The notes under the pieces: model-generated
Seen by the model: only the letters and a program-made list of their open reading frames with translations
What the model was told of the DNA's origin: nothing
Database searches by the model: none
Shown: positions 1-64,000 of the stretch, piece by piece
Layout: every line of letters begins with the position of its first letter
Numbering within the stretch: the stretch's first letter is position 1
Source: Bugula neritina
Lineage: Eukaryota > Animalia > Bryozoa
Direction of reading: 5' to 3'
Length of the DNA: 64,000 nucleotides
NCBI GenBank assembly: GCA_964035545.1
Contig: OZ037767.1
Coordinates: 28,536,628-28,600,627 of the forward strand
Program-made: the position numbers and the translations under genes

Positions 1-804
1 TGTTCTGACAATGACTCTGGTCTTCGGGCTAAGATCCACCCCGTCAAGTGAGTAGCTGCCCGTACACAAATACAATATACTCTGGTCTTAGGGCTAAGAT
101 CCACCCCGTCAAGTGAGTAGCTGCCCGTACACATATACAATATACTCTGGTCTTAGGGCTAAGATCCACCCCGTCAAGTGAGTAGCTGCCCGTACACAAA
201 TACAATATACTCTGGTCTTAGGGCTAAGATCCACCCGTCAAGTGAGTAGCTGCCCGTACACATATACAATATACTCTGGTCTTAGGGCTAAGATCCACCC
301 CGTCAAGTGAGTAGCTGCTCGTACACAAATACAATATACTCTGGTCTTAGGGCTAAGATCCATCTTGTCAAGTGAGTAACTGCTCGTATACATATGCAAT
401 ATATTATACAATATAAATCCCTTTCATTAGGAATGACAACTATAAACTTGCGTGACTTTTTTGGCAGACGAAATAGACAGCATATTATTAACATACATGA
501 ACATACATGGTCTGAATAATTTGCGTTTTGTAGGTGGGCATTCCTGGAGCTACTTGGGTTCTTCTCCTTTTTTGGGGTGTCACTGATTAGCACACAATCT
601 ACATTTCTCTCCCTGGCTATTTGCATGATCACAGTCTTTTCAATTTCCATACTCTGTTTTGTGATTGCTGATTTGGATAACCCTTTCAGTGGATTCTTCA
701 GACTAGATCTCTCACTTTTGAATTTGGTCATTTCTAGAGGTCAAAGGGTCTACAGTCACCTTCAAGAAGGTCAGTCAATTCTTGTATCATCAGCTTTATC
801 GTAA
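1..804 (+). CDS. 3' end of a DUF4239/bestrophin-like multi-pass membrane protein (exons <1-47, 534-804)
   Basis: AA|GTGAGT donor at 48 and TTTGTAG| acceptor at 533 join in frame: CSDNDSGLRAKIHPVKWAFLELLGFFSFFGVSLIS...SISILCFVIADLDNPFSGFFRLD...SALS*. Two hydrophobic helices followed by DLDxPFxG resemble the DUF4239 (PF14023) C-terminus. Family assigned from memory, not by search. Confidence 0.6.
16..403 (+). repeat. 65-bp minisatellite, 6 copies, each spanning the exon end and 5' splice site
   Basis: Unit tctggtctt(c/a)gggctaagatccaccccgtcaagtgagtagctgcccgtacacaaatacaatatac starts at 16, 81, 146, 211, 275 and 340. Confidence 0.95.
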
Positions 805-1583
805 TTTTTCACCTGATAGGTCAGTATCTCACTTGCAATAAATGAAAGTTGAAGCTAATCATTTTGTTAAAAATTTACTATAATGTATTTTCGAAAATTT
901 TTAGCTTATATTGTATGTACTTTAATAACACCAGTGTTATATAGTTTGTATAATTTATTACTTTAATTGCACATGCATAAAGGGAGTTGTCCCTCTTGAA
1001 CTGACTACACAATTATTTTAGAAATCATCTTATATTATTTACTTGTTATTATGTGCACTATAATAATCAGTCATTTATATGAATACAATGTGAAACTCAG
1101 GTAACCAATCTCCTTCACTAATTTTATTTATTTAGTAAGCTTTTGTTTCCTGTTAAATATTTTCCTTCAATGAAAATCTTCAGTAGCTTATTGTTCTAGT
1201 AATCTAGTACAAGGATAATTATGTATTCTATCTATCTATTCTGACTGTATTACATTATATAGTAACTTATAAAATATATTTGCTAATATTTACCAAGTCT
1301 TCCCTCTTTGTTCATATTGTAATCCAAGGCCTAATGATAATATTCCCTAGCTATAGGCCTAGTATTAGTGCCATCCATTTTGGTGACATTCATTAGGCAG
1401 CCATGATGCTCTATATTGCAGGCAGCTTTGAGAACAGCGTACCACACTACGATAAGGACTTGAACAGGAAGTCATGTATTATTGACTTGCATCATCTGAC
1501 TCGGAAAATCTACCCTTTCAAAACCCTCAGTCCTCCGCCCTCACCTGTCCATCCATTTGCTGTGACAGCCTTCCGGAAGTCTT

Positions 1584-1768
1584 AACTATCACTGTATAAC
1601 TATAACTATTTATCTGTAACTTTATAACTATTTAGTTATAGTTATAACTATATAGTTATAGTTATAACTATATAGTTATAGTTATAACTATATAGTTATA
1701 GTTATAACTATATAGTTATAGTTATAACTATATAGTTATAACTATAACTATATAGTTATAACTATATT
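1584..1768. repeat. AT-rich 20-bp tandem repeat built from the palindrome TAGTTATAACTA
   Basis: (tatagttatagttataacta)n read directly. Confidence 0.9.
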
Positions 1769-2306
1769 TAGAGAGCTGCAAGTGAGTCATCAATAGCCTG
1801 TGATTCTCACTTTCCTGTTGCTTTTAACTGCTTGAGAATCACAGCTAACTTTGCTGAAGCCAAACATTATTTTAGTCACTATTATTGTATTTCATGTTGT
1901 GAACACTTGCATCCAAAGCTAAGCATTTATTCTGTTGTAAGTTTTATAATGCAGTGTTGTATTTATATGTAGGCCCATTCAGCTGAAAGTGCTTGATAAA
2001 AATGTGAAGCTGGTATATTCAAAAATGCCATTTGACATGTCTGATTCATTGGCATCATTTATAAGGAAATTTATGTAGGAGTTTTTATGCTAGAGTGAGT
2101 AGGAATGAACGCAGTTTTTATTGTAATAGTTCTGTCAAATATTATATTTTGAAAACTTTTTAAAAAGTTCTATATTAGAGAAATTGTTTAAAATGAAGAC
2201 TACAAATACATAAACAGATATGGGCATAGTGGTATTAATGTGAATTAACAAGTTAATTTAACCTTATATATTCTCAGTTAATGAAGTTAGTCATTGTCCA
2301 GTCAAG

Positions 2307-5300
2307 TTATTTTCTCCTGCATCTAAAATAAACCACTAAGCAGATGATAATCATCATGGAGGCAAGACAACTCCCAACTACTGCAGAAATGTTATAAACT
2401 GATCTTTTATATTCTTGATAGTTTTCATTCCCTTTAGCTAAAATATAAAAAATGTAGTTGCATCAAAAATTAAATGTTACAATTTAGTGTAGTTTTATAT
2501 TCACAAACACACATATGCACACGCGTGCATACACACATGTATATGTATGTTTGTGTCCTCACCTTTAACAATGACTGGCCCACTTTCAACAGCTCTATCC
2601 ACTCCTGTTACATTCTTCTCAACACTGACTGTATCGACTATTGCTGTTGTTATATCCTTGCTGTAAGTCGATGTTTCTGCTGTAGCAGAGGGTGAGGAGC
2701 CGTAGAGTCTCACTTTTCTACATAATTGTGTTCTATTGATAATCCCGCAGCACATCAAATTAAATGTTGAGTTGAGTCTGTGTGCTAAAAATGTCGAGCC
2801 TATCAAAAGAATAAAATGTAAAAGTTGAAACACTCCTGCTGGAGATTCAGTTTTATGCTATGCACAGCTTACTGTAAGAAAGTAGCCTAAGATCATCATA
2901 CCAACAGTATCAGGAAAGCTGGGTGGTGCCTTTTCCCCTTCATACATACACCATTGAAGTAAGTTTAGATCACTGTCTTGTAGAGTAGACAATTTCAAAT
3001 CTTTTCCATTAATAAGTTGATCGTCTGCATTTCTTGCTAGTTCACATTCCATGTAATGTTCTAAAATTCAAAATATCCTTGATAATACTACATACATGCT
3101 AAATCTAATAAAGTAACATACCACACAAAATTGTACAACACAATCTAGTTAGATAAAAAAACATTTTTCCAAAATTTAATTTATGACACTCATTTAAATA
3201 AAAAATTGCCTATTTAATAATCAAATTCATTTTATCTCCAACAGCTAAACTCCAAGTTAACCATTAAAGAATTTATTGACTCATTTACCTTAGCGTATTT
3301 TCACAACATACCAGATGAAAGTGGTGCAGCAAAGCCTCAATATTGAGACATCTAGCTACAAACTTGAAGTATGTTGTATTTTTGTTGCATGTGGTACATC
3401 TACAAGGTCTGTTTCAACAAGCTCTGCCTACATAATTAGCATAATTTCTCAACTCACGCAACTTTGTGGGCAAAGAGGGAGGGGGGACAGACGCCTCTGC
3501 ACTTAGCAAAGACTTGCTACACGTTTTTCTGTTCTTTCTCAATGTAAACTGTTTGCTGCTAATTTTCTTATCCTCAGAAATATTTTTCAGAATTCCATTA
3601 TTCTTTGGTAGCCAGCAACTGACTTCTATCAGCCGAATACTTGATGTCATTAAAGTGTCAGACTGTAGGAAGCATGTGCTAGCACCTGCATAAACATGTC
3701 ATACCATCAGTTATAACAGAATTTATAACCAACCATGCAGTTACATATGCTTATGATAATTATAATAAAATAGACAAGTGAACAAATATCTGGATGGTAT
3801 AATTTATATGATACATGACGTAGCCTATGTAAAGAAAAACCAATATAAGCTACAAAATTTTTCGAACTACTTTTTGTGCTTGAACAAAAAAGTACGTCCA
3901 AAAGCTTTTCAGCTGCAATGTATTTAGTGTATAATGACAAATTTATATCTTTGAGCCAAATTGGATAGATTTCTGACTAAATGATCGATATGTGTAGATC
4001 AACAATAGATTTTTAATAGAAGAATATTATATGCTGTTTGTTTTAGAAATATTTATTATATGATTTATAAATTGCTTATAGAGTAATATTAGACTGTCTA
4101 TAGAGTAATAATGGACCGTTTATAGAGTGATATTAGACTATTTATAAAGAAGAAAACTTATACCATTCTGGGCAGTTCTGTTAAGTTCCTCAAGAAAATT
4201 ATTGTTTTTAACATCTCTTATTTTCCAGTAGACACCACCCCGACGTTCCAAAGCAGACTGTGAAATACCTGGATGTGAGCACTCAACACAGCATAACTCA
4301 GTTTCCTCCGCCCCAGCAAACGCAGCTAGGGATTCATAGTCTGCAGAAGGAGAGAACAACATTGAAGTACAATCTTACATCAAACATTATAACACTGTAT
4401 TTATATAGCATAGTCCAATATTGTACATGCCTATAACAGGGTATATATATATACTATGGTATAGTATTGTACTGTACGAGTATATACATATATGGTATAA
4501 TATAATGCTGTTTGTATATAACACAGTATAGTTATATAGTATGGTATAATACTTTACATATATAACACAGTGTGTATATAATATAGTAACACTCACAAGG
4601 GATGGTTATGGATATAGCCTGAGATATATACATCTCAGCCCCAATCTTCCCTACACACCTATACAGGGTGGAGTATTTTTCAGCCCAAACTTTTCTTGTT
4701 TGTAAAGTTGATCCAGCTATTGCAATATAATTATTTTTCAAAACATTGATTTGAGATTGCCGAGGTACAATCTTCCAGCTGGTGGCATTCCAAAATTCCA
4801 CTCTTAGTTGTGTCACTTTCATGTTATCTCTTCCCTTACAGGTGATCATTAGCCCATGTTTCCCAACAGTGATATGCTTGTTACCATGGGGTATGTAATC
4901 ACCCACCCATTCTATCTTGAGTAAATTAGAAACCTCTGTGCAGTTGAATGGCTCAGCATTTACCAATACTAAAATTATTATATATATTAACTGAAATGAA
5001 ACATAAGATATTTTCTAGTTCAGTGGTATGGACAGTCATGTACAGTACAAACTGCAATAGGGCATATAATAGACATCTTTCGTGAAAACACGTCACTCAT
5101 GTTTTTCTGTTTTGGAACAAAGTTATGGCAAAATATATTATACTGAATATAATTTAGCCAAACAACTACAATCATCAACTATATTGAATCTTTTAATTTT
5201 TGTTGTAAATAATAAAAAAAAGTCATTCAGCTTCAATTAAGTTTTCACATAAACTGAAAACATTATATTAAAAAATAAAGTTTGGACAATCAAGACTTTG

Positions 5301-5525
5301 TTATAAACAGATAAAAACTGGAACTATAACAGATAATGAACTGCAATAGTGAGCATCTGACTATAACTTGGAGTCACTATTTTAGATAAAAATTTACCAA
5401 TATAAGCTGTGTAACTGTGCCAAACCAATCATTATCAACAGTTAATACTAGACTTCTACTAAACTACACTTACCAGCGAATGCTGCAAACACGAGAACAC
5501 TTGCTGTCACTATGGTTGCTGCCAT
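2307..5525 (-). CDS. Divergent Ig-superfamily type I membrane protein, ~432 aa (exons 5525-5474, 4968-4597, 4340-4164, 3685-3458, 3060-2902, 2799-2563, 2380-2307)
   Basis: Signal peptide MAATIVTASVLVFAAFAVLVNA. Domain 1 has C(ITCK)...W(EFWN)...YRC Ig pattern; two further more degenerate Cys/Trp domains follow. Then a S/T stalk, TM VVGSCLASMMIIICLVVYF and tail RCRRK*. All six introns are phase 1 GT-AG and the total of 1299 nt is in frame. Middle exon boundaries (3458, 2799) are less certain. Confidence 0.65.
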
Positions 5526-6223
5526 CTTCAGAAGAATATCAGTTACAAGCCACGGCAGGCAATACGTGTTACTACACTTGATATGAGGCAAATGTAGCTA
5601 CGCAGATCTCCAAATATTATTTAATAATTTCTCTAGTCATAACATTTGCAGCAACAATTTTTTGTTTTGACTTACAAGTTTATCTTATTTTGTCTAAGAT
5701 TATGCATAACTAACATTTCCTGTAGACACTGAGATGAAAATGGCGGCAGTTCCCAAATCAGATTTTAACCTTATTTTCAAGAATTACATTCACAGCGTAG
5801 CTGATTACATATATAGGGGAGGTAATAAAACCAACAATGTGAAGCTCTATACAGACAACATAATCAGCAGAACCTTATTTGAAAACATGAAAATTGAGCT
5901 AACTGACTGGACTAGAAACCGAGATGCATAAAAGGTATTCAATTTAAAAATCAATTTCATTTTCTAAATTACTCAAATCATAAAAAATACCACTAAAAAA
6001 GTTCAAAATTCAAGTAAAAACACACGAAGATTCTGTCTATTTTTTATTTCAACATCTTACTTGTGTGAATATTTTCAATATTTAAAAAACTAGAAAAAGC
6101 TATAGAATCTAGGAAATTTTATTTGCCAAAATAACAATGATGAAATATCAAAGAACCAGTCTTTGCTATAACTAGTGTAGATTATACTGATATAGCATAA
6201 TGGACGAAATCATTGCAGATGAT

Positions 6224-6290
6224 TAGACTTAGGGTCTATAGTAGACTTAGGGTCTATAGTAGACTTAGGGTCTATAGTAGACTTAAGGGT
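6224..6290. repeat. 18-bp tandem repeat (tagacttagggtctatag), ~3.5 copies
   Basis: Read directly. Confidence 0.85.
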
Positions 6291-6681
6291 GAGTAGACAT
6301 TCGTGCCAATAAAATATAGTTTAAAGATCTATTGCCCAGTGTTTTCACACCAAAAGGGAAGAAAACAACAATATATAAAAACATAAGTCCAGTTATTCCT
6401 CTCAGTCGCAATAGAATAAAATACAATAAAATTTACAGTCAATAATGAAAATTTATCAAAGAAATAAGTTAATCATTACAAAAATCCATTCTATAATAAA
6501 CAATAGTATAACTCATACTAAATAAGAAGTTTAAATCATTGGCTTTAGAAACTTTGCATTTGTAGCAATGCAGAATATAGGATGGAGAAGTCAAAGTAAT
6601 AACATGGAGCATTTAACTAAAATCTTAGAGTGAGTAAAGTTTCAACTTTCAGCTAGTAAAGTCTAAAAAAGGAAAGAGTTT

Positions 6682-9600
6682 TTATGACAAAGAATTAACA
6701 TCTGTATCTGATCGCACCTCAAATGAGATAGCGTCAATAGGAGTAATGCTAGCAGGGGCTACATCCTCACTTATACTATACATACAGTTATGAGATACAT
6801 TTCTCCTGTACACATCCTTCCCATCATGCAACAGCTGTCTCTCACTAATTGCAGCTTCAACAAGGGCAGGCATGCTTTTGCTTTTACTTGTATTCGCTTT
6901 AAAGCTAAAATTCAATTAATGCAAAGATATAAAAAAGCAAAGTTATGGTCAGATTATATACAAATTATTAGCAAAACCAAAGTAACTGTTACCCATAGAG
7001 TACGGAAACACTATACCTGGCAAAAGGAGATTTCTCATGATGGAGAAGTGAAACCGACAAACTGCTTGTAGGAGATAATTTTAGTAAATCATCCACGTCC
7101 TGTTGGAAATTACCTCCGTCTTCAGTTACTCGAATTCTACACAGTAGAAACAGTGAATCACACCCTCTACACAGTAAAAACAGTGAAGCACACACTCTAC
7201 ACAGTAGAAACAGTGAATTACACACACCCTATACACAGTAGAAACAGTGAATTACACACCCTTCACACAGTAGAAACAGTGAAGCACACACCCTCTACAC
7301 AGTAGAAACAGTGAAGCACACACCCTCTACACTGTAGAAAACGCAAAACTTTGACTATTGTAAGACAGCGTCATCCCTATGAACTATTATCATGACCAAG
7401 CATTACCATCGGCCGGTGTCTCACAATACGGCAGAATAAAAACTCCATTGAAAATAGAACTGCCACGTTTTAAAATATAGATAATAAAATAAAAATCCAC
7501 CTTCTCATATAAAACTAGCAGATTACTACACACAGTAGCTAGTAGGTGTTTAGCTAGCTGTGATATCAACGTGTAGACATACCCAGGGCAGGCGCTATGG
7601 TTGTTGTGAGACGTGTTCGGTGAGAGAGCGGGACAGGAGTTTCTAGGACTTCCTAAAACGGTAAAAATATTAATTAATAATGTTAAATCATAGACGAAAC
7701 TCCATCTTGTATTGAAGTCTGACACGCAATCATATCTGAACCAAACAATGCTCCTTTTGCTTATGATATTAAAAAACTTGTCTTGACAGCAAATGCCATC
7801 TTTTTACTACATCCATAGTGCATGCTTCACAAAAGTACGTTTACCTACACCAATTAATGTATTTACATTCTGAAAGCATAAACATTTTATATAGAATTGT
7901 TTGAATTCAATCAATCCGAGAGCAACTGAGCAGCGTACAAATTACTGAGTTCTACGCAGCATCCTTTGGATGTCTGTTTTACCCGAGTTGGCAAGTTAAA
8001 AATCAGTAAAAGGAAAGATTTATACGACATATTGTATACAAACATTACTAAATAGTATATACATTTTCATCCCATGTAAAGCTAGCGCAGGAAAATTTGC
8101 AAATGACAAACATACCACGCGGCTCATTGCTATCCCCTGGAGGGTCATTGCTATCCCTTGGAGGGTCATTAGAGGTCAAAGGTCGGTCAGCAGAAGAGTC
8201 AGAGCGCGTTCTAGAAGATTCCCCGCCAGCTCCATTAGAGTCAGCAGTGCTTGGAGACAGCGCGTCAATTTCCATCATTTTATTCATAAACTAAAACACG
8301 TATATAAATAACAAAGTTATAGTGCGCTTATTATAGTGTATTTATATAACCCATTTCTTACATTCCAGTATATTTACAGCTGGAGGTAACAAACACAATG
8401 ATCAATGGCTCGCCTAAGGAACACAAACTTACCTCATTGAAGACTTTAGAGGCCTGGGGCTGTCGATACGGACACGAAGATTTATTCAGGCCATCGGGAA
8501 AATATCTTTGAAAAATCTTTCTATTAATTTGTGAAAGCTAAAACAGACCCATCAAAGAAATTTAGAAACATATAGGGAGAAACGAGAGCAAGACATTAAG
8601 CTAAATGTTTTATAAATAAATTTTCTGTCCTAAACTGACCAGTGATCTGATTGGCTACCAAGTCTGCAGGTTTCAGAGGTTTTAAGGTAGAGTTACTAGT
8701 GCTGACTGGTGCCAGAGAAGTAGTGAGAAAGACTACATTCTCAGACTAACCTGTTGAGACATGTCAGCATATCTCAGACTAACCTGTTGAAACATGTCCG
8801 CATAGCTCAGACTAACCTGTTGAGACATGTCAGCACACCTCAGACTAACCTGTTGAGACATGTCAACATATCTCAGACTAACCTGTTGAAACATGTCCGC
8901 ATAGCTCAGACTAACCTGTTGAGACATGTCAGCATATCCCAGACTAACCTGTTGAAACATGTCAACATATCTCAGACTAACCTGTTGAGACGTGTCAACA
9001 TATCTCAGACTAACCTGTTGAGACATGTCAGCATATCCCAGACTAACCTGTTGAAACATGTCAGCATATCTCAGACTAACCTGTTGAGACGTGTCAACAT
9101 ATCTCAGACTAACCTGTTGAGACATGTTGCTAACTATGGACTCAATGACATCACTGGGTAGTTCAGAGGTAGAGAGAGTACTGAGTTTAATAGTTCCAGA
9201 GTAGCTAATGAAGTTGAGGGAGTATTGCACATGGTGTGGGGGGTACGTGAAGAACATAATATCTCTAATACTAGCACCTTCTATGTAGTCCACCGTCTTC
9301 GGTCCGTCAAAGCTATCAACAAAAGAAGAGAAAATAATAACAAAATCCCAGAATTCATGACAGGAAATAGTTGCTATGTCTGTCAGCATGTGTCTAAATA
9401 CATTCAGTATAGGATAGTACGTTATAGCAGTCCTACCTTCACTCAAGTTGGGGACATGATGAGCATAAATGACATTTTATTTTAGACAAAAGCCTCAAAT
9501 AGTTATTGATATCAAAGCCAATATTCAATCCAGATAAAAAATTACTGAAATTATGAGTACAAACTGACTTACCTTGTGACTAGACTATGACTTACCTTGA

Positions 9601-12600
9601 GACTAGACTATGACGTATACCTTGTGACTAGACTATGACTTACCTTGTGACTAGACCATGACTTACCTTGTGACTAGACCATGACATACCTTGTGACTAG
9701 ACTATGACTTACCTTGTGACTAGACTATGACTTACTTTGTGACTAGACTATGACTTACCTTGTGACTAGACTATGACTTACTTTGTGACTAGACTATGAC
9801 TTACCTTGTGACTAGAGTACTACACTGCCCCTGTAGATATCTATGAAGGAATCTACACAGTCTCAAACTGAATGGTAGACAATGCAGCCACCTCAGCATA
9901 TAGAACTGAGTTTTAGTATCACCTGACTTCTTCAGAGTAGTTAGTAAGTGTTCTGTCAGCCACAGGCGTGGGATAACTTCTGTAAATGTAATATACTTAC
10001 ACATTGGTATAGGTATGTACGCATAGGTATGTAAACTTAGGTATGTACACATAGGTATGTAAACTTGGGTATGTACACATAGGTATATACACGTAGGTAT
10101 GTACACATAGGTATGTACGCATAGGTATGTACACGTAGGTATGTACGCATATTAGTATGATGAGATATATGATATTATATCCAGTAACAAGAAATAAACA
10201 ACTGACATGCACTAAATAGTCAACCAATAATTTAGGTATAAAAGACAAAATCTGATGAGCATATTTTGAGAAGGGAATTTTACCAGCAGCTGAGCTTACA
10301 GGACAAGGAACCATCATCAGGAAGTTGCCTCGGGGTAGAGGGGTGCTGCTCTTCAGGTTACTCCAGAGGTCAAAGGGCACCATCACCCTAGAGTAGGATG
10401 TTACAGTGTTACAGCACAATACAGCTTATATAACTGAACTAAGTCACGATGGTTAAAGAGGAGATAACTCTACAGTCTAGTCAACAAATGGTGTAATTAT
10501 GTTACAGGTAAGATTTCAAGTTAGATGCGAAGTATTAAAAAGTTAATCAGTAAAGAGTAGTCACCTACTTGTCACTCGTCACACATTCCATCTCAAGGGA
10601 TTGGCAGCCTGCTTGTTAGTAAAGTGGAGACAAATTTAAAGTTTTGGTAATTTTTTAATCTATTATAAAATTAAGTGAGCAGTAAAAAATGCTTTGAGAG
10701 TTATCTTCTCTTTGTGAATATAAACTATTGTATTACTGCGTGTATGTCAAATAGTTGTTTCACACAAACCAGAGCTAAGCAGTATAAAAGTAGAGATGCG
10801 ATAGAGGCCTACTTTGAACAATGTTTGAGCACGTCTTTTGTAGCACCAACAGTCATGGACAGGAGCAGGTCAGTGAAGGTCATGCCTAGCAGCATCTTGT
10901 TCTTTAGTAAAAGAGGTAAATTCAAAGTTCTTTCAGACCAAGAGTAGTGAGCTACAAATATATACACAACATGGTTGTACTTAAAGCACAGTTGTGAAAC
11001 TAAAAATGTGGTGTCCACATTGTTATTTATTACCACTGGAATTGTAAGGTTGAGACATGATTACAAGCTGAAGAGTTGCGAGTATAAAGTTGCGACTTTA
11101 ATTGCAGTAACAAATTACAATAAAATCTCAGCTTAATAATTAATTTATTTGTTTACTGAGTGGGTATCATGAGTCCCTAATAACTGTCACACAAAGCTGC
11201 TGATATTTATTGACTTAAATTAAGGAAACTATGAAAAATCAACACCCACAATCATAAGCAAACAGAAAATAATTGTGTTTAATAATTAGTGTCAAACATC
11301 CGCTGCTTCTGGCAACTTCGCCAGCAAACAAACTACGGCCAATCAAACTACAGTTAATCACAATACAGCCAATCAATACGCAGCTACTACTGCCTAAGAT
11401 TCACCTGCAACTGGTGGCTGTCCAGGGTCCACCCTGCTAGAGCTGCAGCTAGGTTCAAGGTTATTCCGCCGCCGTCTCTTTATTAGGAGGTGTAAAAACT
11501 TCATTGGACCAGTTAATAGAAACTGCAAATACACATACAAAGTAATGTACAATAAATAGCTAAAGGAGAACAACTTTATCACACAGGTTTACATTTGATA
11601 GAATAGTACATAATAGTACCTAGTTATACACAGTTTTGATGATGAATCCTTAAGATTGTAACAGCTTACAACTAAAACTATAAAGATTTTTCATGCTTAA
11701 CTCATTTTTTCATAGGTTACTTTTACTGTATTCAATTATTAATAAAATATTCAACTCTGTTATACCATAGACTATGACATGATGATACCAACTCATTGTT
11801 GCTGTTTTACTTTCTAGTCAATATTAAAAAATGTCCTCCAGGCTCCAATTACTATCAAAGTACTGGCTTATAAAGCATTTAAGTGCCTGTTAAGAAGACT
11901 AAGAAAATCTCATTTATTTTCAGCTACTAAAAACTGAACTAAATTATTGGCAGCATTATAAAAATTATAGAAAAAATTATTTATAAACTTTTACATTCCT
12001 AAAAGTTAGCATTTGTTGTTTTTATAAGATCAATATCTCATATAAACATTTATTTTTAACTAGCTTATATTTTAATGTATTTGGTTTCATTTTAAGAAAA
12101 CTCCATAAGCCAACCACTATATCCCTAGCCTTTACCATAGAACTAAAACTAAAAACACTAAAACCTGAGTTGGCAAAATACAGGAGTGTTTCAATATTCA
12201 ATAGTGATTTACCTTAACTAAATGATCATTTCTATGAAAATACTGATCGTGAGCCCGAAATAATATGTTATGAGGATTGGTTAGTGTAAAGGTAAGTATT
12301 TTAGCTAGAGTGACACCATCATACATAGCTCCATGGAACCTCCAAACCAGGACCCTGTCTTGCAGCGTCCCATAACCTACAATTCAAAACTTATGTGAAA
12401 CAAGTACATATTTACACTGTATGTGAATGAGAGCTGGCTTTTAATACAATCCTTTTTACTTCCTCCAGCACTAAAGTACTCAAACTCAATGTTTATACAT
12501 TCTGAGATTTACAAACTGTATATTTGTGATTTAAAATAACAACAAAGTTTTGAACCTAAATTAAAATCATTATCATATAAGAGTAAATATTTGGATTAAA

Positions 12601-13354
12601 GCAAAAGAAATGGTGTTATACTTATAAAATCAAGCATTTGCAAAATTATATGTTAGAAACTGCCAGTAATAATTTAAATTAGAAATCAACTTCCTTTTAC
12701 GGTAGGTATGATATGAAGTTTTAAATTTTCAGGTAAAATTCATGCTAAAAATTTAAACGAGTTTTTTTATAAAAACAAGATTGCCTAAGAGTAATGATAA
12801 ATAAAACATAGCTAAAACTAGCAGCAGCTGAAATCAACATTCATAATTATAACTACTAACTTGTCAATTTGAGTATAAAATCTATATAAATATATTATTA
12901 TACTCACAAGTATAGTATATATATATATATATATGGGTCAGTTTACTTCATTTAGTACACACCAGCAAATTATGACCTAACATTTAAGTTTGCTCCAAAT
13001 CCATTGAAATTTACTATACATGGTATTTTTATGTGCTGGTTTTAATTACGCATAACAGCAAAGGCTGGGAGGGGATTCCCCAACATTAAAGCACAGGTCA
13101 TTGTCATATGCACTTAATATTCTATATGCACGGACCGTTACGAAAAAACCGTAACGGTCCGTAACCAAAACTAGCTGAATAATTAGGGAAAAACTTGGGA
13201 AATGAAACAAAATTAAAAAGAACTTTGATTATTTAGGTGTATTTATTGGTGCTTAACTAGTTTTGGCCAAAAAACCATGCTCATTACCAGCTAAATTGTG
13301 AAAAATAGCTAAAAACTGAAGATTTCGAGTGTGTACTAAATTAAGTAAAATGAC

Positions 13355-13426
<72 letters not shown>

Positions 13427-16400
13427 TATTTTCATTAAGTTTTAAGGATGTCAGCAGCAAGTTAAGGGTTATCCCTAGCCCAGCCACAACCCTTCCAACA
13501 CATATCAAGTACCTGAGGCTATGACAAGTTGCCATAAAGGAGCATCCACTGGAATGCCCTGCCTGGTTTGAGCCTCTAAAAACGTCTGCATATCTGCTTG
13601 ATTTCGAACTGGTTGAGTATGGACCAGCACGTGGCGAGAAAGGGCAAAGTTGGAGTCGTCTACCCAAACTAAAGAACCTCCAGCGATTTCCACTAACTTC
13701 TGCGTGAACTTCGGGAAGTACCTTTCATTGGAATCTATAAGAGATTATATAGCAGTGTGTGTACTCAGGCAATAGCGTAACTAGGTACTTGGAACTAGCA
13801 TTGTACTAAAACAATAGCAAGTAAACCACACTGTCAGTATTTTATTCTAAAATAATATATGCAAGTCTAAATTAATTTCCATCAGCAGAAACATTATACT
13901 ATACTACTAGACAAAGAGAATCAAGTAAATCGGTTACCTGACTTTTTCAGAGAGATTAGTCGCTGCTGAATGGTGTGTATGAGAGCCTCCACGTCTAAAG
14001 ACTTTTCCAGTACCACCACAACGCTGTGAATATTCTTAGTTAGTGTCCTTGAAGGGTCATGACTCATACCTGTAACACCAACAGGTAGCTACTGTAACAC
14101 CAACAGGTAGCTACTGTAACACTAACAGGTAGCTACTGTAACACTAACAGGTAGCTACTGTAACACCAACAGGTCACTACTGTAACACCAACAGGTCACT
14201 ACTATAACACCAACAGGTGCTACTGTAACACCAACAGGTAGCTACTGTAGCACCAACAGGTAGTTACTGTAACACTAACAGGTAGCTACTGTAACACCAA
14301 CAGGTCACTACTGTAACACCAACAGGTAGCCACTGTAACACCAACAGGTGCTACTGTAACACCAACAGGTAGCTACTGTAACACCAACAGGTCACTACTA
14401 TAACACCAACAGGTGCTACTGTAACACCAACAGGTAGCTACTGTAGCACCAACAGGTAGTTACTGTAACACTAACAGGTAGCTACTGTAACACCAACAGG
14501 TCACTACTGTAACACCAACAGGTAGCCACTGTAACACCAACAGGTGCTACTGTAACACCAACAGGTAGCTACTGTAACACCAACAGGTCACTACTGTAAC
14601 ACCAACAGGTAGCTACTGTAACACCAACAGGTCACTACTGTAACACCAACAGGTGCTACTGTAACACCAACAGGTCACTACTGTAACACCAATAGCCGCT
14701 ACTGTAACACCAACAGGTGCTACTGTAACACCAACAGGTAGCTACTGTAACACCAACAGGTGCTACTGTAACACCAACAGGTGCTACTGTAACACCAACA
14801 GGTGCTACTGTAACACCAACAGGTCACTACTGTAACACCAATAGCCGCTACTGTAACACCAACAGGTGCTACTGTAACACCAACAGGTAGCTACTGTAAC
14901 ACCAACAGGTGCTACTGTAACACCAACAGGTGCTACTGTAACACCAACAGGTGCTACTGTAACACCAACAGGTCACTACTGTAACACCAACAGGTCGCTG
15001 CTGCAAACAACTGCTCTAGTAGTAACAGTAATGCACTCACTGAGATACCAGTACACTTTCACCTAGTCTACATATGAGAAGTACTGCTCCTCTAACAACT
15101 GACCAAAGAAGATATGCTATTAGATGAAAAAAGTAAAAAGGGCAACTTCTAACTTTGAAATATTACCTCTTGTTTGATGTAAGGGAGTGAGACTAGCCCG
15201 GATATGATCAGACAAGCAATGAATTATGGGATATGATTGAACAAGCAATGAATTATGTAAGATATTCAAATTTGACGGATACACCTACACAAAGTAAGAC
15301 TGTCGAGAACGTACCAGCTGCTTCTCTCCCACTCTGCATGTTGACTTCTTCAACTTTCACCGCGCCGTTCTCAGCTTTTACCCCCTCTATCAGTGGATTG
15401 CCTTCTGCATCCACCCCAACAGAGGTGTTCCTTTGTCTCTGCAGACGTAGCTCCTTGAAGGTCAAAGGTCGGTCATCCGACACTAAAACAGGTGAGTCAG
15501 TCAGCGTCACCACCTTGTCATAGCAGCTTAACGTGCACATGCTGACTTTGACTAATATTATAAAAACGCTAAAGAAAAATAAAATTTAGTTCTAAATGAT
15601 CGGAAATTTCTTCAGATAATAAAATGAGCATACTTATCCAGAGAGATTCTGTAGGAGTGGCAAACACACGGCAGTGACATTCAAATGCATGTCTACCACA
15701 GGTGCATGGTATGCAGCATAGTAACAGCAGTCTTCTACACACGTATGTCTACAGTATTACATGTATTATACACACGTATGTCTACAGTATTACATGTATT
15801 ATACACACGTATGTCTACAGTATTACATGTATTATACACACGTATGTCTACAGTATTACATGTATTATACACACGTATGTCTACAGTATTACATGTATTA
15901 TACACACGTATGTCTACAGTATCACATGTATTATACACACGTATGTCTACAGTATCACATGTATAAGGTCAAATAGTACCAACTAACTATGCCAAAAACA
16001 GTAAATCCAGTCGAGATATTTTTAGGAAACAGAAATGAGACTAAATAAATGGCAAACTAGCATGATGAGAGAGCATGAAGGAAAAGTATATATTCCTTGC
16101 TATGCTGTATCTCAGTAGTAAGCTTAAATTCAAAACGTTGAGTGTAAGCCGCTCACATAAGAACTGGAAAATTACACTATAAATATTCAGGGTCAAACTA
16201 TAACATGGCTGACATCACCTGTCATTAGCAAACCTATGGTCTTAGTAAAGGGGCATAATATATGTGCGAATTGCATTACCATAGCCAAACAATAAAAAAA
16301 ATTTTAATTCACAATATACTTTGTGAACTTTCAAATACAATTTGAACTGTGAAATAAAAGATTCAGTTTTTAGTTAAAGTTGTTTGATTTCAATTTTTGT

Positions 16401-16658
16401 TGTAAAATGAAATGAAGTTTCATAATTTCTCCTTGTTCACATCAAGACAAATGGAATACACCTTCTCAAGGCATATTTATATGTAACAAGTATGAAATAG
16501 AATCTCACCAAAGGTAGTAGCAGTACCGTAATGGCTATCAGAAAAGGCCAAAGAATGATTGATCCAAGAAAGAAAACGAAGAAAAGCACGGCTGTGTGAT
16601 ACAGGCCGTCTCTGTAGCTATGAATATATGGTGGCAAACCCACTCCAGCAGACGACAT
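6682..16658 (-). CDS. WS/DGAT (wax ester synthase/diacylglycerol acyltransferase)-family protein with N-terminal TM and long S/P-rich C-tail, ~826 aa, 16 exons
   Basis: Exons 16658-16462, 15734-15634, 15551-15315, 14069-13938, 13734-13513, 12376-12213, 11522-11405, 10951-10813, 10387-10284, 9979-9805, 9312-9114, 8537-8433, 8290-8116, 7652-7583, 7136-7017, 6904-6682 give 2481 nt with consistent phases. Motifs: YFPKFTQK, WVDDSNFALSRHV, PLWQL, RFHGAMYDGVTL, WS..LNL..K..GMTFTDLLL, VPFDL, SFDGP, FISYSG. The first donor (16461) and the 10813-10387 junction are uncertain. Confidence 0.8.
7137..7340 (-). repeat. ~30-33-bp minisatellite, ~7 copies, reiterating a 3' splice site
   Basis: Minus-strand unit ttcactgtttctactgtgtag; the last copy's AG is the acceptor of exon 7136-7017. 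Confidence 0.9.
8740..9126 (-). repeat. 33-bp minisatellite, 12 copies, reiterating a 5' splice site
   Basis: Minus-strand unit ATGTCTCAACAG|GTTAGTCTGAGATATG(C/T)TGAC; ctaac seen at 8746+33n up to 9109. The first copy carries the donor of exon 9312-9114. Confidence 0.95.
9565..9816 (-). repeat. 23-bp minisatellite, 11 copies, reiterating a 5' splice site
   Basis: Minus-strand unit TCTAGTCACAAG|GTAAGTCATAG; the first copy is the donor of exon 9979-9805. Confidence 0.95.
10005..10150. repeat. 14-bp minisatellite (taggtatgtacaca-like), ~10 copies, intronic
   Basis: Read directly. Confidence 0.85.
12935..13356. mobile_element. 422-bp non-autonomous TIR element (MITE) inserted in an (AT)n tract
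   Basis: Left end gggtcagtttacttcatttagtacacac and the reverse complement of the right end gggtcattttacttaatttagtacacac match at 26/28. Both flanks are (AT)n and there is no ORF. Superfamily uncertain. Confidence 0.85.
14070..15000 (-). repeat. 21-22-bp minisatellite, ~43 copies, reiterating a 3' splice site
   Basis: Plus-strand unit ctgtaacaccaacaggt(agcta/cacta/gcta) = minus-strand ...cctgttggtgttacag. The last AG (14071-14070) is the acceptor of exon 14069-13938. Variant blocks recur (higher-order structure). Confidence 0.95.
15735..15965 (-). repeat. 33-bp minisatellite, ~7 copies, ending at a 3' splice site
   Basis: Unit tacacacgtatgtctacagtattacatgtatta. The terminal copy reads cgtgtgtAG on the minus strand (acceptor of exon 15734-15634), where internal copies read cgtgtgtat. 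Confidence 0.9.
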
Positions 16659-18639
16659 AGTTGAGACTGTAACACACTACATAGCCTCTACAGATCTCTC
16701 CATCACAACATCTAAAACAAGATGCATGGCACAATGAAGACATCTCGGATAAACTGGACATAAAGATAATAATAGTAAAATGTCAATATAATCTACAAAT
16801 ATAATGCAATACATCAAGAAAACTACAAAGAAATACAGCATTGGTTCTTACCAACATCATTATATGCGTAGATCAACTGAATACAAACATCTAACTGCTG
16901 ACAGCGGCAGCAATATTGATAAAATGTCAGTCTGTTGAAATTAAAAGCTAATGACCAGGTCAATGTATACTAAAATAGTAAAATATAGAGACCGACTATA
17001 AAATCACACTTCTAATGGTGTGATTAGCTGAAACTGAGGGTTGCATAAAGTTAAGTGACGCTTTCTAACCAAACTAATCATTAGTGTTAATGAAGAACAA
17101 ATCTCGGGTTATATAAGATTTGTAAGGATGCATTTGATTGGTCAAATACATAAAATTTTGCAGGCAGTAAAAAGCTTGGTTATGAATAAGATTATTAAAA
17201 ACAAACTTTAAAAATATGTATAAAATCATAAATTACCTGTACAAAATTCCTTAAGAAAGCTTTTTAATATTTTCAAAATTTTCAAATACATGTATAAATC
17301 TACTATATGCTTGCTTAAACTTATTCTAAAAAAAACTATCAAACATTGAGCTCTATAAAAGAAAAAAACTATGAGTAATTTTTTTATTCATTTTTGTTCG
17401 TGAATTTCTTATTCTAAAAAATCTTGTAACAAATATTATGGGTAAAGCTTTTCAACTTTTAGATTTTATGAGCATAAAATACTCAATATTCAGTTTTCTT
17501 GAGCTATAAGTCAAAATTACTGAGCAAAAGCTGCCAGATTAAGATATCCATCTACTCGTCTTATACAATCTGAAGATTCACACACATTGTGAGAACTTAT
17601 TACAGACATGTATATAATGTTGCTAGAAACATATAATTTTATTAGTAACTACGTAATGTAATGAAATGGCTAACAACAAAAGCTCCTTTTTGAATGTGAA
17701 AATAGTTGCAGAGTGTTTATTGCTACATTATGAAAGACTTAGAAATGACACTTCTTGGACTCTATAATGACAGCGCTAACAACTTTCATATTTAATTTGC
17801 AGATGCTTTAGCTTTTTCTTAAGATGCTGATTATCTAGCATTTTCTATTTAGATCATCAGATCGACGTTTTCACATAAGCACAGTCTACGACATACTTGA
17901 AAATGCCTGAATAGCCTATTTTTCTGAAAAATTAATTACTTTATCATATTTGTGTAATACTTTTCTCATACTTCATTGATTTTTAGAGAGGTGAACATTA
18001 CTGCTAAGCAATACAAGATGCTAAACAAAAGGTTACACATGTATAGCAATGTCATAAGTTATCAAGTCTTTTGTTCAACTTAGGCATCAAAAATAACATT
18101 GCAAAATATTTATCTGCAACAATTTTCATAGAAATAAATCAATTCCAGCGTCAGTCTGAGAAAGAGATCCTCTTGCAGGGTGTGTTGAAATGTTATGTAA
18201 ACACTAGCTAAAGGCTATCTAACTGATATGGACTATAATGAATCTAACGAATTATATAAACAATGTAACGGTTTAGAGTTTAGATTGGCAAACAACCAAC
18301 TTGAAGGTGGCTAATGTAGCTTCCAGAAATGAGTTGTAAAAAGTAAGGAACTAAAATCAGCAGACATTTATTCTGCAAAAACCCATCAATGAGCCAACAG
18401 CTTGATATATAACCATTTATCTACCACTTCCTTGCAGAATCATGTTTCACTGAAGTTTATGGCATCAGAGAGGCTTATAAAAGATTAAGTAAAATTTTTT
18501 AACTTATCATACATACATAAAGAAGGTTTTCAACAACAGATATTTATTATCAAATTAATAAATAAAGTATAGTTATTACAGTACAGCCATATGCAGCTTT
18601 GTCATCAAGTAAATGCAGACAAAAAGCCATTTACCAATA

Positions 18640-19460
18640 AACCCTGTAACTAAATATCACTATGACTACCACTATGATTATGCAATCTCATATCAGTCAG
18701 TAGACATAGTCACCTGTAAATCAAAGCAAAAGCAATATTAGTATTAGCAATCATAGTAGTATTATTACTACTAAATCTAATACTATTACTTATTAGTTTA
18801 AGTTATTACTAAATAAATTAAAATATACAATATTTATATCAATATTATATTTGTTATATTTAATACAATAATACATAGATAACTATAATAATCATCATCA
18901 CAATGTAATTAATGTTTATGTTACCTAACTCTAAGGCTAAGAGTAAATTTAAAGCCATAGATGATAGTCATATTCATAGGCTCTAGGTATAACATTAACT
19001 GGGCCTGCCAGTGCCACTGTGACTGTAACTGTAAGACCAAATGCAAGCTAGTTGAAGAAGTAATACTAGAAATAAATCACATTTTAATTACTACTAGTAT
19101 TATAATAATACTGAGTCTGATAGTGGTAGTGAAAGTGAAAACCACAATGATCCAGACAATGAGTATCAGTATGAGAATCACAACGACAATGTGAAACTGA
19201 ATGTCAACTTGAAGTTAATGACAACCATAACCATAATCATAATGATAATCATTATCATGATAAATACAATCATTATTTTATAATAATCATAATGATAATC
19301 ATAACGATAATTATTATCATAATGATAATCATAATTATAATAATTATAATCAAATTCAACTGTCAACCGCAATGTGAAACTGAATGTGAATCAGAATGTG
19401 AATGTAATCACCCTGCTGGGCTGCAAGTGCAAGTTCCAAGCTGTAATAATTATAATAAGT
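18640..19460. repeat. Degenerate 3/6-bp-period low-complexity tract ((ATA/ATC)n, TGAATG-like)
   Basis: Read directly; gives spurious Ile-rich ORFs. Confidence 0.7.
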
Positions 19461-22400
19461 ACTGGGAAGTCTATTTCATTTTAGAGAATAGATATCTAGA
19501 TAATAACATAAAGTATTACACCAAACAGAAACCAAATTGTAAAAATTACTTTGTACTGCCACTTGTGCTAAGTTGAACTTGAAGTTGTATAAAATTCACC
19601 AAACGATGCTGCAAGAACTTTACTTTAGTTATACTGATAGAACTTAGCCTTTGGTTGAAGGTTGCTTGAGATTCATCTTCAATACGAATGTTAGCTATTG
19701 TGTTTACCTTGAATTTATCTATTCTTGCGATCTGTGAACCGTAAAGAATTTGAGGCTAAGAAAGCAGACAACTTCCTATTATATTGTCCACGAGAGCCTC
19801 TAGAGCTTTTTACTTTTTACTGCAAATTGTGGAGTCTCGTTGTACTAGCTAATACAGTATTATTAGAATTTAAATATGAATGCTGTGAGTTTTTAGTCTG
19901 TTGAAAAACTTTAGATTCTAGCATTTGGCTAAATATAAATACCCTGGCTAAAGCTGCAGATATAGGTTGTAATTACTATAAAGTATAAATAAGCAAAATA
20001 ATTGCTATGAAGTATAACTGTATGCATGGTTTATGTAATATTTTATTAGTAGAATATGCAGTTAGTACGTAATTAAATGGTACTGATGATGGCTTTTTTT
20101 GCAAAACTACAGGTATAGGTGCTATAGCTTCATAAAATATAATGCTGAATATAGTATATTATGTAGCAATTAAAAGCTTTTGTGTATGTTATGATTGCAA
20201 TATGATAGTTTGGGTGGTTGTTTCATGCTGAGAAAAAGGTGAAAAACGTAGGATAAGAATAAGCTATAGCACTTTATTGTTAAGCCTTTTAGCCTCATGG
20301 CACATATGGCATGCTCATGAAACATCTAGTATTTTTAATTTGAATTATTTCTAACATTTGAAAGAAATGGTGATTGCTGTTTTACTTGTATTTACAGCTT
20401 GTATATTTTTGGTTTAAAGAAGAGTTTTGCATCAATAATCTCCTACACCATTCTCTTAGTTTACACAGTGTATTGCCATAGCTTATACTAAATGGCTGGG
20501 CCATTAATATTCAGAGAGGAACTTATAATGTGGAGAAATCGTAGACGAATTATAGAGTTATCTCCTCTACAAAGTGGAGTATTTTGTTAATCTCCGCCCA
20601 TATAGACCATAATAATTTTATTGGCTATTTAATTCATATAACACGTGCGCGCTAGCCATTGTCAAAATATATAACATTAGTATAAACTATTCAAGTTTTA
20701 TCGACAGAAACTTAATATTATGAGCTATCAGGACAGATATTCTACGTAAATTTTAAAGGATTAGTAAACTTTTAGAAAATTATTGTACAAGGTTACTTAC
20801 TGGCTACTGGCCATGAAAGAATAAGAATAAGGTAATGTGTTCTAGAAATAGCTAAATAAAACAATATTAATATTATTGTTAATATTTACTACCAAAAAAT
20901 GAGAATTGAAAAACTATAGCACAGACTTAAGTTAATGTTTGCAAAAAGCTTGTTACCTAATAACATTCATCTGCTAAGCCATGTGGTAAATATGTCAAAG
21001 TTTTAAGGTTTTTGGAGGAATACTATGCATATTATTAATAATGACTTATGTTTCTAACTTTAGGTTGAATAGTAAGTTATTCTTATTCGATTATCATTAA
21101 GTAGTAAGCCTTAGAGCAGTACTGAGTGTATATGAAGAAGGACTTGCTACACAGTCTAACGGCCTCTCTTTAGACTAGTTAGAGAGTGAAGTTTGTGGGC
21201 TATTCATAGAAATTGGTAGTGTTTTCAAAGTTGATATAAGCTATTTATTATCTTACCTTTGATTTCTCTATAATAAAACCTGTGCATAATATACAATATT
21301 TGATAATACCTAAGGCTAAGTTTTTACAGACTGGGCAGAGATTGTATTATTCCTTCATTCAAATTTAAGAATTGGCTAGTAGTACAACAATGGTTTATTC
21401 ATACTATGTTGGTAAAATGAAAACCTGGATATGCATACTTGAAAGCTGATATCAAACTTGATAAATAACATCAACTACCTTATTTTTAGTAGAGAAAGGG
21501 TGTTAAATTAAGGTTTTGGCTTGTTTTTAATTTATTAAGCAAAGCTTGAGTTCTTAAACTTGTTGTAGGTACAGCATGTGTGAAAATTAATAAAGCTTGT
21601 TAAAAGTTTAGCATAGCTGCTGAATAAAAACTTAAGTAAAAGAACTGAAACTAGCAAGATCTCTTCATCACTTTGGATACTATCAGTTTGGTATTACTAT
21701 TAGATTCCTTGAGTAGTTGAGTGGCAAGATTTTATGTTAAGCAATATTATCTACTTGAATTCTAGTTAAACAGCTATTTGCAAACGGTTAATAGTGATAG
21801 ATGATTTACTTCTATAATAAATCATTTATATATGTGTTGGTAAACCTTACAGAGGCATTGGCTACTAAGCTCAAGTGGTAAAGACAGGGGTAGCTAATAC
21901 CTATAAAATACAGCCTAAGCCAAATACAATGGATAGCCAATCTGGAGTAAAATATTTATTGTTCTGTTTGGATCTGTTTAACTCTTTGAAACTGCAAGAT
22001 AATTTTAAATCATCTCCAAAAAATATTATTGGAGTGACATATAAAACACTCTAATTGAACAGTTTTTTTGTGAACTGGAAACTTCTGCTGTACCATTGCA
22101 TTCTCACCGCGGCTATAATAATACTAATCATATGACTATACAGTTTACTTGATTCTTCAATAAACATGTACGACTAGCATACTTATGGTAATTTGGTACG
22201 TTTTTTCATGTATAATGTATGGTTTCACCGCGCCTCTGGGCATACTTATCAAGCAAATTGCTGTAGCTATACACCCAGCTGCCTAGAAACTTCTGTCAAT
22301 CTCACAGCATGTTTCTAATGTGGTTAGACTAACTCTTCCAGGTACAGTATGAATTCCAACTACCACAATCTGTTACGGCAGTATTAAATATTCAAAAGGT

Positions 22401-23462
22401 GTTGGGAAGTTTGTTTTCTTATTTAATTTTCAACTGAAAGTTTTTTAGCACAACTTAAAAAGGTTGTCACTTTACTCTATCAAGTGTTAAGCTTATCAAG
22501 ATTATGGCAGTTAAACTTTATCCTAGCTGGTCTTTTATTGCTTAAGCTGAAAGTGAAATAGTATTAGCATGTTTTATTACTTACATATAGATTAGTACCT
22601 TCTCTGCTACCCGAACAGGACAAAGTGGAGATAGGTGAGAATATAGATTAGCACCTTCAGTATTTTACTTGTAATCAAAATAGTGAAATGACTGTAATAA
22701 CTGTAAAATATAATATGTTAAATGTATGTTTAGTATGAGATAAGGTCTAAAATATTAAGACTATTTTAGAGTTTTGGATACAAGGGGCATAACTCCCAAT
22801 CTACCCCATAGCTGTTCTAATCAATAGCTGATGTATTAAGAGTCATAGCAAGAGGTGTATTTTTCCGGAATACAATGACAAAATCCATGACTGCTTTGTA
22901 AATAGCTCTTCCTGGGGTAGCTTACTGATTTTTATAGCCTGATCAAACAATCCTCAAGTGTGCTCAGGCATTCAAGTCTATTCGTCATATTGTTGAAGCA
23001 TCTGCTGTCTTTGTTTTTGAGAGATGGCAATTATAAAGCGTATGCTTAACATAGTATCTTACCAATGCACAACATTTTATACGTTAAGTCAATTTATTGA
23101 TTCAATCAGACAAAGGCATTAGGAAATCAATTAAGATTTCAGATAATGGTGCAAAGCTTTAATTGGCTGTTATATTGTTATTTACCTTACAATCAGGCAT
23201 TGGCACAAGTCACTTCTATATAACATTATACAATATACGTTATTATTACTGTAGCTTGTACGTTGTTGTTAATAGACTCTCTCTATGTTCATTAGTTTGG
23301 CTTACCACTAGGCAGAGGTTAAAGTAGCATCTAGTGTATACATGTACATATTGGGAGTGGGTAATACAACTTCTGGACATTATAGGGTTGATGAGGCAAA
23401 TGGTTGCTTACAAAAGCTGAAACATTACAGCAGACATTGAAGATAAAGTTCTCTAATCGAAT

Positions 23463-26400
23463 ATGGAAATGCTTAAACTGTTTCTACAAACAATACTAGT
23501 GTTCTCTCTTACATGGCGAGATTGTTCCAGCAATCAAGGTGAGTCATACAAAGTTATCAACTCTTGCTTGTATGTAGAATATATTGACTTCCTGCTTTTT
23601 TGTTAAAAACATTCATTTTTCATTTTGATATGCCGTATAACTCTATTTCGCCATTTCTATAAACCTTGGTTATTATAGTAGACACTTATAGTATATCTTT
23701 TCTAGTTCATACTTGTGTAACTGTACATTAAAAAGTTACTATACCAACTAGTACAGTAGATGGCTATCATTATGTAAATAAATCAACACTTCATTTCAGT
23801 ATCAATTTAGCGTAGCATACATAAAACCATTCTTTTTCTCATGCATTGCTTGGATTCAAATGCACTAAGCATACATTTAAGGAGGTGTAGTTGAGTACTA
23901 GCTGAATATTTCCATATTATTATAATGAAGTAAGAATTACAATGTTAGTAGATCTGAGTCACTTGGCTGTGATTTGATTGATTAGTATCAAATGGCAGAA
24001 TCAGAGCTCCTGCTTGACATTAATACCCACAGAAATGCTTCGGTCAACCGCTGAGAGTTTTACTTAATCTTGGGAGCAGAGAAACATTTTTTTTTAAATC
24101 TCAAACTTGTATTCTGTGTTAGTAAAGAATAGGAGGGTTGAACTGCTACACTATAAAATACTGATAACATCTTCTTTATCATTGCATGGCAATTGTGAGA
24201 AAATACACTTCAAACAACACACAACACAAAACATAATAATACTCTGATACTACGAGTTTCAAGTTTAACTAGTTGGGTTGGCTATAAGATCGGATGTTGC
24301 TCAACAATTTCTTCTCTGTTGGGTAAACTGCGTAGTTAGAGAAATTCTTCATTTGCATACTCTGCTTTGTAATCTTTAGAGTTTTGCTACAGAAAAAAAA
24401 TCATCATAAGGGTCGTCCACTCATCTTATAATGATTCAAGGGTTTTCCATCCTTTCTAGATAGTGGTTTTAATGATGAAATTTTGATTCTCTTCAACCCA
24501 CACCTACTTAATCCTACCCTACTTCTACCTCACGTCTACCGAGTATATAAAAGGCCGTAATACTTCTGACTATTTTAATATAAAAACAGAATTGATCAAA
24601 AAGAACCTCTGTTGTTATTTCACCTATGCTTGCAATGTTCACCAGTTTCCCTTTTGGCCTGCCACACCTTAGGAAATCCTCTACCTCCACACGCAGAACA
24701 GTTGTTTCGCAATCCTATCGCCTAGTGTTCATATTTCCAACTACCAACCCCCTTCCCCACATTGACACTAGTAACTTCTTCATTTCACAAAGTCTGGGCT
24801 CAGAATTTGAACCCCTCCTGATGTACTACAATTTGCGGTTATTTTCATCTGTTTGGCTGTCAGAAAAAAATTCAGGGAGTGAATTTTTTCTTTAATTTAA
24901 AATATGTGATGTAAAAAAAGGAGAATAAATAATTAGCTTGAATCTGAGTCTTATACAAAATTGTGCAAATGAAGGTTTATTGCAAAAAATCTAAGTGACA
25001 CCTTAAAATAGTTCTTTTGCTGTAAGACCCTTGCTATCGTGAGAACCAAATCACTCCATGCAACTTATGAAACGGAATGCTATTGAAATAGTTGTTCATT
25101 TAGACTTCAAAATAATAATTATATAGTTTTAAGAACCTGATGTAGAACTACACAATACTGTGTTAATACTAACTACCTATGTTTTCACAGTAATCTATGA
25201 GCTGCAGGAGAATAGGCTTTGTACTGGAACAGGTGTTCACGGCAGTCAGGTGAGCATGCTGTGTGAAATCTCCAACCTATCTGAACTCTGTGCCAATCCA
25301 AACACAGTCCAACTGAAGTGGGTATTTGCCTCCCCTGTCTACCGGAGACCTATCACTGACTCTGACAAGTATAGTAAGTAGAGACTCACTACTTTTCAGT
25401 CTAATAATAGAATCAGGCAATATAGTTGCATAATGAGCCTTGAAAATAATAATATGTCAAACCTAAATTTATAACCAGCTTGGCAGTTATAACAACTTTT
25501 GTCAGTTTTAACAACATACTTTTCGTGTTGGATTTATGTCCCTTGGTTTGGAGGCAGTATTGACTACATAACTCCAGTTTATTTACTTAAAGATCATACT
25601 GCCTTTGATGAATTCTGTAATAATATTGGTATTATTTAGTGAACAATTTACCAGTAAGTATTGTGGCGGTATAAAGTACAACTTGTTTAGTTTGAGCTAA
25701 AATAGAAAACATTGCTATACAGCTATTATTATAAACTTAAATGAAGATGTTGCTATACAGCTAACTACCAAGTTCTTATAAGTTTCTGCTTTTAATCCTA
25801 AATATAAATATTGATCCAAATGAAATGCTTTTACTGCCCAAGTGGTGTATTTCTGTGTGAATTTTCTGCAAGTACTTGCTTAAAAGCTTTAAACCTTTGG
25901 CATTTAGTGACATTTTAAAACGGTGAAAAATATGGCCAACTGTAATTAATATGATATTCTGTTTTCATTTTCTTTCATATTTGGCATGGAAACCCCTTCT
26001 ACAGATGCAAAATACATTATAACTATTGCAATAAAGAGTTCAATCCAATTCAAATGTATTAATGCATTTTATGATAATATACAGGCAGGTATGAAATAAC
26101 AAAAGTAAATGGTTACATTTTAGCATCTATCCACATGTTTATTTACCTGCATGTGGTGAGAGTTTAACTCACGCCTCAAACCAAACTTCATGAATGCAAA
26201 TGATAAAGTAGGCTATTGAATGTCTCCATTAATTCAGCTAAACGTACTATTATAAGCCCAAGAGATACTGTTATGTATTATTAAAGTAAATAATTACTTC
26301 AACTATAAGGGCTAATGACTGGTTTCCCATCAATATGAAGTGCTGAGATTAAGAAGTTCTAGAAAATGCTTCCCAGCTAGCAGGGACCACAGTGTACCAA

Positions 26401-29400
26401 GTTAATAGTTCAAACTATACTCCATAGTCCTACCATTATTCTAAATTACAAGGTTGAAGGTTAAAGTAATAAAAACCTGGCAATTGTAAACCTTTAGCAC
26501 TGGTATTAATTAACTTGTGGTACATCTTAGATTTCTTAGAAATTGCTTCTTATGGGAACTGGTTGCATAAGTTTTCTGTTGGTAAATTTCGATGTGCAGT
26601 TTACACTATCGTTTCTTTTGATTTTCACACTGTTGGTTTCAATAGTTTTAATTTTTAGATTTAAAAATGTGTTTCCATATAAAAAATTAAACAACTGAAA
26701 ACAGAGCAGATTGAAATTTTAATTTCTAATTCCTTGCAAATAGTAATATATGTAGTTCAGACAGACAAACTAATCAGGAGGTCATACTTTCTGTGTGTAC
26801 CAATTAGTTGATTACTGTTATGGTATTAGCTACACCAGCACCAAATCAACTCAATTATTTCATCTATAGAGACTCTCTCGGTCACTAACTGAATGAATAA
26901 ATAAGAATTGTAGCTAAATATACCCACAAAGTATTGAGTATCCTACAAGTACAGCAGTGTTTGTTGAGTTATATATATAGCACCATATATAACTATGTAT
27001 TATAAGTCTTAATCAATGTCTATAACTGAAAATGACATTCAACCATCAGGAAGACTATGTTTTGGTTAAACTAGACTTTGGCAAGTGATTTGAGTTGTCC
27101 TGGTGTTTGTTGGTTGTACCAGTCAGTACATATGTATTATATTATAGCATATGGTTGCATAAATTATTTATTTTGGAGCTAAAATTATCCAAAATAGTAA
27201 ACAAAAATAGTTTTTGAAAGCAGCTTAAAACTGTATGCAGCAAGTCTAACCGTGCTGAGATTAAATACTCTTAAATGTTGAAGTTATTAGCCAAATCTAA
27301 ATAAAGGGAAACTTGTTTTAAATTGTATACATGTTTCAAGAAAATTGAGCTGAAAGTTGTATTCATGAGCCCTCTAATGTAACTAAATCTAGTTTAATAT
27401 ATACATATGTGTCATTAAGGAGTTATCTTGTCATGCTCTCACTCCTGAAGCCCAAAATTTTTAATTTTCTAAAGCTATGCACTCCTTTTCAAGATTGTTT
27501 AATTGTCAGTGATATGCAGGTATATGGGAAGAAGATGGAAGTGATCGCAAGTCATCTGTGTTGAGAATAAATTCAGTAGACCAGGATGAAGATCCGGGAA
27601 TGTATACTTGCAACATTCACTGCGATTCCACCTCCAACCCTGCACTCAGCTATAAGCTGGAGATGTGTGTGCAAGATGCAGCTACTAAACTTAGTGAGAT
27701 CATTTCCTGTTTGTTATGTAATTCATCAGATATTGCCAGAATGTGCCAAGTCAATATTACACTTATGCGTTAGTTTGCCAGCCATTCACAAATTGCACAT
27801 ATTTTAGCTAGAATTTGCTGTTGGTTGTCTCTCCACTTATCTGTCTGTCTTTACTCTGTCTGTCTGCGTGTTTTTATCTACCTCGCTTGTCTAATTTTAG
27901 ACTGCAAGGAGTAAAGAGAAACTTGGTTAATTTCATTTTGGAATTTAAAAGTCTCAATACTACTGCAAGCAAAAATAAAAGTTGCCATTACTCTATAAAA
28001 TTTTATGAATAACTAACTATTGCCTATCATATACCTCAGTTGTTATAGACTATCAGTAACTATGACTATGACTACCAGCTAGTGTGACTGTACCATTGAC
28101 TGAATATGCCAGTAACTGTGACTATACCAGTGACTGTGACTGTATCATTGACTGTGACTATGACTGAACCAGTGAATATACCAATAACTGTGACTATACC
28201 AATGATTATGTATATCTGTATAATTTTAGTATCATGTTCACTCTCGACCGAAGAGGACAGCTGTGTGCACACATTTGGAGATGGCAAGTGTGACGAGAAG
28301 TGTGACTCAGAGTCGGAGTTGTATGACGGAGATGATTGTGACCCCTACAGTGAAGACACTTGCGAAGCTGACTGCTTGAGTACATACAGCAATGGGAAGT
28401 GCGAGACCAGCTGCTCTGGCGCACAGGTGACTTGACTGTGTTAGCCCCAAATATTAGAACTCCCAGATCAATGAATATAGTATTTTTGCACAAAGTTGCA
28501 GCTTTACCTGCTATTTTTACCTACCTTTGTCTTTCTGTCCAAGTATCTATCATTATAAGTAAATTCTAGTGAGAAGTGTCGATTCACTTTGAGCTAGTGG
28601 GTCTAAAGGACCCTTTCAGGACAAAATATCATGTAGTTTACTGCTATAGAAATCCTTCTTGATGCATAGAAAAGAAATATCATTTCATTGTAGTCAAGAT
28701 TCCTGTAGGATGGTAGTGACTGCAGTTATCAAAAAAATTGAAAAATACTGGGCTCTAGATAAGAAATATTTTCAAAAATGTCATATTCACACAGAGATTT
28801 TCATTAAGTTGCATTGTATTATACTATTATATAATATTGTTTATGAGTAGCTGGTAATGCAAATAATTACACAACTTCAATGCCTTGGTTGAGTCTGCTG
28901 CATTTTATGTGTGCTTATATATAAATATGATTGTATTTAATGACATTTTTAAATGTATGTTTTTTGATATTTGTTTAATCTAGTTAGTCGCTATATATAA
29001 TACAGTATCAACTTTATTAAAACAGTGCGGCTTTGACGGTGGGGATTGTCCACCTTCTGCACAATCTGTGCACCGGGAATCCATTGCAGTAGTAGTACCA
29101 GCCAACTATACTGATGACCAGAGAAGGCTGCTCTCTATGCAACTCTCTATGACTCTGTCCACTTTGGTAAAGCAGCATGGGAGGGCAACTCCATGGACAG
29201 CTACTAATAACCAAGGCATACAGAAAATGTACCTCAGTCCGTCAGTATTTCAAGAGGCAGGCAACCAGCTGTAAGTTTTCCAGTCTCTAGCCTCCACATC
29301 TCAATATTCTTATTAGTACAGTAGCTAAGATTGTGGAATTTATACCTGATTCAAAGATGAAAAGATGGGTATTGCACTGTTGTGTATTCTTCATAGGTTT

Positions 29401-31534
29401 CACAGTATTGGACCATTTAGGTGCAGTAAAAGAATGACTTCAGTATGTTCAGCTCTTTAATTGTATTTATAAATTTTGGTGTAAGATGCCAGCTGAACGT
29501 TCCTGAGGGAATTTGATTTTTTGAGATACCTTATTTCTTATCTAGAGCAAAGTCTGTTTTATATTCCTCTGCATCATTGAACTATAACTCCTTTAAGAAA
29601 GTTTTAGTTCATTACTCCAGATTGCCTTTATTTCTGTTGAGCTGTAACTATATTTTGCTTTGGATACTTGTCTAGATTTTTGAGTAAACAAAATGACCAG
29701 TGTGAGAAAATCTGACTGGGAATAATGCAAACACATTGCTCATTGGTGTCAATAAACTATTTGCTGAACAGCCTAGTAAATAAACATGCCTTCAGTTGAC
29801 TGCAGTAATAGTCTTAGTTCCTTTCTCAAAGCTAACTGAGGGGGGTGGACTTAGCTCCCCTAGAAGTTAACAGAGGGAATAGGCTATGAGTATATGCAGG
29901 CCAGGGCTATGTGAACTATTCCCACTTACTCCCAACAATCAGCTGAACATGTGAATATACTTGCCAATGAAAATATTGAATCTTTTATGTTATAGAAGCA
30001 TTTCATTTGCTACTTCTGTGAAAGTTTCCAAGTATTGACTCAACGTGTTGTACCTGGGCTTTGCATTGTAAGACTGTGCAAAAATAAAAGCATTTATAAT
30101 ATGAATTTAGACTCAATTTTTCCAATAACATATTAGTTAATGGTGAGAGATTACTTTTGAACTGATCTAGAATGTTCCACCGGGAATTACACAGGCAGCG
30201 ACATAGCTCCTTTCTCAGGAAATCATCAATTTACTCTTGCTTGCATCATCATTTTGCACTCATTTTCACTAAAAAGAAATCAATACTTTTTTAAAAAAAA
30301 ACAACAATTACAGCTAATAAATAGTTTAGCTATTCTATTCTAATAAAGTTATGTTTAGGGCTTTACCAACCAATAAATGAGTAAAACATTCTTAAGAGGT
30401 TTCTACAATGCTCAGCACAAGCTTCGAGCTTACCATAGCCAACCTGTACCATAGTAGACCTGGTACTATAACCAATCTATCCCATAGCCAGCATGTCCAG
30501 CACGTAGAGTAGGTCGATTATTATGTTTACAATAAAACTAATGTTATTATTTTAGAATATTACTTCATTACACGCTGGTACCTCAGACCTGTGGCAGCTC
30601 CAAGTGTTTTTTCAGAGCTAGAAACGCTGCCAAATACATTTCCCATCACCTGACCAAAAACAACAAGTTTGAAAATAGCACAGTGGCTGTCATAGGAAGT
30701 AAGTGGTGATTCTTTAACATCATAAAACAAGCATCAGCTGCTAGTAGTTGCAGCAGTAATTAATTATTATAGGCAGTTACCAATAGTTGCTCACTTCTAA
30801 AGGTAATACAAATTTAACCATCCCTTTCATAGAACACAGTACTTCAGAAGTCGTCAATATGCATTTTCTTCTATGAAATAAATCTAAGAGCAACGCGTTT
30901 TGCACATTTCCAAATTATTTTGTTTCGTGACCAGTTCACAATCCAAATCAACGGACGTAAATTGAACACCAGAAATAAGACAAGACTAACACTTCAAACT
31001 TGCTAAGAACAGCAATGATCTATTCACTTAACTAATTGTGTGTCACAATAAGCTGTTGTGGTGCAGAAAAACTGTTTCCCTATTTTTTCAGTTAGCAGCA
31101 GTTTAGATGATTGCCCTCAGTCTAAGCCAAGAGATCTGGATCCTTCGTACACCGGCAGTTCACCAAAACTAGACTTTGCGAGAAAGAAGACAACTCTGGA
31201 AACAGACAAGTCCACTAAACTTGGTGTAGGAGAAATAGCAGGAATTTCCATGTGTGGTCTTGCAATAGTTTTACTTATTATTGGTATAGTTGTGGCCTGC
31301 AGGTACAGAAAGATAGCTCTGACTAGAAGTAAATCCCAGTCTATAAACAAGGAGTCTCAAATAAAGGAGTACATAGAAAGTATACCCACAGACCTATCTT
31401 CTGATGGGAATAGTAGTGCGGGTGGAGCCAAGTCCCCCCAATCTTCCACAGCAAGGTCAATAGTATTGAGGGATTCTACTATGCCTTCAAGTGTTACCAA
31501 CATTGAAAAATACAGCTTCGAAGAAGATGTATAG
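23463..31534 (+). CDS. Ig domain + Notch NRR (2 LNR, NOD, NODP) + TM receptor lacking EGF/RAM/ANK, 486 aa (exons 23463-23538, 25191-25373, 27520-27693, 28230-28426, 29026-29270, 30556-30698, 31092-31534)
   Basis: All junctions are GT-AG and phase-consistent (1461 nt). Signal peptide MEMLKLFLQTILVFSLTWRDCSS. Ig motifs VSMLC..LKW..SVLRINSV..DPGMYTC. LNRs CVHTFGDGKCDEKCDSESELYDGDDC and CEADCLSTYSNGKCETSCSGAQCGFDGGDC. NOD-like SIAVVVP..LSMQLSMTLSTLV..PW; NODP-like CGSSKCFFRARNAAKYI. TM IAGISMCGLAIVLLIIGIVVAC followed by RYRK. Confidence 0.85.
28060..28205. repeat. Degenerate 6-bp repeat (GACTGT/GACTAT)n in the intron just before the LNR exon
   Basis: Read directly; explains the VTVT part of ORF 28106-28435. 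Confidence 0.8.
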
Positions 31535-33362
31535 CATTCAATTTCTCTGCTAGATTATGTCTTGTATTTTTATTTTGCTCTAAGGCATGGCACTTTATAA
31601 GGCACAAGTTGATTAAATTGTCACTCATTTGATGTTCAACAGTACTATGATGTCTATAGCTTTCAACTTGTGGCCATGGCAAATTCTCTACTATATTTTG
31701 CTCAATTAGTCAATTCATTTATGTAGAAGTTGTCTGCTCAGCAAAGAGCATATTTTAAACTGCTACAGGAATTTTAAACAAATGAAATAGTCCTCGGTTT
31801 GTTTGCTTTCGATGTGCATACTAACAAGTATTGTGCTACTATAATATTATATATAGATGTGACTCCTGTATCAATAATGTATTCCAATTTATTTCTAGTC
31901 AAAGTAGCAAATTCCGTTTGCCATGAGTAACTAAAATGATTATTATGTATGGCTTATTTTAAAAATCAAATGTTATAGTCTTGGTTTTACTTGAATTGGC
32001 ATGTATGGTCTATTGCTTCTTTGAAATACTTTGCCATATTAATATATTTTATACTCATGATATGTAGACCTCAACATAAATATATTTTCCAATATTTAAA
32101 TCGGGAAGAAACAGTTGTTATTCTTCAGTACTAATTTCACATATTTTAGAGATAAATTGGAATCTTCAATAACCAGACCGAAACTGTTAGTTTAGCAACT
32201 CGTGTAGTTTAAAATAATGACATAAGTTTCTCTCTGTGTGTTACTGAATTGCTGAGAATTAAATGCAGATTTCAATAGAATTTGATCAAATAGAAAAACC
32301 TTCTTCAAACGATTCATTTAAATGTCTGTGTTTTCCATCAAAATACAAGTTAAATTGCTTGATTCAGGGAAGTGTAGCAAACTTGGACCAGCTTTTACTG
32401 TTTGTATAGGGACTGTAACCTACTCTACATAGCAACAGTCGAAGAGAAGACAACTACAAGAAATATTGCAAACATTTATTGCAACAAAGCAAGCATACTA
32501 ATATAGAAATTTAAATATCAAAAAGATATATCTATAGTAAATGTAGCAGTGATAACATATCAAATCAATAACTAGCCTAAGTAATATTAGCCAGCATAAA
32601 GGCTATGAATTGCATTAGTCACACTGGCTATGAAAGCTGCCAGGTACAATGATATATTTCTATCAACTGCAAATATTATAAGGGCATTAGGAGAGCTTAG
32701 CTTGTGAACCAGCTTGTAGGTGAGCTGAGCTTGTAAGCAAGTTTCATACTAGTAGCTTAAAGACATATTGCGGCTTTTGAAAAAGCAGATAGGACATAAA
32801 ATTGAGAAATTTGCATTGGAAATGTAATTGATGGAAAAGAATTCTTCTCAGTTGAAAATAATCATGAATAGAATAAGCATAGATTGAGTAGGTTTGGAGG
32901 GAGCATTTAAGCACGATATACAATAATATTAAAACTTTAGTTTTAGTAATTAGAATATTAAACACTGACTTGTATTAAAAGTACTTTTATACAGTTACTA
33001 ATTACACATACAGATAAATCAATGCAGAGTATAACTATAGTTGCTATTCTGTTTCAGAATCCACTCCTATTTTTATTTGTCCTTAAGTGAGTTGAATCAA
33101 GTATCTGTTCCTCAACAGTTCAGAGAAAGAGGAACAAACATTCACTGCTAAGGCAGTTACAAACTACCAAATACTTTGAAAATATATTTAAGGCTCAACT
33201 TTAACACTGCCCAGCAGGTAGATCTGACAGCATCTTATTAACTGAGCAGACTGTGGTCAGGCAACAGCTGGCAGGTTTTAGCAGGTTCTAGTTGGTAATT
33301 GCATGTTATTGCATATATAATGATAATTCTGATTATGTACATGTAACGTAGATAAAGGCTCA

Positions 33363-35903
33363 TCATTTCCCAAATCTACCTTCAATCTTGCTGAATACTT
33401 TTAGCGCTGCCTGGAGTTTGCGGGCACCAAAGTCCTTCAATGATGGCGCTGATCTGTAATCAAAAGATAGCTACGTTATGACGTGTCACAATAACCTTAT
33501 AAGTTATATATATGATAAGATATAAAAACCTCCAATGATGCTTCAACAATCACAGTAAACTAAACAGCAAATGTCCAAATCTAAGACAATTAGAATATTG
33601 TTGAAAGCTGCTCACATAATTTCTGTTAGCCTCAGTTGCCAAGGGAGATAACCACAGGTACTTGGCACAGAGCCAAATTTCAGCACCATGTCGGGATCGG
33701 GGCACTGAACTCGTTCTGAGAAAGATATAACAGAACAACTACACATATTATTACCACGAGAGAGTTGCTTTTGAAGACTCCAACAATTGCTATAACTTAT
33801 ATTAACGGTGCATCTAAATAAAACATGTGTGAAATAATTAAACTTGGTAGTAGAATTATATATGCAACTCCTATGCAGACTTTAATAGGTTCACATGGTT
33901 TCAATGTAAGAAAGTATCGCCTTTTGTCTTATTAAAAGTAGGTTAGTGAGAGGAGCTGTCTATCTCTAATTACTTAATAAACATAGCCTCGGTTTTAAGA
34001 ACATGGCTATCACATGAAGTTTGTGGTGGTCTGTAGTAGCTCTCAATAAACCACACTTACACTGTCGGTATGTTCACAGCAACATTTATTTAATTTAAGT
34101 AACATTTTGTAACCATATGAATCCACATACTGTATTTTATAAACTGAAACAATAAAAGTGATGCAAACAAATGGAATAGCTAAATTAAATAACATCAAAC
34201 TTATGCAGAACCATATAATTTTATTTGCTGAAACATAATCACAATAATTGATTGATTCCATACAGCTAGTAACCCAAGGTCAGTAAATAAAACCCTTACA
34301 TACTATAAGTAATAATAAAACCCTACCTCTGAGAACTTTGTCTATATAGTCAGGTGTTACATCGCTAGTTGATAACTGGCCCCGTCTTATCAGATGTCCT
34401 ATGTGTTTGGTTACATCGACTAACATCTTAGTGCCGTCCCCTGGTTCCACAATGTTCACATTCAGCTCTGCTGTCTCTTCGCCTGAATAAGTTTACACTC
34501 ACAGCAAACATGTTATTGCAAAGGTGAATCATGTTTGACTAATTTTTCTTAGAATCGAACAAGTACTTTGAAACATGTAATTTGTTAAAATATATTTTTA
34601 TACCCTTCTTTAAATATTTGCCCAAAATCCCACTACTTAATACAATCTTTATGATTATTCATTAATTTTAGCAATAAATGACTTCAAATCTAACTTATTA
34701 AAAAGTAAATTATTTAATTACTATCAATCAAAAAAAGTAGAATTAAATAAAAATTTTAAAAATTTCAATAGCATGAAAAAACTTGACTTTTACTACATAA
34801 TCTATTTGAATAATGAATAAATAAAATATTTATTAAGTTTCTCTAGCTTACCTAAACTTTTGAACATAAATTGGTTTATTCAATCTTACTTACAAAAATG
34901 TAATCTTAAAATTCATAAATATTATTACTGCAAATATGTTTTAGAATACAAACTAGATGAAAATTAAAATGTACCTTTAGTTGATACTGGACAAAGAATA
35001 TTATGAACAGAAACAGTTGGACAGTTACTGGAACCCAGCTTGTTGCTGATGATATGTCGAATTTTCTTTTCCAAATCTAGAATCTCTAATGGTGTCAAAC
35101 CTGCAAATGTGAGCTTGAATAGTAATAATAATAAAATTTAAAGATTTTTCAAACAATGCAAAAACACAATAGCACATTGGTATAGGTTTGCACTATTATT
35201 ATTTATATGTATTCACAAGAGAATGGGTATAATCAAATTGATTATAAAACCTAGTGTCATACACTAATATGAAGCTATGGTTGATTGATTTTTACCTTAT
35301 AGACTGTTATTACAAGTTAAGTAGCACTAAGTTACTGACTAACAGCAACAATTTCATACTTTTAGATACAAAAGACATGAATTATACAATAACTATTACT
35401 ATAAGTATTAGTATTAGACTTAGAGTTAGTACACTTCTTTAAGTTTTAAAAATTTAGGGTAAATACAAACAATGCAAAAGTAAGCCAGTAAGTTAGCTTG
35501 ATGTAATCTCAACAGTTATATCAACAAAATTAGAATCTTGACACTAGCTTCATCTTTGAGACAAACTCAAAGTGAAAGTGAAAGTCAACTCACGTTTTTT
35601 AGAGTAAACGCTAAAATGTTTTGTACCAATAGAATACACTAAGCTCACAACCAAAGCTAAGCTTGCTAAACAATAAGTATCTTCCAAAGCAAGTAGACCA
35701 AGATGAAAAGGTGTTTTCATTCCAGGAAAGCCAAGCTCATCTGCTACGGGAATAGTGTAATATCCCGTTGGAAGCCACTCCAATCCTTTCGTCACATTTT
35801 GGAACTGGAACTTCGAAGCAAATGAGGACCAATACGATCCAATACTGAGAACGAATGTTATTACAGTGTGGCATATGTGCAATAACCATGAGTGAGAATC
35901 CAT
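33363..35903 (-). CDS. NUS1: Dehydrodolichyl diphosphate synthase complex subunit NUS1 (Nogo-B receptor), 260 aa (exons 35903-35594, 35100-34975, 34482-34327, 33715-33616, 33453-33363)
   Basis: Spliced product contains [43 protein letters not shown] and the C-terminal RxG motif (RFGK*). 783 nt, in frame. Confidence 0.92.
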
Positions 35904-37981
35904 AGCAGTCGCGTACAAATATGATATGCAAACTGTAACTGTTAACAAAACAGTAATTTTATGATGAAATGAAATGAAAGTACTTGTACTTCAACTTGTA
36001 GTAGCTGTAGTATAAATTGTCATGTGTGAGTCGCCAAATATTGCCAATTTCGCGTTTCCGCTCAAGGGACCTTGACCTGGTGTTATAAAAGAGCAAACAA
36101 CTCCATAATTTTTCCAAGAGAATGCTTGTTTTGTTCTATAATATAATATTATAAATTTGCACTTGGTTTTACATTGAAAATATGCTTCTAAGGTACATGT
36201 GTTTTTCCCCATATTCAAATAAAAACTTAATTAAACAAATTATTTAAATTACATTTCATAAGAATATATTTAAATGCCCTATAAGAAAAGTAGCTTTGAT
36301 TGGTCTATTTGCTAAACCGTTATGTTTTAACCTAAAAAGTACTCACCAATGACGTAATATTATGTTAGACAAATTATTGTTGAAATGTATAATTATACTG
36401 AGTTGTACGTGTCATATACTATCTATATTTTTCATATTAACATTATAAATAATACAAATAAACTAAAAACAGTTATTAAATAACTACAAACTAGCTATAA
36501 AAATGCAATATCTCATCTGCCAGAATAATCAAATATTTCTTAAATGCTATTTTGTTTTTAGACTATATAGATTACAGTTCATATACAATATTTTTGCTTT
36601 TTTTAAGTAGATTAGAATATAATGTATATATACCCTTAGTATATATCCTTAATAGCTGTTAAACGCTGTGCATGTACATTGCCCAAAAAGGCTGCGTTGA
36701 CTACTCATATTTAACAAAGAAAATCTACAATATTTAAATTTCCAATAATTTCAGCTAAACTTCTAGTCTTATGTCTAATCTATGGAGATGCAAAAAAATC
36801 TTAAGAACCTTTTAAATTAGTTTAGTTATAGGCATAATATAATATAAATATATAATATAAATAAAATCAAGTCTTTTGCAAATTACTAAACCAACTTTGC
36901 TCCCTATCCATTCTTTTGAAAATAAAAACTATTAGTAAAATTATCGCGTTGTAACCAAGACTGCATTTGTACATCAGCATTTGAACCAAGCTTTCAGGCT
37001 ATGCTCTCATTTCAAACAGTACTATAGGGCTTAGAGTAACGCTGTAGTTATCACACGTACTCAGTTGCTTTTGGAAAAAATCAGTTGCATGAAAAATAAA
37101 TTAGCAACGCTGGGGTTAAAAAGAAAAATTTTAAAGACTATTTTAAGGAGCATTGGTGATAAACTATGCAAGGCCAAAAATAATTATTGCTCTATCAACT
37201 AGATTCTACCAATATTTATAAACCTTTGTCCTATAAGCAGTTAGCAGTTTAAATATATTTTCTTAAAGGTTATAGCAAGTTCATGCATCAAAGTGGTTTT
37301 TAAATAATAGAGCAAGCAAAGTAATGAAATGCCTGCAATAGTTAAATAGTAAGAATCGGTTACAAAAAAGGGTTTAAGCTACGCGCACTGCAGACAAGCA
37401 AAGTTTTTTTGAACCAATTTTATGATAGTTATAACTCAACATAATGCATTGCTGCAAATAATAAATTTGATTTAGCACGTAGCTCCTACTATAAAAAAAA
37501 ATTTAAAACAAAAGTCCCATAATGAGATTTGACCTGTTGATATTAGGCAGTTAGTTTTTAAGTAAAAATTAATTATAAGATGAAGCACTTAATATTATAT
37601 AAAGTCAATATAAAACTTTAAGACAGCTAAGCCATGGCTTATTGACTAACTATAGGAATTATACATGATTGATGATTGAAAATATATATCTTAGGGTAAA
37701 GATGCAATTTGTTAGTACTTACTTATTAGTTTACTAACAATATATTTACTGCCCTGATATGTATCAATCTCAGCTTTCGGTCTCAAATTAAATATTTTAT
37801 AAAAGTAATCACAGTTTGTGCTCATCAAACAATTGTTTCTAATATGGTTTGCATATATCTAGAAACTTGATTTCATAGCAGCAAATAGTAATACACCAAA
37901 CATTATTTTGGAATCTATAATTATTTGGGTACCTATAATTATGATCTAGAGCAATTGGAAGTTTTGAGTGTACGCCATTGT

Positions 37982-38016
<35 letters not shown>

Positions 38017-38169
38017 TTACTGTTATGAGTTAGCTGTGTATTGTTTTATATATGTTGAATTGCATGAATTTAAGTCTTTAAATTGGTTTTTTCCTTGCAC
38101 CTGCATCAGCACCATGCTAGTTTGTACAAGTTTTACTTAATATTATAGAGTTGTGTTTCCATAAGTATA

Positions 38170-38560
38170 CGGTTACCGACCAATAATTTTAAAGTTTTAT
38201 CCCGCGTCCTGACGTCAAGTTACTGGGAACGCTAGACGGTGCGCAAAAAAATATTGCTAATCTTTTCGAACATATTTGTGATCATTCCAGGCATACTTTG
38301 ACTACAACTTTCTTTATCAGCCATGTGGTTGCACTTTTAGTGTATCTCAGATGTAACTACGGATTTTTGCTGTGGTAAGTTCTGCAACATAAGCATTACT
38401 ATTTAGAACGAACACAATTAATACTGCATATTTTGTAGCATTATCCCTCGCTGACCTTACAATTTCAAACATGGCTGGCATAACTGAAATTCTTGAGGAA
38501 AGCCTTTTTCGCTTCCGCATTGACATGGCGTTTAATCAATATTCCCTGTGGGAATTAGTT
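38170..38560 (+). promoter_or_regulatory. Candidate promoter / first non-coding exon of TEAD
   Basis: Local CpG enrichment, CCAAT (38180), perfect CRE TGACGTCA (38210-38217), strong donor TG|GTAAGT at 38375 and YY1-like ACATGGCG (38523-38530). The TEAD ATG exon begins with an acceptor, so an upstream exon is expected. Confidence 0.35.
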
Positions 38561-39900
38561 GTGGAAATCAAAATCACTCACAAACGCTCTTTTTTACGCC
38601 AGTCTGCAATGATTTTAAAATAAAATTTGTTATAATTAATTTTGTATTACTACTACCACAACTACTAAACCTAGTACTAGTGAGTCGCTAAAACTGAAAG
38701 TAAAAGTAAATATTATAAATATCATCAATATAAATATTAATATAGTTATAATTATAATAATAATATTAATATAATAGTAAATACTGATGCTGATAGTTTA
38801 GTATTGTATTCAATATTCATATTGACATCATAATTGGCAATACTAAATCTAATACTAATAGTAATACTAATTTACTAATACTAATAGTAACAGTCACAAC
38901 ACAGATACTTTACTACTTGCTCATGTTGATGCTTATTCTGATCCTCATGGTGGTGGTAATCAAAATCGTAATGTTCATTTACCGTTTAGTAACTCTTAAT
39001 CTATAAGTTATTCAATTAAAATTGAAGGTTTAGGTAATAAAAAAACTTTCTTCCATCAAAGTTAAATGGAGTCAGAATTAGAATATAATAAATTGAATTT
39101 AAAATAAAAATGTAAATATTCAAAATTCATAACAACTTCAGATATTGAGTGTGATCTTTATCAATGTTACTTATCCAGTAATTGGTTTTACATTGATTTC
39201 GAAGCAACTGGTTTCTTTTAGTCATTTTTATTCCAAATAAAACTGCAATTTGTACTGCAAATAGGTGTAGTCACATTTTGCTTTCTAAATCTATTACTGT
39301 AACTTACACCCAGTCTTACTAATACTATTAGTATTGGTCTGAGTCTTGTATTTGCAGTTTTTTCCTAAATGCTCCTCTCACTCAAATTTGACTTAATTAC
39401 TATTTGGTATCAGTATGATATGTTGGTGTGAAGATTAAGCTCATGCTGATAGTAGTATTGATAGCACAGCTCAGTAAGGACAGATATTATTATCAGTTTA
39501 GTGATTTTGTGGACATTCAGTTTTGTAATTACTTATAAGCTAGTCTACAGGGTTATACCATTTATCAGTTACCTTAATGTAAAGCTGTAGTTATTATATT
39601 TATCCTATCTGTTACCATTTAAAGGAAGTTTTTAGTTGCATAATATATTTTTAATTCATGATTCATAATTACTGTATTGAGATACTACCACTCAATGTTC
39701 TCTCCTTTAGCCCTCCTTTAGCCACAACATTACTCAGTTACTGTTATGATATTTTTAATTGGTGTGAAAACAGTATTGAAGCTGGTACTATATCTCTCTT
39801 ACTTGAATTTAATAGTTGAACTATATTATGAAAAACAATTGCATTTTTAAATAAATAAAATTTGACATTGCAATTGATCTACTATTTACCATGAGTCTCT

Positions 39901-40118
39901 CATTATGTACAATGTCTTTATTGAGGGGGAAAGGAGGGTCACACATATCCTGTACAATGTCTTTATTGAGGGGGAAGGGAGGGTCACACATTCTGTACAA
40001 TGTTTTTATTGAGGGGGAAAGGAGGGTCACACACATCCTGTACAATGTCTTTATTTAGGGGGAAAGGAGGGTCACACACATTATGTACAATGTCTCTATT
40101 GAGGGGGAAAGGAGGGTT
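39901..40118. repeat. ~45-bp minisatellite, ~5 copies
   Basis: tgtacaatgtctttattgagggggaaaggagggtcacaca at 39906, 39951, 39994, 40039, 40084. Confidence 0.9.
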
Positions 40119-41864
40119 GAATTATGGATGCCAGTCATTAGTAAAAGTGGTATTGCTTTTATGGTTTTAAAGAAAATAAGGAATAAGTTGATTGAAATCT
40201 GGTTTTCACAAGATTTTTTCTCAAATTGAGAAACAGTTGCATTACATACAAACTGGTGATGTTGGCTGCTGAGTCATTTTTACTGCCAGAATAGTTCGCA
40301 TAAAATTTATTAATAAAGGTTTATTGAAATTATTATGTTAGAGAAGTAAATGGTTTGCTAATGATAATAGTTTATTACTTTGTACTTTTTATGTAAATAC
40401 TATGATAGTGGTTTATTATTTTGCATTGTAATATTCTATTATGATGGCAAATTCAGCTAACAGAAAAATAATTTTTGCTGCTTTTAATTTGCAAAATGGA
40501 ATATATTATTTTCAAAACAGGCTATTTTTGAATTGTTTTATTGGTACACGGCTATTATTTATGATTGTAAAAATATTACGTGAAGTCCTAAACGGAAAAA
40601 TGAAAATTCAATGCTATAGAGTTTTTAGAGCTAGAATATGGCGATTGTGCCTCACTTGCTATCTAAAACTAGCTTGATAGTTCCAGATATGAACTTATTT
40701 TGGCTAAGGTCATATTAGAGAGGTGAATGATAAATGAGATATAGAAGTTAGGTGTGGTATTATCCCAATCCCCTACACTTATAGCATGCGTATAATATCC
40801 CTCTAATCTAAGCTGATCGTTTAGCAAGTACCCTGGTTCTTACTATCTCCTGCCAAACTAGTCTACAAATTTTCTTTACTCAAATGCAGGAAAGTTGACC
40901 TATTAGTTTATCGCTGGGAGCTATAAAAAGACGGGAGGCTCCTTTTTGTTATTGTTAGCTGAATCTATACAAAAACAGGTTTCATTATGATATACGAGCT
41001 GTCATTGCAACCACAATCTTTAATCATAAGCTCAGATGTAAAATAGATTTGTCATCGTTGGCAATACTGAAAGCTAAACATGTCAACTTGGATCGGTTTT
41101 ACTAACTGCTATCAACTACCTAGCTGCTATCTCAGATGATAGGATGCTGGTTGGATAAAGTCACGATTGCCAATCCAGTATCCAAAAATAACCACCAAGC
41201 CATAAATTGTTCGCAGATCTAGTGGTATGAGACCATTAGGACTTTAGATCAGGTTATTCTGGCATCTTAGAAGTTGAATGTTGACTTTCAGACAGGCAAT
41301 TGCTCACCGAGCAAAGCTCTGCACCCTACCACGGGGATTTAGGCCTTACCTGTGTGTAGTAACACCAGTGGCTCTATGTGTTATGCAAATTCGATGATAC
41401 AATCTTGGTACACATGTTTTAAACTTCCTGTTAATAACAGCAAATTAACTGCAGCAGCCCCACCAAAGCCGTTAGTAAGCTCAACTAAAACTAGCTGCAA
41501 GAGCTGTATTGTTCACTTCGCAGTAATTGTAATTTCTCTTCAAACTGTGTTTTAGGCGAACTAGAGTTACAGTGTTGCTGATTGGTGCTAAGATTGGCCA
41601 GAACTTAGAGCAAATGGTGCTACAGCGCAGTCTACTGGACACCTGAATGCAATAAAACTAAACTGGTGTATCCTGCTGCCGGGAGAAGAGGGTTGAACTG
41701 CTGACTTACTTCTATATAGAGCCAAGTTATATTCTATTGGAGAGAACTGCCAGTATGTGTGAATTGTAGACCAAATTACTAGTTGATAGCTGATATACCC
41801 AGAATTGCTTACTATCATCTGGGGGAGGGGGTTGTAAGTTTCCAAGCTGAACTCAGTCTATGGT

Positions 41865-42006
41865 GGGGCAGGCTAGGGTAAGATAAGGTAGGTTAGGGTA
41901 AGGTAGCAAGACAGGGTAAGGTAGAGTAGGCTAAGGTAAGGTAGGTTAGAATAAGGTAGGTTAGGGTAGGGTAAGATAAGGTAGGGTAAGCTAGGATAAG
42001 GTAGGG
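41865..42006. repeat. Degenerate pentamer repeat (TAGGG/TAAGG/TTAGG)n
   Basis: 5-bp period read directly. Confidence 0.8.
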
Positions 42007-45000
42007 AACTGCTACTGGCGATAAGTAGGTTAATTTAATGCAGTTGTTTATTGCGGAATCAGTTGTTTCAGATAAATGCTATTTGAATCACCAGTGTGAT
42101 ATGGTAACTTTATGCAGTGTATAAATTTACCGGACCCTCGGTTGGTGTGTTGGTTTTTGTGTGAATGCAGATTAGAATATTCTAGTGGAATGTGAAAGGC
42201 AGAGGAGCCGAGTGTATTTTGTTGGGGTTATGAAACTTAGGTATACAGTGTTCGCATCAAAACATTTCCAATGCATTGCAAAGTCTGACAAGGCAGCTTA
42301 TTATGACTTGGATAGTAGAGATTAGTGTTGTGGCATTGCGATGTTGAATTACTTGTTTGACTTTGCTGGCTGCTACTAGCTAGCTGCAGTGTGTAACTTG
42401 ACTTTTTGTACCTCACGTATTGTTTCAGCAGTTTTGTTTATGAAAGCACCATAATACCTGGGTGTTTATTCTTCTAGCTCTAGCCTCAGGGTCAGTTTAT
42501 TCTTTTAGCCTCAGGGTCACCAAACAGAGCCTCGTTTTACTTGAAAACTGCAGCTGCTGAAAGTTTGGCTGGAATCGGTTCAGTCAATTGCTGCTAATTC
42601 CTGTTTGAGCCATCAGCTTGTTTACCTGCAGGATACCTGCTACAGGTGTCACAGTCAGCCATACACTTTCTCTCCTGCCTTCTCTTCAGCAGCCTGTCAC
42701 CATCTTGACTTTGGCCTAATTGTCTTTTAATAGTTATGGCCATGTAATAGGCTTGGTATTAGAATGTGTTTGCGGTACACAATGGTGGCTCTACATCATA
42801 TGATGTGCATTGCATGTCAGAGGATGCTGTAAATAATGACTTGTTGATATGATTTCTTGAGCTCTTTACTTCCATCATAAGTAAATATACAGATTGTAAT
42901 TATTATACAAGCTGCAAGGTGATTATTCACTTGAATAGGCATCATAGATGGGTTGCCTTGGTTTTTAAATTAGTGTTTACCTGCCTCCTCAGATGAAGGT
43001 CTGTCTCCATGGTTACCATTTCAAATGTTTGCTATTCCCTGAATCCGATGACACGATGTGCTGTTGATGGCTCTGTTGGAAGATGGATATGCAGTGTTTC
43101 CATGTTGTGTTCAAAACTCACTGGTGACTGACTGTCTAAAGATATGCCGGCAAACCAGTTCTTTTGTTCCCGAAATTTAAGCCCCCATCTTACCAAGTTA
43201 CTAACTGCTATGACCCGGTACAATATGATGTATAGCTTTATTAGAATATTTGTTTACTCTCGTTGCATTTATAACAAAAATTAGCACAGTTTACAGGGAA
43301 GTTTTAAGGAAAAGTATAAATATTTTGACTTTATTAAGTATGAGGTGTGAAAGTGTGTACAGCTAGAGGTGAGAAGTTTGCTAATAGTGTGGGGTAGTTT
43401 ATGGCGTAGGTCTGTGAATTTCTCACAAAGATTTGCTTTTAATTTACTATCCAGTGATGTGCTTCTAAGAATAGAGCAACAGGTAGACTAGCAGTTGTGG
43501 TAGAATGTTATTACTTGCAATATCAAGTAGGTTAGGTGGCTCTTCTTGTTATTGCCAGTTTATACCTTCTGTGTAATATTAGACAAAATATGGTGGTACC
43601 ATGATTTCTCTATGCGGTGGAATAACACGTATATTCTTTGATCACACCTAACCTTAGTAACTACTGCTGTGCTCTGAGCAATATAGCTCCTGTATATCCC
43701 TGCCAGTGCCCATCTAACTCTTTCCATTCCAAGCAACCGCATTGCGTAACCTTTCTTTTGACACCGAATGCAATTGTTTAACAGTTCTAGTGATGCTTGT
43801 TGAACACAAGTCTCAACTCATCTCTTTTGGCCTCCCTAACTGTGTATGTTTGGTGGGAGAGTTTTAGTTCCGTGATGTATTTAGTTCATCTGCTCTATTT
43901 CATATATTATCCTGTATTCAGTTTATTTAGATGTCACTGTCTATCAGTACTGGTTATTAATCGTATCCCACGACCACACGCTGGTTAAATAGTGGTTTAT
44001 CCATCTTTATAATTATGCAGCCGGGTCTTCGAGAAACTGGTGTTTAGTCATCTGTGCCTTGTCTACTCTCCCAGGCTCCAAATCTGAAGTTGTCCGCCTT
44101 TATTCCCACAATCCTTCAGCAAATCATTGGCAGAGTGCAGTGATTTGGGCAGCTCAGTGTTCAATATCATCTAATATTTGTTTATGATGGCACATGTTAT
44201 CTTTTCTTATAAAGAGCTAATATTTTCTCTATAATAGAAGTATCTTAGCTTCTAAATCAGCCTCTCCCGATAGAAATAATGAAAATATTTTGAGTTGAGG
44301 ATAAATTCTGAGTGATAATATTGATGTAGGTTGCTTGTGGCAGGCTATTAAATATTAATATTGGCATTATATTGTAATACGGTATGTTTTCTTCTTTCTA
44401 CTAGGGTATTGCTTATTGATACTGGACTATTATTCCTTCATTACAATTGAAACACGTGGCGACAACTCCCTGCTATTATATGGCTTTTTCTAGAAATTAT
44501 TAATTCCTGAAGTTTAGTCATGCAGTGTTGTGGGTATTAAGTTATAAAATGTGCTTATTCCTTGGATTTTGATTGTGATGGCAAGCATTATTACAGCTTT
44601 AGTTTCACTGGAATTTTAATACTCAGCATTGCTGGGTTAAATTCATTCTATTTACAAGATTTATTCATTCAGCTTCTAGCATGGGTTGCAAGTGGTGTTT
44701 TTAGTTTTGGTAAATTGAAGGTTTTGCAATAAAACCTGGTATTATTTACACTTTCCCATGAATTTACCTAGAATCATTATGTAATCGCCCATTCATTCAA
44801 AGCATGTGCTGTGGAAAACATGTAGTTCCGTGGATTGGTAAAGTTTTCTTAGAAATATATCAAAAAAATTTTAAGATGTTGTTGGAAGTTTACGAAAAAG
44901 ATTATCTGCCACTCTTCCAGGTACTTGTACATAACAGGTGAGGGGATAAAAAGTAGAGGTGGACCGATATTTGTGTCATACATTGTGTTATGGTGGTGGA

Positions 45001-46421
45001 ACTGACTTTGTATTTCTTTCTTTCAGTGATGCACTTTTCTTTCTTTCTTTAGTAATCTAGAATAAGTAGTGAGTCAGCTAACTGTAATTGCCTCACAATT
45101 TCTGAGTTTAATGGTTTAAAATGGGTTTTGTTGACTTTTCATCACGACTGAATCATTGGATTTGGCTAATTTATTCACAGGCTATTCAAATGGCTTTCAT
45201 CACACTGAGTAATTCAACTGAAGATTTTATGTAACCAATTAAATGGCCATTCTTTGTGATGTTGTCACGTTCAGATAGATTCTCCTAAGTTACTGCAGAT
45301 GTGTTGGTACAGATTTTAGTCATCTGTTGTGTACTTCTACAATGCAACATAAATCACCTATGCTAGTTAGTAGTTTTCTAGTGGTGGTTTGTGGTTACGA
45401 CTCCTGTAACCTCCTTTGAAGTCAGAGTTGGGTGACTGACCAGGATGCACTGCAGCTGTAAGCCATACTTGCTTCTACACTTCAACACTACTTGGGTGAA
45501 GGTCAAGATTGCCAGACCCACAAAGTTGGAAAACTTTCATCTCAGCTGTCAGAGGAAATGGCGAAGATCTCTGAGTCTGTAGCTCCAATCTGCCTATTTT
45601 CTTAATTACCGCGTGAAGTTTTCTATCACAATAACTTGATGGAAAGTGATAATTCTAGTGTTTTGTTCTCAACTATGTGTGAGTTTCTGTTGGCAATGGT
45701 GAACGCTGTGTGTGTAAATACCAAGTATTAAAGTTGATATTACCTTATTTATATATCCTCAGTCAGATTGCTCTATTAAAGTATCATGTAAGGTGCACAT
45801 GCTTATATGTACTGATAGACTGACTAAAAATAGTTTTAGTACCACAATAGTAGCCCAGTGAGCAAAAGCAAGGTAATAATTTTAAGTTAGTTATATAGTT
45901 GAAGTTTAAATAATTATAGCAGATATATAAAATTAATATTTTAATAGAGTGCTCAATTTTAGAAATTTTATTTTTCAACCAAGAACACAGTGTATTGCAT
46001 TAAAGGATGGGGATTTTTAATTTGCTATCATGTTGAATTTATTTTTATTATATTTTGATGAAATAAACTGATGAGGCTACCCATAGTCTTACAGAGCTGT
46101 GTTAGACTGGAATACTTCACTTGACTTACTCTCATTTGTGACTCAAAAATTGCATTCAAAGATATGGCAATTTTTATAGCAAATACTAATTACTAGCTTT
46201 TCACTGACTGACTTGTAACAACAATGGTTGTGTTTAGATGCCCATTGTTGCCCTGTTTAGTATACATATTGATTAGGTGAATTCATCATAACTCAAATCA
46301 TTTATTTACATCTCATTGTGTGACACACAAACTACTTCACTCTTGTCACTCGTCTAACATAGTCAAGTTTTTCCATCACTCCAGCAAGTTGTTTTTCTCT
46401 GACCAACTTTAGAGGTACAGA

Positions 46422-49400
46422 ATGTCTGAGGCTGCTCCGTGGGTCAACGGTGTTGGCAACACCGCAGCAGAGTCTATTCCCAGCGTCAGCGGCATGAGTA
46501 ATGGTTCCAAAGAAGACGATGACTTGGAGGATGATGGATCTAATGATGCGGAGGGAGTGTGGTCTCCAGAGATTGAGCAGAGTTTCCACGAAGCCCTGGC
46601 CATCTACCCTCCGTGTGGTAGAAGGAAGATCATCTTGTCGGATGAGGGGAAGATGTATGGTAAGTTTAGAGATACATGACTCCTATGCACACTTGATAGC
46701 AGATGTAGATTTAATCCCTGATAAAACAGATTATCTGAAAAATGCTCCTCACTAACAGCTGTTGGCTGTAGTTTTTGAAGTTTCCAATTTGGTAGACATC
46801 CGGCAACTGTGGTTGTGCAGGAGCTATCACCCTTCAAAAAGTGCTCAAGTATTGCATTTGTTTTGCATAAAAACTGATAGAAATTAACTTTTCTCTTACT
46901 TTATGGTAAAGGAAGATGAGACGTGTCTCGTTTTATTCAAAGTGTATACCTATTATTCTTTACTCAATACCGAAGTTAGCTACTTTTACATGTACCAGCA
47001 ATTCGACTTTAGGCCTACTAATGTTATAGTCATTATTATTAATAAATTGAATAGACTGCATACTGCACCAATGTACACATATATGTATCATTATATCCAT
47101 AATATTATTATATATAAAGATAGCCTCTACAGATGTGTTGTGCATGTATTTGGGTGTATATGCTGGCTGTAAGGGGGGGGGGGGGTATATATATGCATGT
47201 GCATGTCGTGTGCATTGGTATATGCCATGTACTTGGTACACCTCAATATATTGAGTGTCCGTATATTTGCCATATATTGCACTGGGGAAAAATGTCATAT
47301 TCCACATTCTCCAACTGCTTGTAGTGAATAGCATACTCGGGTGTTAAGCCAGTAATGCTTGCAACTTCTGGTATTGTGGTTATTTGCTAATTCATCACAT
47401 TCTAGATTCTTCAAATTTCCTTCTTTAAATTTTAGCCATAATGTTTTGCCGGGTATTGTTGGAGCCTTTCTCTTACTGGCTACTTGTAGTTTTTGTTGAG
47501 TAAATAATTGTATCATAACATACTTTGCATGTCTCAAAGTCAAGCCATTGTTGAGATTCTAAAAAGTCTTCGCAGCTTGAAGGTTATTTAGTTGATTATT
47601 GCTGGCTTGCTAATATTCAAAATAATGGAATGCGTCTTCATTTATTTACATTTTTTCTCCCTGTGGAATTTAAAAGTAATTAGCTTTATGCCTCAAGTTG
47701 ACTGCTTGTTCAATCACTGTCCCACAAAGTTACACCAGCTGAAGAGTTGGCAATGCAGATTTCTGTCCCGAGAATAACTAGCAAAGGAAGATTTGGAGTT
47801 TAGACCAACTCTGTACTTATATTGTATGCTAGACAGGGAATCACAACTCCATATTTAATGTTTCATAAACCATTTCTAATTTAGTTGATAATTTATATAC
47901 TAATTTAACCATGTCTGTATTTTTATTTTTTATTTGTTTTATTTATATATATTTATTTATATTATATTTACTAATACTTGCTGTACTTACTAAGTATCGG
48001 TAAATATGAAAGTGAAGTTGTTTTTGTTGGTGATATAAATTGGATGAGATTCCTCTAAATAAATACCTGCCGTGTTTTACATTTTCAGGACATTTTTTCT
48101 GTCAAACAAACATGCCATATAGTATGAATTATGTTTATTTTTAGATTGTAATCATTTTTGACAAATGAAATCCAATTTATTGATTCTTTTATGATGAGTT
48201 GTCATTGAGATTGGAAACAAATAGTTTGCCTTACATTGTTACCTGTATTGTGTTGAAGGGAAAGCTAATTACACCTTTATATTCAAAATCTTTTTGTTAT
48301 GTAACAGTTTATTGATCATCTATTGTTATATCTCATCTAATGAGCTGATTTCTGGTTTTAATGACCATCGGAATGCAATAAAAGTATTGAACTAGTATCT
48401 GATTTGTATTCAATCTGTCTATTTATGAGCTCCTGGGTCTCCAAGTCCCCTAATTATACATTGATTATCAATAGTCATTAAAGTCAGCCTATCTGCTTGT
48501 TTTTGCATGCTTTGTTACTCTGTTTGTGCTTCACACCCTGGAAAACAATAGCTTTTTATTTTGTTGCAGTTCCCAGTAGCTATTTATTAAGTACTCATAG
48601 AGTTATCTTCTCTCTATTGTTTATACAGATGCATGCACTAAACTTGTGACTGTTGCAGGGCGAAATGAACTGATTGCTAGATACATTAAACTTAGGACAG
48701 GCAAGACCAGATCTCGGAAACAGGTGAGCAGCCATATCCAAGTGCTGGCTCGGAGGAAGACCAAAGATATCCAAGGTCAACTGAAAACTGTGCCTGGTGT
48801 AAGCTTCAACTACTCTTTACTATATCTGAGACCAGCTGGCTTTTGCTGCACTCTCACTTCTTCCGGCTGCTTCTGTTCCTTTACCATTTCTATGTTGTTA
48901 TTGGTTATTTGCTGCTTGAACTGGGAACCATTTAACTGCTAACCAATTGCATGCATGCTCTTCTACTAAATTAATTTGCTTTCAAAACTAACAACGTATT
49001 TTGTAAAACTGAATATTCCACCACAGTTTTGCTAGTTGTGGAATTTTCATATTTTGCTCTTTCCTAATCAAATGCTTCACTTTGATGGACTGAAATTGTC
49101 AAAGCACTGGATTGTGTGGGTAGTTGCCTTTCCTTCAGTGTGTTGCATGTAACCTTCACTAATGCAGTAGAATAGACAAGTGTGTAGCTTGCTTGAGCTA
49201 GGAGTAGGCTATTTCTAGAATATAGTAGTTGTGTTCTCCTCTTTAGCTTCGCTGCTTACTCAGACACTGAACTGATGTGAGTTTTATGTGGATTTCTGCT
49301 TTAAATTTTCTGGATGCTTTTTGTCTTAACTGCTTCCGTTATTTTAACATGATGTCTGCACATTGCTCTCTGTTACTGCACATTGCTATTTGTTGCTGCG

Positions 49401-52400
49401 TGGAGTCCTTGGTTTACACACCCAACCCTTTATTATATGTTTCTAAAAGTTATCTCACCTTGAAATTTTGTTTTGCTAATAGCAGTTGTCTTTTCATGTT
49501 GTTATGCATTGTATTAAAGGCTAAACTACATGGCGGATGCTGTCACTGGTAGAAGAGTATTTAGTGTTGGTTTTGAGCTGTTGAACTTGATTTATAGGGC
49601 AGTTGGTCAGTAGACTTGTTGTTCGTGGCTTTTGCAGTTTCAGTCCACCAAAGAAAAAGCGCTTGCCACTCTCAGTACCATGTCATCTGCTCAGATAGTG
49701 TCAGCTTCTGCTTTACAGAGGCCGGGTGGCATGCACATGCACCCCAATCTACCAGCCCACCATCCTGGAATGAGGGCTCCGTACCCACAGCCAACTCATC
49801 CAGGAGCCTGGAACCCGCCGCCACCACCACACGCGGGGGTGGCTGTATCACAAAACCATGAGTATGTATCCAACATGACCAGTATGATGTAAGTGATGTC
49901 CATCAGTAGTCCTACCTGCAAGTACCTTGTTCACACTCTCGTATCATTTACTTTTTCCTGTTGAAAGGTTTATTTCTGGTGAAGGAACCATCTTAGTTTA
50001 TATCATTGATTAAAATTGTTTACTTCTATTTATTTCTGCTATTCAATGTTCAAACTAACACCTTAGCTACAATATCAAGTAATCACATTGAGTTTAATTC
50101 TTATATCATGAATTGAATGGTTCTTGTAGTTGTCTTCCTTTTGTACTCACACTTGTATATCTATATACATTCACAAGGCTGGGATGTTTTACTTGATAAT
50201 AGTAATAGTTTAGGGCTCAATCTGCATAATGCTTGGTAGATGCAGTATATTGTGCATAGCATGAGAACACAACACTATGTGTCATGTTTAACCTTGCGTA
50301 GCATGAAGCCATATGGTGGATATGGAAGTCCTATGATGGATATTAAGCCCTCAATCAACCCACACATGGTGGTGCCCACCGCCTCACCAATCTCACCAAC
50401 TGGTGGCGGGGAGGCGTGGGAGGGCAGAAGCATTGCTGGACCCAAACTTCGGCTCTGCGACTTCTCGGCCTTTCTGGATCAGCAGCGAGACGCTGACACG
50501 GTGAGACAACTCTTGTGCTTCCTTCGGCTCTCCAGCATCTTTGAGACGAGAGGTTTTATTGATTCTGTGGCAGTTCCAATGATTTTTGCTTTTTCCCCAT
50601 CATTAGAATACTGTTGCATATTTAGAGGAGCTTTTGCCTGGCACCATCACATTTAATGTCTTTTAATAGTGCAACTGCAAATAGATGAATAGTTTGTATA
50701 TTAGGCATGTACTATGCGTGTTGACAGCACGAACACAACATTTCACTGCTTACTGGTTGGTTATTTCAACCCTTTGACACATCATCTAGTTTTTATCAGG
50801 ATTTAAACTAAAATTGATTTTATTAATTTGTAGCTGGAAATAAATAAATGAAAATATTTTATATTTATATAGTGTTATACCGATGTGAGGCTCTTAATTT
50901 TCAGTATTTCCTCTCGTTTTAGTATAACAAGCATATATTTGTGCAACTGGGTGGTACTGTGCCAACTTTTGCTGATCCTCAGCTGGAGGTTGTTGATATC
51001 AGACAAATCTACGATAAATTCCCCGACAAGAAAGGAGGGCTGAAGGACCTGTATGAGCAAGGTCCACCTGGGGCTTTCTTTCTGGTTAAGTTCTGGGCAG
51101 ATCTGAATACAACTGTGCAGGAGGAAAGTGGTGCATTCTATGGAGTCACCAGCCAGTAAGTGCTGCCTCTGCATGAACCTTGGCAGCAGTAAACCTTGCT
51201 CGTTATCTGCTGCTTGCTATAGCTCATCAGTTAACCAACTTATTTACTATTCTGTCTTGAACATTTTTTAATAAAGAGCCTTTGCAGAAGGAGTTTTACT
51301 ACTGTTTCATTTAGCTCTCAAACGTCTTGTTCAGAGTATTTGCAGCCAAAGCTCCATAAACTGTGACTCATATGATACTGAAATGGTTTACGCTGAGGAT
51401 ATTCTTGTATTTCTTATTAAGTTACCACATGTTGAAGGTTTTTATTCATTCTGGTAACACACCCCTTCTCCCCACTGCAGGTACGAAAGTGACAAGCAGA
51501 TGACTATCAGTTGCTCAACGAAAGTGTGCTCATTTGGCAAACAAGTGGTGGAGAAAGTGGAGGTAAGGGGGAGGGGGTCATACAAATAAATATTTCAGGT
51601 GAATAATCAGGCAGGTGGTGCATGGCTGACCCTGTGTTCACCACAGGTATGAGTTATGTCAGCAAATGCCAGAAATTGTTGCTGTCATACTCTGCCTACC
51701 AGCATCGACCAACTGAGCTAGAAGTGTGACCACACTCAGCCTTTCACTCACCAAATCCATCAGATTGCACACCCTACCACTCACATCTATCTCTATTCAC
51801 TCAGCAGTTCTGGCTGCCTTTTATTATTGTCTGCCATTGTTTTGCATTTGGCAGCAGGCACTACTTGACACCAGGCAGCCTGCCCTTTCAACTCTGATGT
51901 TGTTTTGACTTGGCTATTGTTTGGAGGCCATGCTTGCTTTAACAGAATACAGTAATGTCAAAACAATGTCGGGGTTTGGTTCCACTCCTGCACCTGGTTT
52001 CACAACTCTGCTTGAGTTGACTTATTCATATCTATCTGAAATTTTACTGTTGTTTAATCATGTAGTTTGTAAGTACTAGTGTACTGTACTGTACTGCTAC
52101 TGGTTGTAATATATGTATATATGATCATTTGTTAACCTTATTAGACGTTGATGCCACCCTTGCAGTCAATATTGCAGCATAAGCTATTACATAGAGTAGT
52201 AGGGTGTGTGGATATCGTATTCACTCAAATACTGTCTATAATTATCTTTCACTGTCTCCACTTAATGGCTGGCATAAACTATAAAGTATAAAGCATAAAA
52301 TTATAGGTGCCTGGTAACTGCTGAAACCAACGACTACAGCTAAGCTATTGTAAATAGAACAATTTATCATGTTTTTGAAATGGATGAGTTGTCAAGGTGC

Positions 52401-55400
52401 CAACCTGTCCGAGCACAGCATTCACTAGTAACTTTATAACGTAGTATGCAGCTCCCGTTAATGCCAGGTTATAATATTAGGCTTATAACAGCTTTAAAAT
52501 AACTCCATTAGGGACAATGGAAAGTAGTAGTAACTGCAGCAGCGATGGTAGCTGGAGAGAATAGTAGTAGCACTATATAAAAAGAGTAGAAATATTAGTA
52601 ACAGTATTTATGGTAACAGTAGTAGTAGTAGTAAAAGTAGTTGTAGTAATAATAGTTATTGTAGTAATTATAGTAATTATAGTAGTGATAGTAATAATAA
52701 TTATTGTAGTAATACTAGTTACTATAGTAATACTAGAGATAATAGTAGTTGTAGTAATAATAGTAGTGATAGTAATAATAGTTATTGTAGTAATACTAGC
52801 AATAATAGTAGTAATAGTAGTGATATAGTAATAATAGTAATAATAATAGCTCTAGCCACCCAATCTGTTGCTATAAATTGCTCCCAGGGGCCACTACTCT
52901 ACACACCCATCCGTGATATATCTCTATGCTGTATCCCTGTGCTGTATCTATATGCTGTATTTAATATGTTGCCATATCCTGTTACAGACTGAATATGCAA
53001 GATTTGAAAATGGCAGATTCGTATATAGAATTCACCGCTCGCCCATGTGTGACTACATGATTACATTTATTCACAAACTAAAGCAGTTACCAGAAAAATA
53101 CATGATGAATTCAGTGCTAGAAAACTTCACAATACTGCAGGTGAGGCTCTAAACACTAGCTACCTGTGTGTGTGGGGCGCGTGTGAGAAAGGGGGGGGAG
53201 AGTGTGTGTCGGGCCATGACTTCTGTACTATAACATTATATTGGCCTCTGATAGTAGTTGACAACTTCAGGCTCTGGTGCTTGACAGAACCACATATTTT
53301 ATTTGAGAGATCCAATGTTAATTTTGTTGCTAAAAATAAGAAAATAATGTTACTAGTTAACGTTTAGTCATGCCTACATCACTGGTCTCCCTAAAATAGT
53401 CCCTAAAATAGTCCCTAAAAAGTCATAGACATGGTTCAAACGTGACATTAATTGGGTCATACACTGTGAACTACTTGCCAAGTGTCACTTTTAGTGTCTG
53501 TTGCAAAACCAGCTACAATAGTTTTCACCTTTCTAGTCAGGTGGGCTGTCCTATATTGGGGCAAAGATAAACAAAGAAGGCAATTCCGATTTAAATGAAA
53601 AGATGAAAACTGTAGTGCTGTTACAATGTAGTATGGGCAGTGCAAGGTAGTAGCTGTAGCTATGTTGAGACAACTGGGCATACCTTGCCTCCCTAAAAGC
53701 ACTTTAGTATCTACTTTAATCAGCCTGAGTAAGAGCTACTCGTGCCTACACAGACCTGCGAGTTGAAGGAGCACTTGATGGCTGCAGCAAGTCAAAAACA
53801 AAAGCAATTACCAGAAGGATTAGCTGGGATGAAGTCTCTTCATATACATAATGGAAAGTAAAATGCAGCAGATGGGCCAATTGACTATGTGCGTGCTAGT
53901 CACTTGCTTCTCTGAACACTGTGGACCGCATTAGTCTACCTACAATCTGCTGCTGTCCAAACTTTGGCATTTAAGAGCCACTAATGTATAGTAATCCGAT
54001 TAAAGTGTTTCCCTGAAGACCAGGGAATTGAAAAGTAATGATATTTTAACACGTAGCGACAACTGGCACTGATACTATGATTGTGATATGCTCTCTACTC
54101 TGAAGGGTAATCGCTCCTCTAACATGTGTCATCATCAGTTTGTTTTGTGTTTCAAACCAAATGTATTGTAAAGGTTACAATTCAGATAATATTTCAGCTA
54201 CATTATTTACTGCCATGTACAGACATGTGGCTGTTTCAGATGACAAGCTTTTTGTTTCACCCAAGCTTTGCGTGCAGCTACCTAAGCATCAGTACCGCCT
54301 GCTACCAGCTGAAGAAAGTGGAGGTAGCTGTCTAGAATCTAGATGGTAATCTCTTCCCCATGCAGCTTTATATACTTTATATACTGCACGACTTCCTCCC
54401 AGGTGCTCTTAGCTGTCAGGGTACCTTTCAATATGCAACAATCTTTAAATGGCTACTGACTACACAACAGCAATGTGTGGTGCCTTTAATAAAGGCTAGT
54501 TTTCTACGACTATAAAGTAGCATCACAAATATTGCAGCAGTCTAAATGAAGATATCAATAAATCTTTTTATCTTGACTCAAATCTAACAAAAATGGCTGT
54601 CTGGCGGATTAGTGTTGATGAAATGAGACATTTTATAGGCTCTGTTTTTAAGTGATCTGATGGCAGATATTTGTTAACTTCTCTAAATAGTGGCCAGTAA
54701 TTTCACAGACATGGGGTTAACAATTATGGAGGGGGTTCACAGATCTGGGGGGAGGGGGTTCACAGATCTGGGTTCTAAATAAAAAAAGAAGCAGTCTCCT
54801 CTTTTCAGTTAATTGGTTTGGCTGCGTACATTCAGTTGAAGTTGATTACTGCTAGGAATATAATGACGTCTACAAACTACCATCAAATAAATACTCAGAG
54901 TATATTAATGCTTATCGATGCTTCTTTACACGTATCCTATAGATTAAACTCAACTTATTTCATTAATCTATAATTAGCTTATTAGCTGATGTCTTATAGC
55001 CATGCATTGTTTTATTTTTTATAACGAATATATAGAAGTAGCAAGAGTGGCAATTCAAAATGTACACCTAATATTTGATTTAGCTGCAATGTTGGTAATG
55101 CATGCAGTTCTTGGCTTGATGATCATTACATTTGCATGCGACACGACAGAAAATTGCATTAAAAATAAAAACTAATTAATCAGTGTTTAATATTGTTATT
55201 ACTATTCAGTCTACAGAGAGCAATAATGGGTGGTCACTCCTGAGTGGTTAATGACACAATAATTTTCAAGCTGTATACTGTCAAGTCTGCAATAGGGTTT
55301 ACCCTAGCGATGATAATAATATTCAAATTTCCCTCCTAAACTTGCCAGTTACAGCCGGCATTGTTCCCTGTGTAATAATTATAGTATTTTCAAGCCAGTT

Positions 55401-58400
55401 AATCGTAGTAAAGCATTATCATTGTTGCACAGCAACTTTTCTAATTGGCACCTAAATTTCAATTAACATCTGTCACATTAAAATTATAATAGTGTATATT
55501 TTATGATGAATGCCTTTAATTATAGGTTGCAATTATTTATATATCCTCATTGTAAGTCCTAATCTTGACATGATCTAGCTGTGCATAGCTGCGATAATTA
55601 TTGTTGCCTCCAATAATCATTACTCTTACTTTTCTATCACTCAGTCAAAACCAAGCAACTTTCTGGAAGTGCAGTATTGTCTATTAAACTGTAGCATATA
55701 ATCACCTACATCTACCGGCAGGGAATCTATTGTTAGACAATTACAAGTTCTCTCACTTGAGTTGCAGTAGTGTACGGAGAATGGGTCGTACCTTCTGCAG
55801 TAAAGTCTGCACTCGATGATCTGCTGCACTCCTGATAAGAATCTAAGCAACTAGCAGTCTTATGTTTTCTAAACCCCATTATTATACTTTTTACAGCATA
55901 TACAACACACCCTAAAGGTGTTTAGTACATACTCTGTGATAGTGTACAGTGCATACTATTATAAGTCAGGTAATCGTCATCTTCACTAAAATAATTGCTT
56001 GTTTGCTTTTATTACCTTTTTATTCCCCATTAGTCCCCATTCCTCATACCTAATGAAACCACGGTGTCCATACTACTCTCTCAACTAGTGCAGCCTCTTT
56101 TGGTTCCATTCAAAAGTAGCACAGCTTAATGTTTCAAACTTACTGCCAATGAGTTTTTAAAAATATAAGCCTTGGCCCTACAATGCAGGCTAACTGGATT
56201 TGTTCCTAAATTTCATTTTTAAACTTCCCAGCTATTGTTTGATTTCTTTATTCTATTTGTTTTTTCAATCAAAAATAATTGTATCTTCTCCATTCAAGTT
56301 CTCCAAGTGTGTTGAGTTAATTACCAGTGTAAACAACTCAGATTTCCCTAACTCAGTTTATTAGAGTTGACACACTTCTATTGTGCTAATGGCAGGAAAC
56401 TTTTTACAACAGCTGCCATATGTCATCAACTTGTACATCCTAAGGATTTTTGTCTGCGTAAAGCATAGGAGAAGTTGACATGTAGTAGGCATAAAGACTA
56501 AGTTAAGTGGCTGCTGGGATATGCATTCTCAGGAGTGTGACTATTTCTCCCTTTATAATAAGACAGAATGTTCTCCCTCTGTTAGCTTTATTCCACATAT
56601 TTTCAAGTATAAAAAGCATTTAAAATATCTGTAACAGCACGAATATAAAGATTTCTAGCTAAGCTAAATTATTATCTTGGTAGTAAACTTTATTATTCAC
56701 TGGCGGAATAGCTAAGGGGTAACATCTTCACTGAGTTAACCTTTGAAAATGAACTTCCTGTACGTAGAGTGTAGGATCACATGCTGTGTTTCCTTAGGAG
56801 CACAAGTCCCACTTTGTACTGGATTATGGTTCTCAAAATTAATAACTAATCTAATCAATAAGTTTTGAGTGCTCTCTTTTGTTTAGATGTAGATGGAAGC
56901 TTGTTGGAACTGTTGTTCACAACTTCAGTACAATAAATCTAAAAAATATATGCACTAATAAAAATGATTAGTAACACGAAAAAGTGGTAGATGCAGCAGT
57001 GAATGATAGCTAGCTGTGAGACATTCAAAAGCCAGAAGACCACACCGGGACAGGCATGCTATAAAATAGACTTCTCTAAGATTACAAGTGAAAAGCTGTC
57101 TGCTATACTTCAGAGGGCATGTAAATAGATGTACAAGACTTTTATTAGGAGGATAATAACATTTATCAGTCACTTGTCAGCTTTCCCTCCCATCATTCTT
57201 GTATAATATGATAGATAAACTTGAAGCACGTTGTAGGTACACACTACACACAGCTTAAAATGAATTATAGGGCTAACAATATGATTACCTGAAATAATAT
57301 GGTTGTTATCAAATTTCGAAATAATCAAAGGAAAATAAACTTGAAAATATATGAAAACAATGTAGCTGCTGTAAAAGGTTTTAATGAGTTTTGTGAGTAT
57401 TTTTAAAAAAAACCATATAGATTATTGAATTTTCTTTTTTAATTTTTTCTGTGCCATTTTGTTATAATAAAAGTCGGTTTGACAGCCATTTTGATCTTTT
57501 TAGGTTATCTATTGTTTTTGGCATTTCGTTTGCAGGAGATTTTAAACTTTAGACTTTCATCTTTTTTGCGGTCATTGTATTCCTAGTAACCGGTCTCCTT
57601 GCAAGTCACCTCTCTCAGCTGTAGGACACTGAATTTTCCCATAAAAGATATTATTTTACATAATGTGACAGCTTCCTATATCTTCTTATCTCAGTAAACA
57701 TTGCGGTACAAAATACTGTTTACTTTGTCAACTAAATGTAACACCAGCAAATCTCTCCTCGATCTCCTAGGGTTTACATCTCCAATTTCCTCAGTCTTAT
57801 TTATAATAATTTATCCCTCATTTCAAACTAATAAAGATATAATGTTCTACTTGTATACTGAAATGTATTTACCAGAGAGTAGAAGTGCATAGGATAGTAT
57901 TGGGTCTAATTAGTGTTAATATCTGATTAACTAACCAAAATATCTCTTTTGTTTCCTAATTAATAGCTCTTTGAACGCAGATGTTGAAATCCAGACTGAT
58001 TTCAATATAATATTTACTCTCTGCCAAGACCCTGGTTTCTTTGTTTACGTGCAAACTGTGAGTACAGCGTGGGACAGCATTGACCTTTCAACCCTCTGCT
58101 CACAGTTACTTTGATATTGATTCCTGCGTTTGCCTTTAGCTCAGCCGGGCAGGAGCTCAGCAAATCCATCGCTACATTCTTCTGGAATAATTAACATTCA
58201 ACTCTTTCTGTTCAACGAGTAAATAATGTCATTCTGTAATGGTAATAAAACCATACTCATCCTTTAATGTCTGTTATACCACTCCTATGTCTGAAGGATT
58301 AATTCAGTTTTACTTGTAGTAAGAAGTTGTAAATGACTTTCTCTATAGAAACTGAGGAATTCAGGGTCATAATTTACCACAATTATTAAACCACATAGTT

Positions 58401-60436
58401 GTTTAGACTCGGTTGCCATGGAAACTATGTGAAGGATTTAAGCTCTGTGACTTCCAATAATTATAAGTGAGCACCCCAACTGTTCATTTTGAAACGTAGT
58501 GACTGTAAATTAATCATGTAATAGTATCACCAGATACTGTGTCTGTTTATTCCACTGACTTTCATAAATTAGTTTAGCCATAATTTTCTTTCTGCTGAGA
58601 TAGACTCAAAATTTATATTTGCAACTTTCAAAGGTGTCTTTGTGCAACTGTTTGAACTGCCATCTTTTCTGTGCAGCTGCAACACGCAGTTTGAGTATTA
58701 ATAGCCATTAAATATCAGCCAGTGTTGTTAATTGTGGGAAAATGCTGTTTCCACCCATTTGATTAAAATTATAGTTTCCAGTGTGATTTTGACACCACAC
58801 AGACATATAATCTGTAACTGGTAACTGGAAGTGCATACTATAATAACAATATTAGTATAATATCCAATAACTTGGAGAAGACTTCTTCCTGCTAGTTTGC
58901 TAAGTCATGCCCATTGATCCCCCATTCGTTTTCCATTTTTAGCAGTATAGAGGTCATTAGTATATTGTCTTCTTAGACAGAGCTAATCTTTTTTCAAAAG
59001 ATGAAGGGTAAGTTAAGGGAAGGGAAGGGGGAGGAGTCAGAAAGGGTAAGTTAAGGGAAGGGAAGGGGGAGGAGTCAGAAAGGGTAAAGCCCTGGCCACA
59101 CGATCGTGAGAATCACACGAAATCGTCTATTTGACACGAAAAAACATTCGTACGAGAAAATTTGAGGGAATTCAAACGAAATCGTCATCGTTGGGTGTGC
59201 ACAACGATGACGATGGACGAAAAATCATAATCAACGATAAGTACCATTTGATTGGTCAATAGAATTTTAGCAACAGTAATTATTTCATTTCTACTAAGTT
59301 TCTCTATTTGGCAATGTTCTGCTGCTTGTATCTCGTGCAAGACTCATTCACGGACTAATAAAAATGACTTGTTGCCATCAAAGTGGTATATATTAAAGGT
59401 ATATATATATATATATTATGCACGCCAAATAATTACTACAAATTTCAAAAATAGCATAAATTAAGTAGTATTACTATGCCTATTTGCATCCAATTTACCA
59501 GTCTTACATTTATAGCAACTGTAAAGTATTTTGCGTAAAATAGCTATCGCAAGCATTATTCTATTCATATTCACATGGTAATCACAGCGAAGCTTAAACT
59601 TTATAGCTTTGTATTTACAAGCATGAGTGAGTTTTAAATTATTTTTTTTTGTTTTATATGCATAAAAATGTTTTTAAAAACTTTACCAATAAACAAAACT
59701 AAAAAAATGTACACATAAAATACCAAAAAAATAACAAAAATGGCAAAATTTTTCCTTTATAACTTATATAAACTTGCGGTACCAATCTCGGCATAATGAC
59801 TTTTCGTTTAAACGATTATGTGGCTGGTCAATACGAAAAGATAACTCACGAAAATCGTCACACGAGTTTCGTGTCATTCTCACGATCGTGTGGCCAGGGC
59901 TTTAGTCAAGGGAAGGGAAGGGGGAGGAGTCAGAAAGGGTAAGTTAAGGGAAGGAAGGGGGAGGAGTCAGAAAGGGTAAGTTAAGGGAAGGAAGGGGGAG
60001 GAGTCAGAAAGGGTAAGTTAAGGGAAGGGAGATTCAAGGTTTACTAGTTGAGGCAACAGCAGCTGCACTATTTCTCAGTCAATAATACTTAGACCTGGTC
60101 TTATCAGCTCTCTCTCCTATCTCTGGCACTTGTGCAGCCCTTTATCTCAGTATTATTCTAAAATCATGTAACGGCCCACTGTTCTTATCTTTAAGGGGTA
60201 CGGCCCACCGTGACACCTAAATGTTTTGAAAAGCCAGGTACACTATCTAATTCCGCCATGTTTTCGATGCTGCTTGCTTATAATTCAAACTGAAATGTAA
60301 TGATGGGATGGTTTTGTTTCAGGTTGTAACCAACAAAGATACGCAGGAGACGCTCCTATGCATTGCGTTTGTGTTTGAGGTGTCCACATCCGAACACGGA
60401 GCACAACATCACATATATAAACTTTTAAAGGATTGA
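46422..60436 (+). CDS. TEAD: TEA-domain transcription factor TEAD/scalloped, 460 aa (exons 46422-46659, 48659-48798, 49638-49861, 50302-50500, 50923-51155, 51481-51562, 52988-53140, 60323-60436)
   Basis: TEA domain [75 protein letters not shown]-binding domain [35 protein letters not shown] (palmitoylation Cys), [11 protein letters not shown]...HHIYKLLKD*. 1383 nt, in frame. Confidence 0.97.
52560..52850. repeat. Degenerate (AGT/AAT)n trinucleotide tract in a TEAD intron
   Basis: Read directly; gives a spurious V/I-rich ORF. Confidence 0.85.
59004..60030. repeat. 38-bp purine-rich minisatellite split by a MITE (59004-59087 and 59902-60030)
   Basis: Unit aagggtaagttaagggaagggaagggggaggagtcaga on both sides of the insertion. 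Confidence 0.9.
59088..59901. mobile_element. 814-bp PIF/Harbinger-like MITE in the last TEAD intron
   Basis: 35-bp TIRs agccctggccacacgatcgtgagaat(c/g)acacgaaa match at 34/35. Flanks are TAA and TTA (TWA target), subterminal cacgaaa repeats are present, and there is no transposase ORF. Confidence 0.88.
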
Positions 60437-63400
60437 TCTATAATGAACACCTTTTTTTTCTTGTAATATAGTACAAATGTATAATATACAATTATATTTA
60501 CAATATATTCTAGCCTAAGTAATGTTATATATTCATGGTTTATTTTTAAGACTGCAATTATAATCAGGGCAGGTAGAGTAACTACATACAGGTACAAGGC
60601 GATTGCAATAGCTCAAGCAAGATTACCACGATACTATCACGCTACTACTGTTAGTAGTACCATCTATATCCTGTTGCAGCATTCACTCTTTAACTTATCT
60701 GGGTTTACCTGGTTGGGTGTGTTTTTGCTGACACTTTGTGCATTTTGATAATGTCTATTCTGCAATATGCAATGTAATAATGTATTTGAATACTGATCAT
60801 ATGGAAATATATGTGTCTGCCAACAACATACTGTAATATATAATCATGGATTATATTATATTATAGTATATTTTATGTTACATAATGGAAATTAAATTTT
60901 TGATTTTTAATACTAGCCTCCATGTTTGGGTTAGGTGATGTTATATATCAAACAGGCAAGGTTAATATATTTTTGTAAAATTTTATTGTTATCTAGGCTA
61001 ACTACTGCAGCAGTACATATTCTTAGAGCTCGGATAGGATGAGATAGCAATTACCAAGATAGAAATTATTGGCAAGTTGCAGTATGTAGCGCAGATAAAT
61101 TGATAATACACCAGCTTTTTCATGTGTTTCAGTGAATTTTGATGCCAACTATTAGCAATAGTAATGCTTGCATATAACTTGTATTTTTCTGATAAAATAA
61201 TGTCAACTGCTAATACTTGTATGTGTTCTAAGTTTTCTTACAGGCTTGTTTTTCTCTTTATTTAGTTATTTTATTTCATTGTATTACATAATTATACACC
61301 TGCTCAACTTCAAATAAACTGTGAAAATCACGACCCTATCTTTTTTCAGTTTCTTTCATTTGAACTATTTTTGCTTGATTAATAAGCTATATAGCCAGGG
61401 TGTTTCCTTGGTGACCACATTAGCCAAAGATCTATTTCCTGTAATTGTTATCTGTAACTGAAAAATTCAAATATCCCTCCTTTGTCATCCCAAGCATGAT
61501 AACTGCAAAACAGAGATAACCATCTGCCAGTGTAATTACCTGTCAGTTGTAAAGCTTATTGTGATTGGTCGAAAAGTAAAACTAGCAGCTGCCACTAATT
61601 ACACTAGAGGGAATAAATTTATTGCAAAATAGCTTCAGAAAACCATGATTAAACATTTTATATGGAGAAAGCTTAAAATTGTGAAGTTAAACTAAACATG
61701 ATTCACTGTTTATATGCTCTGCTGGAATGTTCCCATGTTTTAGTTCAGAAAATGTGATTTTCTATAATGGAACAAGAAACTTGATGCTGGAAATTAAGTG
61801 ATGATATTTTTGAGTGGACTGACTAATGGAGATCAAACCTTGAAAAGCCGTTGAACTGAGTGATCATAAAATATTAAGTTGTCCCATTATGCATGAGCTC
61901 TTCACAAAGACAAAGGTCACCACATACTGCAACCTCGCCACCACTTGCTAACCAAACAAAGACTGAGGGCCATGTACCTAACATTATGTGAATCTTACAG
62001 TTATTGTAAAAACACCTAGTAAATTCTACTCACCTCAAGACTATCTGATCAATGGCAAAGCATAGTTGGCAGTTCCTATATGTTTAATAACACATGAGGC
62101 CATGGATGCAGTGCAGCAGTTACACCTACTACTTTTGTATGTATTGCATATTCTGTTACTATGAGGCGTTACCTAATTTCTAAATAAGTCTGTTTTACCT
62201 TTAAAAGTATATAATTTAAAACACACAAAAATTGTACCTTTCCAATAGGGAAGTACAAACTCGCACCAATTACTTGCAAAGTTGCAGCATTTAGCACTCG
62301 GTTCAGCAGAATTTTGCAGCATTTAAAGTTGTCTGGCTGTGAAATAATGCAACTGAGTTTCAAACCCAAATATCAAACAAACATTATAAACCCAGGCCAA
62401 GCAACAATTTACATCTCAGCAGCCAATGCCTAATGACCATTCTTTCATTCAAACTTTTCTTTACTCAATGAGAGTTTAGTTAGCAGGAATACAGTTGAAA
62501 GAATCAAACAAATGACTGCAGAACTTCTTCTTGTATTGTGGATGTAATTTAATGGTGGCTAGTCAACTTTTTGGTTCCAGTGCCACATGCAGGACTCTTT
62601 GATGCAATTAATTCCTTTAATATGCAAGTAGTTATATCGATCACATCCAACTGTCTCATAGCTACCCTGGGACTTCGTACAACTTCTGCTGGTAGATTTG
62701 AACACTAAATAATTGAACTACTACTAGGAATAATAAATAGAGGACTAGAGCTACTATATAATGATTATTGCTACTGTTGGCATGGCAGTGGAGATGCCAA
62801 CCTACAGGTGAGACCTGTCAAAACAAATGACAACCTCATGCAAGTGCCAGTTAGCTGCTGAACGACCAAAGCATCTTCTGTAGGCTCCATCAAACTCCAA
62901 TTATCTTGTAACAAGTGAAATAGATATAAATTAGCAAAAATTCTGTCAAAATGAAAGATTACCAGTTTCTCTCCTGTGAATTATGGCACTTAATGTACAG
63001 CATGTCTGGATACCGCAGCTGCATTGTGCCAAAGTAAGCTCCATCAGTTATAAAATAATAAATATGACAGTCAGTAGTCAAGAATGACTTTTGGCTCCAA
63101 CTTATGACAAATGTCCAGAAACGGAAAAAGTAGCAATTATAGAAATGAATGTATTAATAGTAAAAGGCATTAATTTCAAATTCCATCGTAAGGCAATACA
63201 ACTTGGACCAAATGACATTTTTATTGTAAGTTGTAACTGGTTTGATGAGTAGAGTAATTATAATCACAATTATTCAATGGCTACAGGAAATCTCTGGGAT
63301 GATGGATTGTAATAAAATATGGTTTGTCATCCCAAATCTGCATTTTTCAGCATCAAATCCTAATTTGAACAACCCTCTTAAGAGTTGAGCTGCATTCCAA

Positions 63401-64000
63401 TACTACGATATTTTTATCTTTCTATTATGATATAATAACACTAGTAGTGCTACCTTATATATGAACTGCCTATAATATACTTGGTGCTCATTTAACTTGC
63501 AAATATATTCTTCGTATGCATCTGCAAAGTAGTCTTAGTTTCAGTCTCAGTCTGAGAGGTAACGTAGTTAGAATTTAGGGCTAGGTATGACTATTCTTTT
63601 TAATTCTTTTTCAAACAAGATTTAAAATCCATGTTATATACTAATAAACTTTATGCTCGTTATACAAAGTGGAATATATTTGAAGCAGTTTATGGTTTTG
63701 CATTTTTGCCAAAGCAATTATTTCAAATTTTGCAAAACTTGCTTTTTATTTGATGGCTACACCTCTTCATCACCGTAGGCATTAGCGAAGATCACAGGAA
63801 GGTGCTATTGATGTATTATCTTTACGTCTAAGAGAAAAAAGAGCTCGCAGCCTTTCAACTGCAGAATAAAAGCAGATGCGAATGATTTATTATAGCCTGG
63901 CCATGCCCTACCAGGCACATTGTTCAACGGCAAGCATACATATACCTTTCAACACAATATAAGTTGGCTATGAGTTTGAGTAAGTATCTTAGAAAGAGTA

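What the first reader, a model, noticed from the sequence alone, without database searches (positions are those of the whole stretch)
23463..31534. Natural 'synNotch'-like receptor: Ig domain on a Notch mechanosensitive NRR with a non-Notch tail
Seen: a clean 7-exon, 486-aa ORF ordered SP, Ig, LNR, LNR, NOD-like, NODP-like, stalk, TM, 77-aa tail. The NOD and NODP segments align by eye with Notch1 (TLVVVV/FLRELSRVLHTNV vs SIAVVV/LSMQLSMTLSTLV; C..SQCFQSATDVAAFL vs CGSSKCFFRARNAAKYI). There are no EGF repeats, no RAM WxP and no ankyrin repeats, and a convergent NUS1 gene follows, leaving no room for a Notch intracellular domain. Knowledge: the LNR+HD unit is the force-gated switch hiding the ADAM S2 site before gamma-secretase cleavage; engineered synNotch swaps an antibody Ig module and new tail onto this core. 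I know of no described natural protein with this architecture. Inference: a contact- or force-triggered proteolytic receptor with a new ligand and CSL-independent output, produced by exon shuffling (the Ig/LNR boundary is a phase-1 intron).
Basis: partly seen in the sequence, partly recalled or inferred. Interest (0 to 1): 0.92.

Follow-up and report, generated by a model that had tools for sequence, protein, structure and literature searches.

The report
Bryozoan Ig receptor on Notch remnant
Moss animals (bryozoans) have a real, expressed surface receptor that joins an antibody-like head to two-thirds of Notch's force-sensing switch and a new short tail; I found no description of it, but the switch looks rebuilt and possibly locked, so it may not work like Notch.

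Summary
The gene is real: 7 exons, 486 aa, single copy. Five junctions are seen directly in RNA contigs from four studies, and the sixth is supported by a loose end. A Watersipora subatra orthologue (XP_067946198.1, 40% identity) has the same exon phases, neighbours and all 20 ectodomain cysteines. Order: signal peptide, Ig, two LNRs, SEA-like HD, 46-aa stalk, TM, 77-aa tail; no EGF, RAM or ankyrin. A complete Notch gene lies elsewhere. Notch origin is well supported: collinear match to Notch1 LNR-B/LNR-C/HD-N (E 1e-15), HD-like fold, and two introns at the positions of human NOTCH1 introns 26 and 27. But this is not an intact NRR. LNR-A and the Leu plug over S2 are missing, there is no furin site, LNR-B lost one cysteine, and a new conserved cysteine lies 9 residues past the S2-like position. 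If all cysteines pair within the chain, cap and stalk are stapled and pulling would bypass the switch. Best guess (0.45): an Ig adhesion/recognition receptor on a closed Notch-derived pedestal. A true synNotch-like switch: 0.3. No paper found describing it, and the scan's notes (this genome only) show no earlier finding of it.

The parts
23463..23538 (+). Exon 1: start codon and signal-peptide-like segment (aa 1-25)
   Evidence: RNA loose end matches its 3' end; the signal peptide is inferred from hydrophobic pattern, no predictor run
25191..25373 (+). Exon 2: N-half of Ig domain (C36, C50, C59, W69)
   Evidence: weak Ig hits for the orthologue
27520..27693 (+). Exon 3: C-half of Ig domain (D-x-G-x-Y-x-C117, C121, C136)
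   Evidence: Pfam Ig_3 E 0.03; conserved in 3 species; RNA
27666..27668 (+). C136, 11 residues before LNR-B Cys1, the same spacing as Notch1 LNR-A last Cys; candidate partner of C347
   Evidence: pairing is inference
28230..28426 (+). Exon 4: LNR1 (= LNR-B, C147-C181, fifth Cys lost) and most of LNR2 (= LNR-C)
   Evidence: Pfam PF00066 E 2e-9; position-specific HMMs
29026..29270 (+). Exon 5: end of LNR2 and N-half of SEA-like HD (NOD-like); no furin site
30556..30698 (+). Exon 6: C-half of HD (C304-C309, helix 3, last strand); counterpart of human NOTCH1 exon 27
   Evidence: NODP E 0.014; intron positions
30689..30694 (+). V337|I338, position equivalent to the Notch S2 scissile bond
   Evidence: structural alignment of the orthologue model to 3eto 1572-1727; cleavage not shown
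31092..31534 (+). Exon 7: stalk, TM, tail, stop
   Evidence: 5' joint in RNA
31112..31114 (+). C347, conserved extra cysteine 9 residues past the S2-like position
31223..31300 (+). Transmembrane helix (about aa 384-409) ending G-I-V-V-A-C-R, resembling the Notch S3 region
   Evidence: hydropathy; comparison with resident Notch TM; resemblance only
31301..31531 (+). 77-aa Ser-rich tail; conserved RYR, DLSS, KSP-x-SS; no RAM, ANK or conserved C-terminus

Best explanation
A bryozoan type-I membrane receptor that arose from an old partial duplication of Notch (LNR-B through HD, perhaps the TM). An Ig domain replaced the EGF array and LNR-A, and a short Ser-rich tail replaced the Notch intracellular domain. 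Shown: gene, splicing, expression, architecture, conservation, Notch ancestry of LNR-HD. Inferred: the Ig binds a cell-surface or matrix ligand. LNR-B/C and the uncleaved SEA-like HD form a calcium- and disulfide-stabilised pedestal that is normally closed, probably stapled by a new disulfide from C347 to a cysteine of the cap (C136, C147 or C36). It would then act as an adhesion/recognition receptor signalling through phosphorylation or adaptor binding on its tail, with any shedding occurring in the exposed stalk rather than by force-opening of S2.
For: LNR1=B in 4/4 species, LNR2=C in 3/4; LNR-A and the L1482/F1484 plug missing. LNR-B fifth Cys lost in 4/4 while its partner C147 is kept in 4/4. 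Twenty ectodomain Cys conserved one-to-one in both full-length proteins, including C347. With C304-C309 paired as in Notch, every possible intrachain partner of C347 lies N-terminal to the HD. No furin motif. S2-like site 46 aa from the membrane against 25 in resident Notch. Tail has no RAM/ANK but keeps Ser/Pro motifs. The HD fold ties with the membrane-adjacent SEA-like domains of adhesion proteins cadherin-23 and PCDH15.
Against: No disulfide was observed: the tool returns no coordinates, the model lacked the Ig, and the C347 region had pLDDT under 50. C347 could instead form an interchain dimer. C36, C59 and C347 are known from only two species. LNR-B/C and HD are the best-conserved parts (46-57%), as expected if they still gate a site. 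Most SEA-like domains with a structured neighbour behaved as contact-induced switches in chimeras (PMC6586460). In Notch, LNR-B must also be removed for activation.
Confidence: 0.45

Rival explanations
1. Natural synNotch-like switch: ligand pulling on the Ig lifts LNR-B/C off the HD, an ADAM cuts at the S2-like strand, and gamma-secretase releases a CSL-independent tail.
For: HD fold with last strand in Notch register; conserved HD disulfide and acidic LNR calcium motifs; TM end resembles S3 region; SEA-like plus neighbour domains often switch; furin cleavage is dispensable for fly Notch (PMC13436963).
Against: LNR-A and plug absent; extra C347; long exposed stalk; tail only 32% conserved with no recognisable effector; closed packing not reproduced, TM 0.25-0.32, rmsd about 14 A.
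Confidence: 0.3
2. Constitutively or signal-shed protein whose active product is the soluble Ig-LNR-HD ectodomain (decoy or ligand), cut in the basic, poorly conserved stalk; the stub is then cleared by gamma-secretase.
For: Stalk about 40 aa, 24% identical, with basic clusters in both species; ectodomain far better conserved than tail.
Against: Tail keeps conserved motifs and length; no cleavage data.
Confidence: 0.15
3. Modulator of canonical Notch signalling (cis partner or ADAM/gamma-secretase decoy).
For: Notch ancestry; earlier scan notes report other shuffled Notch-pathway modules in this genome (unchecked).
Against: No EGF ligand-binding repeats; HD too diverged to be significant against resident Notch.
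Confidence: 0.07
4. The SEA-like domain is not from Notch; LNRs were joined independently to a cadherin-type membrane-adjacent domain.
For: HD-only sequence tests not significant (hhalign probability under 1%); structural Z ties with cadherin-23 MAD28 (8.3 vs 8.4); resident Notch has different introns.
Against: Collinear B-C-HD alignment with Notch spacing; C-x4/5-C-F-helix motif and NODP hit; both introns match human NOTCH1 exon 27 in codon and phase.
Confidence: 0.03

Closest known systems
Notch receptors (NRR: PDB 3ETO, 2OO4, 4ZLP)
   Same: LNR-B, LNR-C, SEA-like HD with its disulfide, order and spacing; two intron positions of human NOTCH1; TM end similar
   Different: No EGF, no LNR-A or plug, LNR-B lacks one Cys, no furin site, extra stalk Cys, longer stalk, no RAM/ANK/PEST; Ig head
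Engineered synNotch
   Same: Ig-type head on a Notch-derived juxtamembrane core with a foreign tail
   Different: synNotch keeps the complete three-LNR NRR and Notch TM and carries a transcription factor (own knowledge); here the core is truncated and remodelled and gating is unshown
SEA-like proteolytic-switch and adhesion receptors (dystroglycan, PCDH15, cadherin-23, EpCAM, IA-2; PMC6586460)
   Same: Membrane-adjacent ferredoxin-like domain with a structured neighbour; non-Notch output
   Different: Neighbour domains are LNRs and the SEA-like domain descends from Notch
Watersipora subatra XP_067946198.1 ('neurogenic locus notch homolog protein 1-like', automatic name)
   Same: Orthologue: 40% identity, same architecture, exon phases and neighbours
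   Different: Only an annotation record; different C-terminus
Pappalysin and GNPTAB (other LNR proteins)
   Same: Tandem LNRs outside Notch
   Different: No HD; far weaker matches (E 0.01-1); both have their own loci in this genome
Panagrellus redivivus UniRef A0A7E4W0F6 (P0011)
   Same: Two LNRs, HD-like segment, TM, tail without ankyrin
   Different: No Ig or signal peptide in the model; unverified gene model; probably independent

Membership tests
Notch receptor | EGF repeat array | tested here: not met
   No EGF hit in any exon or in the orthologue; RNA joins Ig directly to LNR
Notch receptor | Three LNRs | tested here: not met
   Two, assigned B and C
Notch receptor | HD (NOD/NODP) domain | tested here: met
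   Below Pfam cut-offs, but SEA-like fold matching Notch HD (Z 6.8-8.4; the model's alignment was Notch-rich; the independent Atlas model is also SEA-like) and shared introns
Notch receptor | RAM WxP and ankyrin repeats | tested here: not met
   stop at 31534 and NUS1-like stop at 33363
Notch receptor | Furin S1 site | tested here: not met
   No R-x-K/R-R in either species; resident Notch has one
Notch NRR switch | LNR-A/B hydrophobic plug over S2 | tested here: not met
   Segment replaced by Ig C-terminus and linker; no Leu/Phe at plug positions
Notch NRR switch | LNRs pack on HD in a closed state | tested here: inconclusive
   Model pTM 0.50, LNR pLDDT 55-70; whole-unit TM to NRR 0.25-0.32
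Notch NRR switch | Force- or EDTA-induced ADAM then gamma-secretase cleavage | not testable with these tools
   Needs cell assay
Ig superfamily | B-strand Cys, C-strand Trp, D-x-G-x-Y/F-x-C motif | tested here: met
   C50, W69, C117 conserved; Pfam I-set/Ig_3 E 0.005-0.007, below cut-off; nearly all PDB hits are Ig domains, weak
SEA-like juxtamembrane receptors | Ferredoxin-like domain next to the membrane with a structured neighbour | tested here: met

The most novel reading that the evidence does not exclude
A natural non-Notch receptor family in which Notch's mechanosensitive core was reused under an Ig head and remains a regulated proteolytic switch with a retuned threshold (LNR-A replaced by Ig, possibly a redox-sensitive disulfide latch) and CSL-independent output.
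Probability: 0.3. Interest if true: 0.87.

Novelty: new variant of a known kind. Interest (0 to 1): 0.63.

Why it matters
It shows that the LNR-HD unit, treated as Notch-specific, was split off and kept under purifying selection in another receptor across several species. It is a natural LNR-A deletion with a rewired cysteine pattern, so it gives a direct test of what is needed to keep an NRR closed and how its force threshold is set. It is also a candidate compact core (switching or locked) for synthetic receptors. The architecture is undescribed as far as ten literature searches reach; the function is untested and the family appears lineage-restricted.

Tried and rejected
Annotation artefact or two fused genes: rejected. 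Truncated canonical Notch: rejected, complete Notch on C8. Paralogue family: none found in the genome. Ig donor in the genome: none. Single-sequence AlphaFold failed (pLDDT 31). HD-only sequence or profile searches against PDB, Pfam and Notch HD were not significant. JGI metagenome scan found nothing. I first read C147-S-L as a remnant of the Notch LNR-A Cys-Ser-Leu plug and dropped it: the spacing to the next Cys (8) equals LNR-B Cys1-Cys2 in resident Notch and the Leu varies. Tail tyrosine or PDZ motifs are not conserved. Following the operators' note, the spliced window protein was built only inside scripts and never sent to a search tool; searches used single exons by reference or the Watersipora orthologue. 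So no database search or fold was run on the joined window protein itself. Literature searches found no description; subscription papers are not covered.
Full report
Observation. Seven GT-AG exons (23463-23538, 25191-25373, 27520-27693, 28230-28426, 29026-29270, 30556-30698, 31092-31534; intron phases 1,1,1,0,2,1) give a 486-aa ORF with one TM. Contigs from four RNA-labelled runs of four studies show five junctions exactly. Single contigs carry exons 2-7 together, and their loose 5' end is the end of exon 1 (exon 1 lay outside the 6-kb limit, and the RNA label is the tool's guess, but intron-free joints argue for transcripts). These transcripts differ by about 4-5% from the window. Of the 24 exonic codons whose differences were listed, 17 are synonymous, which indicates purifying selection. 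Two contigs extend about 800 nt beyond 31177; if colinear they end near 31980, before the stop of the convergent NUS1-like gene at 33363. The gene is single copy.

Organism and relatives. The genome is 216 Mb. The best full-length relative is Watersipora subatra XP_067946198.1, 487 aa, 40% identical over 459 columns. It has the same seven exons and phases and the same neighbours, WS/DGAT upstream and a prenyltransferase downstream. The window is therefore a bryozoan, probably Bugula (inference). Five more partial orthologues on short contigs share exon boundaries; one contig carries Ig exon 3, LNR exon 4 and exon 5 in order. Their species are unknown; one set is from marine biofilm metagenomes. 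No relative with this architecture outside this group was found, with limited sensitivity.

Notch ancestry. The genome has a complete Notch on C8 with EGF, three LNRs, NOD, NODP, furin site, WFP and ankyrin. The other two LNR loci are GNPTAB and pappalysin. The orthologue's residues 137-350 match Notch1 NRR structures at E 1e-15, collinearly through LNR-B, LNR-C and HD-N; pappalysin scores only E 0.01. Position-specific profiles assign LNR1 to B in 4/4 species and LNR2 to C in 3/4. The HD alone is not significant by sequence. AlphaFold with a 21-row, Notch-rich alignment gives it a confident ferredoxin-like fold (pLDDT 75-91 over most of it) that aligns to Notch2 HD (Z 8.4), cadherin-23 MAD28 (8.3), PCDH15 (7.6) and Notch1 (6.8, rmsd 2.8 A, 99 residues). 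This is partly circular, but the Atlas's independent model also matches SEA-like and ferredoxin folds. The fold alone does not separate Notch from cadherin; the introns do. Human NOTCH1 exon 27 is 149 bp, c.5019-5167 (PMC5469151, PMC8069012), flanked by a phase-2 intron 12 codons before the first HD Cys and a phase-1 intron 31 codons after the second. That count uses the chain sequence, numbering, and the last 14 residues from my own knowledge. Exon 6 here has phase 2 and 1 with the same distances, 12 and 31. Its length (143 nt; 146 in Watersipora) differs only by the shorter loop between the two Cys. The resident Notch has its introns elsewhere, which suggests an old duplication.

Why it is not simply synNotch. 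(1) LNR-A and the A/B linker are missing. In Notch1, L1482 and F1484 of that linker fill the void next to the S2 strand, and LNR-A plus linker give one of the strongest resistance peaks in pulling simulations, although LNR-B must also be removed for activation (PMC3145759). Mutating this gatekeeper activates fly Notch (PMC13436963). (2) There is no furin motif. (3) The fifth Cys of LNR-B is lost in 4/4 species while its partner C147 is kept. Both full-length proteins have exactly 20 matching ectodomain Cys, including C347, nine residues past the S2-equivalent V337|I338. After the canonical pairs, C36, C59, C121, C136, C147 and C347 remain. If all pair within the chain, C347 must bond to a residue N-terminal of the HD. 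Tension from the Ig would then pass into the stalk around the LNR-HD unit, and an S2 cut would not free the ectodomain. C136 sits 11 residues before LNR-B Cys1, like Notch1 C1480, near where the last strand exits, so C136-C347 with C36-C147 is my preferred pairing. This is inference; an interchain dimer through C347 is the alternative. (4) The S2-like site is 46 aa from the TM against 25 in resident Notch, leaving an unprotected stalk. (5) The model does not reproduce LNR-on-HD packing (Foldseek's top 13 hits are Notch NRRs but TM is 0.25-0.32); this is inconclusive at pTM 0.50. (6) The tail is 32% conserved, Ser-rich, without RAM or ankyrin.

Mechanism. Most likely (0.45) an Ig adhesion/recognition receptor on a closed, probably stapled, Notch-derived pedestal, signalling through tail phosphorylation or adaptors. 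A force-gated switch remains a serious rival (0.3): LNRs and HD are the best-conserved parts (46-57%), the last strand and TM end are in Notch register, and most SEA-like domains with a structured neighbour behaved as contact-induced switches in chimeras (PMC6586460). Lesser rivals: shed ectodomain (0.15), Notch modulator (0.07), non-Notch HD (0.03). Ligand, cleavage and output are all unshown.

Known and new. It fails Notch membership (no EGF, two LNRs, no RAM/ANK) and belongs functionally with SEA-like juxtamembrane receptors. The orthologue exists only as an automatic RefSeq name. I found no paper describing Ig-LNR-HD or any LNR-HD unit outside Notch (open-access only). A Panagrellus protein (P0011) with two LNRs, an HD-like segment (0 of 300 shuffles reach its score), TM and no ankyrin suggests that NRR-only offshoots arose more than once. 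I rate it a new variant of a known kind, interest 0.63.

Noticed in passing
P0011 (Panagrellus redivivus, UniRef A0A7E4W0F6, 411 aa): Two LNRs, HD-like segment, TM and a tail of about 140 aa without ankyrin: possible independent NRR-only Notch offshoot in a nematode; no contig on record.
   Followed up: partly
G000:C8:7289490-7292645 (L011/L012): Canonical Notch NRR of this genome; its HD introns differ from human NOTCH1, whereas the derived gene keeps the human positions.
   Followed up: partly
window 4535-4966 (-) and nearby ORFs 2504-8290 (-): Long exon with an Ig-like Cys/Trp/Y-x-C pattern and no Pfam hit; probably part of another multi-exon receptor gene.
   Followed up: no
window 13508-13744 (-) and about 11000-16700: WS/DGAT-type acyltransferase gene upstream, syntenic in Watersipora (weak Pfam hit).
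   Followed up: partly
window 33363-35990 (-): NUS1-like prenyltransferase, convergent, ends in RFGK-stop.
   Followed up: partly
window 46413-50656 (+): TEAD/scalloped gene (TEA domain E 1.6e-7).
   Followed up: no
window 23432-23465 and L023:9971-10003: The 30 nt before the ATG are visibly conserved between this genome and Watersipora.
   Followed up: no
window 8733-9446 (-): 237-aa ORF with a 13-aa tandem repeat; may be a DNA tandem repeat read in frame.
   Followed up: no
all four runs: Transcripts differ by about 4-5% from the window genome, suggesting a cryptic sister species.
   Followed up: no
G000:C5:1024940 (-) and G000:C9:8569206 (-): The other LNR loci are GNPTAB and pappalysin orthologues.
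   Followed up: yes
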